Shown: piece by piece, positions 1 to 64,000 of the stretch | Layout: each line of letters opens with the position of its first letter | How positions within the stretch are numbered: the first letter of the stretch is position 1 | Assembly (NCBI GenBank): GCA_963831685.1 | Contig: CAWHRJ010000004.1 | Coordinates: 64,812 to 128,811 of the forward strand | Length of the DNA: 64,000 bases | DNA from: an uncultured Pseudomonadota bacterium | GTDB lineage: Bacteria; Myxococcota_A; Polyangia; Fen-1088 | Direction: 5' to 3' | Notes under the pieces: generated by a model | What the model was told of the DNA's origin: nothing | What the model saw: only the letters and a program-made list of their open reading frames with translations | Database searches by the model: none | Made by a program: the position numbers and the translations under genes

Positions 1-518
1 CGCACCACAGCTACTGGAACCTGGGCGGGCAGGACGCGGGGCCGATCTCCGACCACGAGCTGACGCTCTTCGCGCAGGCTTACACGCCTGGCGATCCGCT
101 GGTGCCGACGGGTGAGGTCGCGAAGGTGAGCGGGACGCCGTTCGACTTCCGCGCGGCGAAACCGATCGGGCGGGATCTGGCCGCCGCCGGCGGCGAGCCC
201 GTCGGCTACGATCACAACTTCGTCGTCGACGGCGCGCCCCAGACCCTGCGCCCGGTCGCTCGGCTGGCCGATCCCAAGACCGGCCGGGTCCTCACGCTCG
301 AGGCCGACCAGCCGGGGGTGCAATTCTATTCGGGGAACTACCTCGACGGCTCCGTCCGGGGCAAGGGCGGAAAGCCGTATCATCGGAACAGCGGGGTTTG
401 CCTGGAGACGCAGGCGTTCCCCAATGCGATCAACGTCCCCGCCTGGCGCGATCAAGTGATCGTCCGGCCGGGCACGCCTTACCAGCATCTGATGGTTCAC
501 CGGTTCACCACGGACTAG
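1..518 (+). CDS. galM: aldose 1-epimerase (galactose mutarotase), C-terminal part; 5' end lies outside the window
   Basis: Frame 3 is open from the window edge. Translation begins HHSYWNLGG and contains GVCLETQAFPN. Both motifs recur in the full-length paralog at 15201-16334 (HHSYFNLSG, ALCLEAQRFPD), typical of aldose 1-epimerases. Confidence 0.85.
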   Translation, partial: HHSYWNLGGQDAGPISDHELTLFAQAYTPGDPLVPTGEVAKVSGTPFDFRAAKPIGRDLAAAGGEPVGYDHNFVVDGAPQTLRPVARLADPKTGRVLTLEADQPGVQFYSGNYLDGSVRGKGGKPYHRNSGVCLETQAFPNAINVPAWRDQVIVRPGTPYQHLMVHRFTTD

Positions 519-545
519 CGCCCCCGCTGCATTCAAGGAGCACGC

Positions 546-1547
546 ATGGGATTTCCCGTTTCCAGAACGAATTCAGGCCGGCTGGCCGGCGCGCTGGTAT
601 TCGCTCTCGTGGCCGCTCTGCTCGGGTGCAAGAAGAAAGAGGGCGACGCCGGGGCGGGGGCGGCGCCCGCCGGCAGCTACCACTTTGCGTTCGTGACCAA
701 CAACTCGTCCGACTTCTGGAACATCGGCGAGAAGGGTATGCGCAAGGGCGAAAGAGATTTCGGGGTGAAGGTCGACATGTTCCGCCCCCTCAAGGGTGAG
801 GTCGCCGACCAGCAGCGGTTCCTGGAGGACATTCTGGTCCAGGGCTACGACGGCGTCGTGATCAGCCCCATCAACCCGGGCGCCATGACCGAGCTGTTCG
901 CCCGCGTGGCCGCCAAGATGCCGCTCGTGACCACCGATTCGGATGCGCCCAAGTCGGCCCGCAAGGTCTACGTCGGTACGAACAACGTCGAGGCCGGCAA
1001 GGTGGCGGGCAAGACCGCGACCGCGGCGCTGAAGGCCGCTGGCGTCACGAAGGGGAAGGTGGCGCTGTTCGTGGGTCGCATGGACATGCAGAATGCGATC
1101 GAGCGCAAGCAGGGGATCGACGACACGCTGGGCAAGGTGCCGGGCATCGAGATCCTCCCGGTCTTCTTGGACCACGCCGACCGCGCGCTGGCCAAGAAGA
1201 ACGTCGAGGACGCGCTGGCCCGCTACCCCGACCTGGTGCTGGCGATGGGAATCTGGTCGTACAACGGGCCGTGCATGGCCGACGCCGTGCGGGCTTCCAG
1301 CCGCAAGGACAAACCGATCCTGGTCGTGTTCGACGAGGAAGAAGAGACGTTGAAGGCGGTCCGTGACGGCCTCATCAGCGCCACGATCGTCCAGCGGCCT
1401 TTTCAGTTCGGCTACCAGTCGGTCAACGCCCTGAAACAGCTGCGCGACGGCAAGACCATGCCGCCGTTCGTCGACACCGGCATCCTGGTCGTCGACAAGA
1501 CGAACCTGGACCCGTTCTGGAACGAGCTACGCGAATTGAAAAAGTGA
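546..1547 (+). CDS. sugar ABC transporter periplasmic substrate-binding lipoprotein (ribose/galactose-binding type)
   Basis: Signal peptide with lipobox (LLGC). Periplasmic-binding-protein type I look (FVTNNSSDFW, VVISPINP, VTTDSD, YVGTNN). Sits directly upstream of ABC ATPase and permease genes. Confidence 0.85.
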   Translation: MGFPVSRTNSGRLAGALVFALVAALLGCKKKEGDAGAGAAPAGSYHFAFVTNNSSDFWNIGEKGMRKGERDFGVKVDMFRPLKGEVADQQRFLEDILVQGYDGVVISPINPGAMTELFARVAAKMPLVTTDSDAPKSARKVYVGTNNVEAGKVAGKTATAALKAAGVTKGKVALFVGRMDMQNAIERKQGIDDTLGKVPGIEILPVFLDHADRALAKKNVEDALARYPDLVLAMGIWSYNGPCMADAVRASSRKDKPILVVFDEEEETLKAVRDGLISATIVQRPFQFGYQSVNALKQLRDGKTMPPFVDTGILVVDKTNLDPFWNELRELKK

Positions 1548-1572
1548 TCGGGAATTCGCAGGACCTGCACCA

Positions 1573-2982
1573 ATGTCCCTCTCGCTGAAACAAGTCGAAA
1601 AGTCCTTTGGCGGCGTGCGCGCGCTGCGAGGGGTCGACTTCGCCGTCGCGCCCGGCGAGATCGTGGGCCTGCTGGGCGGCAACGGAGCCGGCAAGTCGAC
1701 GCTCATGAAGATCGCGGCGGGCGTGCACCAACCGGACGCGGGCACCGTGACCATCGACGGCCAGTCGCCGCAGAGCCCGGCCGACGCCATTCGGCTGGGC
1801 GTGTCGCTGGTCCGGCAGGAGCTGACCCAAGCCGAGGATCTGGACGTCGGGTCGAACGTGCTGCTGGGCCACGAGCCGCACCGGTTCGGGATCATCGATC
1901 GCGCGGCGCTGTACCGCCGCGCGGCCAAGGTCCTCGAGCGGGTGGGTGGGGACATCGACCCCCGGACGCCCCTCCGATTGTTGTCGCCCGGACAGAAGCA
2001 GCGGACCGAGATCGCGCGGGCGCTGTCGCTGGAAGCCAAGGTACTGCTGCTCGACGAGCCGACCGCCACGCTGAGCGAGACCGACGCGGCGCGCCTGTTC
2101 GAGCTGCTCCGCGATCTCCGCCAGAACGGGATCGCGATCGTCTACATCTCGCACCGCTTGCGCGAGGTCCTGGAGATCACCGACCGGGTGGTCTGTCTGC
2201 GAGACGGTGAGCGGGTGGCCGAGCTGCCGACCCGGGAAGCGACCCTGGACAAGCTGGTCTCCTGGCTGGCCGGGTCGACCCGGGTGTCCGAAGCCGCGCC
2301 ACCGACGGCGCGACCCGAAATCGTGATGTCCGTTCGCGGGCGGGTGTCGTTCGACCTGCACGCGGGGGAGATTCTGGGGCTGGCCGGCCTGGTCGGCGCG
2401 GGCCGCAGCAGCGTGCTGCGCGAGCTGTTTGGCGTCCGCCCCTGCGCGCTGGAGGTGAAGATAGGCGGTCGCGAGCTCTCGATCCGGACGCCGCGTGACG
2501 CGATGGCGGCCGGCCTGGCGCTGGTGCCGGAAGAACGCGCTTCGCAGGGTCTGATCCTGAGCATGCTGGTCGAACGAAATCTGGCCCTGCCGTCGCTGCG
2601 CGAGTTCCTGCTCGAGGACGAGATGGCCATCGCGCGTCCCTACATCGAGCGCTTCCGCTTCCGCGCCGGGGAGCTCGCCTCCGGGCTGTCGGGCGGCAAC
2701 CAGCAGAAGATCGTGCTCGGCAAGTGGATGGCCCGCGATCCGAAAGTGCTGCTTCTCGACGAGCCGACCCGGGGGCTGGACGTGCGGGCCAAGCGCGACG
2801 TTCACGACGTCGTCCGCGAGCTGGCGGCGGCCGGAACGGGGATCATCGTGTCCAGCTCGGAGGCCGAAGAGGTCGCCGCGCTTTGTCACCGGGCACTGGT
2901 CCTGTCCCAGGGAAAGTCCCGAGGCGAGCTCGGGCGCGACGAGCTCACGGACGTCAACATCTTGAGGTACGCGGCCGCATGA
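1573..2982 (+). CDS. sugar ABC transporter ATP-binding protein (duplicated ATPase, RbsA/MglA type)
   Basis: Walker A GGNGAGKST, signature LSPGQKQ, Walker B LLLDEPT. Second half has LSGGNQQK and LLLDEPTRGLD. Confidence 0.9.
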   Translation: MSLSLKQVEKSFGGVRALRGVDFAVAPGEIVGLLGGNGAGKSTLMKIAAGVHQPDAGTVTIDGQSPQSPADAIRLGVSLVRQELTQAEDLDVGSNVLLGHEPHRFGIIDRAALYRRAAKVLERVGGDIDPRTPLRLLSPGQKQRTEIARALSLEAKVLLLDEPTATLSETDAARLFELLRDLRQNGIAIVYISHRLREVLEITDRVVCLRDGERVAELPTREATLDKLVSWLAGSTRVSEAAPPTARPEIVMSVRGRVSFDLHAGEILGLAGLVGAGRSSVLRELFGVRPCALEVKIGGRELSIRTPRDAMAAGLALVPEERASQGLILSMLVERNLALPSLREFLLEDEMAIARPYIERFRFRAGELASGLSGGNQQKIVLGKWMARDPKVLLLDEPTRGLDVRAKRDVHDVVRELAAAGTGIIVSSSEAEEVAALCHRALVLSQGKSRGELGRDELTDVNILRYAAA

Positions 2983-4010
2983 GCGCCAACATGAGCGACG
3001 TTCAAATTCCTGCCGAGTCGGCCCCCCGGCCCGTTGCCTCGCTGGCTTCGGCCACGCGCCTCGGGCGGATGAAGAAAGAGCTGACCATGCTGGCCGTGAT
3101 GATCGGCCTCGGGGGTCTCACCGCCCTGCTCAACCCGGTCTTCCTGAGCCCCGACAATCTCCGCAATACCGTCCGGCACATCTCGCTCATCTCTCTGTTC
3201 GCGCTGGGCGAGGCGGTGGTGATCATCGCGGGGGGCATCGACTTGTCCGTCGGCTCGATCATCTGCATCTCGGCGGTCACCACCAGCTACCTCACCATGT
3301 ACGCCGGTTTCGGGATCGGTGCGGCCGTCACCGCCGCGATCGCGCTCTCGCTGCTGGTGGGCCTCGGGCAGGGGCTGGTGATCACCTGGCTGGGCGTCCA
3401 GCCGTTCGTGGTGACGCTGGGCTCGATGCTGCTGCTGCGCGGGGTCGCCGAAGTCCTGACCGGCGGCACCGACATCGGGTTTCAGGGCCAGTTCCCCCGG
3501 TTCCGTTTCCTGGGGGAAGGGGTCGGCCTCGGCATGCCGATGCCGTTCTGGTTCGCGCTCGCGGCCATCGTGGTCACGGCATTCCTGATGCACCGAACCC
3601 TGTTCGGGCGCTACTGCTACGCGATCGGATCGAATGCCGAAGCCGCCCGACTGTCCGGGGTTCCCGTGCAGTGGGTACGCCTCGTCACCTTCGTCGCCAG
3701 TGCCGGCCTGTCCGGCGTCGCGGGGATCCTGTACGTCGCGTATCTGCCCAGCGCCACACCGTCGCTCGGCTCGGCCTACGAGCTGCACGCCGTGGCCGCC
3801 GCGGTGCTCGGCGGCTGCTCGCTGCTGGGCGGGCGCGGCTCGGTCTTCGGCGTCCTCATCGGCGCCGGCATCATGCAGATCACCTTCAACGCCGTGAACC
3901 TGGTCGGCAAATCGCTGTGGCAGAACGTGGTCGCGGGCGGGGTCATCCTGGCCGCTGTCATCGTCGACCGCGTCTTCGAAAAGAACGCCTCCCGGCGTCG
4001 AGTCAAATGA
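2979..4010 (+). CDS. sugar ABC transporter permease (RbsC-like)
   Basis: In-frame ATG at 2979 overlaps the upstream stop (ATGA). Multi-pass hydrophobic protein. The part of the 2724 ORF upstream of 2979 is Arg/Gly-rich out-of-gene translation. Confidence 0.85.
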   Translation: MSANMSDVQIPAESAPRPVASLASATRLGRMKKELTMLAVMIGLGGLTALLNPVFLSPDNLRNTVRHISLISLFALGEAVVIIAGGIDLSVGSIICISAVTTSYLTMYAGFGIGAAVTAAIALSLLVGLGQGLVITWLGVQPFVVTLGSMLLLRGVAEVLTGGTDIGFQGQFPRFRFLGEGVGLGMPMPFWFALAAIVVTAFLMHRTLFGRYCYAIGSNAEAARLSGVPVQWVRLVTFVASAGLSGVAGILYVAYLPSATPSLGSAYELHAVAAAVLGGCSLLGGRGSVFGVLIGAGIMQITFNAVNLVGKSLWQNVVAGGVILAAVIVDRVFEKNASRRRVK

Positions 4011-5008
4011 GCATGCCATCCAAGACATCCCGCATCCTGGTCACCGGCGCCACCGGCAAGGTGGGTCAGACGTTCATCGCCCGACTGCTTGCCGATCCTC
4101 AGTTCTCGCGGTTCACCGTCCGGGCTCTCTGCCACAACCGAACGCTGGAGGTCGGCCCGCGGTTGGAGGTGGTCAGGGGGTCGATCGAGGATCGCAGCGT
4201 CGCAGAGCGCGCGGTCGCGGACGTGAGCCACGTGCTGCACCTGGCGACCAGTAAGGAGACGCCAGAGTCGATCATGGACGTGGCGATCAAGGGAATGTTC
4301 TGGCTGCTGGAGGCCTGCCGGACCAGCCCGTCCTTTGAACAATTCATCCTGATCGGCGGCGACGCCGGGATGGGGCACTTCTTTTACCCGCACCCGATCC
4401 CGGTCACCGAGACCCAGAAGCACAGCGCTTACCCGGGCTGCTACGCCCTGTCCAAGGTCCTCGAGGAGGTGATGCTGGAGCAGGTGATGATCCAGTACGA
4501 CCTCAACGGCTGCTGTTTACGCGCGCCCTGGATCATGGAGAAGGACGACTTCAAGTATCAGCTCTCGTTCGGCGAGGACGTTTTCGGCGGCCCGCGCTGG
4601 CGCGATCTGGTCGGCGCCCAGGCGGCGGACGACTACGTCAAGAGCGGCGCCGTCCCGATCATGCTCGATCCCGACGGACGTCCCGTGAAGCGCAATTTCG
4701 TGCACGTCGACGACCTGATCTCGGCCATCCTGCGCGCCATCGACCACCCGGCGGCGGGCCGCCAGACCTTCAACATCTGCATGGACGAACCCGTCGATTA
4801 CGGCGAGCTGGCCGCCTACCTGCGGGAGACCCGCGGCGCAGAGGGGATTCCCATTGCCACGCCGTACCGCTCGACGTGGCTCGACAACACCAAGGCCAAG
4901 TTCCTGCTGGGCTGGCGGCCACGTTACGACCTCGAGCAAATGGTCGAGGCGGCTTGGGGCTATCAGCGTGCAGCCGACGATCCGCGAAAGGTGTGGTACC
5001 CGGGTTGA
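4007..5008 (+). CDS. NAD-dependent epimerase/dehydratase (extended SDR)
   Basis: ATG 4007 overlaps the permease stop (ATGA). Has the N-terminal Rossmann motif VTGATGKVG and the catalytic YxxxK (YALSK). Confidence 0.8.
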   Translation: MSMPSKTSRILVTGATGKVGQTFIARLLADPQFSRFTVRALCHNRTLEVGPRLEVVRGSIEDRSVAERAVADVSHVLHLATSKETPESIMDVAIKGMFWLLEACRTSPSFEQFILIGGDAGMGHFFYPHPIPVTETQKHSAYPGCYALSKVLEEVMLEQVMIQYDLNGCCLRAPWIMEKDDFKYQLSFGEDVFGGPRWRDLVGAQAADDYVKSGAVPIMLDPDGRPVKRNFVHVDDLISAILRAIDHPAAGRQTFNICMDEPVDYGELAAYLRETRGAEGIPIATPYRSTWLDNTKAKFLLGWRPRYDLEQMVEAAWGYQRAADDPRKVWYPG

Positions 5009-5022
5009 CTTCGCTTCCGCAC

Positions 5023-6228
<1,206 letters not shown>

Positions 6229-6488
6229 CGGTGGTCTAGGGCTTCGGCCTGCCATTCCAGGGGATCTCCCGCCCACTGGAAAGCTGCACGCCCACATTTA
6301 CCCACCCTTGCTGTGCTTGACGTCTCGACCAGCAAAGAAAACAGAGCAACACATGCCCGTTCGAGGCAGTAGTTGTGTGGGATCTGGCCAGTTTTGGTGC
6401 CGGACTTGAAAAAGGTAACTTTGTTTAATAATTATCTGGCCGGCACATCTCGAAGTGAGATACTGACGATCTGGAATCGGAGGGCAGT

Positions 6489-8411
6489 ATGAGGGCCACG
6501 TTCCGTCTTGGTTTTTTCGCGGCAGCGGCGTTAATCGGCGCCGCCGGTTGTCAAGGCAAGATCAACGATCAAACCGGGTCCGGCGGGTCCTCGCAAACCG
6601 GGTCCGGCGGGTCCTCGCAGTCCGGGTCCGGCGGGTCCTCGCAGTCCGGGTCAACGGCGGGTCCTCACAGTCCGGTCAACGGCGGGTCCTCACAGTCCGG
6701 GTCCGGCGGGTCCTCGCAGTCCGGGAACGGCGGGTCGTCGACCGGCAGCGGCGGGTCCTCGACCGGCAGCGGCGGGAGCACCACGGCGTGCGTCCCACTC
6801 ACCCCACTTCCCCAGCGGCTCTGGCGGTTGTCTGTCGAGCAGTGGGATGCCGCCGTGCAGACCCTGCTCGCGCTGAAGACGGCTCCGATCCTGACCAGCC
6901 GCGGCGGCGAACAGCCCTTTGCGTTCTTCAGCGACGCCTCGCTCGGCGTCGACGCCCCAATGCAATATGACATGTACGGCCGAGCGGAAGACGTCCTGAC
7001 GACGATCGACTCCACCGTGACCACGTCGATCGCGCCCTGCACCGGAACGACCGCCTCGGCGCAGACCACCTGCGCGAACAATTGGGTGTCCACCTTCGCC
7101 CAGAAGGCCTATCGGCGCCCTCTGGACACGAGCGAGGTGACCAACCTGATGAAGGTCTACGCCCAGGGGGCGATGCAGGACTACAAGACGGGCATCAAGC
7201 TGATGATCGAGGCCATCATCATCTCGCCGTCCTTCGTTTATCGAACGGAGCTCGGTCCGCCGGCGACCGCGGACGCGAGCGGGAAATACCCGGACACCAC
7301 CCTCACGCCCTACGAGGTCGCCAGCCAGCTGGCGTTCACGTTGCTGGGTACGTTGCCCGACGACGCTCTGACCACGGCCGCCGCCAACGGCAGCCTGGGA
7401 ACGACCTCGGGCCTCCAGACGCAAATCGATCGATTGCTGGGACTGTCCGCGGTCCAGGCCAACCTGACGAACATCGTGCTCGGCTGGTTCAACATCAAGC
7501 AAGTGTTCTCGAAGCAAAAGGACACGTCGCTCCTCTCGGCCCTGTCCACGACCGAACAGGACATGACGGGGCTCCAGAACGATCTCTACACGTCGACCCA
7601 GCAGTGGGTGAACAGCATCCTCTGGAGCGGATCTGGAAAGATCGACGACCTCCTCACCTCCCAGGGCGTCTACGTCAACCAGCGATTGGCCACGCTCTAT
7701 CCGGGCCTGACGTACTCCGGGGGGAAGGCGCCGACCAGTGATTCCACCTTCGTGGCGGCGACCTTCCCGGCGTCGCAGGGGCGCAGCGGCATGCTCACCC
7801 AGCCCAGCTTCCTCTGGGCTGCCTCGGATCCGTCGGTGAATTCCATCGTGAAGCGCGGGTTGGGGATCCACGACAACGTGATTTGCCAGGACGCGCTGGG
7901 CTCTCCGGTCGACCTGTCCACCCCGATGGCCATGGCCGTCACCGCCTGCGAGAATCCTTCTGTCTCCAACCCGACGCCCGACTCGACCTGCGACAGCGAG
8001 ATCCTCAAGTCGAACGCCCGGCTGGCCTACCAGCCCTGCAAGAACTGCCACTCCCAGATGGACCCCTACGCGCGGGTGCTTCAAAACTTCGGACCCATCG
8101 GTAACTACCGAACCGTGGACGAGGCGGGGCGGTCCATCGATCCGAGCGGCACGTTCGTACCGACGTCGCCGCTCGCGGGGATGACCGTCAGCGGCGCTCA
8201 GGGCCTCGCAAGCGCCGTGGTGTCGTCGGGCGTCCTGGACGGCTGCTCGGTCCAGCAGATGACCAACTACGGGATGGGCTCGGCAATTCAAAAGTACGAT
8301 ACCTGCGAGCTCGACACGATCCGGGGTCAGACGGACGGCACCATCAAGTCCTTGTTCCGCAATGTGCTCCTCGCCAGTTTCATGCGCGCACGCACCGGAG
8401 GTATGAAGTGA
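6489..8411 (+). CDS. DUF1592/DUF1588/DUF1585-type secreted lipoprotein (planctomycete PSD-like family)
   Basis: Lipobox GAAGC and a GSGGSSQ repeat linker. Also RLWRLSVEQWDAAV (DUF1587/1595-like), FAQKAYRRPLD (DUF1592-like), TQPSFLWAAS..IVKRG (DUF1588-like) and CKNCHSQMDPYARVLQNFGPIG (DUF1585-like CxxCH). RBS GGAGG lies 6 nt upstream. Confidence 0.85.
   Translation: MRATFRLGFFAAAALIGAAGCQGKINDQTGSGGSSQTGSGGSSQSGSGGSSQSGSTAGPHSPVNGGSSQSGSGGSSQSGNGGSSTGSGGSSTGSGGSTTACVPLTPLPQRLWRLSVEQWDAAVQTLLALKTAPILTSRGGEQPFAFFSDASLGVDAPMQYDMYGRAEDVLTTIDSTVTTSIAPCTGTTASAQTTCANNWVSTFAQKAYRRPLDTSEVTNLMKVYAQGAMQDYKTGIKLMIEAIIISPSFVYRTELGPPATADASGKYPDTTLTPYEVASQLAFTLLGTLPDDALTTAAANGSLGTTSGLQTQIDRLLGLSAVQANLTNIVLGWFNIKQVFSKQKDTSLLSALSTTEQDMTGLQNDLYTSTQQWVNSILWSGSGKIDDLLTSQGVYVNQRLATLYPGLTYSGGKAPTSDSTFVAATFPASQGRSGMLTQPSFLWAASDPSVNSIVKRGLGIHDNVICQDALGSPVDLSTPMAMAVTACENPSVSNPTPDSTCDSEILKSNARLAYQPCKNCHSQMDPYARVLQNFGPIGNYRTVDEAGRSIDPSGTFVPTSPLAGMTVSGAQGLASAVVSSGVLDGCSVQQMTNYGMGSAIQKYDTCELDTIRGQTDGTIKSLFRNVLLASFMRARTGGMK
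6570..6782 (+). repeat. about 9 tandem copies of a 24-nt unit (caRWccgggtccggcgggtcctcg) encoding GSGGSSQ(S/T)
   Basis: Units read directly: 6570, 6594, 6618, 6642 (26 nt), 6668 (25 nt), 6693, 6717, 6741 (21 nt), 6762 (21 nt). Confidence 0.9.
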
Positions 8412-9982
8412 TTTCCTACAAGTTTGCTCGTCGCTCTTTCCTTCGCGGTCTGGGCGGGTCGGCGGCGATGATGGTTCCGCTGCTGCGCTCCATCGAGGCT
8501 CGCGCCGCCGGTGTCACCGCCCCTTTGCGGTTCTTGGTCATCCACCACCCGCTGGGGACGGCGTCGGGGCTCGCCAACTGGCGTCCGAACGCCAGCGCAA
8601 CCACGACCAACTTCACGCTCCCGGTGGAGAGCGCCCCGTTCCAGCCGCTCCAGAAGTACATGGTGATGGTCGACGGCGTGAACGTCGTCGCGGCGACCAG
8701 CCACTCGAGCGGCGGGACCAGCCCGGACACGAAGGGCGGCGGTCAGAATACGCATGAGGGCGGAATGGTCGCCATCATGACCGGGGTGCCGACCATCGGC
8801 ATGGTGGGGCAGGAGGATCACTGCGCCGGCGGTCCTTCGATCGATCAGATCCTCCTGCAACAGTCGGCCGGGCTCGGCGGGCCGGCCTTTGCGAAGCCGA
8901 CACCTTTTCCGTCACTGCAGCTGGCTGCCGACATCCGCTCCGATCGGGACGAGAAGGCGCCTCGGGTGTTGTCGTACCTGGCTCCCAAGAGCGGCGTGAG
9001 CGATCCGGACCAGGCTCGCCAGCCGCTCTATCCCGATACCTCACCGCTCGCCGTGTTCAACCGGATCTTCGGGGGTTCTCTGCCTACCGGAACGAACACA
9101 GCGCAGCTGCTGGCGCAAAAAGAGAGCGTCATCACCTACCTGAAGAGCGACTTGGCTCGCCTGCAGACATTGGTGCCGGCCAGCGAAAAGGACAGGATCA
9201 CGGCGCACACCGACGCGATCGCGCAGCTCGAGGCGAGCATTCAGCAGATGTACGGCATGACGACGCAGACATCGGTGTGCAGCAAGCCCAGCGCGCCCCC
9301 CGATTACTCGAATACCAGCTCCGGTAAACAGGGCTCGGGCTCCGTCTACAGCGACCTCGGTGGCGTCGATTACTACGTCCCCAATCAGCCCAGCAGCCAC
9401 CCGCACATCGATCTCGGCCAGACGCAGCTGAGATTGATCAAGGCGGCATTCCTGTGCGATCTGACCCGGGTCGCGACCTTCATGTGGTCGGCAGGAACCA
9501 ACTGGGTGGTGTTCCCGGGCACGTTCCAGGGGGCCACGATCGCCGGCAACCCCCAGTCCAGCCCCCACCATCCCCCCAGCCACTCCGGCGACGCCGCGAC
9601 GAACGGTTGGCTGAATCAGATCGACCAGCTCTACTCCTCCGCGACCTCCACCGTGCTGCAGGAGTTCGCCACGACGCCCGACATCGACGGGAACATGCTG
9701 CTCGACAACACGGTGGTCGTGTACCTGACCGAGGTCGCGCGCGCCTCCGATCACAACCAGCAGAACATGCCGCTGTTGATTTTTGGTGGGAAGAACACCA
9801 GGGTGAAGGGCGGCACGTACCTGAAGGTCACCGGCGGCTCTCTGAGCGCCCAGACGGGCGGCTCGGGAAACAGGCCGTTCAACGACGTCTGGTTGGCCCT
9901 GGCGCCGGTCTTTGGCGTGACCATGAACAGCCTAGGTGCCCAGAGCCAGTACACGGGCCCGCTTTCGGGCATCTTTTCCTAG
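8408..9982 (+). CDS. DUF1552 domain protein with twin-arginine signal
   Basis: GTG start overlaps the upstream stop (GTGA). Has a Tat-like RRSFLRGLGG and DLTRVATFMWSAG. This is the canonical partner of DUF1592 proteins. Confidence 0.85.
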   Translation: MISYKFARRSFLRGLGGSAAMMVPLLRSIEARAAGVTAPLRFLVIHHPLGTASGLANWRPNASATTTNFTLPVESAPFQPLQKYMVMVDGVNVVAATSHSSGGTSPDTKGGGQNTHEGGMVAIMTGVPTIGMVGQEDHCAGGPSIDQILLQQSAGLGGPAFAKPTPFPSLQLAADIRSDRDEKAPRVLSYLAPKSGVSDPDQARQPLYPDTSPLAVFNRIFGGSLPTGTNTAQLLAQKESVITYLKSDLARLQTLVPASEKDRITAHTDAIAQLEASIQQMYGMTTQTSVCSKPSAPPDYSNTSSGKQGSGSVYSDLGGVDYYVPNQPSSHPHIDLGQTQLRLIKAAFLCDLTRVATFMWSAGTNWVVFPGTFQGATIAGNPQSSPHHPPSHSGDAATNGWLNQIDQLYSSATSTVLQEFATTPDIDGNMLLDNTVVVYLTEVARASDHNQQNMPLLIFGGKNTRVKGGTYLKVTGGSLSAQTGGSGNRPFNDVWLALAPVFGVTMNSLGAQSQYTGPLSGIFS

Positions 9983-10021
9983 CCATACCTGACAGGCCAC
10001 CCCCGATAAGGAGCATTGTTT

Positions 10022-10696
10022 ATGAGGACTGGTTCCCTCTGTGCAGGCGTGGGCCTGACGCTGCTGTCGATGTTCGCGATCTCTTGTTCCAGCAACGACA
10101 TGATGCCGACGACCGGCACGGGCGGAAGCGGGGGGGGTACGGGAGGCGGGACGGGAGGCGGGACGGGAGGCGGCAGCGGGGGATCATCGGCAGCGGGCAT
10201 CTGCGGGACGCTCATGAACTATGCGCCCACCACCAGCACCGCCCCGTCCTTTGCGACGGACATTTACCCGATCTTGAGCAACACGGATCCGGGCACGTCC
10301 GACGCCCCGGCACCAGGATGCGGGCAGACGATGATTTGTCATGGGAACCCGCCGGCCCCCATCAACATGGACGGGACCATCTTCCAGTCGTTTGTCGATC
10401 CGCCGGCCACGGTGAAGACGGGCTTGCTGAGCAATGCGGTCAACGCCCCCTCGATGAAGCGGGTGGACCCCGGGCACGTCGGGACCAGCTTCCTGGCGTA
10501 CAAGATCTCCGGCGCCGACGGCGTCGCCTGCGTGTCGTCGGCCTGTCCCCCGAACACGACCGTTGGGAATACCCAGCCCTGCGGCGATCCGATGCCCAAT
10601 CAGAACGGCCACGGCGTCGGGCCGGGGGCGGCGGCGCTCACCGACGCGGAACGTTCGAAGATCCTCGACTGGATTGCGCTGGGCGCTCACGATTGA
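10022..10696 (+). CDS. lipoprotein with Gly-rich linker and PSCyt-like (planctomycete cytochrome c-like) domain, CX5CH variant
   Basis: AAGGAG RBS 8 nt before ATG 10022 (the track ORF starts at TTG 10016). Has a lipobox-like ISCSS, a GTGGG repeat linker, YPIL...GCGQTMICHG, and a C-terminal ILDWIALGA. Confidence 0.65.
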   Translation: MRTGSLCAGVGLTLLSMFAISCSSNDMMPTTGTGGSGGGTGGGTGGGTGGGSGGSSAAGICGTLMNYAPTTSTAPSFATDIYPILSNTDPGTSDAPAPGCGQTMICHGNPPAPINMDGTIFQSFVDPPATVKTGLLSNAVNAPSMKRVDPGHVGTSFLAYKISGADGVACVSSACPPNTTVGNTQPCGDPMPNQNGHGVGPGAAALTDAERSKILDWIALGAHD

Positions 10697-10700
10697 CCCG

Positions 10701-11282
10701 ATGCGGCTGATCCAGATCGACGATGTGATCCCGCAGCCGTATCAGGACCAGCTCGAGGCGGAGACGTCTGCCGTCGGTTGGTTTTTTCATAAAGAGACCG
10801 CCCGGCCCGGGCTGGGCTTCGCCCGCAATTACCCGGGATTCTTCCACATGGCCTTCGACGCCGCCTCGCCGGTGGCGGTCACCTCGAACATCAACGCGCT
10901 CTTGGTACCGCTCCTGTTCGTGTCGATGGACAAGGCCAAGTTGAAGTTGAACGACCTCATCCGGGTTCGCCTGGGCATGTTCCCCCAGACGCCGCTGGAC
11001 GTTCCGTATCACAACCCGCACGTCGACTTTTACGATCCCCACCTGGTCGGCCTTTACTACGTCAATGATTCCGACGGCGACACCGTCGTTTTCAACGAGA
11101 CCTCTGACCAGGTGGGGCTCGAACAATCCGCGGCCTACGCCAACCAGGGCAAGTTCACCGAGCTGGCGAGGATCACCCCCAAGAAAGGTCGGATGGTGTT
11201 CTTCGACGGAAGGCACTACCACGCCAGCATGCACCCCAGGTCGCACGCCCAGCGAATTGTGGTCACCTTCAACTTTCGGTAG
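10701..11282 (+). CDS. 2OG-Fe(II) oxygenase superfamily protein
   Basis: ATG lies 4 nt after the upstream stop. Has an HxD motif (HNPHVDF), a distal His (HYHASMHP) and a downstream Arg (RIVVTFNF), consistent with a 2-His-1-carboxylate facial triad plus a 2OG-binding Arg. Confidence 0.6.
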   Translation: MRLIQIDDVIPQPYQDQLEAETSAVGWFFHKETARPGLGFARNYPGFFHMAFDAASPVAVTSNINALLVPLLFVSMDKAKLKLNDLIRVRLGMFPQTPLDVPYHNPHVDFYDPHLVGLYYVNDSDGDTVVFNETSDQVGLEQSAAYANQGKFTELARITPKKGRMVFFDGRHYHASMHPRSHAQRIVVTFNFR

Positions 11283-11312
11283 CCCGACCCACCTCTAGGC
11301 TGAATCGAGCCG

Positions 11313-12650
11313 ATGCCTTTCACGCCCGCCATGGCCGCTGGACTGCGGTGCCCCCGCTGCACCGAGGGAGGAGCGCTGGACCTTGTCGCCAATTCGTTGC
11401 GGTGCCAGACGTGCCAGACGCGGTACCCGTTCGTCGGGACGATCCCCTGCTTGGTGCCGGATCCGCCGCTGTGGCATGCGCTGTGGTTGAATCGGTTGGC
11501 GGAGTTCGTTTCCGATACGCAGGCGACGCTGGCGGAGTGGCGAGCTGCGGCCGACACGCGAGAGAGCCAGCCCCGCACGCGCGCCCGGATCGATCGCGTC
11601 ATCGCCGCTTGCGAAGACCAGCGCGCCCGCGTGGAGGCGCTGTTCGAGGACCTGAGGCAGGGACAGCCCCAGCTTCTGCCCACCCGCCCAGAGTCGGGCA
11701 CCAACCCACTGCTCGAGTTCTCGGAGAATCTCTTTCGCGACTGGGTCTGGGGCGATAGAGAGGCCGAGCTGACCCGGGCTCTGGTCGCGAACCTGGTGGA
11801 CCAGCCCGCGGGACGCCTGGCCGTTTACGGGGCCGGCGCCGGCCGCCTGGCGGTCGACGTGCACCAGTCGCTGGCGTCTGTCGAGACCTGGGCGCTGGAT
11901 CTGAACCCGCTGCCGTTCCTGGTCGGCGAGCGTCTGGTTCGGGGCGAGACCGTGACGCTTCCCGAGTTTCCCGTCGCGCCGCATGGCGAGCGAGACGTGG
12001 TCCTCGAGCGCGAGCTTCGCTGCCCATTTCCGGTGCGGGAGGGGTTCGCCTTCGCGTTCGCGGACGCCTTGCGGCCCCCCTTCGCGCCGGCCTCGCTGGA
12101 CACCGTGTTGACCGCCTGGTTCATCGACGCCACCGGCCGGGACTTTCGGGAGACCGCCGCCGCGGTGAACCGCGTCCTTCGGCCGGGCGGGCTGTGGGTG
12201 AATTTGGGGCCACTGCGCTTCAAAGAGAGCCTGGCCCAGAACTACACCATCGAAGAGATCTGGGACCTGGTCGCGTCCAGCGCATTCGACCTAAGTAAGC
12301 GGGGCCGCGACGACCTCCCGTATTTCGATTCGCCCGTGAGCGGCTCGCGCCGCATCGAGACCGTTTTCTGGTTCGCTGCCCGTAAGTCCGGCGAGGCGGA
12401 GACTTTCCTGTCGTCCGACGACACGCCCCCCTGGATTGCCGACGCCAGCTTGCCGATTCCGATGACGCCAGCGTTGGTCGCCTTCGGACGAAAGTCCGTG
12501 TTTGCCGGCAGCGTCATCTCGTTGATCGACGGCGCCCGGTCCTTGTCGGAGGTGGCCGACGAGATGGGACGCCTCTGGGGGTTCGATTCGGCACGGATCC
12601 TGGACCAACTCCGCGCGTTCTTCGCCACGTTGCCGCTGGACGGCGCATGA
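11313..12650 (+). CDS. SAM-dependent methyltransferase (N2227-like) with N-terminal Zn-ribbon and C-terminal PqqD-like segment
   Basis: CPRC...CQTC ribbon, motif I VYGAGAGRLAVD, an N2227-like block VLTAWFIDATGRDF...VLRPGGLWVNLGPLRF, and a tail SLIDGARSLSEVADEMGRLWGFDSARILDQLRAFFATL. Confidence 0.7.
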   Translation: MPFTPAMAAGLRCPRCTEGGALDLVANSLRCQTCQTRYPFVGTIPCLVPDPPLWHALWLNRLAEFVSDTQATLAEWRAAADTRESQPRTRARIDRVIAACEDQRARVEALFEDLRQGQPQLLPTRPESGTNPLLEFSENLFRDWVWGDREAELTRALVANLVDQPAGRLAVYGAGAGRLAVDVHQSLASVETWALDLNPLPFLVGERLVRGETVTLPEFPVAPHGERDVVLERELRCPFPVREGFAFAFADALRPPFAPASLDTVLTAWFIDATGRDFRETAAAVNRVLRPGGLWVNLGPLRFKESLAQNYTIEEIWDLVASSAFDLSKRGRDDLPYFDSPVSGSRRIETVFWFAARKSGEAETFLSSDDTPPWIADASLPIPMTPALVAFGRKSVFAGSVISLIDGARSLSEVADEMGRLWGFDSARILDQLRAFFATLPLDGA

Positions 12651-13069
12651 GCTCTCGGGCTGACAGCGGCTGCCGGGGGAATGGACCGATTCGCGCCATG
12701 TTCTTGCCGAGGCTCGCAGCGCTGAGCGCGGTGGCCGCCTTGCTGGCGGGAGGGTGCTTGGGCTCGACGGACGACAGGCCGGCCAAGTGGTCCTTCATCT
12801 CGGCGATGATCACCGAACCGAGCTGCGCGACCGTGAACTGTCACTCCCAGATCAGCCAGCGCGCCGGGGTGGATCTGCACGCGCGCGAGATCGGCTACTA
12901 CACGCTGAAGAACGGCTTCTACGTAATCCCGAACGACAGCGCCGATTCGTCGCTGATCTACCTGCTGAATGCGTCCGGATCACTTCGGATGCCGCCCGAC
13001 AATCCTCTGCCAACCGCCGACGTCGTTCTAATCGAGAAGTGGATCGACGACGGCGCGGCCAACGACTGA
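12647..13069 (+). CDS. small PSCyt-like lipoprotein, CX4CH variant
   Basis: ATG overlaps the upstream stop (ATGA). Has lipobox LAGGC, CATVNCH, RMPP, and a C-terminal LIEKWIDDGAAND. Confidence 0.65.
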   Translation: MSSRADSGCRGNGPIRAMFLPRLAALSAVAALLAGGCLGSTDDRPAKWSFISAMITEPSCATVNCHSQISQRAGVDLHAREIGYYTLKNGFYVIPNDSADSSLIYLLNASGSLRMPPDNPLPTADVVLIEKWIDDGAAND

Positions 13070-13081
13070 TTGCGGAGAGAG

Positions 13082-14251
13082 ATGCGACGACGGGTCCTCT
13101 ATGCGGTCGCGGGATGGCTCTTTCTGATGGGCGGGCGGGCGATGGCGTATCCCCAGTTTCAGTTCAGCTCGGGGACCACCCGCTGCAGCCAGTGCCACTA
13201 CGATCCGGCCGGCGGCGGGCTCATCACCGCGTGGGGGCGTGACGAATCAGGCGACACGATCAGCTTGGGCGGCGACGGCGGCTTTGCCCACGGCGCCTGG
13301 ACGCCCCCTTCGTGGCTGGCGCTGGGCGCCGACGTCCGCCTGGCGGCGTTGTACAACGACTCGGGCGGGCCCCAAGGGGTCGAGCTCGACGCGTTTCCCA
13401 TGCAGGCGGACGGGTATGCGCGGTTCGCCTTCACCCAGCAACTGTCCCTGTACGTCCAGGGGGGCTTCCGCGGCGATACGCGGCCGGCGGACGCATCGGT
13501 GGGCGGGCGGTTCAGCACGCTCGGCGATCGGGTGATCTCGAACGAGCACTATCTAATGTGGAAACCGGGGGGCACCGGGCCCTACCTGCGGGCCGGGCGG
13601 TTCTTCACGCCTTACGGCCTGCGGTTCGTCGAGCACATCTACTGGGTCCAGCGCTACACCGGCTACGACCTCTACAACGAGACGTACAACCTGTCCGGGG
13701 GGCTCCTCGAAGAGGAGTGGGACCTGCACGTCTCCGCGTTCACACCTCCCCCCGAGAGCTTCCCCGACGCTTTGCAGTCGGTCGGCCGGCGCGAAAGCGG
13801 CGCGGCCGCCTACGCCGAGAAGCGGTGGGACGGGACCGCGATGCTGGCCCTGCAGGCACGGCTCGGGTTCGGCAGCGAGGTCAACCGGTATCAGGGCGGG
13901 GCCGTCGGCAAGCTGTGGCTGGAGAAGGGGAGGGCGCTGCTGCTGGGTGAGGCGGACGTTATCCGCGCCGTTGTCAGCGCGGCGTCCGCCGGCGAGACCC
14001 AGCTGGTGACGTACCTGGGCATCGACCTCGTCCCCAAACGCGGCTGGATGCTGGGTCTTGCGCACGAGCTTTATCAGGAAGACATCTCCGTGAAGGGGAC
14101 CTCGCACGACGCCTTCGATCTGGAGGTAAACTTCTTCCCCTGGTCGCACTTCGAGCTGCTGGCCTTCGGGCGATATCAATTCACGGGGACGGGCGGCACG
14201 GGCGAACCGTCCGCCTCGATGTTCATGCTGCAGCTCCATTACTACCTGTGA
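13082..14251 (+). CDS. outer-membrane beta-barrel-like protein with N-terminal CxxCH motif (paralog of 55333-56520)
   Basis: Signal peptide ending AMA, then CSQCHYDPAGGGLITAWGRDESGDT. Has alternating beta-strand-like composition and the terminal LQLHYYL. Shares MQAD, LRAGRFxxPYGLRxxEH and LLGEAD with the paralog. An alternative TTG start lies at 13070. Confidence 0.7.
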   Translation: MRRRVLYAVAGWLFLMGGRAMAYPQFQFSSGTTRCSQCHYDPAGGGLITAWGRDESGDTISLGGDGGFAHGAWTPPSWLALGADVRLAALYNDSGGPQGVELDAFPMQADGYARFAFTQQLSLYVQGGFRGDTRPADASVGGRFSTLGDRVISNEHYLMWKPGGTGPYLRAGRFFTPYGLRFVEHIYWVQRYTGYDLYNETYNLSGGLLEEEWDLHVSAFTPPPESFPDALQSVGRRESGAAAYAEKRWDGTAMLALQARLGFGSEVNRYQGGAVGKLWLEKGRALLLGEADVIRAVVSAASAGETQLVTYLGIDLVPKRGWMLGLAHELYQEDISVKGTSHDAFDLEVNFFPWSHFELLAFGRYQFTGTGGTGEPSASMFMLQLHYYL

Positions 14252-14802
14252 GACATCCCATGCGCGCACCTCAGCTCTCCCCAATGCTGTCGGCTCTGGC
14301 GAGCGCCGTGGCAGTTGTCGGGCTCGCGTCGTGCTCGACGACCGTCGCCACCGCCCCGGCAGAGCCCGCCTATGACGTAGACGTGCGCCCGATCCTGATG
14401 GTCCACTGCGCCCGTTGTCACGGGGCGGGCGGCTCTCTCAACGTCCCCACCGAGCCGACGGGACCGGACGCGGCGGTGCTGCCCGGCATCCGGACCCTCG
14501 CCGCCATGTTCCGGTCGTATCGATGTTTCCTGGATAGGTATCCGGAGGACAACGGCCAGTGCGGGTTGGATGGCGGCGCGCGTTCGGCGAGCTGCCAGCT
14601 CGGCGCGCTCTATTGGGCGAAACTCCATTCCATCAGCGCGACGATTGACCAGACCAGCGGTCCGACGCAGATGCCGCCACCCCCGGCGCAGGCGCTCAAC
14701 GACTGGGAAAAGCAGGTCCTCCGCAACTGGGAGGAGAACCCGATCTGCTCGAACTCGCCGAACCCGGATACGACCATCTGTCCGCCCGGCTCGGGCCCCT
14801 GA
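14248..14802 (+). CDS. small CxxCH lipoprotein (PSCyt-like)
   Basis: GTG 14248 overlaps the barrel stop (alternative ATG at 14260). Has lipobox GLASC, RPILMVHCARCHG, QMPPPP and LNDWEKQVLRNWEE. Confidence 0.65.
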   Translation: MRHPMRAPQLSPMLSALASAVAVVGLASCSTTVATAPAEPAYDVDVRPILMVHCARCHGAGGSLNVPTEPTGPDAAVLPGIRTLAAMFRSYRCFLDRYPEDNGQCGLDGGARSASCQLGALYWAKLHSISATIDQTSGPTQMPPPPAQALNDWEKQVLRNWEENPICSNSPNPDTTICPPGSGP

Positions 14803-14830
14803 TATCAACGCGTTGGAATTGGGCGCCCGG

Positions 14831-14853
14831 CCGGGCCCTGCGGGTCCTGCCGG
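14831..14853 (+). repeat. 23-nt GC-rich element ccgggccctgcgggtcctgccgg; direct repeat of 16571-16593
   Basis: 22 of 23 positions are identical to the second copy, in the same orientation. Contains a GGGCCC-tgc-GGGYCC palindrome. Confidence 0.8.
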
Positions 14854-14877
14854 AACGTCGCCACCTATACCGGAACG

Positions 14878-15177
14878 GTGACGGCCTCCGTCGCTACATC
14901 GGAGACGGCAACCCTCTCGCTGGGTGAGGCGGGCTTCAGTATAAGTCCGACGGAGATGGAGACCGACACCACGACCAACGTCAACGGCTGGACGGTGACG
15001 TTCCAGTCCGCATTTGCGGCGACGGTGCAAAGCTCGATCGGGGTCGAGGGTATGCTAGCGGACGATCATCCTACCGCCGACCTTCCGGCCGTCTTCGTCT
15101 TCCAGGACACGGCGTTCGGCACTTTCAGGGCGATGGACGCCGCGCCTCGGAAGCGAAGCTGCCCATCGCACCCGTGA
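14878..15177 (+). CDS. hypothetical ORF (possibly a gene fragment)
   Basis: 99-codon GTG ORF with a moderate G/C third-position bias. No recognisable motif, signal peptide or RBS. Confidence 0.25.
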   Translation: MTASVATSETATLSLGEAGFSISPTEMETDTTTNVNGWTVTFQSAFAATVQSSIGVEGMLADDHPTADLPAVFVFQDTAFGTFRAMDAAPRKRSCPSHP

Positions 15178-15200
15178 TGTTCGGGATCGTCGGGGAGGTC

Positions 15201-16334
15201 TTATCGGACAGAGAACCGGTAGATCGTCGTCTGCGTGTAGCGCTGCCCGGGCCGGAGGGTGGCGCTGGGGAAGGTGGGGTGGTTGGGCGCGTCGGGGAAG
15301 CGCTGCGCTTCGAGGCAGAGCGCCCCCCGGCGCCCGTACGCAACGCCCCCCTTGCCGTGGATGGTGCCGTCGAGGAAGTTGCCCGAGTAGAACTGCAGCC
15401 CCGGCTGGTCGGTGAGGACCTGCATGACGATGCCGCTACGGGCGTCGTAGACCTCGGCGACTTGTCGGAGCCGTCCCCGCGTGCCCCGCAGCACCCAGTT
15501 GTGGTCGTAGCCCTTGCCGAGGACCAGCTGCGGGTCGGCGGCGTCGATGCGCGCGCCGATCTTGATGGGCTGGCGGAAGTCGAGCGGCGTCCCTTTGACG
15601 TCGGCCAGCTTCCCGGTCGGAATGAGGCCCGCGCCCACGGCGGTCGTCTGATCGGCGTCGAGGGTCAGCTCTTCGTCGAGGATCGTCTGCGACGGGTCAC
15701 CGCTGAGGTTGAAGTACGAGTGGTGCGTCGGGTTGAGGATGGTCGGCTTGTCGGTCGCGCCGCGGTAGTCGACGCGGAGGGCGTCGTCGCGCGTGAGCGT
15801 GTAGGTCACGGTCAGCGTCACCTTGCCCGGATAGCCGTCCTCGCCGTCCGGGCTCACATAGGTGAGCGCGACGCCGGGTCCGTCCTTGCCCTTGACCAGC
15901 TTCGCCTGCCAGAGCTTCTTGTAGAAGCCGCCCGCGCCGCCGTGCAGGTGGTTGGGGCCGTCGTTCAGATCGAGCTGATACGTCTTTCCGTCGAGTGTGA
16001 ACTTGCCGGCGGCGATGCGGTTCGCGTAGCGGCCGACGGTGGCGCCGAGGAACACCTTGTCCTTCACGTAGCCGGCGAGATCGTCGTAACCGAGCACGAC
16101 GTCGCGCAACGTCCCCGCGCGGTCCGGTACCTTCAGCGACACGACGATGGCGCCGTAGTCGATGATCTTCACCTCGGCGCCGGACGGGTTGGTGAGGGTG
16201 AAGAGGTTGACCTGGCGCCCGTCCTCGAGCGTGCCGAACGGCGTCTCGGCGACCGCGGGTGCGGCCTTCTTGCTCGCCCGCGCGATGAGCGGAAGCGCGG
16301 CGACGAGCACCAGCGTGAATGCGATCGTTCTCAT
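15201..16334 (-). CDS. galM: aldose 1-epimerase (galactose mutarotase), secreted
   Basis: Motifs LHGGAGGF, THHSYFNLSG and CLEAQRFPD. Signal peptide MRTIAFTLVLVAALPLIARA. The track ORF extends to 16364; the ATG at 16334 fits the signal peptide better. Confidence 0.9.
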   Translation of the reverse strand: MRTIAFTLVLVAALPLIARASKKAAPAVAETPFGTLEDGRQVNLFTLTNPSGAEVKIIDYGAIVVSLKVPDRAGTLRDVVLGYDDLAGYVKDKVFLGATVGRYANRIAAGKFTLDGKTYQLDLNDGPNHLHGGAGGFYKKLWQAKLVKGKDGPGVALTYVSPDGEDGYPGKVTLTVTYTLTRDDALRVDYRGATDKPTILNPTHHSYFNLSGDPSQTILDEELTLDADQTTAVGAGLIPTGKLADVKGTPLDFRQPIKIGARIDAADPQLVLGKGYDHNWVLRGTRGRLRQVAEVYDARSGIVMQVLTDQPGLQFYSGNFLDGTIHGKGGVAYGRRGALCLEAQRFPDAPNHPTFPSATLRPGQRYTQTTIYRFSVR

Positions 16335-16570
16335 GGTCTCGGCAAGGTCCTTTGCGCCACGCATACAAGGGAACAGTCTGCCGCGTCAATTCCTGTTATG
16401 GGACCCGTGCTGGCTACATCAGCCATCCGGAATCGCCAGGGATCACGCGGCCCTTCGGTAGTCGTGATTACAGAAGGTCCCCGTCGTGTCGATGCTGTCG
16501 AAACCGCAACAGGGCTGGCCCTTGCCACCGCACGCTTGGGGCGCTCCGTCAACCCCTCCCCCTGCCTTTC

Positions 16571-16593
16571 CCGGGCCCTGCGGGCCCTGCCGG
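16571..16593 (+). repeat. 23-nt GC-rich element ccgggccctgcgggccctgccgg; direct repeat of 14831-14853
   Basis: See the first copy. Lies immediately 3' of the stop of the minus-strand gene 16595-17917. Confidence 0.8.
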
Positions 16594-16594
16594 G

Positions 16595-17917
16595 TCACGA
16601 ACCACTGGGCCAGACGATCTGGATTCCGTTGACCGGAGCGCGCGTCTGCGGGCCGGTTCCGGGGGTTGCCGTCAAGGTGAACGACGCTCCGGTCACTCTG
16701 CGGAAGATGACGTAGTTGCCGGACCCGCCCGAGGGTGCCAGCGTGTACCCGGGAAAGGTGGTCGACGTCGTCGGCCCGGTCTGCGAAACGGTCACGGTGG
16801 TGGTGCCAATCGCGTACTGGTACGTGCGCGTTACGCTCTGCGGGATATCGCCGAAGCAGTAAACGTACACGTCGTAGCCGTTCGCAATTGCCGCGGGCAG
16901 CCCGCTGACCTTGACCGTCGCGGGGGATGCAGCCGCCGACGGATCGAGGTACCCGTTCATCATTCGCGTGTCGCCGGGCGCGTCCGTGAAGATGTTGCTC
17001 CAGTCACCCAAATTTGTGCCCACGGCCGGTGAGTTCCAGGTGACCGTCGCGGCCGTCGCGCTGCCGTTCGACTGATGCAGATTGGCGAGCGTTCCCATGA
17101 CGCTGCCGGCGCCGTTCCAGTTCATGACCGGCTTGACGCCGGCGGTCTCCGTGGGGCCCATCGCGGGGTCGGGGACGTCTGCCCCTCCGGCGGTCGCGGG
17201 GCGGCCGCCGACGAAATCAATGCTGATGATGACCGGGCCGCTGCCGGCCGATCCGCCCTGGCCCGCGGTCCCGCCGGCACCGCCCTGGCCGCCGCGGCCA
17301 GCCGCGCCGCCGGTGCCCGCCCCTCCGGTTCCGCCACCGCTGCCGCCGGTGGACACACCGCCCGTGCCGCCAGAGCCACCACCGGTCCCCTGGCCACCGG
17401 TCCCCGCACCGCCGGTACCCACACCGCCGGCCCCGCCGCCGGTACCCGCACCGCCGGTCCCGCCGCCGGTGCCCGCACCGCCGGTCCCGCCGCCGGTGCC
17501 CAGGCCGCCGGTACCCGCGCCGCCGGTACCCGCACCGCCGGTCCCGCCGCCGGTACCCGCACCGCCGGTCCCGCCGCCGGTGCCCAGGCCGCCGGTACCC
17601 GCACCGCCGGTACCCGCACCGCCGGTCCCGCCGCCGGTGCCCAGGCCGCCGCCGCTCGCGCCAGATCCACCGCTGCCTTTCCCGCCCGAACCACCGCTGG
17701 CGGCGCCTCCCGAACCCGACAGTTGTCCGCCCGTGCCAGACCCGCCGCTGCCGCCGGCACCACCGCTGTGACCTCCGGTCAGCGATGAACCCCCGTCCGA
17801 CAACGAGTCGCCGGGAGCCTCCATGCCGCGATTGGCGCAGGCACCGAAACCGACGACGGGCGCGATCAGCAGCACCGTTGCGAAGCAGTGGCAGAACGAG
17901 GTCTTCATCGGGGGCAT
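16595..17917 (-). CDS. secreted lipoprotein with long GTGGx pentapeptide repeat linker and C-terminal globular domain of unknown function
   Basis: Signal peptide with lipobox (GFGAC). About 180 aa of GTGG(A/L/G/S) repeats, then about 210 aa of non-repetitive beta-rich sequence. Confidence 0.75.
   Translation of the reverse strand: MPPMKTSFCHCFATVLLIAPVVGFGACANRGMEAPGDSLSDGGSSLTGGHSGGAGGSGGSGTGGQLSGSGGAASGGSGGKGSGGSGASGGGLGTGGGTGGAGTGGAGTGGLGTGGGTGGAGTGGGTGGAGTGGAGTGGLGTGGGTGGAGTGGGTGGAGTGGGAGGVGTGGAGTGGQGTGGGSGGTGGVSTGGSGGGTGGAGTGGAAGRGGQGGAGGTAGQGGSAGSGPVIISIDFVGGRPATAGGADVPDPAMGPTETAGVKPVMNWNGAGSVMGTLANLHQSNGSATAATVTWNSPAVGTNLGDWSNIFTDAPGDTRMMNGYLDPSAAASPATVKVSGLPAAIANGYDVYVYCFGDIPQSVTRTYQYAIGTTTVTVSQTGPTTSTTFPGYTLAPSGGSGNYVIFRRVTGASFTLTATPGTGPQTRAPVNGIQIVWPSGS
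17233..17782 (-). repeat. coding 15-nt periodic repeat (GTGGx) with a higher-order unit of about 90 nt
   Basis: ggtacccgcaccgccggtcccgccgccggtgcccaggccgcc... recurs almost exactly (around 17481 and around 17566). Confidence 0.8.
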
Positions 17918-18269
17918 CCTGGCGCGAACCGCCGCCGAATCGCCGGTGACGGATCGCCGGTCTGAAAACGTCGGGCCGACGTATCTCCGTGTCGGGCCGG
18001 GCAGACCGGCGTGCTTTAGGAAACTATCTTAACATTTGCGGGTGAGACCTGTCCAGCGGCCGCTGTTGATAACGAATGTTGCGAATGTTTTGGTGGCGCC
18101 TCTCCTGGAGGAATCACGGAACGCCCCAATCTCGGCCAATGACGCGGTGAGACCAGCATCTTGAACGGCGTGTCCTGCACAATAAGCGGGCGGTCTCGGC
18201 AGTTAGGTACGACGGCACTCGCGCGTTCCGACCACGCGGGAAGTCGTCCAGCCCACCTGGAGAGAACCG

Positions 18270-20411
18270 ATGCCGAACCGATTCCGGATCATCCTCGTCG
18301 CCGCGACGATCGGCCTGCCGGCCGCGGCCGCCGCGCAGACGCCGACCAGCTACACGGCGTCGTGGACGTCGCTCAACGAGCACACGGCGGCGCCGGAGTG
18401 GTTCCAGGACGCCAAGTTCGGCGTCTACTTCCACTGGGGCGCCTACAGCGTCCCGGCGTTCTACAGCGAGTGGTACCCGCGCTGGATGTTCCAGAGCAAC
18501 GGCAACACCGGCAACGTCTACAACCACCACCTGACGACCTACGGCGACCCGCTCTCGAGCTGGGGCTACGAAAAGTTCCTGATCGGGGCCAAGGACAAGA
18601 GCGGGCACTTCACGCAGTTCGCCCCCAAGCTGGCGAGCGACGGCGGCAACTGGGATCCCAACGCCTGGGCCAAGATCTTCGTCGACGCCGGCGCCCGCTA
18701 CGCCGGCCCCAGCATGGAGCACCACGACGGGTTCTCCATGTGGGACAGCAAGGTGAACCCCTGGAACTCGGTGGCCTACGGCCCGAAGCTGAACCTGGCG
18801 CAGCTTCACGTGAACGCCTTTCGCAGCGCCGGCCTGAAGATCGTCGCCGCGCTCCACCACGCCTACCACTTCAACGGCTACTACCAGTACGTTCCGGCGC
18901 AGACTGATCCGATGTTGAAGGTCCTGTACGCGCAGACGGGCACGGCCAACGAAAACGATCTCTGGCTGGGCAAGATCAAGGAGGTCGTCGACGAGTTCCA
19001 GCCCGACATCCTCTGGCAGGACTTCGACCTGGGCCTGGTCGACCAGACGCACCTGCTCGAATCGCTGCAGTACTTCTACAACGCGGCGGTCGGCTGGGGC
19101 AAAGAGGTCGTGGCGACCTACAAGGACGGCTACAACAACCAGGGCGAGGTCTACGACTACGAGCGCGGAGGGCCCGCCAACATCACCACACCGTACTGGC
19201 TCACCGACGACGCCGTCGGCGTGAACAGCTGGTGTTACACGTCGGGGATGTCCTACTACTCGCCGCAGGCGGTGCTGGACGCGTTCATTGATCGCGTCAG
19301 CAAGGGCGGAAACCTCCTGCTCAACATCTCGCCGATGGCCGACGGAACGATCCCGAGCGAGCAGCAGACGATCCTCAGCACCATCGGCACGTTCCTGAAG
19401 CAGAACGGAACGGCGATCTACAACACCCGCGCGTGGACCGTGTACGGCGAGGGGCCGACCAAGATGGGCGGCGGCTCGTTCACCAACCCCACCGCCGGAA
19501 CCGCGAGCGACGTCCGTTACACCAAGTCCAAGGACGGCAGCACGCTGTACGCGATCTGGATGGGCTGGCCGGGCAACGGCAAGCAGGTGACGATGGCGTC
19601 GGTCACGACGACCGCGTTCCCCGTCGGAAGCGGGAAGGTGTTCCTGTTCGGCCCGACGGGCGGCTCGGCCATCCCGCTCACGTTCACCCAGGACGGCTCG
19701 GGGCTGCACGTGACGCTCCCGAGCACGCAGCCGTACGCGGCGACCGCTTACGCGATGGAGATCAGCCCCAGCGGCACGCCGCCGGCGCCGACGCCGTGGC
19801 TCATGGGGACGGGCGGCACGGGTGGGGCGGGCGGTGGGGCCGGTGGCTCTGCGGGAAGCAGCGGCGCCGGCGGGATGGGCGGGGGAGCCGGCGCGGGCAA
19901 CGGCGGCCGCGGCGGGGCGGGGCCGGGCGGCTCGTCCGGCGCTGGTGGTGTCTCTGGAACCGGCGGCGGATCGGGCGGGTCGTCCATCGGGTCTGGCGGC
20001 GCAGGAGGCGCGGGGATGATCGGAACCGGTGGGACGACAGGCGCCATCGGCGGCGCGAAGGGTTCCGGCGGCGCGACGGGCACCGGCGGTTCGACGGGGA
20101 CCGGAGGGTCCACGGGCACTGGCGGCTCGACGGGGTCCGGTGGGGTGACCGGGTCCGGTGGAGCGAACGGATCGGGTGGCGCGACGGGTGGATCTAGCGG
20201 TGAAGGGGGAACCTCCCCGGGGACCGGGGGCACCGCGAATGAAACCGGCGGGGGGAGCGGCTGCAGCTGCGACGTAATGCTCGTCGGCGCGGCCGGCGCG
20301 GAACGAATCGCCGTGTTCGTCGCGTTGGCTTTCCTTGCGCTCACGAAGCGACGGCGCGGCAGCAGACCGACGACGATGCAGGCGTGTTGCCACCGACGCC
20401 AGGCTTGGTGA
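18270..20411 (+). CDS. alpha-L-fucosidase (GH29) with Gly-rich spacer and MYXO-CTERM-type sorting tail
   Basis: GH29 N-terminal motif WFQDAKFGVYFHWGAYSVPA and WDSK. A Gly-rich region follows from about aa 510. The tail is GSGCSC + hydrophobic helix + KRRRG. Confidence 0.9.
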   Translation: MPNRFRIILVAATIGLPAAAAAQTPTSYTASWTSLNEHTAAPEWFQDAKFGVYFHWGAYSVPAFYSEWYPRWMFQSNGNTGNVYNHHLTTYGDPLSSWGYEKFLIGAKDKSGHFTQFAPKLASDGGNWDPNAWAKIFVDAGARYAGPSMEHHDGFSMWDSKVNPWNSVAYGPKLNLAQLHVNAFRSAGLKIVAALHHAYHFNGYYQYVPAQTDPMLKVLYAQTGTANENDLWLGKIKEVVDEFQPDILWQDFDLGLVDQTHLLESLQYFYNAAVGWGKEVVATYKDGYNNQGEVYDYERGGPANITTPYWLTDDAVGVNSWCYTSGMSYYSPQAVLDAFIDRVSKGGNLLLNISPMADGTIPSEQQTILSTIGTFLKQNGTAIYNTRAWTVYGEGPTKMGGGSFTNPTAGTASDVRYTKSKDGSTLYAIWMGWPGNGKQVTMASVTTTAFPVGSGKVFLFGPTGGSAIPLTFTQDGSGLHVTLPSTQPYAATAYAMEISPSGTPPAPTPWLMGTGGTGGAGGGAGGSAGSSGAGGMGGGAGAGNGGRGGAGPGGSSGAGGVSGTGGGSGGSSIGSGGAGGAGMIGTGGTTGAIGGAKGSGGATGTGGSTGTGGSTGTGGSTGSGGVTGSGGANGSGGATGGSSGEGGTSPGTGGTANETGGGSGCSCDVMLVGAAGAERIAVFVALAFLALTKRRRGSRPTTMQACCHRRQAW

Positions 20412-20423
20412 TCCTGGCCGGAG

Positions 20424-21182
20424 CTATCCGCGGACCGCCGCGACGAGCTTGCCGAGGTCCTGCTGTATCTCGGCGTTGTCGAGCTGCTCGAAGGGCACGG
20501 TTTGGACTCGCACGATCTGGTTCCGTCTCAGGTCGACGACCACCAGCGCCCCTCGCCGGACCGTGGAGTCGCCCCCTCCGGACCGGAAGAGCGCTGCGCC
20601 GACGAGCCCCCCGACGGCACCGCCGATCAGGGCCCCGGCGAGGATCGCGCTGCCGCCACGCTCTCTCCGAGCCTCCGTCTCAGAGGCTCCGCGGAAGGCT
20701 ACGAAGCAGAGGTAGTCGGCCTTGAGCGCCGGGGCCCAGCTCTGCAGCGCGCCATCGTGCAACGACCAGGCCTTCGACCAGGCCGCCAATGAATGACGGC
20801 CGTCGTCGGCGACGATTCGCTTAGTGACGGCATCCATCTCGTTATAGAAGGCGTCGCTCGTCAGCTCGGTCGGCGTGATTTCGCGCAGATCGGCCAACCG
20901 GAAGCCGCCGGAAGCGGAGAGAAAGCGGAGCCAGGTGTTCACCCGGATGCGGGCCTGCTTCGAACTCGCGTCGTCGAAGGTGAGCTCTCCGTCTTCTTCG
21001 ATCAAATACAGCGAGACCATGGCCGGCATGAAGACGACGCGGGCGTTCTGGACCCTGAAGTCGGGCGCCCGCATCGACAGCTCGTGACCGCACCCCAGCG
21101 AGAAGACCACCAACCAGACGCCGACGAGGGCCCGGATTGGGGCACGGTTCGGTAGAAGATCCCTCGCGCGGGGCCCATTCAT
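20424..21182 (-). CDS. hypothetical lipoprotein
   Basis: Signal peptide with lipobox (FSLGC), balanced composition, and a C-terminal Gly-rich hydrophobic stretch. No recognised domain. Confidence 0.6.
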   Translation of the reverse strand: MNGPRARDLLPNRAPIRALVGVWLVVFSLGCGHELSMRAPDFRVQNARVVFMPAMVSLYLIEEDGELTFDDASSKQARIRVNTWLRFLSASGGFRLADLREITPTELTSDAFYNEMDAVTKRIVADDGRHSLAAWSKAWSLHDGALQSWAPALKADYLCFVAFRGASETEARRERGGSAILAGALIGGAVGGLVGAALFRSGGGDSTVRRGALVVVDLRRNQIVRVQTVPFEQLDNAEIQQDLGKLVAAVRG

Positions 21183-21418
21183 CGGAGCAATGATATCTCG
21201 ACGGCGTCGCTCCAGAGATGCTTTGCGGGCGGTGGGGACCGCTAACCGAGATTCCGAGTAACGTCGCGACAGCCGACAAGTGCCCGGCCCTGCGGCCGCG
21301 GGCCGGACGGCCCCAGGATGAGTGCGCTACGGCTGGAGGCGCCCGGGAGTCCGTCCCCGAGATCCCCTGTCGATCCCCTGATGCTGCTTTTTCAGCAGCC
21401 TGCTAGAAGGGGCTCCGG

Positions 21419-21715
21419 TTAGCTATACTCGCCACCGCTCCGACAGCCGCCTGAATCTCCCTCTTGGGGGACGGTGCTGTAGAGGTCGGACATCTCGTCG
21501 GTTGCGTGACCGCAGATGTTCTGCCGGACGATCGCCTCGATGTCGGCGTTGCGGGCGAGGTCCTGGAAGGTTCGCCGCATCGCCCTCGGGGTGATCCGCT
21601 TGCGGAGTCGGATCGCCTTTCCCACGTCGCTGAATGGCTTGTCCAGCGCCGACGGGGAGGCACCCAGCGATGGCCTATCTCGACGTATACTCAGACCCGT
21701 GGGGGAGGACCTCAA
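21419..21715 (-). pseudogene. tyrosine recombinase (phage integrase) 3' fragment
   Basis: ITPRAMRRTFQDLARNADIEAIVRQNICGHATDEMSDLYSTV matches the C-terminal box II region (xxLRxT ... GH ... Y). The N-terminal roughly 250 aa of a normal integrase are absent. Confidence 0.6.
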
Positions 21716-22205
21716 AAGAGCCTGGCTAGCGCACTACGGTGCGCCTCTCTATGGCGAGAGCACGCTTTCGGGCCGGGCTGCGCCCGAACTGGAGAGACTC
21801 GTCGTCGACGCCCTCGGGCTCAGCCGCCGCGATCCCTCGCTGACGCGTGCGCTCCCGGTCCTGCTGTGGAGGCGCCGCGGGGACCTGGACATGGCGAAGC
21901 TGGTCCGGCTCGCCCAAGCCAAGGGCCGCGAACGTACGTTGGGGGTCTTCCTGGACCTCGCCGCGCGACTATCTGGCGATCGGCGGCTCCGAAGCGCGGC
22001 CGCGGCCCTGCGGCCGTCGTCGCAACGTCCCTCTACGAACTTCTTCACGAACCACCAGGGGGCGCTCGCGCGGGTCCTCGCCGACCAGAACACGCCGCCC
22101 GTGGCCCGCGCTTGGGGCTACCGCATGAACATGGGTATGGACGCGTTCGAGAGCATGTTCGCGAAAGCGAAGGCCACCGAGCGTGAAGCGTTACTCGCGA
22201 GCTGA
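21699..22205 (+). CDS. hypothetical protein, upstream partner of the nucleotidyltransferase-fold gene
   Basis: Natural-looking composition. The 5' part of the track ORF (from 21516) overlaps the integrase remnant, so the start is placed at the in-frame GTG 21699. It overlaps the downstream gene by 23 nt. Confidence 0.4.
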   Translation: MGEDLKRAWLAHYGAPLYGESTLSGRAAPELERLVVDALGLSRRDPSLTRALPVLLWRRRGDLDMAKLVRLAQAKGRERTLGVFLDLAARLSGDRRLRSAAAALRPSSQRPSTNFFTNHQGALARVLADQNTPPVARAWGYRMNMGMDAFESMFAKAKATEREALLAS

Positions 22206-22758
22206 GCTCGTCACCTTCCTACGTCGCGTCGACGCACGTCTGACCAAGCCAGAGGTGCTGGAGGTGATCGGTGGTGCCGCGGCCGTGCTGAAGTACGGGG
22301 CGAGCGCCCCGACGAAGGACATCGACACCTGGAACCGCGTGCCGAAGGCGGTGCAGGATGCCGCCGACGCCGTCGGGGCGATGGGGCAGGGCGTGCCGCT
22401 TGCGCCCGCCGGGTCGCGGAAGATCCCGAACGACGCCGAGCTGCGTTTCAAGACGGTCTCGATCGGGCTCAAGAAGCTCGTCGTCCGCGTGCCCGACCGC
22501 TACGACCTGGCGCTGTCGAAGACGATCCTTGGCTACGACAACGACCTCCAGGTCATCAAGGAGATGCACGAGAAGAAGCCGTTCTCGCTCAAGAGGCTCG
22601 TCGCCCTCTTCGAGACCGAGATGGACGGCGCGGTCACGAAAGATAAGCGCGCCCTGCGCCTCAACGTCGCCGTGCTCGTGGCCACCCTCTTCGGCGACGC
22701 CGAGGGCGAGAAGGTCGCTCTGCGCTGGGGGGTGGCCGTACCGAGAATCAAGACCTGA
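22183..22758 (+). CDS. minimal nucleotidyltransferase-fold protein (DUF6036/AbiEii-like look)
   Basis: The N-terminal VIGGAAAVLKYGASAPTKDIDTW fits the G-[GS]-x(9-13)-D-x-D pattern of pol-beta-type nucleotidyltransferases. Confidence 0.55.
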   Translation: MKRYSRAELVTFLRRVDARLTKPEVLEVIGGAAAVLKYGASAPTKDIDTWNRVPKAVQDAADAVGAMGQGVPLAPAGSRKIPNDAELRFKTVSIGLKKLVVRVPDRYDLALSKTILGYDNDLQVIKEMHEKKPFSLKRLVALFETEMDGAVTKDKRALRLNVAVLVATLFGDAEGEKVALRWGVAVPRIKT

Positions 22759-22976
22759 CGCTGCCGCGGTGAGGTGGGCTATCCCGCTTCCCACCACTTT
22801 TCCCACCACCTCGGCGTAACGGGGGACGTCCAGGTTGCGCCTCGGTGTGTGTTTTCGGTCGGTTAGCACTGCCCGTTACGGTCGGTTACGCCCTCCGTCG
22901 ACTTGCAAAGGTGGACGGCGTCGACTGCGCGCGCGATCGAGCATGTCGAGGCGACGCTGGCCGCGCAGCGCGCGAA

Positions 22977-24252
22977 TCAGAAGAACGTCTTCATCTGAAC
23001 GTAGAAGACCTGAGGGTAGATCCCGAACTCGTCGTAGAGCCTGAGGAGGCCCGCCGCGTCGACGGTGGGGTGGCGGCCGAGCGGGACGAGCGCGCCGCCC
23101 ACGACGTCGACGTTGTCCGACACCGACCAGACCAGCCCGGGCTGGATTCCGCCCGAGAGCGCGCCCGACGCGGCGAGCAGGCCGAGCGAGACGTGCAGCA
23201 GCGGGTGGGGGTCGTAGCTGGCGACGAGGCCGGCGACGTGACGGCTGGTCTGCAGCAGCCAGCCCTCGAGCAGCAGCGTCTGGGCGGCGACGCGGTCGGC
23301 GGGGGCGCCGCCGTTGTAGAAGTACTCGGCCTCGAGAATCGAGGCTGCTCTCGAAGCGGTGGCCCACGCCAGCCACGGCGGAGAGGGAGCTGCCGAGGGG
23401 CGAGCCCGTGGAGGCGAAGAAGCCGGCCGCTTCGGCGCGCACCGCCAGCGGTCCGAGCTCGCCGGCGGCGGCGGCGCCGGCCTGGTAGCCGCCCCGGATC
23501 TTCCCCCCCTGGGCGCCGAGGTCGAAGGCGCCGACGGTGGTGAAGGCGCGTGCCAGCGCCCCCGACTGGAACCAGCGCCCGGTCCCAGGCAGGCCCGGGT
23601 CGGGACGCCCGGCGACGCCGATGAAGGCGAGGCCCGAGAAGCTCCCCAGCGCCACGTCGAGCCGCGCGGCATCGACCCCCGCCTTGTAGTCGCGATCGAA
23701 CTCCGTCGGGCCGAACGGCAGGAAGACGTCGAGCGGGTTCCAGAAGTAGGTCTTGCCGAAACCGACGGCCTGGCGCCCGAGCGTCAGATCGAAGCGGCCG
23801 CGCGAGAGCTTCACGTCGGCGCGATCGAGGAAAAGGGTGGCGGTGACGTCCCCCTCGGCGGCCCAGTCCCAGCTGGCGGGGACCACCCGGTAGGGGACCC
23901 AGACCGGAACGGCGCCCAGCAACCCCCCCGCGGTGACGCCGCCCGCGGCGGCGGGCGGGAAGGTGCTCACCAGCAGCCGCTGCACCCCTTGCACCTCGTA
24001 GGCGAAGGTGGGCGAGGGGCGCCCCGCGGCGCCGAGGCGGAGATCGAGATCTTCGAACCCGTCGGCGAGGTTGCCGGGGCCGAACAGCTCCGGCGCGTCG
24101 TAGTTGTGAGAGGCGGCCGTCGTTCCGCGCAGGCTGCCGGAGAGGGCGAACGCGCGCGCGCTGTCGCCCATGCCGAGGTCGGGCTCCGCCGCGCGTCCGG
24201 CCCTGGCCGCCAGCGGCAGCAGCAAGAGCGCCACGGCGGGCGCGCGCCTCAC
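22977..24252 (-). pseudogene. outer-membrane beta-barrel protein, apparently interrupted by a 1-nt frameshift near 23345
   Basis: GTG 24252 overlaps the ATPase stop (GTGA) and is followed by a signal peptide (VALLLLPLAARAGRA). The frame A text ...AVAGVGHRFESSL continues sensibly only in another frame as ILEAEYFYNGG...YVQMKTFF (C-terminal Phe-Phe). Confidence 0.6.
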
Positions 24253-24965
24253 ACGAACCCCGAGGCGTCCGGCGGGCCGTCGTAGGAGAGGGCGCCGTCG
24301 GTGAGCACGAGCAGCCGGCGGGCGCGCGCGAGGACGTTGCGGTCGTGCGAGGAGAACAGGAAGGTGATCCCCTTCTCGCGGTTCAGCTCCTCGATCAGAT
24401 CGAGCAGCGCCGCGCCGGTCTTGGAGTCGAGGTTGGCGGTCGGCTCGTCCGCCAGCACCAGCGCCGGCTCGGCCACGATCGCCCGCGCGATGGCCACCCG
24501 CTGCTGCTGGCCGCCCGAGAGCTCGCGCGGGAAGCGGTGCTCGAGCCCGCCGAGGCCCACCCGCGCCAGCACGGCCATGACCGGAGCGTGTCGCTCGGCC
24601 GGGGAGAGCCCGCGCAGCATGAGCACGTACTCGGCGTTCTCGTACGCGGTCAGGACCGGCAGGAGGTTGTACGACTGGAAGACGAAGCCGATCTTCTCGA
24701 GCCGCAGGTGGCTCGCCTCCGATCCCGACAGGTCGGTGATGTCCCGCCCGGCGACCACCACCCGCCCGTGCGTCGGCCGGTCGAGGCCCCCCACGATGTT
24801 GAGCAGCGTGCTCTTCCCCGATCCCGACGGCCCGGCGACGGCGGTCAGCTCGCCCGATCCGATCTCCAGATCGATCCCGCGCAGCGCGGTGACGGCCAGC
24901 TCGCCCTCCCCGTAGATCTTGCTGATCCCGTTCAAGCTGACGATGGTCGGCATGTCGGCGCTCAT
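24249..24965 (-). CDS. ABC transporter ATP-binding protein (MacB/LolD type)
   Basis: Walker A GPSGSGKST, signature LSGGQQQR, Walker B LVLADEPT. Confidence 0.9.
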   Translation of the reverse strand: MSADMPTIVSLNGISKIYGEGELAVTALRGIDLEIGSGELTAVAGPSGSGKSTLLNIVGGLDRPTHGRVVVAGRDITDLSGSEASHLRLEKIGFVFQSYNLLPVLTAYENAEYVLMLRGLSPAERHAPVMAVLARVGLGGLEHRFPRELSGGQQQRVAIARAIVAEPALVLADEPTANLDSKTGAALLDLIEELNREKGITFLFSSHDRNVLARARRLLVLTDGALSYDGPPDASGFV

Positions 24966-26200
24966 CCCCGCAGCACGTCGGCGATGCCAATCCGCCGCAG
25001 TTGCACGAGCGGCACCAGCGACACCACCACGGTGGCGGCGAAGACGACCGCCCCCAGATCGCCGAGCCGCTCCGCCGTCACCTGGGCGTGGATGACAGTG
25101 TCGATCGCGAAGCCCGAGACGGTCACGTCGGCGGCGTAGAAATGGCGCATGTCGAGACCATGCACCTGGAGCGCGTAGCCGGCGAGGCCCCCCACGGTCA
25201 GCCCGACGGCGCAGCCGAGGAGCCCGAGCAGGATCGATTCGACCAGCACCTGCTCGCCGAGGAGGGCCCTACCGGCGCCGAGCGCCAGCTGCACCGCGAA
25301 CTCGCGCGTCCGCTCGAGCACCGACATGGTGATGGTGTTGAAGACGGTGAACAGGCTCAAGAAGATGAGGATCCCCTGAAAGATGAAGTTCGATCCGCGA
25401 TCGATCCGGATATAGGCGGCCAGGTCGGGGAGCACCTCCTCCCAGGTGCGCACCGCCGCGCCGGCCGGTGCCAGCGCGCGCAGGGCGGGCAGCAGCCGGT
25501 CGCGATCGCGCGGATCGCCGAGCACGATCGCCAGGCGGGTGGCGGCGTCGGGCCCAAGCCCGTAGAGGCGGCGCGCGAAGGCGAGAGGGACCTGGGCGAG
25601 ATAGGTGTCCGCCTCGTCGGAGCCGACGCGGAAGAGGCCGGCGACGTGGACCAGCTCCTCGACCAGCGCGCCGCGCGCGTCGTTGGTGGTGACGACCAGC
25701 TTGTCGCCGACCCCCACCTTGAGGCGCTCGGCCAGCTTGACGCCGACGACGATGCGCGCGCCGTCCTCGGGCGCCAGGTAGCGCCCGGCGACGATCCGGC
25801 CGGCCAGCGGAGAGGTGGCGCGCTCGACGGCCGGCTCGACCCCCACCACGGCCGCGCCGACCGCCCCGGCCCCGGACTGGATCACCCCCTGGCCGAGCAC
25901 CATCGCCTTGGTCCGGGCGACGCCGGGCAGGCGGGCGATGCGCGCCCGCAGCGCGGAGACGCCCTCGATCCGCAGGTCGACGGCCGGCGCCGCCTCGTAG
26001 CGGGCGTCCTCGATGGTCAGGTGCCCGCCGTGCATCCGGGCGGCGTCGTCGACCAGCCCCCGGTAGACGCCGTCGCCGAGCGCGATGAAGAACACCGCCA
26101 GCGCGAGCGAAAAGCCGATCGCGCTCACGCTGATTGCCGTGCGGCGCCGGTTCCGGCCCAGCGATCGCCAGGCGATCTTGAGGAGGGTGCCCGCGCCCAT
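24962..26200 (-). CDS. ABC transporter permease, FtsX/MacB-like
   Basis: The N-terminal IAWRSLGRNRRRT motif, a large periplasmic loop and a C-terminal FtsX-type 3-TM bundle. Overlaps the ATPase start by 4 nt. Confidence 0.85.
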   Translation of the reverse strand: MGAGTLLKIAWRSLGRNRRRTAISVSAIGFSLALAVFFIALGDGVYRGLVDDAARMHGGHLTIEDARYEAAPAVDLRIEGVSALRARIARLPGVARTKAMVLGQGVIQSGAGAVGAAVVGVEPAVERATSPLAGRIVAGRYLAPEDGARIVVGVKLAERLKVGVGDKLVVTTNDARGALVEELVHVAGLFRVGSDEADTYLAQVPLAFARRLYGLGPDAATRLAIVLGDPRDRDRLLPALRALAPAGAAVRTWEEVLPDLAAYIRIDRGSNFIFQGILIFLSLFTVFNTITMSVLERTREFAVQLALGAGRALLGEQVLVESILLGLLGCAVGLTVGGLAGYALQVHGLDMRHFYAADVTVSGFAIDTVIHAQVTAERLGDLGAVVFAATVVVSLVPLVQLRRIGIADVLRG

Positions 26201-26205
26201 CGCCG

Positions 26206-27450
26206 CTACACCTGGTTCATGGCTTCGACGGGATCGAGGCGCGCGACCTTGATCGCCGGGTAGAGCGAGGCCAGCAGGCAGGCGGCGGTGGTGGCGACGA
26301 CCGCGTCCACCACCGCCTGCGGGCGCAGGTAGCCGCGCCAGACGGGATCGAAGGCGATCCCCGAGAAGGTGATGTCGCCGCCGCCGAGCGCCGAGAGATC
26401 GATCCCCACCCGCTGCATCCAGACCGCGCCCGCGACGCCCAGCGCGACCCCCAGCGCGTTGGCCACCAGCGAGAGCAGCGCGGCCTCGACGAGCACGTCG
26501 CGGAAGATGCGCAGCCGGCCGGCCCCCAGCGCCTTGACGAGCCCGTACTCGCGGACGCGATCGTGGGTCGCCATCAGCATCGTGTTGAGCACGCCGAGGC
26601 CGGCCGCCAGCAGGAAGACCAGCCCGAACAGGAACATCGTGGCGCCGCTCAGATTCTGCATGTCGGAGATCGCCGGCAGGAGCTGGCGCCAGGTGACGAT
26701 CTCCATCCCGCGCGCCGGCAGGTCAGCGTAGAGCGCGACCAGCGCCTCGGGCGACAGCCGGCCGCGGCTGTCGAGCGCGATCTCGTGGACCCGCCCGCCG
26801 GCGACGAACAGCCGGTCCAGCTCCTCGCGGTGCATGAAGACGGCGCCGCGGTCGATGTCGTCCCCCACCGTTTGCAGGATCCCCACCACCTCGTAGAGCT
26901 CGTTCCCCAGCGAGCCGTCGGCGGCCTGCACGACCGCCACCAGCTCGGAGCCGACGCTCGCCTCGAGGCTCCGCGCCAGCTTGCGTCCGAGCACCACCTC
27001 GGCGGCCGGCGCGTCGGACAGGAAGCGCCCCGCCGCCAGGTGCCGCGGAAGATCGAAAGTCGCCCGCTCGGCGGCCGGATCGACGCCCCAGAAGGACGCG
27101 CCCGCCGACTTCGCGCCCGCCGACAGGAGCCCGACGCCGAACGTGCGCGGCGCCGCGGGGATCCCGTGCGCGCGCGCCCGCGCCAGCAGCGCGTCCGGAT
27201 CCGAGACCGCTTGGTACATCGACCGCTCGGCGCGATAGCCGGCGGCGTGAATCTCCACCTCGCCCACCACCATCTCGGTCGCGTTGTGGATCGTCTGCCG
27301 GGCGAAGCCGGCGAACAGGGCGTCGGACGCGATGAGGACCGCGGTGTTGAACAGGACGGCGGCGACGGTGATTGCCGTGCGGCGGTTGTTGCGCAGCAGG
27401 TTTCGCCAGGCGATCCGCAACACGTGCAGGGGGCCCTGTCCCATCGTCAT
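26206..27450 (-). CDS. ABC transporter permease, FtsX/MacB-like (second copy)
   Basis: IAWRNLLRNNRRT, with the same architecture as 24962-26200. Confidence 0.85.
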   Translation of the reverse strand: MTMGQGPLHVLRIAWRNLLRNNRRTAITVAAVLFNTAVLIASDALFAGFARQTIHNATEMVVGEVEIHAAGYRAERSMYQAVSDPDALLARARAHGIPAAPRTFGVGLLSAGAKSAGASFWGVDPAAERATFDLPRHLAAGRFLSDAPAAEVVLGRKLARSLEASVGSELVAVVQAADGSLGNELYEVVGILQTVGDDIDRGAVFMHREELDRLFVAGGRVHEIALDSRGRLSPEALVALYADLPARGMEIVTWRQLLPAISDMQNLSGATMFLFGLVFLLAAGLGVLNTMLMATHDRVREYGLVKALGAGRLRIFRDVLVEAALLSLVANALGVALGVAGAVWMQRVGIDLSALGGGDITFSGIAFDPVWRGYLRPQAVVDAVVATTAACLLASLYPAIKVARLDPVEAMNQV

Positions 27451-27457
27451 GGGCGGC

Positions 27458-28204
27458 TCAGCGCTGCAGGTTCCGCAAGCTGAAGACGTCGTTCGGCAAG
27501 GGGACGCCCAGCTCCAGGTGCTGGTAGCGGATCTCCGTCATCTCGCCCGGCTTGTCGGCGGGGGTCATGCGGGTCGTGGCCGGGATCTCGCGGCCGCCCA
27601 GCTTGGTGACGTCCGCGAAGGTGAGCGTCCGGGCCAGCTTGCCGTGCTCGTCGTAGTAGGCGATCGAGAGGGGCATCAGATCCGCGCGCCGCACGGTCGC
27701 CACCAGCCGCCCCCAGACCACCGCGGCGTTCTCCTTGGGGACGCAGTCGATCACGATCTGGTCCGCGGGCGCGCCGGCCTTCACGGTGAGGTTGTAGTCC
27801 TGCGACATGCGGCTGGCCCGCACGAGATCGTCGTTGGTGAAGTGGCTCCCCATCCAGGCCCCTCCCATCATCGACGACGGAACCTTCACCACCCGCTGGA
27901 CGTTGGGGAGGTAGTTCCAGATGTTCGACCCCGCCTTGAGGGTGGTGGTCCCGCGCTCCTTGGCCGGGGCGGTGATGCGAATGAGCGAGTCGTCCTTCCC
28001 CTTGCTCCAGACCTCGAGCTCGAGGGTCCGGGTCCAGTGCGCGGTCACGACCTTCATGGTGAGCTGCCCGTGCGAGGAGATGCCGCGATAGAGATCGTCG
28101 ACCCGGTCCAGGATCGCCTTCGGATCGATCGGCGGCGGCGCGGCGCGCGCCGTCGGGGCCGCTGTCAGGACGAGCGCCGCAAGACCGAGGATCGCGAGCC
28201 GCAC
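27458..28204 (-). CDS. LolA-like outer membrane lipoprotein-sorting protein family
   Basis: Signal peptide, then LDRVDDLYRG...QLTMKVV...WTRTLELEVWSKG...SLIRITAPAKERGTTTLK...NIWNYLP, the typical LolA_like pattern. Confidence 0.8.
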   Translation of the reverse strand: MRLAILGLAALVLTAAPTARAAPPPIDPKAILDRVDDLYRGISSHGQLTMKVVTAHWTRTLELEVWSKGKDDSLIRITAPAKERGTTTLKAGSNIWNYLPNVQRVVKVPSSMMGGAWMGSHFTNDDLVRASRMSQDYNLTVKAGAPADQIVIDCVPKENAAVVWGRLVATVRRADLMPLSIAYYDEHGKLARTLTFADVTKLGGREIPATTRMTPADKPGEMTEIRYQHLELGVPLPNDVFSLRNLQR

Positions 28205-28488
28205 ACCGACAGTCTACGTCGGCCTCGCAGGCAGTAGCGCCAAATCACCGGTCGGGTCGGTCACTGATCGAACCCGAGGGCCATCGGCCGCGCTTCACAA
28301 CTGAATAATCTGGTTCCGAACGGGGGTGGGGACTCCGGTTGGGAGGGGGGCGGCGATCGCGACCGAGCCGCGGCCGTGGCCGGCATCGACTCCTCGAACG
28401 CGAACGGGCGCAAATAGTCGGGCAGCCGATCTAGCGGATAGGGATCCCGCTGTCTAGGAGGGCGGAAAGCGCGGCTTAGCTTCCACGC

Positions 28489-29514
28489 GTGGCGATCCTC
28501 AAGCGCTTCTGGCGCGGATGGGCGGTGAGCGCCCTCTTTGGTCAGACGACCAGGCGCGAGGGGCTCCTCTTTTCCTTGATCGTCGTGGCCGCCGTGGCCT
28601 GGCCGATTCTGCTGGTCGCCATCCTGGCACCAAAGATCGCCGTGCAGACGATCGCCCTCGTCCCACTCCCCGACGGGGTTCCCTCCTGGACCGTCCGGCT
28701 CGGTTGGATCGGTTTGGCGTTGCTGATTCCGCTGATCGTCGGTGTCGCCGTATCGGTCAAGACGCCGCTGGCGATGCGCCAGGGGTCGCCGGTCCTGCGT
28801 GTTCTGCGCGGCTTTCCCATCACCGTCGGTCTGGCCAGCGCCTTCGCGATCATCTTCGTGTCCGTGCCGATCATGCGGGCCGCGGCGCTCGTGCGTCGAC
28901 AGAAGATCACCGACATCCCCCTCATCATGAGCGCCTCCGCCTATCACGAAGTCGCGGCCAAGATCTGCGAAGTCCTGAACCGCCAGGGCCTTTCGCTGCA
29001 CTCGGCAGAACCTGCCTGGTGGGTCTCCGCGCCGATGCGCCTGCTCACCTGGCTGGGCGGCGAGGCCTTTCGGTCGCATGTTCCGAAACGCTTCGAGCAC
29101 TTCGTGACCCACGACCTCGCCCTGTCGCTCTACCCGAGCGGCCTCGTCCTGCGGGGGAAGGCGGCGCGGCTGACCTGGGCGCGCGGGCTCGTCGCCGAGG
29201 CGGTCGTGCACACGGAGGGGCTGCAGACGACAGATCCCAAGGCGCAGGCCCTGGAGCAGCGCCTCCGCCCGCTGTGGAGGAGCTACGACCTCGATCCAGC
29301 TCTGAACGCGAAGAGCACCGACGTGGCGCGGGAGCTCGCCCGGGTCACGCGGGAGCTCCGGACCCTGCAGGTCGACTGGGACGACTGGCAGGTGCTCTAC
29401 CGGCAGATCTTGCAACTGGGTCGGGCCGCGCACGGCGAGCGACAGCTCCTCGACGCTGAGCCACCACCCCAGGCGGGGCTGACGCCCGATTCCCCGACCT
29501 CGTCGCGGCCATGA
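28489..29514 (+). CDS. hypothetical integral membrane protein
   Basis: Four or five clear TM helices followed by a soluble helical C-terminal region. Composition is far more protein-like than the competing antisense ORF 28261-29433. Confidence 0.55.
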   Translation: MAILKRFWRGWAVSALFGQTTRREGLLFSLIVVAAVAWPILLVAILAPKIAVQTIALVPLPDGVPSWTVRLGWIGLALLIPLIVGVAVSVKTPLAMRQGSPVLRVLRGFPITVGLASAFAIIFVSVPIMRAAALVRRQKITDIPLIMSASAYHEVAAKICEVLNRQGLSLHSAEPAWWVSAPMRLLTWLGGEAFRSHVPKRFEHFVTHDLALSLYPSGLVLRGKAARLTWARGLVAEAVVHTEGLQTTDPKAQALEQRLRPLWRSYDLDPALNAKSTDVARELARVTRELRTLQVDWDDWQVLYRQILQLGRAAHGERQLLDAEPPPQAGLTPDSPTSSRP

Positions 29515-29743
29515 AGTCAGGGAGTGAGTTGCGGTGTCGGGCGGCTGTGCCGTGACCGACAGAAACGCGTCTCGGCCAGGCGCTCCGCCAAAGGGCCTTC
29601 CTCGTGCGCTCGAGCTGATGATTTAGAGCATTCGGCACATGGCGCGCGGCCGCCTCTGCATCAGGTTGGGAACGAAGGCCGCCATGAAGCTCCAGGGGCA
29701 GAAGGCGTGTCCCGCGCCAGCAGGGCGAGGTCGTCGCGGGTAA

Positions 29744-30240
29744 GTGTTGAACGACGTGGTGGTGATCGGCGCTGGCGTAGCCGGCCTGACGGCGGCGCGC
29801 GAGCTAGCCCGGCAGGGGCTCGCGGTGACGGTGGTCGAGGCGCGCGACCGGACGGGTGGCCGGGTGTACACCCTCCGCGACTTCTGTGGCCATCCGGTGG
29901 AGGGCGGCGCGGAATTCGTGCACGCGGCCGACGCCGAGACGTGGCCGGAGATCCATGCCGCGCGACTTGCCGTGCGCAGGTGCGCGCTCACCCGCCGCAG
30001 CATGTTCAACCTCGGAGGGCGGACCCGTTGGCTGCCGTGGCTCCTCCTGCACCCCGGCGCATGGTCCGCGTTTTCGATCCTCCGTCAGCTCGCGCGCGCC
30101 CGCCCGCCAGATATGTCCGCCCGCGACTTCATCAACCGTCTCGGCTACCGCGGTCGGGCCCGGCTACTGGCGGAGATGGTCTTCATGGCGCACCTCCCCG
30201 GCATCGCTGAAGAAATTGGTGTGCTGAGCTTCCTCGCGGT
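29744..30240 (+). pseudogene. truncated paralog of the FAD-dependent amine oxidase gene at 34097-35416 (N-terminal about 160 codons only)
   Basis: [37 protein letters not shown]...GGAEFVH... aligns at about 80 percent (by eye) with the full-length gene up to EEIGVL. Similarity then stops, and the reading frame runs antisense into the neighbouring gene. Confidence 0.65.
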
Positions 30241-30373
30241 CGGGACCGGGACCGGAGCCGCCCTCGTCGTTTTACGAAGGCTGGCCGGACCAAGAACGTC
30301 GGTGGCGAACGTGGTCGAGGTCAACGACTGGCGAGCCGAACTGCGCCGAGAAGGCACCGATCGCGGGAAGGCC

Positions 30374-32728
30374 TCAGGCAGCCCGTTCCGCCGCGATGTA
30401 ATGACGCTCGGCGGCTGCGCGCCAGACAGGCAAGAGATCATTTACGAACACCTCGTGCCAGGTGGGCGCGTGCACGAGCGACCACGCGTGGGCGTCGCGA
30501 CCCATCGCCGCCGCCCGTTCCGGGTCGGCAAGCAGCTCGCCCAGCGCCTCCGCCCACGCCTGCGGCGTCGCCTCGCGCGAGACGAGCCCGGTCTTGCCCT
30601 CGACGACGAAACGTTCGCTCCCGCTGCCCGCCGCCACCACCAGCGGCAAGCCGGAGCTGGTCGCCTCGAGGACCGCGTTCGACAGCTCCTCGATGAGCGC
30701 CGGTTGAGCGCAGACGTCGGCTGACGCGTAGACGCGCGCCAGCGTGGCCGGGGCGAGCACGCCCGGACGGGTGACGCGATCGCCGAGGAGCGCCGTCACC
30801 GCGTCGCCATCCGGTCCCTGGCCCGCGCAGAAGAGGTGCAGATCGGCGCCCTCTGCGACGAGCTGGCGGACCGCGCGTGCCAGCACCAGCACGTTCTTGA
30901 TGGCGTCCAGGCGGCCCACGAAGATCACCACCCGTCGCCCGGGCGGGATCCCGAACGTCGTCGACAGCCAGGCGCGGTCGCGCCGACCCGGGTTGAAAAT
31001 GTCGCGCTCGATCCCCCGGTGGAGCAGGCCCACCCGTTCCGGCCCCAGCAGGGCGGCGAGCCGTGCGCGGTCCTCGGGCCGCGACGCCAGCACGACGGCG
31101 CAGCGGCGGTGGTGGTCGTCGAGCAGGCGTTGCATGTGCGCCTCGGCGGCCCGGGCGACGGCCCAGCGGTCGAGGAGCAGGCGCGACAGCCGACCCGAGC
31201 CGGCGAGGCGCTCGACGGTGGCTTCGGTGAACACCCGCGTGTAGTAGGGCGTCGTGGTGTGCACCGAGCTGGTGAGCGGAATGCCGTGCCAGCGCGACAC
31301 CCGCGCCGCCGTTCGGGCCGAGGCGAACGTCCCGTCGGTCGTGTGGATGACGTCGTATCCCCGCAGCCGGGACGTCAGCAACGGATTGTGGGGCGCCAGA
31401 TCGGTGTGGCCGGGCATGTCGGACAGAAACGGGAGGCGGGCGCTGCTGAACAGCGGCGGATGAATCTGGTAACGGACATGGGGCCCAAGGAGATGCGTCG
31501 CGTTTCGATCGCCCAAGAAATGCACCGTCAGGTCGATGTCCGCGCCAGCCTCGACTGCCGTCGCCGCCAGCCGCTCCCAGGTCTTGACGTGACCGCCCGC
31601 CGTCGGGCTCCAGTAGAGGTCGACGAGCACGCCGACACGCAGGCGCGCCGTGGGGCGCATGACCGGCAGGCCCGTCAAGCTGACTGCGCGTGGCTCCCGG
31701 CGTCTCTCCTTCATCTGGCGCCTCGACCAGAAAGTAGCGATGGCGTGTCGCTCCGCAATCACCCAGGCGGCGATGGCCGGCGCGCCGACCACCAGCTCGC
31801 GCCCGCGCTTGACGACCCCCAGTGCCAGGGCCGCCGGCGCCGCGACGCCGAACGCGGCGCCCACCGCCACCAGCGCCCCCTCCTGCACCCCGATGCCGCC
31901 AGGAACCACGAACGCCGCGCCCCGCGCCGAGGCGGCCAGACTCTCGATGGCCAGCGCCGCCGCCCAGCCGATCGGCCGCCCGAGCAAGCGAAGGACCAGC
32001 CAGGTCTCGACCACCTGGGCCAGCCAGGCCGCGAGGTGCCACGTCGCGCTGACCAGCACCACGTGGGGACGCCGCCGGATCGAGAACAGCGCCTGATCGA
32101 TGGCGGCGCCCCCGGTTCTCAACCTGGTCGCCAGGCGGTCGTTCAGGTGCAGAGACAGCTCCGTGAGCAATCGTCCCACGCCGACCCGGGCCACCAAGAT
32201 CAGCAGCGCGGCGAACCCGGCTCCGATGCCGATCACGATCGCCAGCCACCCGAGGTGGTTGCGCACCGAGGCGGCGGACGAGGCGCCAAAAATCAGCGCG
32301 GCCGCGCCCAGGAAGGTGAACAGCACCTGGGTGAACGCTCCAATGGCGACGTCGGCGACCATCGCCGCGGTCGCCTCCCCTGCGGGAACGCCTCCCGCGG
32401 TCAGCAGGCGGGCCCGGGCGAAATCGCCGCCGATCTGGGCGGTCGGCACGAGCGCGTTCACGGCCTCGCCGATCCAGCGCAGCCGCAGCGTGATCGCCCA
32501 GCCCAGCCGGTGCTTCCCGAGCAATACGCCCCAGGCTGCCGCGTTCAGCTCGACCGGGACGATCCGGTACAGCGAGGCAGCCATCAGCGCCCATCCGCCT
32601 CCGGCACCCAGGATCGCGAGAACATCGCCCGTGCGGGATCGGATGGCGATGAAGATCAGCAGCGCCACCCCGAGCAGGCCGCCCAGGGCAGCGATCCGGT
32701 ACTTCCGAGAGACCAGATCCCCCTGCAT
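30374..32728 (-). CDS. fusion protein: N-terminal flippase-like (lysylphosphatidylglycerol-synthase-TM/HpnL-like) domain + C-terminal GT4-type glycosyltransferase
   Basis: The N-terminal roughly 330 aa are polytopic, with conserved [12 protein letters not shown]. The C-terminal half has a GT-B/GT4 look ending in [19 protein letters not shown]...VVEGKTGLV (E-x7-E region). Confidence 0.8.
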
Positions 32729-33951
32729 CAGTACGGATACCCGAGCATGACGTAGGCCCTCACACCCTCGCCGCCGTAGGCGACATCGACGCGACCGAGG
32801 ATGTCCGGATGAATCCAGGCACGCAGGCCGGCTCCTCCCGCGACGCGCACGTGCGACCAGGGCGGCGCCCCCTCGCCGTAGACCTGACCCACCGCGACGA
32901 ACGGATCAAAGCGCCAGTCGGTCACCACACCAAAAATGTGGGTCTGGAACAGCTTCAGGCGCTGCTCGGCCTCGACCTCCCAGGCGCCCATGTCGATGAA
33001 CCGGTCCTCCTGGAACCCGCGAAAGAGGACCTCGCCGCCGAGGCTCGCCTGGTCGTAGAACGGCACGTCCGTGCCGAAGACCTGCATCCAGTAGACGCGC
33101 GCGGCTCCCTGCAAGAACGAGAGCTCGGGCAGGAGCCCGCGCGCGGTCCAGCCGAGCTGGGCGAATTTGCCGACTCCGGTGATGCCCTGGGCCACGTTGC
33201 CGGTGAGCTCCGTCGCGAACCCGACCGGCGAGTAGTCGCCCTCGGGGCGCGTGTCGTAGCGGATCGAAAATCCAGCGCGGACGAAGGCCGAGCCGTCGAG
33301 CCCGGGCGCGTCAGGGTAAACGTCCTGGGTCTCGGGCAAGCCCGAGATGGCGTGCCGTTCCGGGCGATCCCCGCGCACCTCGCCGTAGAGCGCCAGGTTG
33401 AGGTTCGAGGTCAGATTCCACCCGAGGCGGGCGTTTGCGGTCGCGAAGAGCCGCGTGTAGCTCGACTCCCCGTCCTCGGGCGTGTTGGGGCCGAGGCCGA
33501 AGTACCGGTAGAACAGGTTGCGCCGCACGCGCAGGACCAGATTGAAGGTGAACTCGCCCGGCGTGCGCCGATCGTCGTCGTACTCGAACCAGATCGATCG
33601 ATTGATGACCGTGCTCGCCGAGACGATGAAGTGCCACGACCGCAACAGCGCCAGGTACCGGTAGTAGCGAAACGTGCCGGTGAAGTGCGCGGAGCTGTTC
33701 CAGCTGGCGCTCGGCGCGAGGATGGAGCTCACCCAGTTGTCCTGCGACCACATGAAGACGGGCATGAAGCCGTAGGTGCTCCCCTCGTTGGGAGACGTCG
33801 TGTACATCGGCAGCGGGAAGAAGCGCATCCCGGCGGCAGCCGGCCGGCTTCCCACGGCCAGGCAGGCGGCGAGCAACGCCAGAGCGACCCGCCGGGCGCT
33901 CACGCCCCAGCCGGGCGCATCGGGTCTTCGATCCCGGATGCCATCAATCAC
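32728..33951 (-). CDS. Omp85/surface-antigen (D15)-like outer-membrane barrel without POTRA domains
   Basis: Signal peptide and beta-strand periodicity. The C-terminal GGAGLRAWIHPDILGRVDVAYGGEGVRAYVMLGYPY resembles the Bac_surface_Ag end. The stop overlaps the next start (TGATG). Confidence 0.7.
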   Translation of the reverse strand: MIDGIRDRRPDAPGWGVSARRVALALLAACLAVGSRPAAAGMRFFPLPMYTTSPNEGSTYGFMPVFMWSQDNWVSSILAPSASWNSSAHFTGTFRYYRYLALLRSWHFIVSASTVINRSIWFEYDDDRRTPGEFTFNLVLRVRRNLFYRYFGLGPNTPEDGESSYTRLFATANARLGWNLTSNLNLALYGEVRGDRPERHAISGLPETQDVYPDAPGLDGSAFVRAGFSIRYDTRPEGDYSPVGFATELTGNVAQGITGVGKFAQLGWTARGLLPELSFLQGAARVYWMQVFGTDVPFYDQASLGGEVLFRGFQEDRFIDMGAWEVEAEQRLKLFQTHIFGVVTDWRFDPFVAVGQVYGEGAPPWSHVRVAGGAGLRAWIHPDILGRVDVAYGGEGVRAYVMLGYPY

Positions 33952-34096
33952 CTGCGCGCTCGTCGGTGCGACGCCTCCGTCGGAGGGCGGGGAAGCAGAC
34001 GCAAACAGAGTGACGATACGGACGAAAGGACGCTCCGGAAGACGGCTCGCGTTCGAGACGGCGCCCGCCGTGCGCGTCGCTCCCGCGACGCCTTCG

Positions 34097-35416
34097 TCAA
34101 ACGACGAGGGCGCTGCCCTTGCTGACGGCGAGGAAGCTCAGCACCTCCGACGCCGCACGTAGGCCGCTGACGTAGGCCGCCTGAACCGTCTCGGCGATCG
34201 TCGAGGTGGCCGTGGCGGCGCCGGCCCAGAACAGCGCGGCGGTGTCGGCCGCGGCCAGACGGGCCCGGGCCCCGCGACCGCCGGGACGCGTGAACGTGTA
34301 ACCCCCACGGGCGAATGGGTCCGTGCTCCAGTCGATGCGGCGGTGCGCGAGCAGCAGGCGGCCCGGGTCGACACCCGGAAAGAGCCGCGCCAGGTCCGCG
34401 AGCACGACGGCCACTGCCTCGTCCTCCGACAACAGTGAGAGGCGGGAGGCGCGCGGGCCGATGCAGTAGGCGGTGAGCACCGCCGGCGTTCGGCGGCCAC
34501 CCTCGAGGGACGGCCAGTAGAGGGTGACCGGCCCGGTGCCGCAGCAGAGGTTCGCGAGCCGGGCCGGCCAGAACGGCTCGCGGAAACGGAGGAGAACCTT
34601 CATGACCGGACCCATCACGAGATCCCCCAAAGCCCGCCGCTTGCTCTCGGGCAGCGACGGCACGAACTCCACGGCCCCCGACGCGAGGACGCCGACCGGC
34701 AGGGTGACGATGGCCGCGCGTGCAGAGAGCGCTCGCCCATCAGCCGCGGCCACGGCCGCGCCTTCCGGCGTCCAGCACACGGTCGCGATCGGGAAGCGGT
34801 GGAGGACGTCGAGCCCGCGCGCGATGTGGGCCACCAGGCGATCGTAGCCGTTCGTAATGCGATGGAAGGATCCCATGTAGAGGTCGAGGATCCGATCCTC
34901 GAGCAGCCCCAGCACCCCAATCTCGTCGGTGAGGCCGGGCAGGTGCCCGGTGAACACCATCTCCGCCAGCATCCGGGCCCGGCCGCGGTAGCCCAGGTGG
35001 TCGATGAAGTCACGCGCCGACACGTCCGGCGGGCGGGCGCGCGCCAGGTGACGGAGGATCGGGAAGGCCGGCCAGGCGCCGGGGTGCAGCAAGAACCACG
35101 GCAGGAAGCGGGTGCGGCCCCCGAGGTTGAACATGCTGCGCCAGGCGGGCGCGTATCGGCGCACGGCAAGCCGCCCCTCGCGGATCTCCGGCCAGGTCTC
35201 GGCGTCGGCCGTGTGAACGAACTCCGCGCCGCCCTCCACCGCGTGGTCACCGAAATCGCGGACGGTGTGCACGCGTCCCCCGATCCGGTGGCGCGCCTCG
35301 ACCACCGTCACCGCAAGCCCCTGCCGTGTCAGCTCGCGCGCCGCGGTCAGGCCGGCCACTCCAGCGCCGATCACGAGCACGTCGCGGGCGGCCTGCCCTC
35401 GACGACCCGAGCGCAC
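34097..35416 (-). CDS. FAD-dependent amine oxidase family protein (HpnE/phytoene-desaturase-like fold)
   Basis: [27 protein letters not shown] and GGAEFVH. The C-terminal FWAGAATA...TVQAAYVSGLRAASEV is typical of flavin amine oxidases. GTG 35416 is preferred; the upstream ATG 35485 adds a 23-aa Arg/Gly-rich stretch. Confidence 0.85.
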   Translation of the reverse strand: MRSGRRGQAARDVLVIGAGVAGLTAARELTRQGLAVTVVEARHRIGGRVHTVRDFGDHAVEGGAEFVHTADAETWPEIREGRLAVRRYAPAWRSMFNLGGRTRFLPWFLLHPGAWPAFPILRHLARARPPDVSARDFIDHLGYRGRARMLAEMVFTGHLPGLTDEIGVLGLLEDRILDLYMGSFHRITNGYDRLVAHIARGLDVLHRFPIATVCWTPEGAAVAAADGRALSARAAIVTLPVGVLASGAVEFVPSLPESKRRALGDLVMGPVMKVLLRFREPFWPARLANLCCGTGPVTLYWPSLEGGRRTPAVLTAYCIGPRASRLSLLSEDEAVAVVLADLARLFPGVDPGRLLLAHRRIDWSTDPFARGGYTFTRPGGRGARARLAAADTAALFWAGAATATSTIAETVQAAYVSGLRAASEVLSFLAVSKGSALVV

Positions 35417-35580
35417 GGCTACATTCCCCCCGCGCAGCTCCGGATGCCCGCGTCCAGTCCGAAAGGGTCGCCCTGGGGCAGCCATTGTCGAGCGAGAGCC
35501 CACCGAATCGTCACCAGGCCGAGGACGAGCAGGGCAACCAGCCGAACCAGGCTCATGGTTCCAAGTTGGCGACGCCGGCC

Positions 35581-36621
35581 TCAGCGGGCAAGCGACCCGC
35601 GCGCCAATGCGACCGAGGCTGAGACCTTCTTCACGTAATCGTGGTCGATGAACCAGCTCACGGCGCGTTCGAACGCCGGCTCGATCGGGCTCTGGGGGAA
35701 TCCCAGCTCGCGGACCGCCTTGCCGGGGTCGAAGAACATCATCGACTTCGACATCCGCACGCCGTCGAGCGGCACGCGTGGATCGCGGCCCAGCCAGCGG
35801 GCCAGGGGCTCCTCGAGGTGTGCGATGGCGAGCGGAACCCAGTGCGGCAGCTTGAGGCGCGGCGGTCGCCTCCCCGTCAGCCGGCCGAGGAGCTCGAGCA
35901 TCTGTCGCAGGGTGAGGTTCACCGCGCCGAGGATGTAGCTCTGCCCCGGACGTCCCCGCTCCGCAGCCAAGAGGTGTCCGAGCGCCACGTCGCGCACGTC
36001 GACCAAGTTGAGACCAGTGTCGACGTAGGCCGGAAGTCGTCCGTTGAGGAAGTCGACCACGATTCTTCCGGTGGGTGTCGGTCTGGCGTCCCGCTCGCCG
36101 ATCGGCGTCGACGGGCTCACCACCACGATGGGGAGGCCACGATCGATCCAGCTCTCCACCACCCGCTCGGCGAGGAACTTGCTGCGCTTGTAGTCGCCGA
36201 CCATGTCCTCGAGCTCGGCGCGGGCGTTCTCGTTGGCGGGCCGGGGGCCGCCGAGCGCGAGCGTGCCGACGGAGCTGGTGTAGATGACCTTTCTCACGCC
36301 CAGCTCGGCGGCGAGCTCCAGCACGTTTCGCGTGCCGTCGACGTTGCTGCGGTAGATCTCGGCGGGATGTCGCGCGTAGAGCCGGTAGTCGGCGGCACAG
36401 TGAAACACCAGCTCGGCTCCGGTCATCGCCCGTCGCAGGGACTCCCGGTCGCCGAGATCGCCGACGACCCAATCGATCGGCAGGTCCTCCAGATCGGCGC
36501 GGTAACTGGTCTGCCGGCAGAGACAGGAGAGGCTCTCGTTACGCGCCAGGAGAGCTCGCGCTACGTGCGATCCGATGAACCCCGTCGCCCCGGTCAAGAA
36601 TACCCGCATGGACGCCGCCAC
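35581..36621 (-). CDS. NAD-dependent epimerase/dehydratase, hopanoid-associated sugar epimerase (HpnA)-like
   Basis: VFLTGATGFIGSH Rossmann motif, YKRSK catalytic dyad, and a dihydroflavonol-reductase-like extended SDR. Confidence 0.85.
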   Translation of the reverse strand: MAASMRVFLTGATGFIGSHVARALLARNESLSCLCRQTSYRADLEDLPIDWVVGDLGDRESLRRAMTGAELVFHCAADYRLYARHPAEIYRSNVDGTRNVLELAAELGVRKVIYTSSVGTLALGGPRPANENARAELEDMVGDYKRSKFLAERVVESWIDRGLPIVVVSPSTPIGERDARPTPTGRIVVDFLNGRLPAYVDTGLNLVDVRDVALGHLLAAERGRPGQSYILGAVNLTLRQMLELLGRLTGRRPPRLKLPHWVPLAIAHLEEPLARWLGRDPRVPLDGVRMSKSMMFFDPGKAVRELGFPQSPIEPAFERAVSWFIDHDYVKKVSASVALARGSLAR

Positions 36622-36690
36622 CCCGTTCTTGGTTACCTTAAGAACGGGCCCGCAGGAGAGAACCCGGGGAGATTATGGGAACTGGGAGTG

Positions 36691-37605
36691 TCAGTCGGCG
36701 TTCGAGAGCCCGAGCGCGGCAGAGGTACACGGAGCGAGGTCGCGCGAGATCTCGGCGGCGACCGAGGCCACCTCGCTCCGCGACAGCTTGGCGCCGAGGC
36801 CGCGCTCGGACAGAATTCCCAGATTCGATCGGGCCAGTCCGGCAATGAAAGCGTTGAAGGCGACGAGCCCCGGCGCCGTTCCGGCGCGGCGCAAGAGCTC
36901 CACATACTCCTCGGCCCGGGTCAGAGCTTGGCCGGTCAGCGCGAGCACCGTGTGGAGGTCGACGTCGGTGGGAACGTAGACGCGCCCTTCCGCTGCGTCG
37001 CGCGGAGCATCCTTGAGAATGTTCACCAGCTGTAGCCCCTCTCCGAAGCTGGAAGCTCGGTTGCGGAGCTCTTCCGCCGAGGCGGCCAGCTCCGCCCGGT
37101 CGAGCAGGTAGAGCTCGGTCAGCATTTCCCCCACGATCCCGGCGACCGAATAGCAGTAGTCGCGGAGATCGTCGATGTCCGACAGGGTGAGGCCATTTCT
37201 CTCGTCGGAGCGCCGGACGAACTGTCGCATGCCCTCGACGCTTCGGATGAGGTGCCGCCGAATGGCCACCCGCGCGGGCAGCGGCAGGGCGCCGAAGTCA
37301 CGCAGGACCAGCGGGAGTCTGGCCAGCAGCTCTCGGTATCCGGCGTGCTCGAGAGGCGGCTCGCGCAGACACTCGCCGGCCAGTTCCTGCGCGGCCGTCG
37401 GGTCCTGGTCGAGCAGCCCGACGAATCGGCCCAGGGCCTCGAGCCGCCGCTCGCGCGTCCAGAGGACAGCATCCTCGAACGTGTCGGCGATCCGGAACAG
37501 CAAGTAGGCAATGCCGACTTGATTCCGCGTTGGTTCCGGCAAGAGCGGGATGGCCAACGCGAACGTCCGGCTCGTCCGTTGTAGCAGATCGTCAATGACC
37601 GACAT
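36691..37605 (-). CDS. squalene/phytoene synthase family protein
   Basis: SRTFALAIPLLP, the first Asp-rich region FRIADTFED, YCYSVAGIVGEML, and the second region NILKDAPRDAAEGRVYVP. Start set at ATG 37605 (MSVIDDLLQRTSRTF). Confidence 0.85.
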   Translation of the reverse strand: MSVIDDLLQRTSRTFALAIPLLPEPTRNQVGIAYLLFRIADTFEDAVLWTRERRLEALGRFVGLLDQDPTAAQELAGECLREPPLEHAGYRELLARLPLVLRDFGALPLPARVAIRRHLIRSVEGMRQFVRRSDERNGLTLSDIDDLRDYCYSVAGIVGEMLTELYLLDRAELAASAEELRNRASSFGEGLQLVNILKDAPRDAAEGRVYVPTDVDLHTVLALTGQALTRAEEYVELLRRAGTAPGLVAFNAFIAGLARSNLGILSERGLGAKLSRSEVASVAAEISRDLAPCTSAALGLSNAD

Positions 37606-37672
37606 GGGCAAAAGGCTAAGTCTGCCCTTGCGGAGCACAACCCGAGTGGCCCCTCTCTCCGACGGGGGCTCG

Positions 37673-40420
37673 ATGAGCACAAGACTGAGTGGGGCGTTCG
37701 TAGAACGGAGGCCAAGCAACGCTGCGCCGCCGAGGCCAGTCGCTCGTCTGGGCTCCCATGCTCGGTGGCGCCGCTCTGCAACGTGCATCGCGCTGATGAT
37801 TGCGCTGGCGCAGATCCCCCGAGCAGGCGCGGCGACACCGGCGGCGCCAGCATTCAAGCCGCCACGTCTGGTTCATTTCGTGGAGGCAGTCCTCCCCCCG
37901 GCGGCCGCGCGTCGCGAGGGAGAGGTCGTCCTCTCCCTCGACGTGGACGAGACGGGCAAGGTCGGCGCGGTCGAGGTCGCCAAGCCAGCGGGCGGAGAAG
38001 GGGGCGAAGTGCTCGACCAGGCGGCCCTCGCAGCGGCTCGCCAATTTGTTTTCGAGCCGGGAGAGGCCGACGGACATCCGGTTCCGGTGCGGGTTACGTA
38101 TAGCTATCGGTTCGTGTTCAAGCCCGATCTGCGTCCGCTGCCTGCCCCAGCCCCGAACGGGGTGCAGTCTCCACACGCCCCCGTCGTCCCGCTTACGGGG
38201 ACCGTGCGCCGGCGCGGTGATCGGACGGCCGTCGCTGGCGCGGTCGCGCTGGTCTCCGTAGCGCCGGGGGACGAGCGGCGGGCCATCACCGACGAACAGG
38301 GACGATTTTCGTTCGCTGCGCTCCCCGTCGGCGAGCACAAGCTGGCGCTGCGGGGCGCGGCGATTTTCCCCGTCGACGTCATGGTCGCGCTGCACGAAGG
38401 GAAGTCCACCGAGCTCAGCCTGTTCGTCGATGTCAAGGAGCGCTACGCCTCCACCGTGCGCGGGCAGCGCGCCGTCGTCGAGACCGTCGAGCAGACGCTC
38501 ACCACCGCAGAGATCCAGCACATTCCCGGCACCCAGGGCGATACGCTCAAGGCCGTTCAAAACCTGCCGGGCGTCGCGCGGGCGCCGTTCGGGATCGGCC
38601 TTCTGCCGGTCTGGGGCTCGGCGCCGGCCGACACGCGCGTCTACATCGACGGCGTGAACGTGCCCGTCCTCTATCACTTCGGCGGCCTGCGCTCGACCGT
38701 GAACAGCGAGATGATCGACGCGCTCACCTTCGTCCCCGGCGGGTACCAGGCCGACCATGGGCTCGGTCTCGGCGGGATCGTGGACGTCGATACGCGGAGG
38801 CCGCGCACCGACGGGCTGCACGGCTACGCGCAGATGGACCTGCTCGACGGCTCGCTCATGCTCGAGGGGCCCATCAGTAAGACATTGTCGTTCGCGGTGG
38901 CCGGACGGCGAAGCTGGATCGACGCCACCTTGCCTCTCTTCACCACCAGCACCTTCCAGCTCTCGCCGGTCTACTACGACTATCAGGCGCGGCTCTCCTG
39001 GCGGCCTTCCTCTTCGGGGCGGGACGTGGTCGACCTGTTCCTGTTTGGCTCGGATGACAAGCTCAGCCTCCTGGCCCGGGTCAAGAACGATGCGCTCGAC
39101 GCCACCGTCGACTCGCACACTTTCTTCCACCGGGCGCTCCTCAGCTGGGCGCACCGCTTCGATCGGGGGCGCACGCTCACGGTCACCTCGTCGGTCGGCT
39201 ACGACGCCCCCTTCGGGCTGGGGGTGGCGTTCGGCCAGACGCCGACCTCGCTCGACGAGCGCACCTTCGCCTATGCGACGCGGGCGGTCGGCCGCTGGCC
39301 GATCACCAGCACGCTGCGGCTCGATGGCGGCGTCGACTTCGAGGGAAACCGCTGGCAAGTCGACCGCGCCGGCTCGCCCGCGGCCGTCACCGATCTGGTG
39401 GGCGGCACCGGCGCCGGGGGGCTGGGCGCCAACGGCGGTTTCAGCGGCGCCGGCAGCGGCTACGCCATCGACGACCTGACGCTCTACACGAACAACGTCG
39501 CGCCGTTCGTGACCGCCACAATCGCCTTCTTCGGGCGCCGCTTCACCGTCACGCCGCAATTTCGCCTGCAGGTCATGACCTTCACCGGCTACCAGGGGAT
39601 GCCGGCGTCGTTCGACCGGGCGTTCGTCTCGCCCGAGCCGCGCCTGGCGCTGCGCTACCAGCTCACCCCGCGCGTGGCGCTCAAGGGCGCGGTGGGCCTC
39701 TACGCGCAGCCGCCGGATCCGACGGCCTTCTCGCAAGACTTCGGCAATCCGAACATCCTCCCCGAGCACGGCACGCAGTATGTCGTCGGCGCCGAAGGGG
39801 AGCTCTGGCCGGGACTGACGGCCGAGATCGATCTCTTCTGGAAGAACCTGCGCGACCTGGTCGTCCCCGGGCAAAATCCCGGCGATCCGCTGCTCACCAA
39901 CGACGGCATCGGGCGCGCCTACGGCGGAGAGGTCCTCGTTCGCCAGAACCTGGGCAAGCGCCTCTTCGGCTGGCTCGCCTACACGCTCTCGCGGAGCGAG
40001 CGGAAGGATCATCCCGGTCAGAGTTGGTATCCGTTCGAGTTCGACCAGACCAACATCCTCACCGTGATGCTCAGCTACTTCCTGCCGCGCGGGTTCGAGG
40101 TGGGCGCGCGCTATCGCTACGTGACCGGAGATCCCTATACGGCCGTCACCGGCTCGTTCTACGACTCGGTCTCCGACAAGTACACGCCGCTCTCCGGCCC
40201 CACCAACAGCGCGCGCCTCGGCCCCTTCAACCAGCTCGACCTGCGCGTCGACAAGGTCTTCACCTTCGACCGCTGGCGCTTCTCCTTCTACCTCGACGTC
40301 CAGAACACGCTGCGCGCCGACAACCCCGAGGCGGTCGGATACAACTACAACTACACGATCGCGCATCCCATCACAGGGTTGCCGCTGCTGCCGATTCTCG
40401 GGATCCGGGGGGACTTCTGA
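37673..40420 (+). CDS. TonB-dependent-receptor-like outer membrane protein with N-terminal TonB_C-like and carboxypeptidase-regulatory-like domains
   Basis: TonB_C-like block (VEAVLPPAAARREGEVVLSLDVDETGKV...RVTYSYRFVF) and CarboxypepD_reg-like block (LTGTVRRRGDRTAVAGAVALV...GRFSFAALPVGEHKL). Plug motif GDTLKAVQNLPGVAR, a long barrel, and terminal GIRGDF. The start is uncertain (ATG 37673 chosen; signal-like CIALMIALAQIPRAGA). Confidence 0.8.
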   Translation: MSTRLSGAFVERRPSNAAPPRPVARLGSHARWRRSATCIALMIALAQIPRAGAATPAAPAFKPPRLVHFVEAVLPPAAARREGEVVLSLDVDETGKVGAVEVAKPAGGEGGEVLDQAALAAARQFVFEPGEADGHPVPVRVTYSYRFVFKPDLRPLPAPAPNGVQSPHAPVVPLTGTVRRRGDRTAVAGAVALVSVAPGDERRAITDEQGRFSFAALPVGEHKLALRGAAIFPVDVMVALHEGKSTELSLFVDVKERYASTVRGQRAVVETVEQTLTTAEIQHIPGTQGDTLKAVQNLPGVARAPFGIGLLPVWGSAPADTRVYIDGVNVPVLYHFGGLRSTVNSEMIDALTFVPGGYQADHGLGLGGIVDVDTRRPRTDGLHGYAQMDLLDGSLMLEGPISKTLSFAVAGRRSWIDATLPLFTTSTFQLSPVYYDYQARLSWRPSSSGRDVVDLFLFGSDDKLSLLARVKNDALDATVDSHTFFHRALLSWAHRFDRGRTLTVTSSVGYDAPFGLGVAFGQTPTSLDERTFAYATRAVGRWPITSTLRLDGGVDFEGNRWQVDRAGSPAAVTDLVGGTGAGGLGANGGFSGAGSGYAIDDLTLYTNNVAPFVTATIAFFGRRFTVTPQFRLQVMTFTGYQGMPASFDRAFVSPEPRLALRYQLTPRVALKGAVGLYAQPPDPTAFSQDFGNPNILPEHGTQYVVGAEGELWPGLTAEIDLFWKNLRDLVVPGQNPGDPLLTNDGIGRAYGGEVLVRQNLGKRLFGWLAYTLSRSERKDHPGQSWYPFEFDQTNILTVMLSYFLPRGFEVGARYRYVTGDPYTAVTGSFYDSVSDKYTPLSGPTNSARLGPFNQLDLRVDKVFTFDRWRFSFYLDVQNTLRADNPEAVGYNYNYTIAHPITGLPLLPILGIRGDF

Positions 40421-41262
40421 TGTCGCCCTCGCGGATTCTGGCTTCCGTCTGCAGCGCCGGCTGCGTCCTCGCCTGGCTGGGTGGATGCCAGACCTTCTCC
40501 GATCCACCGGTCAGCTTCGTCGCCGGGCTGCGCGTGCTCGGCATCAAGGCCGAGCCGCCGCAGATCGCGCCGGGCGCGAGCACGACGGTGGCGGCGCTGG
40601 TGGTCGACACCTACGGCGGAACGCCCGCGGCGTCCTGGAGCCAGTGCCTCCTGCCGCCGTTGCCGGGGAAGACGGTCAACACCGCCTGCATCGACGGGTC
40701 GGCGGGGGCTGAGCTCCAGCCGATCGGCGACGGTCTGACGATCCCCTTCGTGATGCCGCAGGTCGCGGCCGCATCGCTGGGCGCCCCCGACGCGACGGGC
40801 GGCGTCTATCTGCCGCTCGTGGCGGCCGTCGACGCGAGCCCGCAGACCCTCACCGCCGTCTATCGGTTGCGCCTCGCCGACGGCGCCCCGGCCAACACCA
40901 ATCCGACCATCGCCGACGTCTTCTCCGTCGACGCGGCCGGCACGATGTCGGCGCTCGACCCGACGGCGCCGACGCCGGTGCAGTCCGGCGGGGCGCTCAG
41001 CCTGAAAGTGACTTTCGCGCCCGACAGCCCCCAGATCTACACCGCCGCCGACGGGACGGTGACGACCGAAACGCTCACCACCTCCTGGTTCTGCACCGCC
41101 GGTGAGCTGAGCTTCGAAAAGACCAGCGCCACCCAGCCCGAGACGGTGTTGCACCTCGACCAGCGCCTGCCGGCGGCGGGCGCGCAGATCGATCTCTACG
41201 CCGTCGCCCGCGACGAACGCGGCGGCACCGACTTCGCACATCGCACCCTGTTGCTCCAGTAA
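40420..41262 (+). CDS. hypothetical lipoprotein co-transcribed with the receptor
   Basis: The ATG overlaps the receptor stop (TGATG). Has a lipobox (LGGC). No recognised domain. Confidence 0.6.
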   Translation: MSPSRILASVCSAGCVLAWLGGCQTFSDPPVSFVAGLRVLGIKAEPPQIAPGASTTVAALVVDTYGGTPAASWSQCLLPPLPGKTVNTACIDGSAGAELQPIGDGLTIPFVMPQVAAASLGAPDATGGVYLPLVAAVDASPQTLTAVYRLRLADGAPANTNPTIADVFSVDAAGTMSALDPTAPTPVQSGGALSLKVTFAPDSPQIYTAADGTVTTETLTTSWFCTAGELSFEKTSATQPETVLHLDQRLPAAGAQIDLYAVARDERGGTDFAHRTLLLQ

Positions 41263-41286
41263 AGGAAGGAAAAGGAAGTAACGAAG

Positions 41287-41901
41287 ATGGATGTTTCGGC
41301 AAGGTTCCTCGCGTTCACGCTCCACGGCGCCACATGGGTGCTCTGGCTGCTGATCGCTCTCAGCGTCATGAGCATGGCCGTCATGCTCGAACGGCTCTGG
41401 TACTTTCGCGCTCACCGGGTCGGCCGGCGCGATCTGGCGGCGGAGATTCGGACGCTGCTGCGAGAGTGCGCCGATCGCGGGGAGGGCGGACCAGCCGCGC
41501 CGATCGAGATGACGGCCGCGATCGAGGGAGCCAAGACGCGCGAGCGCTTGCGCCTCGAGCGGCGGCTCCCCTTTCTGGCAACGCTCGGCTCCAACGGGCC
41601 GTTCGTCGGTCTCTTCGGGACGGTGCTGGGGATCATCAAGGCCTTTCACGATCTGGCGGCCACGGCAGGAACGGCCGGCGCGGGCGCCTCGACCGTGATG
41701 GCGGGGATCTCGGAGGCGCTGGTGGCCACGGCGATCGGCCTCCTGGTCGCCATCCCCGCCGTCGTCGCCTTCAACTACTTCAGCCGCCGGGTCCGCGTGC
41801 GGATGGCGGAGGTCGACTGGCTGGCGCACCTAGCTGCGGAGGACGTTCAGTCGGGCTGGGCGCGCACCGACGAGCAGCAGCCGTTGCGGCGGAGCGCCTG
41901 A
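41287..41901 (+). CDS. exbB: MotA/TolQ/ExbB proton-channel protein
   Basis: Three TM helices and GPFVGLFGTVLGIIKAF. Confidence 0.9.
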   Translation: MDVSARFLAFTLHGATWVLWLLIALSVMSMAVMLERLWYFRAHRVGRRDLAAEIRTLLRECADRGEGGPAAPIEMTAAIEGAKTRERLRLERRLPFLATLGSNGPFVGLFGTVLGIIKAFHDLAATAGTAGAGASTVMAGISEALVATAIGLLVAIPAVVAFNYFSRRVRVRMAEVDWLAHLAAEDVQSGWARTDEQQPLRRSA

Positions 41902-42332
41902 TGGCGGCCGCTGGTCCCGATCGCGACGACTGCGGCGGCATGTTCGCCGCCATCAACGTCACGCCGATGGTCGACGTGACGCTGGTGCTGCTGGTCATCT
42001 TCATGGTGGCCGCGCCGCTCATCGTCGCCAACCCGTCGATCAAGGTGGCGCTGCCCAAGGCGGCGACGGCTGATGAGACCAAGCGGTCGACGCTGGCCCT
42101 CACGCTGGAGCGGGAGTCCGCCGGTGGCTACAAGCTCTACCGCGACGGCAAGCCGACCGATGAGCAGGCAGTGCGGGCGGTCGTGCCGGGATTGCTGAAG
42201 AGCGATCCAGAGCTGCAGGCGGTCGTCGCCGCGGATCGCGGGATCGCCTACGGCGACGTCATGCACGTCGTCGACGTCATCAAGGCGCTCGGCGTGACGA
42301 AGTTCGCGCTCAACACGCAGTCGGGCCCGTAA
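41901..42332 (+). CDS. exbD: biopolymer transport protein ExbD/TolR
   Basis: The ATG overlaps the exbB stop. Motifs INVTPMVDVTLVLLVIFMV and DVIKALG. Confidence 0.9.
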   Translation: MAAAGPDRDDCGGMFAAINVTPMVDVTLVLLVIFMVAAPLIVANPSIKVALPKAATADETKRSTLALTLERESAGGYKLYRDGKPTDEQAVRAVVPGLLKSDPELQAVVAADRGIAYGDVMHVVDVIKALGVTKFALNTQSGP

Positions 42333-42337
42333 GGAAT

Positions 42338-43120
42338 TTGTCAGTGTCTCGCCGGGCCGATCTGGTCACCCTGGTGGTGGCGGTCGTCGTTCATGTCGGC
42401 TTCGCGGTCGCGATCGCCCGCGAACATGTCGGCACGCGGGCCGCCACCAGCACGGTCGAGCTGGAGTTCGCGAAGCAACCGCCTCCGGTCGCCACCGCCC
42501 ATCCGGCGGCTGCAGCCGGGCCAGCGCATGCGGCCCCCGCCCTGCCCAAGCCCCGGCGCCAGCTGGCGCAGCGCCCGCGCGCCGTGCCCGTCAGCCACCC
42601 AGCTCTTGAGACCGCCGCCTCACCCGCGCCGGCACCCACACCGCAAAGACCGATGTTTGCGGTGTCGATGGCATCGACGAGCGAGGTCGCCACGGGAATC
42701 GCCGTTCCGGCAGGCGCGGCCGCGGCGGCCGAGCCGTCGCGACCCGGGGGTGCCGCCGCGGGGCGCACAGCCGGGACCGCGTCCTCCGGTAACGGCGAGG
42801 GCGCCTACCAACCGGCGTCGGAGTCGGAGGTCACGACAATGCCGGAGGTAGACACCGATGCTTGCGGGAAGACCATCGCCTACCCGGACGAGGCCGAGCA
42901 AGCGGGGATCGAAGGGGACGTCCGCCTGCGTGTTGCGCTCACCCCCGAGGGGCACGTCTACGCCGTCCGCGTCCTCTCCGGACTGGGCCACGGACTCGAT
43001 CGTGCCGCCGCCGAGGCGCTCAAGCACCGCTGCCGCTTCTCGCCGGCCATCGGCAAGGGGGGAAAGCCCGTGGCCTTCGTGATTCAGTCCTACACGTTCC
43101 ACTTCCAGCTCCCGCGCTGA
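42338..43120 (+). CDS. tonB: energy transducer TonB
   Basis: N-terminal TM anchor, Pro/Ala-rich spacer, and a C-terminal TonB_C (YPDEAEQAGIEGDVRLRVALTPEGHVYAVRVL...SYTFHF). TTG start. Confidence 0.8.
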   Translation: MSVSRRADLVTLVVAVVVHVGFAVAIAREHVGTRAATSTVELEFAKQPPPVATAHPAAAAGPAHAAPALPKPRRQLAQRPRAVPVSHPALETAASPAPAPTPQRPMFAVSMASTSEVATGIAVPAGAAAAAEPSRPGGAAAGRTAGTASSGNGEGAYQPASESEVTTMPEVDTDACGKTIAYPDEAEQAGIEGDVRLRVALTPEGHVYAVRVLSGLGHGLDRAAAEALKHRCRFSPAIGKGGKPVAFVIQSYTFHFQLPR

Positions 43121-43274
43121 GTGCGGACCCGGCGGACCGCCTCCCGGATCGGCCGGCTGAGGCGGGTGATCACCGAAAAGAGGATCCCGGCCCACGACTG
43201 GTAGAAGACTCGCGGCGCGGGAACGTCGTCGGGGGGCGCGGGCCATCCGCAGTGTTTAGAATTGAAGCGCCAGA

Positions 43275-44066
43275 ATGCCGAGCCGCGCGCGTTTCGCTCC
43301 ACTCTTCATCTTTGTTCTGGCGCCCGCCGTCGTCGCGACGGCAACGGCGACCGGGGCGACGCCGGAAGCGGCGAGCGGGACGCCGCTGCTTCCCGAGGCG
43401 CTGGCGCGCCTGGATGCGCTGCACGCGCGGCGCGACGAGCCGGCGGCGCGGGCCGAGGCGCGCCGCCTGGCCGACGCTGCGCTTGCGCAGGCGCCCGCCG
43501 ATTGTGGCGCCCTCTGGCGCGCCGCGCGCGAGCTGTTCGACGAAAGCGACGCCCCCCATCTCTCCGACGACCAGCGGTCGCGGCTCGGCGAGCAGGCCTA
43601 CGCGCTGGCCGAGCGCGCCACCGCCGCCAACCCCAACGACGTCGCCGCGCAATACTGGGCGGCGCTCAGCATCGGCCGCTACGCCGAGACGATGGGGGTC
43701 CTGCGCGCCATCGCGAACGGCATCGAAGGGAAGTTCAAGCGACCGCTAGAGCGCGCCACCGCCCTCGACGTCCGCTACGACCACGGCAACATCCCGGCCG
43801 TCTGGGCCGCCTACTATTTGGAGCTCCCCTGGCCCAAGCGCGATCGCGACAAGGCGGCCGCGGAGCTGCAGCGCTCGCTCGCGATCAATCCCGCCAACCT
43901 GCGAGCAAGGCTCTATCAGGCGCGGATCGCCGCCGATCAAGATCATCTGGCCGACGCCAAGGCGCTGCTGGCGGCGATCGCCGCCGCGCCCGTCGGCCGC
44001 TACGACCCGCCCGAGGAGCGTGCGGTGAAGAAGGAAGCGGCCGCCATGGCGGCGAAGCTGCACTAG
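43275..44066 (+). CDS. hypothetical secreted helical-repeat (TPR-like) protein
   Basis: Signal peptide and Ala/Leu/Arg-rich helical composition. No specific motif. Confidence 0.55.
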   Translation: MPSRARFAPLFIFVLAPAVVATATATGATPEAASGTPLLPEALARLDALHARRDEPAARAEARRLADAALAQAPADCGALWRAARELFDESDAPHLSDDQRSRLGEQAYALAERATAANPNDVAAQYWAALSIGRYAETMGVLRAIANGIEGKFKRPLERATALDVRYDHGNIPAVWAAYYLELPWPKRDRDKAAAELQRSLAINPANLRARLYQARIAADQDHLADAKALLAAIAAAPVGRYDPPEERAVKKEAAAMAAKLH

Positions 44067-44485
44067 CGAATCTAGTTCCTGCAGCGCACGTGAACCGAAA
44101 CGCGCAGTTCAAGATCGTGCATGTGTGCGATCACCGGGACCTCGACTACGTGCTCTGGGATGCGCGCACCCGCGAGGGGCGTGCCTGCCACGACTTTCAC
44201 AACCCGTACGCGTTCCCCGAGGAGTGTCTGACGGATCGCGCGAAGGCGGCCGTCGCTGCAATCGTGGACTATCTGGTCGTGACCTACCGGAGCCGGACGC
44301 GCGCACTTTCAATGGCTTGCGGGATTGCCGTCCTCGTCCGTCAAGACCTTCGCCGACAAGCTCTGGTCAGCGTCCATCCCGAGCAGCTACTGGGACGGAA
44401 CGCTCTACATGCTCGCGTTGCTTCACGTGACCGGCACGTTCCATTCTGGTACTGACCGCCGTCGCCGGACGTGTCGCCGAAACCG

Positions 44486-45025
44486 TCATGGGCAGGGGGC
44501 GCCGCAGGTGGTGACGTCGCCGCTCGGACAGACGACGGGCACCCCCGCGGCACAATCGACGATATCGCAGCCTTCGGTGCCGGCGAGCGCGGCGGGGCAA
44601 TGGACGACGCAGGCGGCGCCGGCGGCGCAGCTGGTGTGGCAGGGCGACGCCGAACAGGTGAACGAGCAGCTGCTCCCCGCGCCGCAAACGCACTGGCCGT
44701 CGGCGCACGTGCCCGAGCAGCTGCTGTCGGGCTCGCAGGTCACGTGACAGGGGGGCGCCTTGCAGGTGAAGTCGCACGAGCTGCCGCCGCCGCAGGTGCA
44801 GGTCCCGTTCGCGCACACGGCCTGGCAGCTGCCGTTGTTCCCCTCGCAGGTCACGTGACAGGGGGGCGCGGTGCAGACGAATTGGCAGGCGTCGCCGGAC
44901 GGACAGGTGCAGGTTCCGCTGCGGCAACCGCCCGCGGGCCCGCAGGCGGTCAGACCGACGGCCAGCACCGCCGCCAGCACGGCGGCGACGCCAGCGCGCA
45001 GACACACTCGGATCGGAAGGGGCAT
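44486..45025 (-). CDS. extremely Cys-rich repeat lipoprotein
   Basis: Lipobox LTAC. Three roughly 38-aa repeats of the form C-x-C-x2-G-x2-C-x-F-x-C-x-A-P-P-C-H-V-T-C-E. About one residue in five of the mature protein is Cys. ATG 45025 is preferred over TTG 45031. Confidence 0.7.
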   Translation of the reverse strand: MPLPIRVCLRAGVAAVLAAVLAVGLTACGPAGGCRSGTCTCPSGDACQFVCTAPPCHVTCEGNNGSCQAVCANGTCTCGGGSSCDFTCKAPPCHVTCEPDSSCSGTCADGQCVCGAGSSCSFTCSASPCHTSCAAGAACVVHCPAALAGTEGCDIVDCAAGVPVVCPSGDVTTCGAPCP

Positions 45026-45061
45026 CGACAAGTCAGGCGCATTCTAGCCTCTCCGCCGGAA

Positions 45062-46846
45062 TCAGTGGGCGATGGTGCGTGCCAGCTGCTGGGCGTGCCG
45101 CGCGATGTCGGGGACCGAGGTCGTCTCCCAGTCGCTGGCACGGCGGACCGCGCCGATGCCGAAGATCCGCCGCGAGGTCTCGCCACGCCCATCGACGACG
45201 CGCCCGTCCGTCGTCGTTTCGATGCCGAGACCGTTCGGGAGGAGCGCCGCCAGCCCACCGTCGATCAGGGATCGCAAGAGCGGCGTGGCGGCCTCGGCGG
45301 CTTCCAGCGCGGGTCCGATGCACCTGACGACCGCGTCGAACCGCTCGGCGCGTTCACTTCCCGAGCGCTCGTGAATGACGACGTCGAGCGACGCGGAGTC
45401 ACCGCGCGGATCGATGGTCACCCGGCCGGCGATACGGCGCAAACGACCGCTCTGCGTCCAATCGTCCAGCAGCGCGTGAGCGTCCGCGGGCGCGCGGTGG
45501 CGGAACACGTCCCAGTACGGGCGAACGTGGCGAACGAAGCTGGCCCGATCCTTCGGGGAGAGCGCGCGAAACAGACGCGCGATGTTCGGGCGCAGGCCGT
45601 CGACGGCCCGCTGCCAGGGGACGCCGGCGGCCTCGGCCGAGGCGATCGTCTGACGAACCCACCGGACCAACGGGCGCAGCGTCCGTGGCGCGCTTTCGAT
45701 CTCGGCGCCTGGAAACGGCGTCGTCGCGTGAAACAGGGGCTCGTGCGGAAACGGGAGAAGCCCGCGTCGCGAGACCAGGGTGACGTCGCCGGCAAAGCCC
45801 TGCGCGCTGAGGAAGGCGAGCACGTCCAGCGCGCTCAGCCCGGAGCCGAGGAGCAGAAGCCGGCCCTGCTTCGGCAGCGTCGCCAGCGCGCACTCGTCCC
45901 ACGCATCGACCAGGCGCGGATGCCAGTGGCCCTGCTTGACGCGCGGGACGATCCCGGTGGCCAGCACCACCGCCTCCGCCGGCAGCGTCACGCCACCGCG
46001 GAGCACCACGGCGTCGCGCGTGACCGCGACCCCCTCGTCGCGCCACACCCTCAGCTTGGCGGGGCTGCTCCTGACCGCGGCAGCGAGGCTGGCCGTGACG
46101 TACCGGGCGTAGAGCGCGCGCCCCAGGAAGGCATCCGGCGTCGCCTCGCTGCCCGAGAACCGCACGAAGTCACCGGGCGCCTCCGGATCGATGCTCATGC
46201 GCGAGGCCGGGACGTTCAGGCGGAAGACGTCGCTCTCGACTCCGTACGCGACGCCGCGTCCCAGCCACGGCCCCATCTCGACGAGATGAATGCGCCCGTT
46301 GCCGTCCATCTCGCGCAGCAGGTGGTAGGCGACCGCCGCGCCGGCGAAGCCGCCGCCGACGATGACGACCTGGCGTCCGAGCTGCGACGACGGCGCGTCG
46401 ATCGGCAGCGGCGGGCTGTAGGCGTGCAAGGTGAGCAACGGGTCGCGACCCGCGTTCATCACCTGGTGCAGGCGAGGCGCGTTCTCCTCGATGATGCTTC
46501 CGGGCGCCCAGACTCTGTCCCGGCCACCCAACACGGTCTCCGTGGCGGTGCCGCGCAGCACCTTGAAGGCGCAAGCCGACGCACCATGCCCGTGCAGCGA
46601 GGACGACTGCCCCGGGCGCCAGCAGTGCAGCCGCAGCTCCAGCCGATCGTTGCGATAGATGAGCGCCCGGACGTAGCTGTCGTCCTCGAAGCTCACGAAG
46701 CCCCGAACGTCGTCGAAGGTGATGGGCGCCGCCAGCGCCGCCGCCAAAGCCGCCCCATCCGGGCGCTCCGCCCGCAACAGGCCGTCGAGGAGAGCCGCGA
46801 GGTTGGGTGTGAGATCAGTCTGAGGCGCCACGGATGACCTCCGCAC
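45062..46846 (-). CDS. cupin (cysteine-dioxygenase-type-I-like) + FAD/NAD(P)-binding domain protein
   Basis: The N-terminal LRLHCWRPGQSSSLHGHGASACAFKVLRG has a CDO-like cupin look. It is followed by VVIVGGGFAGAAVAYHL and a second dinucleotide site LLLGSGLSALD. Confidence 0.75.
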   Translation of the reverse strand: MRRSSVAPQTDLTPNLAALLDGLLRAERPDGAALAAALAAPITFDDVRGFVSFEDDSYVRALIYRNDRLELRLHCWRPGQSSSLHGHGASACAFKVLRGTATETVLGGRDRVWAPGSIIEENAPRLHQVMNAGRDPLLTLHAYSPPLPIDAPSSQLGRQVVIVGGGFAGAAVAYHLLREMDGNGRIHLVEMGPWLGRGVAYGVESDVFRLNVPASRMSIDPEAPGDFVRFSGSEATPDAFLGRALYARYVTASLAAAVRSSPAKLRVWRDEGVAVTRDAVVLRGGVTLPAEAVVLATGIVPRVKQGHWHPRLVDAWDECALATLPKQGRLLLLGSGLSALDVLAFLSAQGFAGDVTLVSRRGLLPFPHEPLFHATTPFPGAEIESAPRTLRPLVRWVRQTIASAEAAGVPWQRAVDGLRPNIARLFRALSPKDRASFVRHVRPYWDVFRHRAPADAHALLDDWTQSGRLRRIAGRVTIDPRGDSASLDVVIHERSGSERAERFDAVVRCIGPALEAAEAATPLLRSLIDGGLAALLPNGLGIETTTDGRVVDGRGETSRRIFGIGAVRRASDWETTSVPDIARHAQQLARTIAH

Positions 46847-47048
46847 CTTTAGTCTCCCACGCTGCGCGGCGATCGGGGCGGAACAATCGCGTGAGCGGGT
46901 CGGTTCGCAAGATCAGCGACGACTGGCGAGGCGAGGCGCTGCGCGGACTTTGCGTTTATGGCGAGGTGTTTTCATTTGTGGCGAACACCCACGAGACCTC
47001 TGCTCGCGGCCGAGTTTCTCGGGCATAACGTTGCTGGGACCAAGAAGA

Positions 47049-48251
47049 ATGGACCGAACGGCGGTGGCCCGTGAGTTGCGGTGCGAGCGAGCACCGGTGC
47101 CGGTGCGCGATCGCCGAAAGCGCCTCGGCGCGCTCGTCGCGGGCGCATGGGTGGGACTTCTTCTGGCTTCCTGCCAGGGACCGGAGGAGTTCTTTCGAAA
47201 CGACCAGACGGGAATGGGGCAGGGCGGGAGCACGCCCACCGGGACGGGGGGGAGCATCGTGAGCGGGACAGGGGGGAGCGTCGTGGTGAGCACGGGAGGA
47301 ACCTCGGCTGGTGGCACGGGCGGCACCACTGGAATTGCGGGAACAACTGGCACTGGGGGTCGGGGAGGAGTGACGGGAGCCGGCGGTTCGGGGAGCCCTG
47401 GGGGGGCGACCGGGGCCGCCGGCTCTGGGGGTCGGGGGGGAGCAACGGGAGCCGCCGGCTCTGGGGGGCGCGGGGGAGTCGGCGGAACCGCGGGAGGCGC
47501 GGGGCGCGGCGGGACCACCGGAGCGGCCGGCGCCGGCGGCCGTGGGGGACGCGGGGGCGGGGCCGGAGCTGCGGGGAGCACGGGGACCGCCGGTACGAGC
47601 GGCGGGAACTCCTGTCCGCTCGGCGGCAAGCTCACCTGCACGAGCACGGGCTCGCTGAAGCTGACGCCCGACGGACAGGTCGTCGACTTTTCGCCCGTGG
47701 AATGGCAAAGCACGTCGGCCACCTGGTGCGACACACACGGCCTCGACGGCGGCATCTCCTCGTACGCGGGCACGTCGTCGACAGCTGCGGCGGTCGTCGA
47801 CACGGCGGCGCAGAACCTCAAGCTCAACCTGACCGTCGGAGCAGGCCAGTACGCCGGCGGTCGGGTGAACTTCGACTCCTGCGTCGACGCGAGCAGCTTC
47901 AACGCCGTCCAGTTCACCGCCTCTGTGACGGCAGGCAGCCTCACGGGCTGCACCTGGCAGGTGCAGATTCAGACTCAGGATCAGCGCCCGACCACCTCGA
48001 CGAATCCGACGGGTGGAACGTGCAACTCGACGACGACGACCTGCGAACGCTACCCGGCGTTCACCCTCGCCGCCGCGACCGCGGCCGCCACGACCGTCAC
48101 CACCCCGTTCTCGTCGTTCAACAACACCGCCAACTCGACGATCGCGACGCCGAGCCAGATCGTCGGGCTGCAGTGGCAGGTCAACTCGGGCAACTCGGGC
48201 TCGGGCACGTGCACCGTCGAGCTGCGTATCGATAACGTCCGATTCCAGTAG
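47049..48251 (+). CDS. lipoprotein with Gly-rich linker and C-terminal carbohydrate-binding-module-like domain
   Basis: Lipobox LLASC and about 130 aa of Gly-rich linker. The C-terminal beta-sandwich-like domain ends VGLQWQVNSGNSGSGTCTVELRIDNVRFQ. Confidence 0.7.
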   Translation: MDRTAVARELRCERAPVPVRDRRKRLGALVAGAWVGLLLASCQGPEEFFRNDQTGMGQGGSTPTGTGGSIVSGTGGSVVVSTGGTSAGGTGGTTGIAGTTGTGGRGGVTGAGGSGSPGGATGAAGSGGRGGATGAAGSGGRGGVGGTAGGAGRGGTTGAAGAGGRGGRGGGAGAAGSTGTAGTSGGNSCPLGGKLTCTSTGSLKLTPDGQVVDFSPVEWQSTSATWCDTHGLDGGISSYAGTSSTAAAVVDTAAQNLKLNLTVGAGQYAGGRVNFDSCVDASSFNAVQFTASVTAGSLTGCTWQVQIQTQDQRPTTSTNPTGGTCNSTTTTCERYPAFTLAAATAAATTVTTPFSSFNNTANSTIATPSQIVGLQWQVNSGNSGSGTCTVELRIDNVRFQ

Positions 48252-48273
48252 AGGCCGCGAAAACGCCGCGAAG

Positions 48274-49227
48274 CTAGCGCGCGTCGGTCTTCGTCGACCC
48301 GCGCACGTACTGGCGGGGGCTCGCGCGCAGCTGCGCCCGGAACACCCGATAGAACTGCGAATAGCTGCCGAATCCGGCTTCGTAAGCCGCCTCGAGGAGG
48401 TTGGTGAGACCGCCGTCGAGCAACACCGCGAACCTGTCGAGGCGAAGCCGGTTCCTGTACTCGACCAGCGACATCCCCTTCTGGGTCTTGAAAACACGGG
48501 CCAGGTGCGAAAGGCTGACGTTCAGCGCAGCCGCGATCTCCTTGCCGCCCATCCCCGGATTCTCGTCGAGCAGCGCGACCGTCGACGAAACGAGCCGTTG
48601 GCTCGGCGATTCGAGGGGGCGAACCGCGCGGCGCCCGAACCAGACCCGCGCGGGATCGAGCATCATCCCCAGCGCGGCGCACAGAACGGCCGTTTGCGCC
48701 TGCTTGATCTCGTCGACCACCGCGTCGGTCAGCGCCGCATCGTTGAACATCATCCCGATCGCCCCGTGCGTCGAGCGGATCGGTGTCTTGGCGACCCAGC
48801 CGCGCCCGGCGACTCGGGTCTCGCCCCCTTGGTGCTCGATGATCGGGCAGTTCTCGAACACCGTGAAGTGCGCCCCCTCGCTTTCGGAGCGATGCAGCGC
48901 CTCCAGGTCGCTCTCGCAGATATCGTAGACGATGTGGTGCTCGTCGACGACGCTGCACGAGACGTCCATCCCCCACGTCCCCAGCATCAGGTTGCGCGAG
49001 GGGTCGAGCAGGAAGATGCCCGCGCGTTTGAGCCCGATTCGATCCCGCGCCAGCTCCACGGCGCGACGGAGGATGAGGTCCGTGTCCTCGAGGAGACGGA
49101 TCTCGTCGAGCACCGCCAGCAACGGCGCCAGGCCCCCGCGCGAAGATCCCCCCACGGCTCTCGGACCCGGTGCGTCAGGCCACAAGATGCTCGGCCAGTT
49201 GGCCCGTCTCCCCGTCACCTTGAACAT
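48274..49227 (-). CDS. AraC-family transcriptional regulator with N-terminal GAF-like sensor domain
   Basis: The C-terminal HTH is IAAALNVSLSHLARVFKTQKGMSLVEYRNRLRL...EAGFGSYSQFYRVFR. Confidence 0.85.
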   Translation of the reverse strand: MFKVTGRRANWPSILWPDAPGPRAVGGSSRGGLAPLLAVLDEIRLLEDTDLILRRAVELARDRIGLKRAGIFLLDPSRNLMLGTWGMDVSCSVVDEHHIVYDICESDLEALHRSESEGAHFTVFENCPIIEHQGGETRVAGRGWVAKTPIRSTHGAIGMMFNDAALTDAVVDEIKQAQTAVLCAALGMMLDPARVWFGRRAVRPLESPSQRLVSSTVALLDENPGMGGKEIAAALNVSLSHLARVFKTQKGMSLVEYRNRLRLDRFAVLLDGGLTNLLEAAYEAGFGSYSQFYRVFRAQLRASPRQYVRGSTKTDAR

Positions 49228-49258
49228 GACCCAATATTCCCGAAACCGTGAATCCCGA

Positions 49259-50638
49259 TCAGGGCCCGATCCCCCATTTGCGGCGCAGGAGCTCGATCAG
49301 GCCGTCGAACGCGTCGCGCATCGCCCACGCCTTGTCGACGAAACCCGGCCGTCGGCCGGCTTCGTTGACGCCCGCCATCAGCGCCTCCTTGGGGCCGGCG
49401 CATCCGTTGACCTGGCGCTGCAGGGCGAGGGCCGCGCCTTCGTAGACGCGGAAGCAGGCCTCGAAGTTTCCCTGATTGTAGAGCGGGGCGCCGACGCCGA
49501 TGGCGCTGTCGATGGCGCGCGCGAGCTGTCGTCCGTCGGCCGGGCTGCAGTCGTCGAGCAGTCGCAGCGGATGCGACGGGACGTGGCGCGCGGGGGCAGC
49601 GGGAAGCGCCAGCGTGGGTGCGGGCGCGTCGTGCCGCTCGATCACCTCGAGCACGCCGTCGAACGCATCGCGCATCGCCCACGCCTTGTCGTCGAAGCTG
49701 ACGAGCGTGTCGGCCTTGCGCACGCCTGCCAGAAGCGCCTCGCGCGGCCCCGCGCACGCCTTCACTTCGTGGTCGATGGCGACGGCGGCGGAGGCGTAGG
49801 CGCGGTAGCAGCCCTCGTGGTTGCCCTGGTTGTAAGCAGGGGCGCCGACGGAGATGGCCACCTGGATGCGGTCGGCGATGACGTGGAGGCTCGCCTCCGA
49901 GCAGCCGGCGAGCAGGCTGAGCTCGTGGTGCGGCACGTTGCGCTTGACCTTGCCGCTCGTCTTCCACCTGTACGCCGCGAGCGGCGTCGCCACCTTCGCG
50001 TCGAGCATCGGTTTGACGGCGTTGATGGCCACGCCGAAGTTGAGGTTCTGCCCCTGCGTGATGATCAGCGTCGAGACGCCGACCACCTGGCCGCGCTCGT
50101 CGATGATCGGGCCGCCGGACGAACCGGGCGAGATGGGCGCGCTCAGCTGCAGCAGCGAGACCCGAGCGTCGATCTGCCGCAGCGCGCTGACCAGCCCGTC
50201 GGAGACGGTGTTGCTGAGACCGAGCGGATTGCCGATGGCCACCACGCGCTGCCCCACCTGCACGCGGCTCGAGTCGCCGAGTGACAGCGCCGGAAGCTTG
50301 TCGGCCGGCACCTTGAGCAGCGCCAGGTCGAAGGCGTCGCTGACGGCGAGGACCTCGACGCCGCCGAGCCTGCGCCCGTCGGACAACACCACCGTCGCTT
50401 CCCGAGCGCCGGCGACGACGTGCAGGTTGGTGACGATGCGTCCGTCGCTGCGCACGACGAAGCCGGAGCCGAGACCGCCCGGCACCTCGATGGTTACCAC
50501 CGACGGCATCGCGCGCGCCGCGATCTGCTGCGGCGTCAGCGGCGGCGCCGGCGGCTCGCCGGCGTACACCCTCGGACCCATGAGCAGCGTCGCGACCGCG
50601 ACGGCCTGCGCGATCGACGCGCGACATCCGAACATCAT
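49259..50638 (-). CDS. trypsin-like (S1C) serine protease with two C-terminal repeats of an unknown domain
   Basis: Signal peptide. His region GSGFVV...IVTNLHVV and Ser region SPGSSGGPIID. No PDZ. Two roughly 95-aa repeats follow, each ending KAWAMRDAFDG. Confidence 0.85.
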   Translation of the reverse strand: MMFGCRASIAQAVAVATLLMGPRVYAGEPPAPPLTPQQIAARAMPSVVTIEVPGGLGSGFVVRSDGRIVTNLHVVAGAREATVVLSDGRRLGGVEVLAVSDAFDLALLKVPADKLPALSLGDSSRVQVGQRVVAIGNPLGLSNTVSDGLVSALRQIDARVSLLQLSAPISPGSSGGPIIDERGQVVGVSTLIITQGQNLNFGVAINAVKPMLDAKVATPLAAYRWKTSGKVKRNVPHHELSLLAGCSEASLHVIADRIQVAISVGAPAYNQGNHEGCYRAYASAAVAIDHEVKACAGPREALLAGVRKADTLVSFDDKAWAMRDAFDGVLEVIERHDAPAPTLALPAAPARHVPSHPLRLLDDCSPADGRQLARAIDSAIGVGAPLYNQGNFEACFRVYEGAALALQRQVNGCAGPKEALMAGVNEAGRRPGFVDKAWAMRDAFDGLIELLRRKWGIGP

Positions 50639-50751
50639 CGAGATCCCTACGATCTGACAGGATATCAGGAGGCCAAACTTCGTCGAGCCAGGGCCACCGG
50701 AGTCCGGCCCTTCGATCCTTGCCAGCGCCCGCCCGCGCGTATGATCCCGTC

Positions 50752-51558
50752 GTGCCTAGCGTGGGTCAGACCGGCTGGAGCCGCGCGAGGTGGCGGCCGG
50801 CGGTGACAGTCATCGTGCTCTGCCTGTTGGCCGGACGGAAGGCGCGGGCCGTCGACCCCTTCGAGATCCAGGTCTACGACGCTTCGATCAATCCCCCGAT
50901 GACGGCCGGGATCGAGCTGCACGTCAACTCGGTCGTGTCGGGGCTCGAGACGGCGCCACCACCCGAGCTGCCACCGAATCACCAAACCCACCTGACCGCT
51001 GAACCATCGCTCGGGCTCACGACTTGGTGGGAAGTGGGAGGGTACGTCCAGTCGACGATTCGACGCGACGGTGGCTTCGACTTCGCCGGGGTGAAGCTGC
51101 GCTCGAAGCTCGCGCTTCCACCGGCTCCGGGAAGCCCGTTCCGGTGGGCCGTCAACTTCGAGGTGTCATGGTTGCCCGCAGCGTACGACGCCGCTCGATG
51201 GGGCGCCGAGGTCCGACCCATCGCGACGGCGTCGGTTGCAAGCGGGCGACTTTTCTTCGCCGTGAACCCGATCCTGGACTGGGATCTCGCCGGCCCGAAC
51301 GCGGCCGCCAGGCCCGCTCTGGAGCCCGCGGTCGCCGGGCTCTTCGTCGTCGAGAATCTTCTCTCGGTGGGGTTCGAGTACTACGCGAGCTTCGGGCCAA
51401 TCGGACGCTGGCTACCCGCGGCTGCGGAGGAGCAGTACCTGTACGAGGTCATCAACCTCGACCGGTGGAAAAGATGGGACCTCAATTTCGGCGTGGGGGA
51501 GGGGCTCACGGACGCCTCGAACCGCTTTGTTGTCAAAGCGATTTTGGGCTTTCGCTGA
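50752..51558 (+). CDS. hypothetical outer-membrane beta-barrel protein
   Basis: Signal-like RWRPAVTVIVLCLLAGRKARA, beta-strand periodicity, and terminal AILGFR. The start is uncertain (track TTG 50719; GTG 50752 or 50761). Confidence 0.5.
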   Translation: MPSVGQTGWSRARWRPAVTVIVLCLLAGRKARAVDPFEIQVYDASINPPMTAGIELHVNSVVSGLETAPPPELPPNHQTHLTAEPSLGLTTWWEVGGYVQSTIRRDGGFDFAGVKLRSKLALPPAPGSPFRWAVNFEVSWLPAAYDAARWGAEVRPIATASVASGRLFFAVNPILDWDLAGPNAAARPALEPAVAGLFVVENLLSVGFEYYASFGPIGRWLPAAAEEQYLYEVINLDRWKRWDLNFGVGEGLTDASNRFVVKAILGFR

Positions 51559-51602
51559 AGCCGGATTGTCGGAAATGTCCGTGGCAAATTTAGCGCCCTG
51601 CT

Positions 51603-51651
51603 CCTGCCTGCTTTCGATGAGGTGGGGGTACTAGAGGCACCAATAGGCGGA
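51603..51651 (+). promoter_or_regulatory. conserved upstream element, copy 1 (cctgcctgctttcga-N5-tgggggtact-N12-aggcgga)
   Basis: 32 of 49 positions, in three exact blocks (15, 10 and 7 nt) with identical spacing, match 58350-58398. Ends 22 nt before ATG 51674. The reading-frame relation differs between the copies, so the conservation is not coding. Confidence 0.6.
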
Positions 51652-51673
51652 AGTCCGCCCTCGCTGGACGCCG

Positions 51674-52516
51674 ATGCGAATCTCGCCCCTCAATCGGATT
51701 TTGATGACGCTCGTCGTGACCGCGGCCCTCTACGGCTGCGCCCAGAGCGAGCCGATCAATCTCTTCGTCCTCCTGCCGGACGGCGGTGGACAGTCCGGAG
51801 GGGCGACGGGAAGCGGGACCGGCGGCGACAGCTCGAGCAGCGGGGGGAACCAGGGCTCCGGCTCGGGCGGTACCGGAACTACCGGGAATGGCGGTTCCGT
51901 CGGGACGGGCGGCTCCGGTACCGGGGGCACCGTGAGCGGTGCCGGCGGCTCAACCGGCAGCGGTGGCTTGACCGGAAGTGGCGGGTCGGTCGGAACGGGC
52001 GGCTCCGCCACCGGGGGCGTGACGGGCAGCGGGGGCCTGACGGGCAGCGGTGGCCTCACAGGCAGCGGTGGCCTCACAGGCAGCGGTGGCCTCACAGGCA
52101 GCGGTGGCTCCATCGGAAGCGGGGGCACGACGGGCACCGGCGGATCGACCGGCTCGGGCGGGAAGGGCGGAACCACGGGGACGGGTGGCTCGACCGGCTC
52201 GGGCGGCACGACGGGCACCGGCGGCGCCGGTGGCGCGGCGGCCCCGACTTTCACGCAGGTCTACAAGCAGATCTTGACCGTCTACTGCGCGGGAAGTCAG
52301 TGCCACAACCCTGGGTCGCAGCGCGGGATGGCGTTCGCGACGCAATCGGGTGCCTACACCTGCGTATTGACCGTGGTGACACCGGGGAACGGCGCCAACT
52401 CCAGCTTCTACAAGACGGTCAACGGTGGGTCGATGCCCCCGGGTGGACCGAAACTGTCGGCCGCCAACCTCGCGCTCATCAAAGCCTGGATAGACGCCGG
52501 CGCGCTCAACAACTGA
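51674..52516 (+). CDS. lipoprotein with GSGGxT repeat linker and PSCyt-like domain, CX4CH variant
   Basis: Lipobox LYGC and a long Gly/Ser/Thr linker, then ILTVYCAGSQCHNPG, GSMPPGG and LIKAWIDAGALNN. Confidence 0.7.
   Translation: MRISPLNRILMTLVVTAALYGCAQSEPINLFVLLPDGGGQSGGATGSGTGGDSSSSGGNQGSGSGGTGTTGNGGSVGTGGSGTGGTVSGAGGSTGSGGLTGSGGSVGTGGSATGGVTGSGGLTGSGGLTGSGGLTGSGGLTGSGGSIGSGGTTGTGGSTGSGGKGGTTGTGGSTGSGGTTGTGGAGGAAAPTFTQVYKQILTVYCAGSQCHNPGSQRGMAFATQSGAYTCVLTVVTPGNGANSSFYKTVNGGSMPPGGPKLSAANLALIKAWIDAGALNN
52025..52114 (+). repeat. five tandem 18-nt units (ggcagcggtggcctcaca) encoding GSGGLT
   Basis: The three central units (52043, 52061, 52079) are identical; the flanking units are slightly diverged. 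Confidence 0.9.
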
Positions 52517-52571
52517 CGGGCCGCCGCGGGCTCCGCGAGATATATTTGTCACGGCGTGAGCTGATGTCCGG

Positions 52572-53576
52572 ATGGTGACAGCCCCCATCGTCTTGCTCAT
52601 CGCCGTGGCGAACACCCCCGACGGCATCGCCGCGGCGAATGAAGCTGCCGCCGCATGTTTGCAGGCGCTACCGTCCGGAGCGAAGACGGTGCTCCGCACC
52701 GTCCCGAAGGCTCCCGACGACGCCGACGTCAGCGTGGCCGCGGCGGCAGCCGGCGCGACGGCGACCGTGGTCGTGACCTGGCGAGATGCCGACCACTTGG
52801 TGAGCGACGTCCGCGTCCGCTCGACGCCGCCCGACGGAATCGTGCGGCAGACCGAGCGCAACGTCGTTTTCAGCGCGCGCGATCAGCCGGTCGAGCGTGG
52901 CCGAGCTCTCGGTTTGGTGATCGCGTCCATTCTGGACGAGGATTGGACCGCCGGGGCCAGGACGGCCAGCCCGGCGGCCGTCGTGCCCGTCGGTGTCGGG
53001 GGCGGAGCGGTCGACACGGAGGTCCCCGCGGCGATCGCCGGAGCGCACGGGCTGCCCTCGCGGGAGGCGCCGCGTTGGGCCTTGGAGGCGAACGTCATCA
53101 CGGCCGTGGACGCGCAGGAGGACTTCGACGACGCCATCGGGGGGCTCGTCGCCCTGCGGCGGTCGTTGACCCCCCGATGGGCGCTTCGGGCAGGGTTGGG
53201 TCTCCGCGTCGCAGATCTGGACGGCGCCAACGCCACGGCGCGCACCACAATGGGGTCCTTGGGCGTCGTGTGGGCCAGCCGCGGGTTCGCGGAAGGAGAG
53301 CGCGTGGGTTTCGCTGTACGAGCCGACCTTCTTGGGGTCCGCGAGGTGATCAAGCGGCAAGGGAACGACGATCGAGGGACCGTTGGGCTCTGGACGGTCG
53401 GCGCGGACGTCGTCGGGCAGATTGGTCTCGGGCTCTCGTCGGGGACGAGCCTGCTCGGGAGCGCCGGCGTCGAAGGCTTTGCCAGCGGCGAGAGCCTAGT
53501 CTCGGACGGGCAGGCGCCGGCCACGCTCTCGCGCGGCCGCCTCATCTTCGAGCTGGGCGTGCTGTCACGCTTTTAG
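52572..53576 (+). CDS. hypothetical protein, possible outer-membrane barrel domain at C-terminus
   Basis: Earliest possible start is ATG 52572, because an in-frame stop lies at 52557. The C-terminal half has beta-strand periodicity and ends GVLSRF. There is no clean signal peptide. Confidence 0.5.
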   Translation: MVTAPIVLLIAVANTPDGIAAANEAAAACLQALPSGAKTVLRTVPKAPDDADVSVAAAAAGATATVVVTWRDADHLVSDVRVRSTPPDGIVRQTERNVVFSARDQPVERGRALGLVIASILDEDWTAGARTASPAAVVPVGVGGGAVDTEVPAAIAGAHGLPSREAPRWALEANVITAVDAQEDFDDAIGGLVALRRSLTPRWALRAGLGLRVADLDGANATARTTMGSLGVVWASRGFAEGERVGFAVRADLLGVREVIKRQGNDDRGTVGLWTVGADVVGQIGLGLSSGTSLLGSAGVEGFASGESLVSDGQAPATLSRGRLIFELGVLSRF

Positions 53577-53626
53577 CTCAGCCTGCTGCCTGATGGTTCG
53601 AGGTACTCTATAAAGGAAGCGCTTCC

Positions 53627-54292
53627 ATGGCTGCCGTTCGTCCACACAAAACCGTGCTCAGCGTCGTCCCGGGCGCCGAAGCGTCCCGGGCGGAACGCCG
53701 TCCGCGCCGCAGCGATGACGAGATCCTGGCGGGGCTCCGGCGCGGCGACCTCGAGGTGGCGGAGGACTTCTACTGGCGCGTCAAACCGGTCGTGGATCGG
53801 ACGGTTCGCCGGTTGATGGGGCGGATGGACAGCGACGGAGAGGATCTCATTCAGATTGCGCTCATCCAGCTCATCGAGTCGGTGGCCCATTACCGCGGCG
53901 AGTGTGCCCTCGATGCCTGGGTCTCCACCGTCTCGGCACACGTCGTCTACAAGCACATCCGCCGCCGGCGGCTGGAGCGGACAATCTTCGCCGCGGCGCT
54001 GGACGACGACGAAGAGATCGCGGTCAGCCCGAGGTCCAGCAGCGTCGACGCGATGTCGCTTCGCCGGGCGCTCGGGCAGGTCGCCGAGCATCTGTGCACG
54101 ATGCGGGAGGAGAGATCGTGGGCCTTCCTGTTGCACGACGTCTGTGGCTACTCCCTCGACGAGGTCGCGCACATCTGCGGGATCTCGGTCGTCGCCGCCC
54201 AGAGTCGGCTCGTCCGTGGGCGCCGCGAGATCCACGACCGGATCGCGGCTGATCCTCGCCTGGCGGAGATTCTCGATCGGGGTGAGCCGTGA
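53627..54292 (+). CDS. ECF-type RNA polymerase sigma-70 family factor
   Basis: Region 2 (DLIQIALIQLIESVAHY...LDAWVSTVSAHVVYKHIRRRR) and region 4 HTH (YSLDEVAHICGISVVAAQSRLVRGRREI). Confidence 0.85.
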   Translation: MAAVRPHKTVLSVVPGAEASRAERRPRRSDDEILAGLRRGDLEVAEDFYWRVKPVVDRTVRRLMGRMDSDGEDLIQIALIQLIESVAHYRGECALDAWVSTVSAHVVYKHIRRRRLERTIFAAALDDDEEIAVSPRSSSVDAMSLRRALGQVAEHLCTMREERSWAFLLHDVCGYSLDEVAHICGISVVAAQSRLVRGRREIHDRIAADPRLAEILDRGEP

Positions 54293-55293
54293 CCACGTTC
54301 CGCTACGCCGAGCGCGCGGCCCGACTGCTCCGTGCGGCACGCGCGCGGATCCGGCCGCACCGGTCGGCGCCTCCCGAGAACGCCATCGCGGCCATCGCCG
54401 AGGCGATCGAGCGCACCGCCTCTCGGCAGCGGCGGCGGCGGGTGGCGACGGCGGCGGGGTTCGCGACCGCGATCCTGGGCGCCCTCGCGCTCGTGGCCGC
54501 CGCACCCTGGAGATCACCTGGAACTATCGCGCTCGTGCCGATGCGGGTGCCAGAGAACGTGCCGAGAGCGACGCTCGTGGCCGGCTCCGAGGTGCGCGCC
54601 ACGCTGGCGAGCGCGGACGGGCAGCTCCGGCCCCTCCCGGCCGGACACGCGTGGGTTTCGGACGAGCGGCTGCAGACCGACGCGCTGCCGGTCGCGCTGG
54701 CGGGTGAGGACGGTACGACGGTCGACCTCGAGCCGCGGTCCGACCTGAAGTTGTTGCGCGCCGACGCCGAGCAGTGGCTTCGCCTGGGACGCGGTGCTGT
54801 CGCCCTGCACGTCGCAAAGTTGAAAGCCGGGCAGCGCTTCGTCGTCTTGACACCCGACGCAGAGGTGGAGGTCCGCGGCACGCGCTTTCACGTGGCGCTC
54901 GCTTCACCCGACGAGAACTGCGGCCATGGCACGCCCACGCGCGTCGTCGTGGACGAAGGCGTCGTCGTGGTCCGCTCGGCGGCGGGGGAGGTTCGCGTTC
55001 CCGCAGGACAACGCTGGCCGGCCGCCTGTCCGGCGCCGCCTGCGGCCGAACCGCCGCCCCCATCGGTCGCGATGAGGCGCCTGCCGAGACCCGTGCTGGC
55101 GACGCCTGCTTCGACCCTGGCGACGGAGAACGACCTTTTCGGTGCCGCTTTGAGAGCCGAGCGCTCCGGAGATCGGGCCGAGGCCGCTCACCTGCTCGAC
55201 GCCCTGCTGACGAGATTCCCTCAGACCCCACTCCGAGAGAGCGCGCAGCGTGCGCGGGCGCGCATGACGGCAACCACGCTGCCGTCGCGATAG
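54289..55293 (+). CDS. FecR-domain anti-sigma factor (single-pass)
   Basis: GTG overlaps the sigma stop (GTGA). One TM helix (AAGFATAILGALALVAAA). FecR-like beta region GQRFVVLTPDAEVEVRGTRFHV. Confidence 0.75.
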   Translation: MTTFRYAERAARLLRAARARIRPHRSAPPENAIAAIAEAIERTASRQRRRRVATAAGFATAILGALALVAAAPWRSPGTIALVPMRVPENVPRATLVAGSEVRATLASADGQLRPLPAGHAWVSDERLQTDALPVALAGEDGTTVDLEPRSDLKLLRADAEQWLRLGRGAVALHVAKLKAGQRFVVLTPDAEVEVRGTRFHVALASPDENCGHGTPTRVVVDEGVVVVRSAAGEVRVPAGQRWPAACPAPPAAEPPPPSVAMRRLPRPVLATPASTLATENDLFGAALRAERSGDRAEAAHLLDALLTRFPQTPLRESAQRARARMTATTLPSR

Positions 55294-55332
55294 GCGTGAT
55301 CGTCAGCCGCCTCCATTCGAGTCCAAGATTCT

Positions 55333-56520
55333 GTGCCTCGCCGCTTCCGCCATTCGGTTCTGATAGTCATTGGTGTCTTCTCGGCCATCGCGCTGGCGCC
55401 TCGTCGTGCCCACGCCTACGCGTGGATGATCGGTCACGGTTACGCCGGCTGCGCGGGCTGTCACCTCGATCCGTCCGGCGCCGGCCTCTTGAACGAGTTC
55501 GGCCGAGAGGAGGCCGGCGACACCCTACGCTCCCGCTATGGCAGCGACCCGCCGCCGGTCGAGCCATTTTTCGGTCTCTGGAAGAATCCCGACTGGCTTC
55601 TCACCGGGGGAAGTTTTCGCGATGGGATCTTCTTCATGAAGGCAGGCGCAGCGCCCTACTCCCAGCAGAACATCTTGATGCAGGCCGACCTGCGGGTGGG
55701 CATCGACGCGGGCCGCTGGCGAGCCGCCGGAACTCTCGGCGTCCTGCCGAACGGAGACTTCCCAGCGGCGGTGGTGACGTCCAGCGGCGGCCCCAGCCTG
55801 GTGGCGCGGGAGTATTGGGTCGGCTACACGTTCGAGAATGACGCCATCTTGCTGCGTGCCGGCCGGATCAACGTGCCCTACGGCATACGATCGATCGAGC
55901 ACACGCTGTTCGTGCGGCAGGCGACGCAGACCGATATCAACGACACGCAAGAACACGGGATAGCCCTGTCTTTGCGATGGAGCGGACTCCGTGGCGAGCT
56001 CATGGCCATCGCCGGCAACTATCAGGAGTCTCCCGATGCCTACCGCCAGCGCGGCTACAGCGGGTACCTGGAATGGAGCCCGCAAGGCCGCTACGCCTTC
56101 GGCGTCAACAGCCTGGTGACCTACGCCAAACAGGACGTCTCCCTTGGGGTCGCCAATCTTCGCCAGGCTCACGGTCTGACGGTGCGGGCGTCGCCGGTCG
56201 AGAGGCTGGTCTTGCTCGGCGAGGCCGACTACGTGGCAGAAGGCTTGTCGGGCCAGCCGCACTGGAATGGCCTGGCGACGATGCTGCAGGCAGACTTCGA
56301 GCCCTGGCAAGGGTTACATTTCATCGGCACGGGCGAGACCTACGGCTCGGGGCAGCCCACGACCGAAACCTCCTGGAGCGTGTGGGGGAGCGTGGCGTGG
56401 TTCTTCTACTCGCACGTCGATGTTCGGTTCGACTACGTCCATCAGAGTCTCTCCACGCCTCCCCCCGAGGGGCGCATTCCAATCGAGACATACTTGGTCC
56501 AGCTCCATCTCTTCTTGTGA
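55333..56520 (+). CDS. outer-membrane beta-barrel-like protein with N-terminal CxxCH motif (paralog of 13082-14251)
   Basis: Signal peptide ending AHA, then CAGCHLDPSGAGLLNEFGREEAGDT. Shares MQAD, LRAGRINVPYGIRSIEH and LLGEAD with the paralog. Terminal VQLHLFL. Confidence 0.7.
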   Translation: MPRRFRHSVLIVIGVFSAIALAPRRAHAYAWMIGHGYAGCAGCHLDPSGAGLLNEFGREEAGDTLRSRYGSDPPPVEPFFGLWKNPDWLLTGGSFRDGIFFMKAGAAPYSQQNILMQADLRVGIDAGRWRAAGTLGVLPNGDFPAAVVTSSGGPSLVAREYWVGYTFENDAILLRAGRINVPYGIRSIEHTLFVRQATQTDINDTQEHGIALSLRWSGLRGELMAIAGNYQESPDAYRQRGYSGYLEWSPQGRYAFGVNSLVTYAKQDVSLGVANLRQAHGLTVRASPVERLVLLGEADYVAEGLSGQPHWNGLATMLQADFEPWQGLHFIGTGETYGSGQPTTETSWSVWGSVAWFFYSHVDVRFDYVHQSLSTPPPEGRIPIETYLVQLHLFL

Positions 56521-56528
56521 GGCCGTCC

Positions 56529-57038
56529 ATGCGGACCAAATCCCTATCTACGCTGCTGATGGTTGGGTCAGCCGGGCTCTGTCTGACGCTCGAGCCCGCC
56601 CCGGCACGGGCCATTTCTCGCTTTCCAGGCAACATGATCGACTATTTCACGCCGCCTCTCGGATACACGCCGCCCTGCCGTGTTTGTCACATCGATGGGA
56701 CAACTGGCTCGGGCAGCGTTCGAACGCCGTTCGGCATATCGATGCTCGCGCACGGGTTGACGAGCGGCCGGGGCACGCTCACCCCTGCCCTCGACGCCCT
56801 CAAGGCAGACAACGTCGACAGTGACGGAGATGGTGTGTCGGACATCGACGAGCTCGTCATGAACACCGATCCGAACACCAGCGCCGACGTCCCGCTGTCG
56901 GCGAGCGGTCCTTCTTACGGCTGCGCGGTCGCGGCCGGGCAGGGCGGAGAACCGGCCGGGCTGGCCTTGGGAGCCCTCTTCGTGGCCGCTCTCGTAGTCA
57001 GGCGCCGCCGTCCTCGTCCGCGCGTCGACGGCGAATGA
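56529..57038 (+). CDS. secreted CxxCH protein with thrombospondin-type-3-like Ca-binding repeat and MYXO-CTERM-like tail
   Basis: Signal peptide, PPCRVCHIDG and DSDGDGVSDIDE. The tail is YGCAVAAG + hydrophobic helix + RRRRPRPR. Confidence 0.7.
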   Translation: MRTKSLSTLLMVGSAGLCLTLEPAPARAISRFPGNMIDYFTPPLGYTPPCRVCHIDGTTGSGSVRTPFGISMLAHGLTSGRGTLTPALDALKADNVDSDGDGVSDIDELVMNTDPNTSADVPLSASGPSYGCAVAAGQGGEPAGLALGALFVAALVVRRRRPRPRVDGE

Positions 57039-57057
57039 CAGAGCAAGCAGGCGCTGG

Positions 57058-57582
57058 TTACCTCTTCCCTTCCGACACTCGTGTGGGCGAGGCCGATCTG
57101 GGCGCCTCGGTCCCGCGAAGGAAGTAGCTCTTGAGTCGCGCCTTGTCGCCCGCCGACAGCTTCGCCGTGGGATGCATTGGGAAGACGTAGAACCAGGGCG
57201 GCATTTCGCCGGACTCCACCTGCTCCCAGCAGGTCTCTAGATCGTCCCCGCGCTCGTCCTCGTCGACACCGCGCCACTCGGAAAAGTTGAGATGCGTGCG
57301 ACCCTTGTGGACGTCGCGGGCCATCAGCCAGGAGCCTGGTGCGAGGCGACTGTAAAGGGGCCATCGCGTTTCGTTCGTGTGGCAGTCGAAGCATGCGCGT
57401 CTCAGGATGGCCGCGACCTCGGCTGGGGCATCGATCTGAAAGCGCTCGGGCGGGTTCGTCCCAACGTCTTTGACTGGGATGAACTGGATTCCAGCCCCCA
57501 CCACGACCGACCCGAGCCCAGCGAGCTTGACCGCCCTCTTGATGCGAGAGCGCACGTCCGAACCACGACCGACCACGCTCAA
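57058..57582 (-). CDS. haem-binding-domain (Haem_bd family) membrane-anchored protein
   Basis: N-terminal TM anchor. CFDCHTNETRWPLYSRLAPGSWLMARDVHKGRTHLNFSEW and EMPPWFY match the Pfam Haem_bd pattern as I remember it. Confidence 0.8.
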   Translation of the reverse strand: MSVVGRGSDVRSRIKRAVKLAGLGSVVVGAGIQFIPVKDVGTNPPERFQIDAPAEVAAILRRACFDCHTNETRWPLYSRLAPGSWLMARDVHKGRTHLNFSEWRGVDEDERGDDLETCWEQVESGEMPPWFYVFPMHPTAKLSAGDKARLKSYFLRGTEAPRSASPTRVSEGKR

Positions 57583-58064
57583 CCGGCCGGCGTGCGGGTG
57601 CTCGCGGAGACCGGCTGGCTGCCATCGACGGTGATGCTGCCGTCCGCGGCGATCGTCACCGCGTAGTGCTGGAGCGGCGACCGCGCCGGTCCGCTCGTCG
57701 CGCTTCCGTTGCCGTCGAACGTGGAGCCGTGGCAGGGGCAGCTCAGCCCGGTGGCGATCTTGTCGGCGCTGTCATCGAGTAGGCATCCGGCATGCGTGCA
57801 TACCGCGGACATCGCGTAGACGCCGTTCGCGTCCCGCGCCACAACGAAGTTCGTCATGACCAGGAGTGATCCGACCGCCAGGGCCGATATGTTCCCCGCA
57901 CCGACGGGGCCGGTCGGTGGCGAGCCGGTCGGATTCATACAACCCGATACCGCGCCGCCCATGACCACCAGACCCGTCGCGGCGCCGGCCAGAATCAGCA
58001 GCTCGCGGCGATTGACCGCCCGTTTGGAACAAGTGGAACAGCGGTCCGTTTCGTCGTTGGCCAT
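57579..58064 (-). CDS. Rieske [2Fe-2S] domain lipoprotein with Tat-type signal
   Basis: NRRELLILAGAATG twin-Arg signal with lipobox VSGC. Cluster ligands CTHAGC ... CPCHGS. Overlaps the downstream gene by 4 nt. Confidence 0.85.
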   Translation of the reverse strand: MANDETDRCSTCSKRAVNRRELLILAGAATGLVVMGGAVSGCMNPTGSPPTGPVGAGNISALAVGSLLVMTNFVVARDANGVYAMSAVCTHAGCLLDDSADKIATGLSCPCHGSTFDGNGSATSGPARSPLQHYAVTIAADGSITVDGSQPVSASTRTPAG

Positions 58065-58349
58065 CGCCTGCCCTCCGCGAGCTCAGTGCCGTCGGGTCTC
58101 GATGAGCAGGCAGATGCGGACACCGATCACGAATCCGGATCTAGACAGCTCGAGCTGTTCGGATCGCAGATCTGATGCCCGAGCAATCGGACGTCGTCAG
58201 GCAACCCACGCATCGGTCCGTCGTGCGATCGCAGCGTGGGAGCGGCCTCGCCATACGCAGAATGTCTACTCGCCCGACCCGGCTTTGCAGGCGGTCGAGC
58301 TGGTCGTCGTCCTCCCCCGGTCTGAGCCGGCAGAAAAAAACAGCCGACG

Positions 58350-58398
58350 CCTGCCTGCTTTCGAAGGCCTGGGGGTACTGGATGCTGCAACAGGCGGA
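58350..58398 (+). promoter_or_regulatory. conserved upstream element, copy 2 (cctgcctgctttcga-N5-tgggggtact-N12-aggcgga)
   Basis: See 51603-51651. Ends 18 nt before ATG 58417. Lies in the divergent region between the Rieske operon and 58417-59859. Confidence 0.6.
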
Positions 58399-58416
58399 GA
58401 TCTGCCTAGCTCCAGG

Positions 58417-59859
58417 ATGGTTCCGCACAGTCCAGGTTCCTTCCGGCGGTGTCGCTGGGCTGCGGCGATGGCGCTGCTGTTCGTGTCCGCGCGTGCCGAG
58501 GCCGCGGGCAAGCGGATCGGCGTTCCCGAGTTCGAGGGGCCGCACGAGGCGGAGGTTCGCATGAAGGTGATGCAACTGCTCCAGGCGCACGGCTTCGAAC
58601 CGGTTCGCTCTCGCGAGATGCAGGAGGCGATGCTTCTCACCGGCGCCACCCTCGACTCGGACGACGACCTGAAGACGCTGGCCAAGGAGCTGGGGCTCTC
58701 GGCGATCGTGACCGGCGAGGTGGGACCCAGGCGGGCGAAGATCGTCGTCCACGATGGCGGCGAGGGGTCGATCCTGGGTGACGCCTCGTTCAGCGGCGCC
58801 AACTCACGCGAGCTGGTGGATCAGGTGGGGCTCACCTTCTGGAAGAGGCTCGGCGCCGACGTGGAACGCGGGCACTTGCCTGCCGGCGCGGGCGGCGAAA
58901 AGGGCAAGGCCGACTCCGACGAGGCTCCGCCGCCCAGGAACACGAAGAAGAGACGGAGATTCAGGATGGAGGAGGCGCCGCCCGAAGAGACGGCCGCGCG
59001 CCCCGTTCCGCCGGGGGACCCCTGGCTCGACTTCGAGCTGGGCCTGGGCGGGTTGAATCGCAGCCTGACGTTCACTCAGAGCGCCGCCGCGCAAGGCCCC
59101 GTCCCCTTGCGCCCCTACACTCTGGGCTTCGGGCCGATCGCCATCGCGAAGCTGGTGCTGTTCCCCTGGATGGCTGGAAAGGTCGGCAATTTCGGGCTGG
59201 AGGCCGAGATCGAGCAGGGGCTCGGGATCTCGACGCCGTCGAGCGGCGGGAGCTTCAGCAACACCGTGCACGAGTACGCCGGAGGTTTCCGGTACCGCGT
59301 GCCGTTCGCGACCACCGACGACGTCTTCTTTTCGCTGGGGCTCGGCGAGGAAGCCTTCACCTTCAACGGTCCCAACCGATCGAGTCTGGCGACCCCCGAC
59401 ACCATCTACCATTACACGCGCCTTGGAACAGGGATGCATGTGACGATCTCCGACGGGATCGGCGTCTCGTTCGGCGGGGGCTACCGTTACATTTCCAACC
59501 GCGGCGGGTCTCAGATCTCGCAGGACTTCTTTCCGCACCTGACGGTGGCGGGCGCAGACGCCGACATCGTGGCCCGCTACGCTCTCAGCGGGATGTTCGA
59601 AGTGCGCGCTGGACTGCAGTGGCGCCGCTATTGGTACGCCCCGCATTCGCAACCGGGAGACCTGGTCATGGCCGACGGCGCGGTCGATCAGTCGTTCGCC
59701 TTCACCGTGGGCATCGCCGTTCTGCTCGGCGTCAGCAGCGCTCCCAAAGCCGCAGGGGGCGCCGAGGCCCCGCCTCCGCCACCGCCCCCCAAGCCGAACG
59801 CCCATTCGCCGGAGCAGCCGTCCGATGACGACGCCAGCAGTGGACCAGATAGCGACTGA
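58417..59859 (+). CDS. hypothetical secreted/outer-membrane protein
   Basis: Signal peptide (AAMALLFVSARAEA). N-terminal alpha/beta domain (KRIGVPEFEGP...), a Lys/Glu/Pro-rich spacer, a beta-rich C-terminal half, and a Pro-rich acidic tail. Start chosen at ATG 58417, beyond the Rieske gene. Confidence 0.6.
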   Translation: MVPHSPGSFRRCRWAAAMALLFVSARAEAAGKRIGVPEFEGPHEAEVRMKVMQLLQAHGFEPVRSREMQEAMLLTGATLDSDDDLKTLAKELGLSAIVTGEVGPRRAKIVVHDGGEGSILGDASFSGANSRELVDQVGLTFWKRLGADVERGHLPAGAGGEKGKADSDEAPPPRNTKKRRRFRMEEAPPEETAARPVPPGDPWLDFELGLGGLNRSLTFTQSAAAQGPVPLRPYTLGFGPIAIAKLVLFPWMAGKVGNFGLEAEIEQGLGISTPSSGGSFSNTVHEYAGGFRYRVPFATTDDVFFSLGLGEEAFTFNGPNRSSLATPDTIYHYTRLGTGMHVTISDGIGVSFGGGYRYISNRGGSQISQDFFPHLTVAGADADIVARYALSGMFEVRAGLQWRRYWYAPHSQPGDLVMADGAVDQSFAFTVGIAVLLGVSSAPKAAGGAEAPPPPPPPKPNAHSPEQPSDDDASSGPDSD

Positions 59860-59862
59860 GAT

Positions 59863-60099
59863 GTGCCACTGCGTGAAGTTCCACGACCCGCACATCCTCG
59901 CGTCGCTCCCCGCAGCGACGCCCTGATCCTGGTCACCTGCTTCGTCTTGACGGTGGTTTTCGACATGGTCGTCGCGGTCTCGGTGGGTGTCGTTCTCGCC
60001 GCCCTCCTGTTCGCGCGGCGGATGGCGGAGCTCACGCACGCCCGGTTGACTGGGGACGCGGAGCGGGGCGGGACACCGACGAAGATTCCGGCGGTCTGA
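59863..60099 (+). pseudogene. relic of a SulP-family anion transporter (last TM helices only)
   Basis: PRSDALILVTCFVLTVVFDMVVAVSVGVVLAALLFARRMAELT matches the conserved segment that precedes the STAS domain in SulP transporters. The roughly 430 upstream residues and the STAS domain are absent. Confidence 0.55.
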
Positions 60100-60389
60100 T
60101 CGAGCGCGCGGGACTGGAGAAACGAGGCTGGCGACTCGCGGTCCGTCCGGACCTTGCGTCGGCTCTCGACGCCGGCAGGCAACTGGTCAGCGGGTCGACT
60201 CCGTCGCATTCCTGACTCGTCAGCGCGCCCGCGTCGCGTCGCGGGCCGCCCGAAAAGCGGCGCGGCGCGCGTCAGAGATCCGCCGCCCGAGCTGACGGCC
60301 GCGCGCGGCACCCCGACGCGCTCACCGACGCCCCGATCTGCGCCGAGGTCGTTGTTTGGCGCCAACTATTTTCGCTCATCCTCCACCCG

Positions 60390-62306
60390 ATGGCGCCGAT
60401 GAGATCTGATATGAGGATCGTGTCCGTCCGGCGCGCGTCGTTGGTGTCGGGTTCCGTCATCGCGGGGCTCGCTCTGCTGGCGCTCGGATGCGACTTTCGC
60501 GCCGCGCAGTTCACCACCGAGGGACCCGGCGCGGGCGCCGCCGGCTCGACCGGCAGTCTGAAGCTCGGTACCGGCGGGAGCTCGACGAAGGGATCGGGCA
60601 GCGCCAGCGGGGCCGGATCGGTCGACGGCGGCGCGTCCGGTGCCGCGGGGCAGGGTGGCGCGGGGGCGACCGGTTGTCCCGCGCACTGTCCGAGCGGCCA
60701 GATCTGCCTGGGCGTGAGCTGTCAACCCGATCCCTGCCTCGCCGCCTCGGCGATGAGCTGCGCGTCGGGGACCACCTGCCGCGCCAGCTGCGTGGCGGTC
60801 GCCGACCGCTGCGCCGGCGTCACCTGCCCGCAAGGCGACACCTGCGTCGCCGGCTCCTGCGTCGCCGGCTGCTTCGCGCAGCCGTGCAACGGCGTCACCT
60901 GCCCGACGGGGCAGTACTGCAGCCCGGGGAGCGGCAAGTGCGTCCCGGTCAACGCTTGCGACGCCGCCTGCGGCGCCGGGATGGCCTGCAACCTCTCCTG
61001 CGTCGCCCCGAACCCGTGCGCAGGCGTCACCTGCGCCGCCAATCAGGTCTGCGCGGGCGGCAAATGCGTGGAGAACCTGTGCGCGGGCGTCACCTGTCCG
61101 ACCGGCAGCCTCTGCAGCAACGGGACCTGCCTGGACACTTGCAAGTGCAGCAGCAACTGCGGGACCGCCGGCAAGTGCGTGCAGGCCAGCTGCGTCTGCA
61201 CGCCGACCTGTCCCTCCGACGGAAGCCGGGCCGGGATGGACGACGGTTGCAGCGGCAAGTGCCCCTGCCCGACCGGCAGCACGCAGGCGACGAACGGTTG
61301 CTGCATGCCGAACTGCCCGGCCGACGGAAGCCGCGGCGACATGTCCGACGGGTGCGGCAAGACCTGCGCTTGCCCGAGCGGCGACGTCACCTACCAGGGC
61401 GCCTGCTGCAAGCCCAACTGCCCCAGCGACGGGAGCGAGGGCGGCAAGTCCGACGGCTGCGGCAACACCTGCAGCTGTGCCAAGGGGACGACGCTCTACA
61501 TGGGCGCCTGCTGCACCCCGAATTGCCCCACCGACGGGAGTCACGCCGGCATGTCCGACGGGTGCGGCAAGACCTGCGCCTGCCCGAGCGGCGACGTCAC
61601 CTACCAGGGCGCCTGCTGCAAGCCCAACTGCCCCAGCGACGGGAGCGAGGGCGGCAAGTCCGACGGCTGCGGCAACACCTGCAGCTGTGCCAAGGGGACG
61701 ACGCTCTACATGGGCGCCTGCTGCACCCCGAATTGCCCCACCGACGGCAGCCGCGGCGACATGTCCGACGGCTGCGGCAAGACGTGCGCCTGCCCGACCG
61801 GCGAGGTCACTTACAAGGCGGCCTGCTGTAAGCCCAACTGCCCCAGCGACGGGAGCGAGGGTGGCAAGTCCGACAGCTGCGGCGGGACGTGCGCCTGCCC
61901 GACCGGCGAGTCGATCTACAACGGCAGCTGCTGCAAGACGAACTGCCCGACTGACGGCAGCCGCGCCGGGATGTCGGACGGCTGCGGCAAGAGCTGCGCC
62001 TGCCCGACCGGCGAGACCTCCTACCAGAACGCCTGCTGCGAGCCCTACTGTCCCAGCGACGGGACCTGCGGCCAGAGCGACGGATGCGGCAGCACCTGCG
62101 GCTGCGCGGGCGGCGGCACCTGCAAGGTTGGCCTCTGCCCCGGCAAGACCTGCTCGCCCGCCTGCGGCTGCGGCGAGATCTGCAACAACGGACAGTGCCT
62201 GGGGATCATCTGCAGCCCGGACGTCGTCCAGTGCGGCTGCGGCTGTTGCAACCCCGGCGACAGCTGCGTGGCCGGACAGTGCATGCAGGGGATCAGCATC
62301 GGGTAG
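60390..62306 (+). CDS. large Cys-rich repeat lipoprotein (four GVTC-type modules + nine 35-aa CC-x-PNCP-x-DGS modules)
   Basis: Lipobox ALGC and a Gly/Ser linker. N-terminal C-x-GVTCP-x-G-x2-C-x2-G-x-C modules, then nine units CC.PNCP.DGS.G..SDGCG..C.C..G...Y.G. Confidence 0.8.
   Translation: MAPMRSDMRIVSVRRASLVSGSVIAGLALLALGCDFRAAQFTTEGPGAGAAGSTGSLKLGTGGSSTKGSGSASGAGSVDGGASGAAGQGGAGATGCPAHCPSGQICLGVSCQPDPCLAASAMSCASGTTCRASCVAVADRCAGVTCPQGDTCVAGSCVAGCFAQPCNGVTCPTGQYCSPGSGKCVPVNACDAACGAGMACNLSCVAPNPCAGVTCAANQVCAGGKCVENLCAGVTCPTGSLCSNGTCLDTCKCSSNCGTAGKCVQASCVCTPTCPSDGSRAGMDDGCSGKCPCPTGSTQATNGCCMPNCPADGSRGDMSDGCGKTCACPSGDVTYQGACCKPNCPSDGSEGGKSDGCGNTCSCAKGTTLYMGACCTPNCPTDGSHAGMSDGCGKTCACPSGDVTYQGACCKPNCPSDGSEGGKSDGCGNTCSCAKGTTLYMGACCTPNCPTDGSRGDMSDGCGKTCACPTGEVTYKAACCKPNCPSDGSEGGKSDSCGGTCACPTGESIYNGSCCKTNCPTDGSRAGMSDGCGKSCACPTGETSYQNACCEPYCPSDGTCGQSDGCGSTCGCAGGGTCKVGLCPGKTCSPACGCGEICNNGQCLGIICSPDVVQCGCGCCNPGDSCVAGQCMQGISIG
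61341..61747 (+). repeat. near-identical tandem duplication with 210-nt period inside the Cys-rich gene
   Basis: 61341-61537 equals 61551-61747 except for one mismatch (61370 t vs 61580 c). The stretch 61381-61537 is identical to 61591-61747. Confidence 0.9.
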
Positions 62307-62334
62307 GCCTCTGCCTGCCGGAGTCACCCGCGGG

Positions 62335-63441
62335 TCAGGCGGCGACTTTTCGGATGCTGCGCGCGCCGAGGAAGACCAAGACGACGGTCATCAAGAGGAG
62401 CGCGGCGATGTTGGGCCACAGATCGAAGACGCTCGCGTTGCGAAGGACCACGCCGCGCATGATGGCGATCATGTGCGTCACCGGGAAGAGGAGCCCAATT
62501 CCCCGGAGCACCATCGGCATTCCCTCGAACGGGAAGATGTAGCCGGAGAGAAACACGCCTGGAAGAAAAAGCAGCTGCCCCATCTGCTGCGCCTCCATCT
62601 GCGTCTTGGCGCGGGTGGAGATGAGAAGGCCCAAGGAGAGCAGGGCGCTCAGGTAGAAGAGGGCGATGCCGTAGAGCAGGAGGACGCTGCCGCGGATGGG
62701 GACGCCGAATCCGAACCGCATCGCTATGAGGATGAGCGTCATCTCGACCAGGCTGAGCACCAGGTAGGGGCAGAGCTTCCCCATCATCAGGCCGACGGGA
62801 TCGATCGGCGTGACGAGGAGCTGCTCGAGGGTTCCCCTCTCTCGCTCGCGCACGATGGCCCCCGCGGAGAGAACGATGCCCACCAGTTGCAGCAGCACCG
62901 CCACCAGCCCCGGGATGATGTAGTTGGCCGTTCGCCCCTCCGGGTTGAACAGGATGATTGGCTGGGCGGCGATCGCCCCCCGCCCGGGGACGACGGTCTC
63001 GAGCCGCGCCAGGTTGTCGCTGGCGGTGAGGCCGTTGACGCTGGCGAGCGCCTGCGCGCTGGCGGTCGAGTCGGAGCCGTCGATGAGCACCAGCACCTGC
63101 GCGGTCGTTCCGCGCACGCGGTCGTCGTGGAACCGCGGCGGGATGACGATGGCGATCCGCGCACGGCCGGAGCGGATCTCCTGGCGCGCCTGCCCGGGAT
63201 CGGTGGTGACGTCGATGATCTTGAAGGTCTTGGTGGCCTTCAGCTGATCGCGGAAGAGGCGGCTCTCGACGGAATGATCCTGGTCGACGATGGCGGTCGG
63301 CAGATCGTGGACGGTCTGGTCGATGAAGCCGAACAGCACGAGCTGCATGACCGGGAGCATGAGCGCCAATCGGAGCGTGCCGGCGTCGCGCACGATGTGC
63401 AGGAACTCCTTCCGGAAGACGGCCAGGAACGAGCGCCACAC
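62335..63441 (-). CDS. ABC-2 type transporter permease
   Basis: The N-terminal FRKEFLHIVRD motif, a large extracytoplasmic loop and five C-terminal TM helices. Immediately follows the ATPase gene. Confidence 0.85.
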   Translation of the reverse strand: MWRSFLAVFRKEFLHIVRDAGTLRLALMLPVMQLVLFGFIDQTVHDLPTAIVDQDHSVESRLFRDQLKATKTFKIIDVTTDPGQARQEIRSGRARIAIVIPPRFHDDRVRGTTAQVLVLIDGSDSTASAQALASVNGLTASDNLARLETVVPGRGAIAAQPIILFNPEGRTANYIIPGLVAVLLQLVGIVLSAGAIVRERERGTLEQLLVTPIDPVGLMMGKLCPYLVLSLVEMTLILIAMRFGFGVPIRGSVLLLYGIALFYLSALLSLGLLISTRAKTQMEAQQMGQLLFLPGVFLSGYIFPFEGMPMVLRGIGLLFPVTHMIAIMRGVVLRNASVFDLWPNIAALLLMTVVLVFLGARSIRKVAA

Positions 63442-63442
63442 G

Positions 63443-64000
63443 CTAGGCCGCCGATTCGCCGCGCGCCCGGGCCGCGTCTTCGGTGAGCTTGACGAACACG
63501 TCTTCGAGCGAGGGGTGGATCTCGCGGATCTCCGCCTGCGAGAACCCGGCCTGGTGGGCTTCGGCGAGGATGGTCGCGTCGGCCTTTTCGCGGGGGACCA
63601 CGGTGTGAACCGACTGGCCGAAGATGGTCGCGCCCAGGCACCACGGCTGCGGCCGGATCCAGGCCAGCGCCTTGGCCGGCTGCGGCGTCTCGATCTCGAT
63701 GCGGCGCGTGTCCGGCTGGTTGACCATCGGCAGCGTCTTCAGACGCTCGGGCGTCCCGGTGACCAGCAGCTTCGACAGATAGAGGTACCCGACCTCGCCA
63801 CAGCGCTCGGCCTCGTCCATGTAATGGGTGGTCACGAGAAACGTGATCCCCTGCGCCGCCAGCGCGAACAGCAGGTCCCAGAGCTCCCGGCGCGCGACCG
63901 GATCGATCCCCGCCGTCGGCTCGTCGAGGAAGACGACGCGCGGCTCGTGCAGCAGCGCCGCCCCCAGCGCCAGCCGCTGCTTCCACCCGCCCGACAGAAG
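63443..64000 (-). CDS. ABC transporter ATP-binding protein, C-terminal part (5' end outside window)
   Basis: The frame is open to the window edge. It reads [34 protein letters not shown]...TTHYMDEAE (signature, Walker B, H-loop). Confidence 0.85.

Follow-up and report, generated by a model that had tools for sequence, protein, structure and literature searches.

Cyc2 is a fused monoheme cytochrome-porin, described as the Fe(II) oxidase of Acidithiobacillus, Zetaproteobacteria and Gallionellaceae, and both its heme and its Fe(II) oxidase activity have been demonstrated (Keffer et al. 2021, PMC8406198). Its curated motif is AXPXFAR[Q/K][T/Y] with a PXL spacing (PMC8406198). A second group of outer-membrane conduits, the porin-cytochrome complexes, includes MtrCAB of Shewanella, MtoAB/PioAB and the Geobacter Pcc OmaB-OmbB-OmcB. 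In these complexes, adjacent genes encode a barrel with periplasmic-side and surface heme proteins, and separate deca- or octaheme cytochromes are inserted in a barrel that has 20-26 strands.

We analysed an 8-kb island in the window, by which we mean the whole stretch of 64,000 nucleotides. It contains the following features.

51604-51632, + strand: promoter- or leader-like element CTGCCTGCTTTCGA-N6-GGGGGTACT, upstream of g2
51674-52516, + strand: g2, lipoprotein with lipobox ALYGC, a Gly/Ser/Thr linker and a PSCyt1-like C-terminal domain with YCAGSQCH (CX4CH)
52572-53576, + strand: g3, 334-aa protein with a C-terminal Phe (...LSRF), which travels with the sigma/anti-sigma pair
53627-54292, + strand: g4, ECF-type sigma-70 factor (Sigma70_r2, Sigma70_r4_2, TIGR02937)
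54289-55293, + strand: g5, FecR-domain anti-sigma factor (PF04773, E 3e-11), in 4-nt GTGA overlap with g4 and ending 39 nt before g6
55333-56520, + strand: g6, predicted outer-membrane protein of 395 aa; Sec signal peptide, then CxxCH (C40, C43, H44), then a barrel of 16 strands with porin fold (residues 89-394)
56529-57038, + strand: g7, predicted secreted protein of 169 aa with CxxCH (C50, C53, H54), a TSP3 repeat of calcium-binding type (DSDGDG) and, as MYXO-CTERM tail, GC, a transmembrane helix and RRRR
57058-57582, - strand: g8, membrane-anchored Haem_bd protein (PF14376, E 4e-37) with CxxCH, in 4-nt TTGA overlap with g9
57579-58064, - strand: g9, Tat-signal Rieske [2Fe-2S] lipoprotein (PF00355, E 4e-14), convergent with g6-g7
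58351-58379, + strand: second copy of the promoter- or leader-like element, upstream of g10 (58399-59859)

A divergent paralogous cassette lies at 12.6-14.8 kb of the window.

12647-14802, + strand: whole cassette, three genes in order
12647-13069, + strand: PSCyt1 lipoprotein (CX4CH; Pfam)
13070-14251, + strand: g6 paralogue with the sequence AYPQFQFSSGTTRCSQCHYDPAGGGL, 25% identical to g6 (tblastn, E 1e-16); its superfamily has 923 representative clusters
14248-14802, + strand: CxxCH lipoprotein (ORF and motif)

All eight genes from g2 to g9, with the motifs that a sequence-only reading had flagged in them, were found as ORFs, and the island encodes 0 multiheme proteins, as that reading had stated. 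The ECF sigma factor (TIGR02937 sigma70-ECF, 54.6 bits, cutoff 42.9) and the FecR-type anti-sigma factor matched their families, as did the convergent Rieske lipoprotein (NRRELL Tat motif, VSGC lipobox, CTHAGC...CPCHGS) and Haem_bd protein, and the two proposed overlaps, GTGA and a 4-nt one that proves to be TTGA, can be read directly in the DNA. No direct Pfam match was obtained for g2. The C-terminal domain of g2 shares 38% identity (E 2e-12) with the paralogue at 12647-13069, a protein that Pfam accepts as PSCyt1 (27.6 bits, cutoff 22), so the label PSCyt-like holds by transitivity. The CX4CH of g2 is kept in the homologue at locus L203, and the spacing in g2-type domains varies between CX4CH and CX5CH. 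The ORF at 52572 does end in Phe; the barrel-like character also ascribed to it is that of a candidate only, with no family match in Pfam or NCBIfam.

In g6, the sequence GCAGCH comes after an AHA signal-peptidase site. CxxCH stands 12 residues into the mature protein, and the two cysteines of the motif are the only ones in g6. Pfam gave Porin_O_P as a weak match (E 0.005). The AF2 model has 16 strands (pLDDT 76) and matched 16-strand porins by Foldseek, including OprP 2o4v (E 1e-10) and OprO 4rjw (E 2e-9); the CxxCH-bearing barrel read at 55333 thus has its motif and a real 16-strand porin fold. The heme module was poorly modelled (residues 38-65, pLDDT below 50). There are more than 1152 homologue clusters of g6. 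Among 25 aligned homologues with 48-100% identity, C40, C43, H44, D46, P47, G49 and G51 are invariant, and CxxCH is kept in 117 of 117 N-terminally complete homologues and at 80 of 80 genomic loci.

The g7 gene begins 8 nt past the end of g6. Its product carries PPCRVCH and DSDGDG (TSP3_bac) and passes MYXO-CTERM TIGR03901 (23.3 bits, cutoff 20), so the CxxCH motif, the DxDxDG repeat and the sorting tail claimed for the protein at 56529 are all present. These three elements (CxxCH, TSP3 and GC tail) are invariant in 20 aligned homologues. CxxCH also occurs in all 69 downstream g7-like ORFs, which were selected by the motif itself. The g7 model had no structural match in the PDB. Conservation of the cysteines and histidine, on which the sequence-only reading had staked its proposal, was found in the homologues of both the barrel and the MYXO-CTERM protein, and because of this invariance the motifs in g6 and g7 are not chance occurrences. 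MYXO-CTERM surface proteins (TIGR03901) depend on the type II secretion system and myxosortase for their sorting. With these proteins g7 shares the Gly-Cys, the hydrophobic helix and the Arg-rich tail, its cargo being a CxxCH and TSP3 module; a full-text literature search on MYXO-CTERM and cytochrome found no report of a heme-motif cargo.

The architecture of g6 is that of Cyc2. Both proteins have a signal peptide, a single CxxCH near the mature N-terminus and a 16-strand porin O/P-type barrel in about 400 aa. In both, A-x-P-x-hydrophobic-hydrophobic-R begins 12 residues ahead of the first Cys, and an L-[NT]-x-[FY]-G-[RQ] segment comes after CxxCH. The OprP/OprO-type porins reported as structural relatives of Cyc2 (PMC8406198) are the same as the Foldseek matches of g6. 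Because it overlooks Cyc2, the earlier statement that the island fits none of the described conduit types is mistaken. Could g6 be a true but divergent Cyc2, an Fe(II) oxidase working on its own, to which g7 and all the neighbours are accessory or irrelevant? Domain order, length class (395 aa) and the 16-strand fold with OprP/OprO-like matches are all alike, the A, P and R positions upstream of CxxCH and LNxFG[RQ] downstream coincide, and AYPQF in the g6 paralogue of the window fits the Cyc2 pattern AxPxF. However, the g6 family departs from the curated Cyc2 motif and PXL spacing; its consensus is AYPWMIRH as compared to AxPxFAR[QK][TY], and a 3-residue insertion (DPSGGG) is found where Cyc2 has xxxPxL spacing. 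An HMM made from 53 Cyc2 sequences gave nothing significant with the g6 family (at most 7.7 bits). Around the heme motif, hhalign between the two families gave 86-87% probability, flank-only permutation tests gave p = 0.078 and 0.011 and controls with CxxCH held fixed gave 5/100 and 6/200; the full-length profile-profile comparison gave 30% probability (P 6e-4). The flank similarity (p about 0.01-0.08) is only marginal. Moreover, a second CxxCH gene, for a protein that should be anchored at the surface, is tightly coupled to g6, and no such partner is mentioned among the Cyc2 features in PMC8406198. The g6 carriers sampled (best 80 loci) are all Myxococcota, in contrast to the iron oxidisers that have Cyc2. 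Carriers of g6-g7 are described as aerobic heterotrophs and not as lithotrophic iron oxidisers, and we know of no iron oxidiser among them. We consider it unlikely that g6 is a true Cyc2 acting alone.

The porin-cytochrome complexes follow the same logic as g6-g7. They differ in that the g6 barrel, of 16 strands, has a single heme motif fused to it and a second motif is found in a small protein of about 100 aa (g7), and no homology between the two systems was detected.

Gene neighbourhoods were compared at the best 80 loci related to g6, with up to 10 kb of flank per side (shorter at contig ends). A low-G+C subgroup suggests that carriers of g6 may range wider than Myxococcota. The g7 gene is directly downstream of g6 at 64/80 loci by tblastn and at 69-70/80 by ORF and motif, often with overlapping stop and start codons at the junction; about 10/80 loci lack g7. 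By tblastn, the other island genes were found near g6 homologues as follows: sigma 6/80, anti-sigma 7/80, Rieske 4/80, Haem_bd 1/80, g2 2/80 and g3 2/80. The conserved core of the island is the pair g6 and g7, to which the genes around it are optional additions. Both the sigma/anti-sigma unit and the Rieske/Haem_bd pair are facultative companions of g6-g7, present at a minority of loci in differing combinations.

The sequence-only reading had taken the 8 kb as a single system. In its strict form, the entire island would be one dedicated, co-evolved and sigma-controlled system with every listed gene obligate. The short gaps from g2 to g7 (55, 50, -4, 39 and 8 nt) fit a single operon, and a near-identical relative (L201) has an unchanged gene order. 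Sigma, FecR and g3 occur with g6-g7 at L002, L026 and L080, sigma and FecR occur with Rieske-Haem_bd at L203, and a Rieske gene or Haem_bd occurs with g6-g7 at L034, L047, L055, L064 and L065. The promoter-like element, common to the upstream regions of g2 and g10, has two exact copies in the window with 0 expected; related copies are found at L201 and also at L202, 5' of a same-strand gene run that includes a sigma/FecR pair. On the other hand, island genes are rare near g6, and their orientation and order vary between L002, L080 and L202. Homologues of g4 with at least 50% identity adjoin g6-g7 at L002, L026, L080 and L201 only, and g3 homologues adjoin sigma and FecR at L002, L080, L201 and L203. 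The sister genome at L203 has sigma, FecR, Rieske and Haem_bd in one operon without g6-g7; beside its Rieske-Haem_bd pair, at the same convergent position, are a cytochrome-c-barrel fusion and then a 5-CxxCH protein. At L204-L206 Haem_bd occurs without a Rieske gene. YceI, the commonest partner of g6-g7, is missing from the island. A single obligate system is quite improbable on these data, and the original claim was not borne out. What stood of the proposed co-occurrence is the tight pairing of g6 and g7 and the recurrence of Rieske, Haem_bd and c-type cytochrome genes in independent genomes; the 8 kb as a whole are not conserved as a unit.

YceI accounted for 21/121 scanned same-strand neighbour ORFs in Pfam. 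By ORF clustering it is directly upstream of g6 at 29/80 loci, and it is downstream instead at 2 more. To our knowledge YceI has no established redox role. The same 121 ORFs included Cytochrome_C7 (4), Cytochrom_C (3) and Cytochrome_CBB3 (3). Rieske genes share an operon with g6-g7 at L034, L055, L064 and L065, and a 65%-identical g8 homologue is directly upstream of g6 at L047. At L064 and L065, a Tat-signal Rieske gene and a molybdopterin oxidoreductase, signal-less and with an N-terminal Fe-S motif, come after g6-g7 in the manner of AioBA-type enzymes. The usual partners of arsenite-oxidase-type Rieske/molybdopterin enzymes are c-type cytochromes. The Rieske protein of the window differs in being accompanied by Haem_bd only, without a molybdopterin subunit, and g9 was rejected as AioB (31 bits, cutoff 96).

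The g4-g5 pair resembles FecI/FecR-type units in that an ECF sigma factor is translationally coupled to a FecR-domain anti-sigma factor. Unlike them, it lacks a TonB-dependent transducer that carries an N-terminal signalling domain; g3 is the envelope protein associated with it. Because only 39 nt separate the anti-sigma gene from g6, sigma-factor control of g6-g7 in this genome is plausible. FecR-type anti-sigma factors classically control iron uptake, and this accords with another reading, in which g6 and g7 carry no electrons, CxxCH is a metal or non-covalent ligand site, and a porin with a surface receptor senses or imports a metal or tetrapyrrole under the FecR-type regulator. Metal-homeostasis-type genes (CsoR-type repressor, P-type cation ATPases, chromate transporter, MbnB-like) or hemerythrin lie near some loci, and the neighbours YceI and lipocalin bind hydrophobic ligands. 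Downstream of CxxCH in the N-terminal module of g6, and in g7, the aligned homologues have no invariant distal Met or His as heme ligand, and the CX4CH/CX5CH spacing of g2-type domains is unusual for c-type heme attachment. However, the cassette has no linked gene for a TonB-dependent transducer, TonB/ExbBD or an ABC importer. The exact invariance of C-x-x-C-H in g6 and g7 is the hallmark of covalent heme c, the recurring neighbours are Rieske proteins and genuine c-type cytochromes, and the architecture equals that of Cyc2, which has shown heme and Fe(II) oxidase activity (PMC8406198). A role in metal or tetrapyrrole sensing or import thus seems rather doubtful. Heme transport, which the term heme conduit had also implied, has no specific support: the TonB-dependent receptor and heme-uptake gene are absent.

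The invariant CxxCH motifs, the porin fold, the tight g6-g7 pair and the recurring Rieske, Haem_bd and c-type cytochrome neighbours make a redox conduit across the outer membrane the most reasonable reading. We put at about 0.5 the probability that the g6-g7 cassette, as opposed to the entire island, is the functional unit, and that it forms a minimal two-heme conduit. Gene content, motif invariance, the barrel fold and the synteny counts are observed; covalent heme, localisation and electron transfer with its direction and substrate are inferred. The mature N-terminus of g6 would provide one c-type heme attachment site on the 16-strand barrel, and g7 would be a small monoheme protein, which its MYXO-CTERM tail should export and tether at the cell surface. 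The cassette and the ECF sigma/FecR-type unit probably share a transcript in this genome. The abutting g9 and g8, Tat-exported Rieske and membrane-anchored c-type Haem_bd proteins, are candidate periplasmic and inner-membrane relays, a position that elsewhere is taken by di- or triheme cytochromes, a Rieske-molybdopterin oxidoreductase or YceI. Electrons would pass from periplasmic carriers to the g6 heme in or under the barrel, then to the g7 heme on the surface and finally to a redox substrate outside the cell, for which Fe(II)/Fe(III) would be the most plausible candidate by analogy with Cyc2. The g6-g7 cassette looks like an undescribed relative of the iron-oxidising cytochrome-porin Cyc2 that is common in myxobacteria.

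Open reading frames were found for all of the genes that the sequence-only reading had placed in the island (51603-59859; the window has a G+C content of ~69%), and its domain calls for g4, g5, g7, g8 and g9 were upheld by Pfam and NCBIfam profile searches. The ECF sigma factor g4 consists of sigma-70 regions 2 and 4 only (Sigma70_r2, PF04542; Sigma70_r4_2, PF08281; TIGR02937 above cutoff) and adjoins the FecR-domain anti-sigma factor g5 (PF04773, 44 bits vs. a cutoff of 24, E 3e-11). In the partner protein g7, profiles match a TSP3 repeat and a MYXO-CTERM sorting tail (TIGR03901, 23.3 bits vs. 20); within that tail the family alignment shows no variation at G131 and C132 and almost none at R159 and R160. 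g8 matches Haem_bd over profile positions 2-131 of 133 (PF14376, 127.7 bits vs. 27, E 4e-37) and contains CFDCH. The Rieske protein g9 (PF00355, 52.8 bits vs. 20.3, E 4e-14) carries the cluster-binding boxes CTHAGC and CPCHGS and the Tat motif NRRELL in its translation. The GTGA overlap of g4 and g5 and the TTGA overlap of g9 and g8 can be read straight off the sequence. The lipoprotein g2 carries CX4CH and has no direct Pfam match; its C-terminal domain shares 38% identity with a paralogue encoded at 12647-13069 of the window, which passes PSCyt1 (PF07635; 27.6 bits vs. 22). Because the 334-residue g3 had no match in the family profile searches, its description as barrel-like stays an impression. 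The surroundings of the island and its repeated element are as follows.

Features within and beside the island
48274-50638, minus strand: AraC-family regulator (HTH_18) and trypsin-like serine protease (Trypsin_2) with two repeated C-terminal domains, upstream of the island
51604-51632, plus strand: 29-nt element, CTGCCTGCTTTCGA-N6-GGGGGTACT, upstream of g2
58351-58379, plus strand: identical copy of the element, upstream of g10
58399-59859, plus strand: g10, ~486 aa, soluble N-terminal domain and barrel-like C-terminal half, no family match
60390-62306, plus strand: 638-aa secreted protein with cysteine-rich repeats (CPSDGSxGGxSDGCGxTCxCxxG...), no Pfam match
62335-63441: ABC-2 permease downstream of the island, 92% identical to the copy in a sister genome (L203)

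The two copies of the 29-nt element, compared with 0 expected by chance, are embedded in ~60 nt of similarity. Related copies occur at L201 and at L202, the latter upstream of a same-strand gene run that includes an ECF sigma/FecR pair. The element is a candidate shared promoter or leader and possibly the target of the island sigma factor; since it precedes both g2 and g10, g10 may belong to the same regulon. The gaps of 39 nt and 8 nt suggest that g6 and g7 are co-transcribed with the sigma and anti-sigma genes. A sigma-70 promoter scan found none, an ECF-type scan (GAAC-N15-18-CGT) gave no match in a sensible position, and terminator-like matches were at background level. No TonB-dependent receptor family was matched in g1-g10 or in the flanking reading frames (48274-50638 and 60390-63441), where the transducer of a FecIR-type system was thus not found. 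At three Myxococcaceae loci (L067, L068 and L079), a weak homologue of g10 (25% identity) is encoded convergently to g6.

The porin g6 (55333-56520) and its neighbor g7 (56529-57038) stand out in conservation. More than 1152 clusters of g6 homologues were found; the few that bear a source name are annotated as "hypothetical protein" and derive from Polyangia. C40-x-x-C43-H44 is the sole CxxCH of g6 and holds its sole cysteines. As the sequence-only reading had expected, the motif is kept, in 117 of 117 N-terminally complete homologues and at all 80 loci analysed, the best 80 of 228 relatives found when one genome of each GTDB species was scanned. An alignment of 25 homologues (48-100% identity) shows C40, C43, H44, D46, P47, G49 and G51 to be invariant. 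The protein starts with MPRRFRHSVLIVIGVFSAIALAPRRAHA, followed directly by YAW; its charged n-region, hydrophobic core and AxA site make up a predicted signal peptide, and the conserved alignment block begins at the predicted AxA cleavage point. The best 80 of the 228 relatives are Myxococcota without exception, mostly Polyangia, and their carriers include Minicystis rosea (two loci), Labilithrix luteola, Chondromyces apiculatus and Nannocystis.

We searched these loci for ten window genes in the flank available, up to 10 kb per side.

Island genes found at the best 80 of 228 g6 loci
g7, MYXO-CTERM CxxCH partner: 64/80
g5, FecR anti-sigma: 7/80
g4, ECF sigma: 6/80
g9, Rieske: 4/80
g10: 3/80
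g2, CX4CH lipoprotein: 2/80
g3: 2/80
g8, Haem_bd: 1/80

An ORF-and-motif search raised the g7-like genes to 69-70 of these best 80 loci; their products have CxxCH and a tail of the form GC/hydrophobic/RRRR, and the genes frequently overlap the stop codon of g6. C50, C53, H54, the TPFG segment, the DSDGDG calcium-binding site and the Gly-Cys of the sorting tail are invariant in the g7 family. From these counts and this invariance, the conserved unit is the g6-g7 pair and not the island. The view of the whole island as one obligate system is contradicted by co-occurrence, the other island genes being present at only 1-7 of the best 80 of 228 loci and g7 at 64. The earlier proposal is partly supported: the CxxCH of the pair is invariant, but the island is not obligate.

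The gene orders in other genomes show that the island is a facultative assembly of three modules, none of them obligate: g2-g3-sigma-anti-sigma (module A), g6-g7 (module B) and Rieske-Haem_bd (module C). A sigma unit of the g3-g4-g5 type adjoins g6-g7 at L201 (g6 93% identical, gene order as in the window), L002 (unit inverted and downstream of g6-g7), L026 and L080. Haem_bd (65% identical to g8), g6 and g7 are consecutive at L047; L055 has a Rieske gene, then one for a diheme protein, then g6; and Haem_bd is also found without a Rieske gene. The sister genome L203 (Rieske 88% identical) has g2-like, g3-like, sigma, FecR, Rieske and Haem_bd genes in one same-strand run that lacks g6-g7. Every module pair recurs somewhere, which argues for a functional connection between the modules. 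General enrichment of ECF sigma genes near g6 was considered and rejected: ECF genes of any kind occur at 12 of the best 80 of 228 loci, estimated to be near chance from what we take to be the large ECF complement of myxobacterial genomes. Only the g3-g4-g5 type of sigma unit recurs non-randomly, in a minority of loci. At L203 a different cytochrome-barrel and cytochrome pair fills the position held by g6-g7 in the window.

Redox genes beside or in place of g6-g7 in other genomes
L203:6551-9333, minus strand, convergent with Rieske-Haem_bd: 375-aa fusion of a class-I cytochrome c domain (Cytochrome_CBB3) and a Phenol_MetA_deg-type barrel, then a 550-aa protein with five CxxCH
L064:1980-4664, plus strand, directly 3' of g6-g7: Rieske subunit and signal-less molybdopterin oxidoreductase (Molybdop_Fe4S4, Molybdopterin, Molydop_binding)
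L065:11839-14523, plus strand, directly 3' of g6-g7: the same two genes

At L064 and L065, g6 and g7 are followed by a Rieske gene with a Tat signal and then by a gene for a molybdopterin oxidoreductase of 743 aa; these last two are predicted to form an arsenite-oxidase-like two-subunit enzyme in the same operon as g6-g7. L065 also has YceI upstream of g6; the L064 contig starts ~125 nt before g6. A YceI-like periplasmic protein (PF04264) is the commonest neighbor of the g6-g7 cassette and is missing from the window island. By unbiased ORF clustering its gene lies directly upstream of g6 at 29 of the best 80 of 228 loci (e.g. L071:9142-9927) and downstream at two more, 29-31 of 80 in total. 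A Pfam scan of 121 same-strand neighbor ORFs gave YceI in 21, Cytochrome_C7 in 4, Cytochrom_C, Cytochrome_CBB3 and Lipocalin_2 in 3 each and Rieske in 2. Metal-homeostasis genes are scattered among the same ORFs, and a triheme protein is encoded directly upstream at L013, L069 and L077.

These neighbors bear on whether g6-g7 might be a porin for a metal or other ligand with no redox role. The YceI, lipocalin and metal-homeostasis genes would suit such a porin, as would the fact that no conserved distal ligand was seen; the absence of uptake machinery and the recurrence of cytochrome and Rieske neighbors argue against it. From gene content, motif invariance, fold and synteny we infer, as the best supported reading, that g6-g7 is a minimal two-heme conduit across the outer membrane. 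One heme would be fused to the porin g6 and the second carried by the surface-tethered g7. The periplasmic partner would differ by genome, here Rieske plus Haem_bd and elsewhere small multiheme cytochromes or a Rieske/molybdopterin enzyme. Rieske centres of the bc1/Aio type have a high potential. Such a centre would suit inward flow, with uptake from Fe(II), whereas the Aio-like enzyme of L064 and L065 would rather feed electrons out.

The modelled structure of g6 supports a porin. Its AlphaFold2 model (pLDDT 76) has exactly 16 strands in residues 89-394, and the N-terminal module of ~60 residues is modelled with low confidence. Foldseek against the PDB returned the 16-strand porins PorB, Omp32 and OmpT together with OprP (2o4v, E 1e-10) and OprO (4rjw, E 2e-9), and Pfam gave a weak Porin_O_P match. 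The sole match of the g6 profile among PDB sequences was cytochrome c552, non-significant at E 2.4, and Foldseek found no match for g7.

It was correctly noted from the sequence that the island has no multiheme protein: g6, g7 and g8 have one CxxCH each with zero multiheme family matches in Pfam and NCBIfam, and the Mtr/Pcc arrangement, a large separate porin with multiheme cytochromes on its periplasmic and extracellular sides, is not seen in the island. The argument that it therefore matches no described conduit is incorrect, because g6 fits Cyc2 as published (Keffer et al. 2021, PMC8406198): a signal peptide, one CXXCH motif and a barrel of 16 strands that is structurally related to OprO/OprP. 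The predicted signal peptide of g6, its one CXXCH in a short N-terminal domain and its modelled OprO/OprP-like 16-strand barrel have the same architecture.

This likeness raises the alternative that g6 is simply a divergent Cyc2. The motif AXPXFAR[Q/K][T/Y] upstream of CXXCH is said to be unique to Cyc2 (PMC8406198). It was not found in the g6 family, whose consensus there is AY[PA]WMIRH; A, P (in about half of the members) and R are in register with the Cyc2 motif and at the same distance from the first Cys, but F, A, Q/K and T/Y are not. The PXL motif downstream of CXXCH is likewise lacking, g6 having CH-x-D-P-S-G-G-G-L-L-[NT] vs. CH-x3-P-x-L-[NT] in Cyc2-type proteins. The segments 3' of CxxCH align only with a 3-residue gap, after which L-[NT]-x-[FY]-G-[RQ] is common to both. 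The full g6 family consensus is A-Y-[PA]-W-M-I-R-H-x-Y-x-x-CxxCH-x-D-P-S-G-G-G-L-L-[NT]-x-Y-G-R.

Cyc2-type reference genes were fetched from JGI and ENA metagenomes with the back-translated motif (L081-L160, at least 80 contigs), and 79 of the 80 loci listed encode A-[IV]-P-[AS]-F-A-R-[KQ]-[YT]-x3-CxxCH-x3-P-x-L-[NT]-x-F-G-[QR]-x-F-K. Cyc2-type N-termini (AxPxFAR[KQ][YT]...CxxCH...PxLNxFG) were thus seen on at least 79 metagenome contigs, and proteins with the canonical motif may extend well beyond the known iron oxidisers. When 120 g6 homologues were scored with an HMM of 53 full-length Cyc2-type sequences, the best reached 7.7 bits; searching in the opposite direction gave at most 5.6 bits. 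Alignment of the two families by hhalign gave 30% probability at full length (P 6e-4, collinear over 331 columns) and 86-87% for the N-termini. Free column shuffling destroys CxxCH and is an unfair control, so CxxCH-fixed and flank-only tests were used instead. When controls kept the CxxCH columns in place, the N-terminal score was reached by 5 of 100 and 6 of 200 of them, and flank-only permutation gave p = 0.078 for the upstream and p = 0.011 for the downstream block. The apparent hhalign E of 4.5e-6 thus falls to p ~0.01-0.08, weak quantitative support for homology. The failed motif and HMM tests argue against a plain divergent Cyc2, as does the partner gene, which is not among the Cyc2 features described in PMC8406198. 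In its architecture g6 resembles Cyc2, and a remote common origin is plausible though unproven; the curated motifs are lacking, and g6 should not be classed with Cyc2.

A second, divergent cassette in the window includes a paralogue of g6.

Second cassette
12647-13069, plus strand: PSCyt1 lipoprotein with CX4CH, passing Pfam PSCyt1
13070-14251, plus strand: g6 paralogue, 25% identity, CxxCH, "AYPQFQFSSGTTRCSQCHYDPAGGGL"
14248-14802, plus strand: CxxCH lipoprotein

Upstream of it are another Gly/Ser/Thr-linker lipoprotein (10016-10696) with CX5CH (CGQTMICH), a 2OG-Fe(II) oxygenase and a methyltransferase. The AYPQF start of the paralogue subfamily resembles the AxPxF of Cyc2. An exhaustive search with the paralogue gave 923 representative clusters (50% identity, E <=1e-3), and a low-G+C subgroup among them with [SA][YF]PEMVRHGY.NC..CHVSP.GGG suggests by its composition that the superfamily extends outside Myxococcota.

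Pfam, NCBIfam, solved structures and papers yielded no description of the g6-g7 pair. Titles and abstracts on YceI with Cyc2, on MYXO-CTERM cytochromes and on Myxococcota porin-cytochromes likewise do not describe the family. The fused monoheme cytochrome-porin is known as a kind of protein; what is new is its coupling to a MYXO-CTERM partner with a heme motif, a sequence signature of its own and the range of hosts. We give roughly one chance in three (about 35%) to the full proposal, namely that Cyc2 has a large sister family, so far unrecognised (923 clusters at 50% identity), in myxobacteria and, by composition, probably in some other lineages, in which a monoheme cytochrome-porin and a dedicated surface monoheme partner form the smallest known two-component outer-membrane electron conduit. 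The cassette is present in cultured Minicystis rosea DSM 24000, Labilithrix luteola DSM 27648 and Chondromyces apiculatus DSM 436, so the idea is directly testable.

If the proposal is true, two small proteins with two hemes would be a far simpler model than Mtr or Pcc for the passage of electrons across the outer membrane, and the pair would connect the MYXO-CTERM sorting pathway with redox biology. All descriptions of the carriers known to us are of aerobic soil heterotrophs and predators; extracellular iron, manganese or humic substances could then serve them as partners in electron exchange. Cyc2 is in use as a marker gene for microbial iron oxidation, and surveys with Cyc2 HMMs would miss such a capacity. 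The g6 family is abundant in Polyangia and other Myxococcota with its own predicted surface-anchored heme-motif partner, and with a structurally equivalent family invisible to those HMMs, potential extracellular redox activity in soils would be under-counted.

Follow-up and report, generated by a model that had tools for sequence, protein, structure and literature searches.

The question raised by this locus is why two genes lying 6.7 kb apart should share a 49-nt element just in front of their start codons, and what reads that element. A sequence-only reading of the window, by which we mean the whole 64-kb stretch of DNA analysed here (G+C content 68.8%), had described two copies sharing three blocks with identical spacing. 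A pattern scan of the window with CCTGCCTGCTTTCGA-N5-TGGGGGTACT returned exact matches at 51603-51632 and 58350-58379 and no third match even when up to three mismatches were allowed, the expectation from 100 shuffles being 0.00. A repeat search extended the match between the two copies to 57 nt, with 79% identity between 51603-51659 and 58350-58406. In both long copies AGGCGGA follows 12 nt after the second block, and 7 of the 12 intervening bases are identical too. The resemblance of the two copies is therefore real and not expected by chance, and the distances claimed for them, 22 nt to the ATG at 51674 and 18 nt to the ATG at 58417, are also correct. Copy 1 is located within a 115-nt gap (51559-51673) between the stop codon of the gene at 50719-51558 and the ATG at 51674, and copy 2 within a 352-nt divergent intergenic region bounded by the start of a minus-strand gene at 58064 and the ATG at 58417.

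The functional core is shorter than the 49-nt element and reads GCCTGCT-N14-GGTACT. It occurs exactly at 51606, 53581 and 58353, always on the plus strand, and a fourth site, which the earlier reading did not contain, lies on the minus strand at 58111-58085 with one mismatch (GGCACT). Shuffled sequences are expected to hold 0.00 sites at up to one mismatch, against the three exact sites and the single one-mismatch site observed; at two mismatches only one extra match appears in the window, which is intragenic and compares with 1.0 expected. All four core sites fall within 7 kb, and each points towards a gene on its own strand whose start lies 19-41 nt further on (Table 1). The site at 53581-53607, in the 50-nt gap separating gene X from the sigma factor gene, had been set aside as a look-alike that differs in spacing. 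For the core this is wrong, as GCCTGCT-N14-GGTACT fits exactly, and the site thereby becomes the key evidence for autoregulation. A position directly before its own sigma gene is the classic autoregulatory position.

Table 1. Core sites (types a to d) and surrounding genes, with positions in the window.
Feature	Position	Strand	Description
Type a (copy 1)	51603-51651	+	Predicted ECF promoter and leader start of the lipoprotein gene; GCCTGCT 51606-51612 (-35-like), GGTACT 51627-51632 (-10-like), AGGCGGA 51645-51651 (block 3, predicted leader)
Gene a	51674-52516	+	Lipoprotein; signal peptide with lipobox LYGC, Gly/Ser/Thr repeat linker, CxxCH-containing C-terminal domain
Gene X	52572-53576	+	334 aa, ends ...SRF; immediately precedes the sigma gene in all lineages
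Type b	53581-53607	+	Predicted autoregulatory promoter of the ECF sigma gene, exact core; GCCTGCT 53581-53587, GGTACT 53602-53607; 19 nt before ATG 53627
ECF sigma factor	53627-54292	+	221 aa; Pfam Sigma70_r2 and Sigma70_r4_2; TIGR02937 sigma70-ECF
FecR-domain anti-sigma factor	54289-55293	+	Pfam FecR (E = 3e-11); 4-nt overlap between its start and the sigma stop codon
Porin-like protein	55333-56520	+	Carries CAGCH
MYXO-CTERM protein	56529-57038	+	Carries CRVCH
Haem-binding-domain protein	57058-57582	-	Pfam Haem_bd (E = 4e-37); overlaps the Rieske gene; operon c, 57058-58064
Rieske [2Fe-2S] protein	57579-58064	-	Tat-like NRRELL signal, CTHAGC...CPCHGS; NCBIfam Rieske matches
Type c	58085-58111	-	Predicted promoter of the Rieske/Haem_bd operon; GCCTGCT 58111-58105, GGCACT 58090-58085 (one mismatch); 20 nt before ATG 58064
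Type d (copy 2)	58350-58398	+	Predicted ECF promoter and leader start of gene 58417; GCCTGCT 58353-58359, GGTACT 58374-58379, AGGCGGA 58392-58398
Gene d	58417-59859	+	480-aa secreted protein; GC3 signal from ~58420

As proposed from the sequence, the two genes led by the long copies bracket a gene for an ECF sigma factor and a gene for a FecR-type anti-sigma factor. The PDB relatives of the sigma factor are SigE, SigH, RpoE and CnrH, and above the NCBIfam cut-off its ECF group assignment goes no further than the generic sigma70-ECF superfamily. The lipoprotein has a weak NCBIfam match to LIC11213 lipoprotein. Neither the product of gene X nor the 480-aa protein encoded by gene d has a sequence match in Pfam, NCBIfam or the PDB, and an exact-sequence look-up of the 480-aa protein returned no record, probably as a result of a differently called start codon. 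The genes for the porin-like and MYXO-CTERM proteins are probably co-transcribed with the sigma and anti-sigma genes, because no motif of its own was found for either. The MYXO-CTERM domain and the closest relatives place the window in the Polyangia, Myxococcota.

Before a regulatory function is considered, it has to be asked whether the element could be coding. Its non-coding nature had been argued from overlapping open reading frames that were said to read the two copies in different frames. The conclusion holds, but the argument does not: the mechanically called frames 51622-52578 and 57856-59859 do not differ in register across the two copies, giving LLPAFDEVGVLEAPIGG and RLPAFEGLGVLDAATGG (LPAF..GVL..A..GG). 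In copy 1, this frame offers no start codon from the stop at 51558 to block 1, and beyond it the frame crosses the real lipoprotein gene in the wrong phase, yielding a meaningless Arg-rich translation. Among orthologous copies the offset between the element and the true start codon is 0, 1 or 2 modulo 3, an upstream start codon in that frame is missing from most copies, and two orthologues have an in-frame stop immediately 3' of GGTACT. We rejected a coding explanation on these three grounds (variable offsets, absent start codons, and stops within the frame) and on the GC3 profile, and we regard the element as non-coding.

Two copies that share 79% identity across 57 nt at a distance of 6.7 kb could also belong to a dispersed repeat family of REP or MITE type, or be functionless remnants of a recent local duplication. 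The remaining 57 kb of the window, however, holds no additional copies, and the similarity ends sharply at the block edges. We scanned one genome per species from 185,579 species, a set that does not include the source genome, with the long form CTGCCTGCTTTNNANNNNNTNNGGGTACT (20 specified bases), and obtained four matches. Three are in metagenome-assembled Polyangia genomes (loci L005-L007), where they lie upstream of the same gene families as in the window. The fourth, in Niabella (50% G+C), was dismissed as a chance match, about one of which is expected. The JGI metagenome collection added a single long-form match, a Polyangia-type copy. Each copy, moreover, resembles its orthologues elsewhere more closely than the paralogue that shares its genome; copies that are more similar between orthologues than between paralogues are old and maintained, which argues against the remnants of a recent event. 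We therefore consider a repeat origin extremely improbable. Across both collections, which do not contain the source genome, the long form is confined to Polyangia copies apart from the one chance match, and it is not a common dispersed repeat.

The regulatory reading was examined by comparing related loci. A search with the sigma factor returned 1,413 homologues at E <= 1e-20, the named ones being from Polyangia metagenome-assembled genomes. Loci were compared whose sigma homologues are 88, 86, 81, 77, 76, 68, 64, 62, 57 and 51% identical to that of the window, and an additional locus, L005 (sigma 89%), was taken from the DNA scan. Together they give 12 non-redundant lineages (the window, L001, L002, L004, L005, L009, L011, L013, L015, L016, L017 and L020). 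The gene order X, sigma, FecR is found in every locus examined. In 12 of 12 lineages, over a range of sigma identity of 51-100%, an invariant GCCTG-N16-GGTAC is located 10-20 nt before the sigma start codon. The only other invariant intergenic bases in the alignment of the 12 regions are a T four bases before GGTAC and a T three bases after it; the TG of the start codon is likewise invariant, while the spacer and the remainder are variable. A conserved stretch farther upstream of the sigma motif encodes the C-terminus of X. Gene X is itself preceded, at a distance of about 30 nt, by a conserved GATATAGT box, which may supply basal housekeeping-type transcription of the X, sigma and anti-sigma genes.

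The spacing between the GCCTGCT and GGTACT blocks is 14 nt in all 33 curated sites, a set that leaves out one two-mismatch match in L011/L012 with a spacing of 15 nt. The information content of the motif is highest at ctGCCTGCT and GGTACT, and the first block has the variants GCCTGCT, GCCTGCC, GCCTGAA and GCCTGGC. Every match with no or one mismatch, in the window and in the other loci, lies upstream of a co-oriented gene or open reading frame, and where start codons are securely placed, the gene begins 10-48 nt downstream of the motif. The sites of the window recur at the corresponding genes elsewhere. The type a motif precedes orthologues of the lipoprotein gene, identified by blastp, in L001, L002, L004, L005, L006, L009, L013 and L015. 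The type c motif stands 21-23 nt before the start codons of Rieske orthologues in L001, L003, L004 and L005, and at the same distance before the gene that occupies the Rieske position in L015. The type d motif precedes orthologues of the 480-aa protein, 60-74% identical, in L001-L004, L006 and L007. In L009, the porin orthologue has a two-mismatch motif of its own.

The genes around the sigma factor have been rearranged between these loci. The Rieske gene directly follows FecR in L001, L003, L004, L005 and L009, whereas the window has it at another place and in the opposite orientation. In L004 a distance of 5 kb separates gene d from the sigma gene downstream of it, and the lipoprotein gene comes after the Rieske gene in L009. 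Among the closer lineages each target gene retains its own copy of the motif despite the altered order, and the flanking intergenic sequence is not conserved. The L011/L012 locus has TonB/ExbB/ExbD genes downstream.

These observations make it very likely that blocks 1 and 2 constitute a promoter read by the holoenzyme containing the ECF sigma factor encoded at 53627-54292, and that the four sites define an autoregulated local regulon. The bipartite core, its fixed spacing, its co-orientation with genes that begin 10-48 nt away and the copy upstream of the sigma gene in 12 of 12 lineages all argue for this assignment. The sequence-only reading had left the choice between a promoter of this sigma factor and a shared 5'-UTR element; the comparative evidence supports the former, and the latter, with its hairpins, obtains no support from folding or covariation (see below). 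Motif, spacing, orientation, position and conservation can be seen directly in the DNA, and from them we infer which protein reads the motif, where transcription starts and what kind of signal induces it.

The shape of the motif agrees with this class. Autoregulation is common among ECF sigma factors, which need near-consensus promoters and often have their targets encoded adjacent to them (PMC7826278; PMC7776599), and searches for ECF promoter motifs have combined one block of 7 nt and one of 5 nt across a spacer of 15-18 nt (PMC7776599). The motif described here, with blocks of 7 and 5-6 nt that are 14-15 nt apart (~16 nt between hexamers), fits this bipartite form. Its blocks do not contain the typical ECF bases, as GCCTGCY lacks AAC and GGTACT lacks CGT. 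Most described ECF promoters have a -35 element with AAC and a -10 element with CGT, features that are common but not universal among the groups. Their absence lowers the similarity to described ECF groups and does not exclude the class. No sigma-70-type housekeeping promoter (TTGACA-N17-TATAAT) was predicted in a scan of 51300-60000. By inspection, the blocks do not match the sigma-54 consensus (GG-N10-GC; TGGCAC-N5-TTGC).

In the mechanism that we propose, GCCTGCT would act as the -35-like block and GGTACT as the -10-like block of a promoter with the conserved core GCCTG-N16-GGTAC, and transcription would start ~6-8 nt past GGTACT. Promoter Pa would drive the lipoprotein gene at 51674 and Pd the gene at 58417, and Pc, on the minus strand, would drive the operon for the Rieske and haem-binding-domain proteins. 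Pb would serve the sigma/anti-sigma operon, probably including the porin-like and MYXO-CTERM genes, and would make the system autoregulatory. The membrane-spanning FecR-type anti-sigma factor is predicted to keep the sigma factor inactive until an envelope signal frees it, whereupon the freed sigma factor would activate transcription at all four promoters, its own included, and so create positive feedback. Block 3 (AGGCGGA, inside CCAAYAGGCGGAAG) would then fall within the first ~20 nt of the lipoprotein and 58417 leaders. Besides the lack of AAC and CGT, two observations count against the promoter model. The distance of 10-20 nt from GGTACT to the sigma start codon implies a leader that is very short or absent, and the type a and type d copies share additional TTTCGA, TGGGGG and CCAAYAGGCGGA segments that go beyond what a promoter needs and that this model by itself leaves unaccounted for.

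Alternatively, another DNA-binding protein might bind the motif, or another sigma factor might use it as its promoter, candidates being a small Trans_reg_C winged-helix protein encoded beside X in some lineages and a paralogous ECF sigma factor. In L016 and L017 a divergent Trans_reg_C gene adjoins X and carries a motif variant, AAC and CGT as frequent signatures of ECF promoters are missing from the blocks, and the motif has been matched to its binding protein by deduction; in principle, a paralogue from another part of the genome could be the cognate sigma factor. However, the blocks are asymmetric, forming neither a palindrome nor a direct repeat, and they are strictly co-oriented with genes at promoter-like distances. 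The 10-20 nt that separate them from the sigma start codon provide no space for a separate downstream promoter. Finally, the motif tracks the sigma gene over 51-100% identity, whereas the Trans_reg_C gene is missing from the window and from most loci. We consider it unlikely that either kind of alternative factor is the one that reads the motif.

A further alternative is that the element acts as RNA, be it a riboswitch-like cis-regulatory structure in the 5'-UTR, a hairpin that stabilises the 5' end or a target of a small RNA or protein, in which case selection on the transcript would account for the likeness of the type a and type d copies. In several genomes block 3 (CCAAYAGGCGGAAG) has been kept in the a-type and d-type leaders, and it does not occur in types b and c; a short hairpin can form at block 3 in most of these leaders, and CGGAAGTC recurs close to these promoters. 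Blocks 1 and 2, which are the best conserved, nevertheless occur in types b and c as well, where a leader of only 10-23 nt leaves them outside the RNA, and the distance between block 3 and GGTACT shifts by 6-7 nt in L002 and L003, where block 3 is closer. Rfam gave no match in the whole window at gathering thresholds, and a search of 51400-58600 at E <= 1 left the element without a match; the sole match in that region, Chloroflexus-1 (E = 0.29), lies inside the Rieske gene and was discounted as chance.

A short hairpin after the last block can indeed be drawn in each copy, as had been noted, but covariation analysis of homologous leaders lends no support to a structured leader. In 14 leaders of types a and d the folding energies are no better than after shuffling (z from -2.8 to +1.8, mostly about -0.8), and RNAalifold found 0 consensus pairs in them. 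For the GGCGG/CCGCC stem, 84% of cells can pair, compared to 84% in shuffled alignments, 275 of 500 shuffles pair as well, and the covariation is 0.211 as against 0.200 after shuffling. What is conserved in the leader is the sequence CCAAYAGGCGGAAG(TC), which pairs differently among orthologues and is located ~18-20 nt upstream of a GGA-containing Shine-Dalgarno sequence. A function of the element as RNA is thus very unlikely, and we retain the promoter reading for blocks 1 and 2.

The resemblance of the type a and type d copies outside the core still calls for an explanation. Since each copy is nearer to its orthologues than to its paralogue, the shared TTTCGA, TGGGGG and block 3 must be old and maintained. 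They may stem from an ancient duplication of a promoter-leader cassette, may set the strength of the promoter, or may form a second site of regulation within the leader. We also entertain, as a speculative and rather doubtful proposal, that these extras, above all the leader block CCAAYAGGCGGAAG, represent a second layer of control (a site for an RNA-binding protein, a small RNA or a DNA-binding regulator) within an uncharacterised Polyangia envelope-signalling system that has its own promoter code and Rieske, haem and CxxCH redox targets. The invariant X-sigma-FecR module and the -35 block without AAC are also taken into account in this proposal.

The analysis provides a promoter consensus, GCCTGCY-N14-GGTACT, for an uncharacterised ECF clade of the Polyangia known mostly from metagenome assemblies. 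It also yields a first predicted regulon, composed of the CxxCH lipoprotein, the Tat-exported Rieske protein and the haem-binding-domain protein, the 480-aa secreted protein and the sigma/anti-sigma operon, probably including the porin-like and MYXO-CTERM CxxCH proteins. Judged by its predicted members, this target set may belong to an envelope response of the redox, haem or metal kind. For ECF-based synthetic circuits, a -35 block without AAC could in addition be of use as an orthogonal part. Group-specific ECF promoter motifs have been predicted in ECF classifications (PMC7826278; PMC7776599). A literature search at the level of titles and abstracts returned no paper with the present motif, and the papers found concern unrelated ECF or other systems.

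When the element is compared with known systems, it resembles cis-regulatory leader RNAs in being near start codons, in being common to unrelated genes and in its potential to form a hairpin after the last block. It differs from riboswitches and stabilising 5' hairpins in that it has no Rfam match, consensus structure or covariation, and in that its blocks lie upstream of the predicted transcription start. The likeness to FecI/FecR signalling consists of the pairing of an ECF sigma factor and a transmembrane anti-sigma factor that has a FecR domain, and of the TonB/ExbB/ExbD genes at the related L011/L012 locus. Unlike FecI/FecR systems, however, the window lacks a TonB-dependent receptor that carries a signalling domain, the score for the NCBIfam FecR equivalog is 17 bits, far below the cut-off of 385 bits, and the targets are Rieske, Haem_bd and CxxCH envelope proteins instead of an iron-siderophore transport operon.

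The closest parallel is found in the autoregulated promoters of ECF (group 4 sigma-70 family) sigma factors, such as E. coli rpoE P2 and B. subtilis PsigW. The present system departs from these in the leader of only 10-20 nt before the sigma gene and in the uncharacterised 330-aa gene X that always precedes it, and the GCCTGCY and GGTACT elements differ from the GGAAC/AAC and CGT-type elements of most described ECF groups. It shares with them a bipartite motif with a rigid inter-hexamer spacer of ~16 nt, a copy before the operon of its own sigma factor, near-consensus copies at neighbouring genes and conservation of the motif with the sigma clade, as well as a single-pass anti-sigma factor encoded alongside by an overlapping gene. 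On this comparison of sequences, the locus most likely represents ordinary ECF autoregulation in a poorly studied lineage, with no new mechanism.

The system has an invariant three-gene core: gene X and the genes for the sigma factor and the FecR-type anti-sigma factor. In every lineage compared, across sigma identities of 51–100%, gene X lies directly 5′ of the sigma gene, and its product has ~314–371 amino acids in the window and all related loci. The terminator-like hairpin that follows the lipoprotein gene leads into AGATATATTT, and the equivalent position in orthologous loci, ~30 nt upstream of the gene X start, is occupied by GATATAGT. With its hexamer TATAGT, which resembles a conserved −10 box of the sigma-70 type, the interval 5′ of gene X is probably not a terminator tail but a housekeeping promoter driving gene X together with the sigma and anti-sigma genes.

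In five related Polyangia loci (L001, L003, L004, L005 and L009) the Rieske gene comes immediately after the FecR gene and shares its strand. The window instead has the Rieske gene inverted and partnered by a Haem_bd gene, with two genes, one porin-like and one MYXO-CTERM, lying between it and the FecR gene. The inverted gene still has its own copy of the predicted ECF promoter motif, with one mismatch (GGCACT). In L009 and L010, small ORFs are preceded by further sites that differ from the motif at one or two positions, and in more distant lineages a site also lies 5′ of the divergent Trans_reg_C gene (winged-helix, 100 aa) adjoining gene X. These additional sites suggest lineage-specific regulon members.

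The octamer CGGAAGTC occurs repeatedly within ~35 nt of the promoters of the lipoprotein and 480-aa protein genes (window, L002, L003, L004, L015), and also near the promoter at L009 12365. Its position varies from +1 to +17 after GGTACT, and once it lies upstream of the motif. It is far commoner than the ~0.015 expected in those short stretches, an excess that stems partly from orthology.

Features located in the window and in related loci
Feature	Locus	Coordinates	Strand	Remark
Mechanical ORF over first element copy	window	51622-52578		
Tandem repeats in lipoprotein gene	window	51934-52224		
Terminator-like hairpin, then AGATATATTT	window	52525-52547		3′ of lipoprotein gene
Gene X	window	52572-53576		
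Rieske/Haem_bd genes	window	57058-58064	minus	
Mechanical ORF over second element copy	window	57856-59859		
Cys-rich repeat protein gene	window	60390-62306		
Extra motif site	L009	16066-16040	minus	
Extra motif site	L009	8211-8185	minus	
Extra motif site	L016	8985-8959	minus	
Extra motif site	L017	~8950-8980	minus	

A long mechanical ORF runs over each copy of the long-form element, and the register is the same in both (LPAF..GVL..A..GG). The two ORFs are high-G+C artefacts: the first runs out of frame over the real lipoprotein gene, and the second is the real 480-aa gene extended upstream through the divergent intergenic region and on into the Rieske gene.

The lipoprotein gene contains ~10 units of 18 nt in tandem; they code for a Gly/Ser/Thr linker of the GSGGLT type, whose length varies among orthologues (proteins of 253–280 aa). 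Elsewhere in the window, a secreted 638-aa protein is made of Cys-rich ~38-aa repeats (CPSDGS..SDGCG.TC.C..G...Y..ACC.PN); it returned no family match, and the GC3 of its gene (~0.95) is above that of neighbouring genes.

Downstream of their FecR gene, L011 and L012 (68% sigma identity) encode an 880-aa TonB_C protein, plus ExbB, ExbD and another TonB_C protein. This arrangement is a hint that signalling across the envelope is energy-coupled in some members at least. The FecR-type protein may have X as its signalling partner. The X protein gave neither a family match nor a PDB match; it ends in ...SRF, and this C-terminal Phe is like that of outer-membrane barrels.

What the first reader, a model, noticed from the sequence alone, without database searches (positions are those of the whole stretch)
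60390..62306. 638-aa lipoprotein built from two kinds of Cys-rich modules, including nine 35-aa CC-x-PNCP-x-DGS repeats
The N-terminal third has four C-x-GVTCP-x-G-x2-C-x2-G-x-C modules (follistatin-N/EGF-like spacing). The rest is nine tandem units CC.PNCP.DGS.G..SDGCG..C.C..G...Y.G, with 7 Cys per 35 aa. It does not match the 'Myxococcus cysteine-rich repeat' (C-G-D/N-G...E-x-C-D-D-G-N) that I know. It may be an undescribed extracellular repeat family involved in adhesion, metal binding or toxin scaffolding.
Basis: partly seen in the sequence, partly recalled or inferred. Interest (0 to 1): 0.65.

Follow-up and report, generated by a model that had tools for sequence, protein, structure and literature searches.

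The report
Lipid-anchored disulfide-rich repeat rod protein
This is a real gene from an uncultured soil myxobacterium that encodes a membrane-tethered protein made almost wholly of small cysteine-stapled modules; its 35-residue repeat is in no curated family and is very rare, but it is a trimmed version of a commoner unnamed module, and its function is still unknown.

Summary
ORF 60390..62306(+) encodes a 638-aa precursor with 103 Cys. It has a lipoprotein signal, a Gly/Ser/Ala tether, a Cys-rich N-domain with four GVTC modules, nine 35-aa units, and a Cys-rich C-terminal cap. Three corrections apply:
- Units carry 6 Cys, not 7.
- Units alternate as A/B types, giving a 70-aa (210-bp) super-period.
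- The start codon conserved across orthologues is 60411.

A unit HMM finds only 11 of 1.84 billion representative proteins. Orthologues occur in 12 Polyangia/Myxococcota soil MAG species.

The unit is not an isolated invention. Profile-profile comparison (96% probability) and shared architecture show it derives from an 8-Cys 'C-x-C-x-P-x-C…CG-x-x-DGCGG-x-C' module. That module is also uncurated. The CC unit has lost one Cys pair.

Several results favour a fully disulfide-bonded, rod-like extracytoplasmic lipoprotein acting as a stalk or adhesin:
- Cys counts are even in all orthologues.
- dN/dS is 0.14-0.47.
- AlphaFold pLDDT is 77-85, with beta-hairpins bridging unit boundaries.

Fold matches to EGF, TNFR and furin-like arrays are weak. 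The specific function is not established. This is a new variant of a known kind, of moderate interest.

The parts
60345..60372 (+). Conserved upstream non-coding block GAGGTCGTTGTTTGGCGCCAACTATTTT. It contains the palindrome TTGGCGCCAA and ends about 39 nt before the conserved ATG. It is a candidate promoter or operator of this gene.
   Evidence: The block is found with 0-7 substitutions at the same distance upstream of the orthologue in 10 of 13 loci. Within the fetched loci and the window it occurs only there. It has no Rfam match. It is not a sigma-70 consensus, and the -12 GC of a sigma-54 site is absent (read from the sequence).
60390..62306 (+). Longest ORF (638 aa plus stop) of the Cys-rich lipoprotein gene. 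The probable true start is the ATG at 60411 (631-aa precursor).
   Evidence: GC3 0.92; only the ATG equivalent to 60411 is in frame in L001 and L010. dN/dS is below 1 in every region.
60411..60491 (+). Signal peptide with lipobox (…LALLALG-C34). C34 is the predicted lipid-modified first residue of the mature protein.
   Evidence: The sequence shows a positively charged n-region, a hydrophobic core and a small residue at -1. The Cys is invariant in the 18-sequence family alignment and present in all 8 intact orthologues.
60492..60674 (+). Low-complexity tether rich in Gly, Ser and Ala (aa 35-95).
   Evidence: This is the least conserved region: 41-65% identity and dN/dS 0.39-0.74. Its length and sequence vary across the family. 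It was not modelled.
60675..61193 (+). Conserved Cys-rich N-domain (aa 96-268). It holds about eight beta-hairpin modules of the C-x-x-G-x-C type, including the four GVTC(P/A) modules.
   Evidence: About 30 invariant Cys across 18-20 family members. AlphaFold pLDDT is about 90, with paired strands in each module. dN/dS is 0.14-0.26. No Pfam or NCBIfam hit. One module resembles the 27-aa toxin RhTx (2mva), E=0.011.
61194..61298 (+). First repeat unit (aa 269-303, preceded by C268). It has the ancestral C-x-C spacing instead of CC and carries 6 Cys.
   Evidence: It is 46-57% identical to the CC units.
61299..62033 (+). Seven canonical 35-aa CC units (aa 304-548) in the order A-B-A-B-A-B'-A'. Each reads CC-x-P-N-C-P-x-DGS-x-G-x-x-SDGCG-x-x-C-x-C-x-x-G-x-x-x-Y-x-G-x and has 6 Cys.
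   Evidence: The exact 35-aa spacing and A/B order are conserved in orthologues. The three-unit AlphaFold model has pLDDT 85.4. The unit HMM finds 11 of 1.84e9 representative proteins.
62034..62135 (+). Terminal unit (aa 549-582, CCEPYCPSDGTCGQSDGCGSTCGCAGGGTCKVGL). It keeps the two Cys that the canonical units lack, giving 8 Cys. It is an intermediate between the CC type and the DGCGG type.
   Evidence: Cys spacing table. The same unit type ends the array in every orthologue.
62136..62303 (+). Conserved C-terminal cap (aa 583-638): C-x-x-x-x-C-x-P-x-CGCG-x-x-C-x-x-G-x-C…CGC-x-CC-x-x-G-x-x-C-x-x-G-x-C. Because the anchor is N-terminal, this is the distal end.
   Evidence: It aligns across the whole family. 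It is 74-89% identical to L001-L004, with dN/dS 0.23-0.33. pLDDT is 60-70. There is no Pfam or NCBIfam hit and no MYXO-CTERM tail (read from the sequence).

Best explanation
The gene encodes an exported lipoprotein of an uncultured Polyangia (Myxococcota) soil bacterium.

**Proposed structure.** After signal peptidase II cleavage, the protein hangs from a lipidated Cys by a flexible Gly/Ser/Ala tether about 60 aa long. The other roughly 540 residues form a chain of small beta-hairpin modules, with all 102 remaining Cys paired in 51 disulfides. The chain has three parts:
1. A conserved N-domain.
2. A variable-length array of 35-aa units that serves as a stiff spacer. Successive units are locked together by a hairpin spanning each junction.
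3. A conserved C-terminal cap at the far end.

**Proposed action.** It most likely works as a disulfide-stapled stalk or rod of the cell envelope or surface that presents or spaces a binding tip. It would resemble the Cys-rich stalk of TraA-type myxobacterial surface proteins, or eukaryotic EGF, laminin-EGF and TNFR arrays. The anchor is at the opposite (N-terminal) end, and there is no globular head.

**Shown.** The gene is real and under purifying selection. It carries an export/lipobox signal. The architecture and repeat anatomy are as described. The unit derives from the DGCGG-type module by loss of one Cys pair.

**Inferred.** Complete disulfide bonding, rod shape, final location (inner membrane, outer membrane or surface) and the stalk/adhesin role.
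For: **Real, selected gene.**
- GC3 is 0.92 in frame.
- Orthologues of 62-93% identity occur in 12 MAG species.
- dN/dS is 0.14-0.47 in the Cys-rich regions, against 0.39-0.74 in the tether.

**Export.** The lipobox Cys is invariant.

**Disulfides rather than free thiols.**
- Cys counts after the lipobox Cys are 102, 102, 102, 102, 102, 90, 90 and 84 in eight intact orthologues. All are even, and they change in steps of 6 with unit number.
- Canonical units lack exactly two Cys of the 8-Cys parent module, at positions -4 and +14/+16 relative to the DGCG Asp. The terminal unit keeps both.

**Modular rod.**
- The AlphaFold model of the mature protein has pLDDT 77, about 90 in the N-domain. The three-unit model has pLDDT 85.4.
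- One beta-hairpin (VTY-QG-ACC) spans every unit junction.
- The 35-aa spacing is essentially invariant in more than 50 orthologous units, while copy number varies (8, 6 or 5).

**Fold class.** The only fold neighbours are elongated disulfide-ladder ectodomains: Pvs25/Pfs28 EGF, TNFR1/OPG/HVEM CRDs, R-spondin furin-like repeats and CELSR1. All are weak.

**Stalk precedent.**
- The related modules sit between an anchor and other domains in other proteins: P0063 with FN3, P0051 with a pilin N-methylation motif, and MYXO-CTERM proteins.
- TraA's Cys-rich repeats were proposed to act as a rigid stalk (PMC3325183).
Against: - No experiment, and no informative genomic context. Neighbours are not conserved beyond the closest relatives.
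- No recognisable ligand-binding or enzymatic domain, so 'stalk' leaves open what is being presented.
- No coordinates were available. Disulfide connectivity, straightness and length of the rod could not be read from the models.
- pTM is low (0.42), and the cap is modelled at pLDDT of only 60-70.
- The +2 residue after the lipidated Cys varies between Asp and Gly among orthologues, so the membrane of residence cannot be predicted.
- Fold matches are all non-significant.
Confidence: 0.5

Rival explanations
1. Metal-binding or metal-buffering protein. The Cys thiolates, perhaps with the conserved Asp residues, bind Cu, Zn or Cd in the periplasm, like an exported metallothionein.
For: - The protein is 16% Cys, with CC and C-x-C motifs.
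- Second-tier relatives that share the GVTC modules often carry the PF11617 'Cu-binding_MopE' motif.
- Conserved D-G-S … S-D-G pairs in every unit could also bind Ca2+ (read from the sequence).
Against: - PF11617 itself is absent from this protein.
- The protein is exported as a lipoprotein into an oxidising compartment.
- The Cys number is even in all 8 orthologues.
- Cys were lost as a pair.
- Beta-hairpin modules are predicted confidently without metal.
- Known metallothioneins are small and cytosolic (established knowledge).
Confidence: 0.1
2. Multi-headed protease inhibitor or ligand decoy. Each small disulfide-rich unit presents a loop that blocks a protease or captures a protein ligand, as in Kazal, TIL or antistasin arrays or TNFR CRDs. 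This could protect the cell envelope of a predatory bacterium.
For: - The only Pfam similarity to the units, far below threshold, is to TIL and TILa (E 0.22 and 1.8).
- The weak fold neighbours include TNFR-type ligand-binding CRDs.
- The A and B unit types differ mainly in two loops, positions 12-15 and 26-33.
Against: - The similarities are not significant.
- Units are near-identical within a protein and are being homogenised: units 2 and 4 are 100% identical in DNA. This does not fit heads of diversified specificity.
- No protease gene is a conserved neighbour.
Confidence: 0.1
3. Polyprotein precursor that is cut into many small knottin-like toxin or antimicrobial peptides.
For: - The protein carries tandem, near-identical Cys-rich units.
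- One N-domain module resembles the 27-aa centipede toxin RhTx (2mva, E=0.011).
Against: - There are no dibasic or other recurring cleavage motifs between units (read from the sequence).
- The predicted beta-hairpin straddles each unit boundary, so cutting there would break a module.
- The protein is lipid-anchored.
- The N-domain and cap, not the units, are the family-defining conserved parts.
Confidence: 0.05
4. Not a functional gene: a chance ORF in GC-rich repetitive DNA, an assembly artefact, or a decaying pseudogene.
For: - High-GC DNA gives long ORFs in other frames here (447 aa on the + strand, 653 aa antisense).
- Many public relatives are frameshifted: P0002, P0004, P0008, P0043, P0049, L005, L007, L008, L012 and L013.
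- L012 is broken by two 1-nt insertions.
Against: - GC3 is 0.92 only in this frame.
- Eight intact orthologues have conserved Cys positions, and five of them have the same unit number as the window.
- dN/dS is well below 1.
- A conserved upstream element sits at a fixed distance.
- The frameshifts sit in MAG assemblies and are as likely to be sequencing errors.
Confidence: 0.02

Closest known systems
Unnamed 'C-x-C-x-P-x-C … CG-x-x-DGCGG-x-C-x-G-x-C-x-x-G-x-x-C' module (8 Cys, about 37 aa). It is seen in distant members of the same lipoprotein family (P0003, P0005-7, P0009, P0011-17, P0019, P0020, P0023) and in unrelated architectures (P0063, P0051, P0053, P0040).
   Same: - It is homologous to the CC unit: hhalign probability 96.2%, E 2.3e-9.
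- It occupies the same place between a homologous N-domain and C-cap.
- It shares the C-x-P-x-C-P, D-G-C-G and C-x-x-G elements.
- It also has no Pfam or NCBIfam model.
   Different: - The CC unit is 35 aa rather than about 37 aa.
- It has CC instead of C-x-C, and C-x-C instead of C-x-G-x-C.
- It has lost the Cys pair at -4 and +14/+16.
- It has gained a conserved D-G-S and a conserved Tyr.
- The CC-unit HMM does not retrieve DGCGG-type proteins at E<=1e-3.
TraA-type myxobacterial Cys-rich tandem repeat (TIGR04201, Myxo_Cys_RPT, 22 aa). Also the GVTC-module stalks of MYXO-CTERM / MopE-related proteins.
   Same: - It comes from the same phylum.
- It consists of exported tandem small Cys-rich hairpin modules of the C-x-GV-x-C-x-x-G-x-x-C-x-x-G-x-C kind.
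- A rigid-stalk role has been proposed for it (PMC3325183).
- Second-tier hits of the family profile are such proteins.
   Different: - TIGR04201 gives no hit on the window protein, and only 18.2 bits (cut-off 25) on homologue P0003.
- Only the N-domain modules resemble it, not the 35-aa units.
- Those proteins have a globular N-terminal head and a C-terminal MYXO-CTERM anchor. This one has an N-terminal lipid anchor, no head and no MYXO-CTERM.
Eukaryotic disulfide-ladder ectodomain arrays: EGF and laminin-type EGF repeats (Pvs25/Pfs28, NELL, CELSR1), TNF-receptor Cys-rich domains, and furin-like repeats (R-spondin, EGFR/IGF1R).
   Same: - They are elongated chains of 35-45-aa modules.
- Each module is built on a beta-hairpin and 3-4 disulfides.
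- They are the only fold neighbours returned.
   Different: - All matches are non-significant: best E 5.4e-4 at TM 0.09 for the full model, and E>=0.11 with TM<=0.38 for three units.
- There are no Pfam EGF, FOLN, TNFR or furin-like hits.
- The Cys spacing is different.
RhTx, a 27-aa centipede toxin (PDB 2mva).
   Same: Local sequence match to N-domain module aa 164-185: PCNGVTCP-x-G-x-x-CS…C, with a four-Cys pattern.
   Different: E is only 0.011 against PDB and covers 22 residues. RhTx is a free peptide from an animal. This is a lead on the fold of one module, not evidence of homology or toxicity.

Membership tests
Bacterial lipoprotein (signal peptidase II substrate) | N-terminal signal with a basic n-region, a hydrophobic h-region and a lipobox ending in [GAS]-Cys | tested here: met
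   MRIVSVRRASLVSGSVIAGLALLALG-C34. The Cys is invariant in 18 of 18 aligned family members, with a small residue at -1. The same holds in 8 orthologues. This is pattern-level only, because no dedicated predictor was available.
Bacterial lipoprotein (signal peptidase II substrate) | Actual lipidation and membrane localisation | not testable with these tools
   This needs globomycin sensitivity, palmitate labelling or fractionation. The +2 residue varies (Asp or Gly), so sorting cannot be inferred.
Polyangia tripartite Cys-rich lipoprotein family (unnamed; P0001, P0003, P0005-7, P0009-17, P0019, P0020, P0023, L001-L013) | Lipobox, then a conserved N-domain with about 30 invariant Cys, then an array of CC- or DGCGG-type units, then a conserved C-terminal CGCG…CGC-x-CC cap | tested here: met
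   Alignments A1 and A2. E-values to members range from 1e-123 to 1e-22. The profile search recovers about 25 members among 5.8e9 proteins.
Myxococcus cysteine-rich repeat (TIGR02232-type, C-G-D/N-G…E-x-C-D-D-G-N) | Match to the TIGRFAM/NCBIfam repeat model, or presence of the CDDGN-type motif | tested here: not met
   No NCBIfam family matched at E<=10 for the whole protein or its three regions. The motif is not present in the sequence. I did not verify that this particular model is in the NCBIfam release used.
TIGR04201 Myxo_Cys_RPT (TraA Cys-rich repeat) | HMM score at or above 25 bits | tested here: not met
   No hit on the window protein or its N-domain. The homologue P0003 reaches only 18.2 bits, E 0.002.
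EGF-like / follistatin-N domains (Pfam EGF clan, FOLN) | Pfam HMM match with the characteristic six-Cys spacing | tested here: not met
   Zero Pfam families at E<=10 for the whole protein and the N-domain. Foldseek gives only weak EGF-array matches (prob <=0.28).
PF11617 Cu-binding_MopE / MopE-related proteins | Presence of the C-D-G-x-D-N-D-C-D-G-type metal-binding motif (Pfam hit) | tested here: not met
   The motif hits second-tier relatives P0018 and P0024 (27 bits) but not the window protein or true family members.
MYXO-CTERM surface proteins (TIGR03901) | C-terminal Cys-containing motif, then a TM helix and an Arg-rich tail | tested here: not met
   The C-terminus is …CVAGQCMQGISIG, with no hydrophobic helix or basic tail. 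There is no NCBIfam hit.
TIL / TILa trypsin-inhibitor-like Cys-rich domains | Pfam score at or above 24.5 bits (TIL) or 27 bits (TILa) | tested here: not met
   Three CC units scored 12.1 bits (E 0.22) for TIL and 9.2 bits (E 1.8) for TILa.
Metallothionein-like metal-thiolate proteins | Reduced Cys clusters that coordinate metal, usually in small cytosolic proteins without aromatic residues | tested here: inconclusive
   Sequence features argue against membership: an export signal, even Cys counts in 8 of 8 orthologues, paired Cys loss, and a conserved Tyr in each unit. Metal content cannot be measured here.

The most novel reading that the evidence does not exclude
The CC unit, and its uncurated DGCGG-type parent, would define a new disulfide-rich fold class in bacteria. 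This family would be a 'headless' lipid-anchored rod of about 50 consecutive disulfides whose length is tuned by unit number (5-8 in different species). It could act as a molecular ruler or spacer of the myxobacterial envelope, or as a surface fibril whose conserved C-terminal cap recognises a specific target. The RGD tripeptides conserved in units 1 and 5 would then be candidate contact sites.
Probability: 0.15. Interest if true: 0.6.

Novelty: new variant of a known kind. Interest (0 to 1): 0.38.

Why it matters
Myxococcota genomes are full of Cys-rich secreted proteins, and very few have been studied. This case pins down a clean, very rare family: 11 representative proteins in 1.84 billion. 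It has a fixed three-part architecture and a measurable evolutionary step, the loss of one disulfide from an 8-Cys parent module.

It also shows that the parent DGCGG-type module has no model in Pfam or NCBIfam, even though it occurs in several unrelated surface-protein architectures. Defining these modules would improve annotation of many 'hypothetical proteins'.

A 35-aa, three-disulfide, junction-locked unit could also be a useful rigid building block. The biological pay-off is limited until a function is found, and the hosts are uncultured.

Tried and rejected
1. **Curated family searches.** Pfam and NCBIfam scans of the whole protein, of each region and of ten homologues gave no usable family.
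2. **PDB sequence search.** It returned only a 22-residue match to the toxin RhTx, E 0.011.
3. **Foldseek.** Both AlphaFold models were searched against PDB, and the three-unit model also against BFVD. No match combined E<=1e-3 with a meaningful TM.
4. **Genomic context.**
   - The window neighbours are an unannotated secreted protein upstream and a convergent ABC-2 permease/ATPase downstream. They are shared only with the 93%-identical L012.
   - All-against-all clustering of neighbours in 13 loci, plus three distant loci, found no shared partner.
   - An operon-based functional inference was therefore dropped.
5. **Third large protein search.** A two-unit DGCGG profile returned only fragments of 138 aa or less and missed known members. 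The size of the parent superfamily therefore remains unmeasured.
6. **Literature search for 'DGCGG'.** It found nothing relevant.
7. **Upstream block as a promoter or RNA.**
   - Sigma-54 reading: the -24 TGGCGC fits but the -12 GC is missing.
   - Sigma-70 reading: no consensus.
   - Terminator-like hairpin flagged: not conserved in orthologues.
   - Rfam: no hit.
8. **Possible SulP fragment.** The stretch 59851-60090 looked to me like the last helix of a SulP transporter. Pfam did not confirm this.
Full report

Yes. The ORF listing gives an ATG ORF at 60390..62306(+) of 638 aa. The product has 103 Cys (16%) and 113 Gly. The frame is the coding one. GC at codon positions 1/2/3 is 0.52/0.70/0.92, whereas the two other + frames have GC3 of 0.53 and 0.70. 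The long ORFs in other frames (447 aa on +, 653 aa antisense) are the usual by-product of about 70% GC DNA.

The four GVTC modules are at aa 143, 168, 212 and 233. CC-x-P-N-C-P units start at aa 304, 339, 374, 409, 444, 479 and 514, exactly 35 residues apart. They are preceded by a C-x-C variant (aa 268/269-303) and followed by a terminal variant at aa 549. Tandem Repeats Finder reports period 105 nt (8.3 copies, score 677) and, better, period 210 nt (3.9 copies, 85% matches, score 1085).

**2.

- A canonical unit has six Cys (positions 1, 2, 6, 19, 23, 25), not seven. The terminal unit has eight.
- Units alternate between type A (…SRGDMSDGCGKTCACPSGDVTYQGA) and type B (…SEGGKSDGCGNTCSCAKGTTLYMGA). 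A-A DNA identity is 81-90%, B-B is 78-100% and A-B is about 70%. Units 2 and 4 are identical over all 105 nt.
- The start codon shared with orthologues is the ATG at 60411 (MRIVSV…). In L001 and L010 the upstream ATG is out of frame. The mature protein is the same either way.

**3. Anatomy**

- Signal peptide with lipobox: …LALLALG-C34.
- Tether rich in Gly, Ser and Ala: aa 35-95.
- Cys-rich N-domain: aa 96-268.
- Nine units: aa 268-582.
- C-terminal cap: aa 583-638.

In an 18-sequence family alignment, C34 and about 30 Cys of the N-domain are invariant, and the cap aligns throughout. The N-terminal third is therefore one conserved composite domain, not merely four free modules.

**4. Relatives**

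A search of 5.8 billion clustered proteins with the single sequence found 42 hits. A search with the family profile found 154 hits at E<=1e-5. Only about 25 of these share the full architecture, and all are unnamed or 'hypothetical'.

The rest are MYXO-CTERM / MopE-related proteins that share only GVTC-type modules.

A scan of one genome per species (GTDB) found 13 loci. Twelve are labelled Polyangia, Myxococcales, Myxococcota or 'proteobacterium' soil MAGs, at 62-93% identity. The thirteenth, L013, is binned as Solirubrobacterales but shares neighbours with L004, L006 and L007.

Eight orthologues are intact. They carry 8, 8, 8, 8, 8, 6, 6 and 5 CC units, the same A/B order and the same 35-aa spacing. 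The single exception is one 33-aa unit in L003.

**5. Is the repeat a known family?**

No. Pfam and NCBIfam hmmscan found nothing at E<=10. This covers the whole protein, the N-domain, three units, the cap and ten homologues. The exceptions are:
- TIL at 12 bits (E 0.22) and TILa at 9 bits on the units.
- DUF7107 at 13 bits on two homologues.
- TIGR04201, the TraA Cys repeat, at 18.2 bits (cut-off 25) on homologue P0003.

PF11617 (MopE) hits only the second-tier proteins.

An HMM of 22 CC units was run against 1.84 billion representative proteins. It found 11 proteins at E<=1e-3. All are fragments or members of this clade.

**6. The CC unit has a parent**

Distant members of the same family carry a 37-aa, 8-Cys unit in the same place: C-x-C-x-P-x-C-x(4-5)-CG-x-x-DGCGG-x-C-x-G-x-C-x-x-G-x-x-C.

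Relative to the Asp of DGCG, the parent has Cys at -16, -14, -10, -4, +2, +6, +10 and +16. The CC unit has Cys at -16, -15, -11, +2, +6 and +8. The alignment of triple units shows that the Cys at -4 and at +14/+16 are the ones missing. The terminal unit of every orthologue still has both.

hhalign of the two unit profiles gives 96.2% probability, E 2.3e-9.

The parent module also occurs in other architectures:
- P0063, with FN3 domains.
- P0051, behind a pilin N-methylation motif.
- P0053.
- P0040.

It too has no Pfam or NCBIfam model.

I could not measure how widespread it is. The remaining large search returned only short fragments.

**7. Selection and disulfides**

Against L001-L004, dN/dS by region is as follows:

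| Region | dN/dS |
|---|---|
| N-domain | 0.14-0.26 |
| Units | 0.19-0.47 |
| Cap | 0.23-0.33 |
| Tether | 0.39-0.74 |

The number of Cys after the lipidated Cys is even in all eight intact orthologues (102 ×5, 90 ×2, 84). It changes by six per unit.

Even counts, loss of Cys as a pair and export into an oxidising compartment all point to complete disulfide pairing, which is 51 bonds in this protein. This is an inference, not a measurement.

**8. Structure**

AlphaFold2 of the mature protein with 20 family sequences gave mean pLDDT 77 and pTM 0.42. The N-domain is at about 90, the units at 66-84 and the cap at 60-70.

A three-unit segment with 27 unit-level sequences gave pLDDT 85.4. In both models each module contributes short paired strands. 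One hairpin (V-T-Y / Q-G / A-C-C) spans every unit junction, so units are interlocked rather than beads on a string.

Foldseek found no significant neighbour. The weak hits are all elongated disulfide-ladder ectodomains: Pvs25/Pfs28 and NELL EGF arrays, TNFR1/OPG/HVEM/CD40, R-spondin and receptor furin-like repeats, CELSR1 and megalin. TM is at most 0.38. BFVD gave nothing better.

**9. Context**

The gene stands alone. Upstream is an unannotated secreted protein, with 530 nt of spacer. Downstream is a convergent ABC-2 transporter. Only L012, at 93% identity, shares these neighbours. No neighbour is shared across the family.

A 28-nt block, GAGGTCGTTGTTTGGCGCCAACTATTTT at 60345-60372, is conserved. 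It contains the palindrome TTGGCGCCAA and sits at a fixed distance upstream in 10 of 13 loci, and nowhere else in the fetched DNA. It is probably the gene's promoter or operator. It fits neither the sigma-70 nor the sigma-54 consensus and has no Rfam match.

**10. Interpretation**

The best reading (confidence about 0.5) is an N-terminally lipid-anchored, fully disulfide-bonded, rod-like envelope or surface protein. The unit array would be a stiff spacer of adjustable length. The conserved N-domain and distal C-cap would be the functional ends.

The nearest functional analogy is the Cys-rich 'rigid stalk' proposed for TraA (PMC3325183), and eukaryotic EGF, LE and TNFR arrays. It is not a member of any of those families (see the membership tests).

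The rivals are metal binding (0.10), a protease-inhibitor or decoy array (0.10), a peptide polyprotein (0.05) and a non-gene (0.02).

**11. Verdict**

This is a new variant of a known kind, namely bacterial extracellular Cys-rich tandem-repeat proteins. Interest is moderate.

Noticed in passing
window 60345-60372 (+); also L001 7939, L003 7953, L005 7936, L006 7951, L012 7953 and others: A conserved 28-nt non-coding block, GAGGTCGTTGTTTGGCGCCAACTTATTT, contains a perfect 10-bp palindrome TTGGCGCCAA. It ends about 39 nt before the conserved start codon of the gene in 10 of 13 orthologous loci. It is better conserved than the signal-peptide and tether coding sequence. It is a candidate promoter or operator of unknown type.
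   Followed up: partly
window 44486-45031 (-): A second, unrelated Cys-rich putative lipoprotein of 181 aa with 17.7% Cys (…LTAC-GPAGG…). It is built from units of about 35 aa of the type G-x-C-x-C-x-x-G-x-x-C-x-F-x-C-x-A-P-P-C-H-V-T-C. GC3 is 0.89 and there is no Pfam hit.
   Followed up: partly
window aa 315-317 and 455-457 of the protein (nt 61332-61340 and 61752-61760): RGD tripeptides occur in A-type units 1 and 5 (…GSRGDMSDGCG…). The same units of orthologues L001, L002 and L003 also carry RGD, while L004 has RGG or RGN. The third residue lies at or next to the position of the Cys(-4) lost from the parent module. This may be coincidental.
   Followed up: no
L005, L007, L008, L012, L013; proteins P0002, P0004, P0008, P0043, P0049, P0128-P0131: A large share of public copies of this gene are frameshifted inside or near the repeat array. 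L012, which is 93% identical to the window, differs by two 1-nt insertions at positions equivalent to about 60907 and 61436. These could be long-read or MAG assembly errors, or real decay. They were not resolved.
   Followed up: partly
L013 (contig CAWCDS010000025.1): This locus is binned as 'Solirubrobacterales' (Actinomycetota). However, it carries a frameshifted copy of the gene and shares neighbouring gene clusters with the Polyangia-type loci L004, L006 and L007. The contig is probably mis-binned.
   Followed up: no
   Followed up: partly
window 53627-55293 (+) and 55333-56520 (+): A FecR-like anti-sigma gene (PF04773, E 3e-11) lies directly after a 221-aa ORF. That ORF may be its ECF sigma factor, but this was not checked. 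A weakly porin-like outer-membrane protein follows. No link to the Cys-rich gene was found.
   Followed up: no
P0002, P0004 (C-terminal parts) and L009 4202-5890: In three contigs the family gene is followed by the same lipoprotein gene (…CTDFPTSPVI…GPCITEPEDGTLLPNNWLRPR…). This neighbour is absent from the window and from the other loci.
   Followed up: partly
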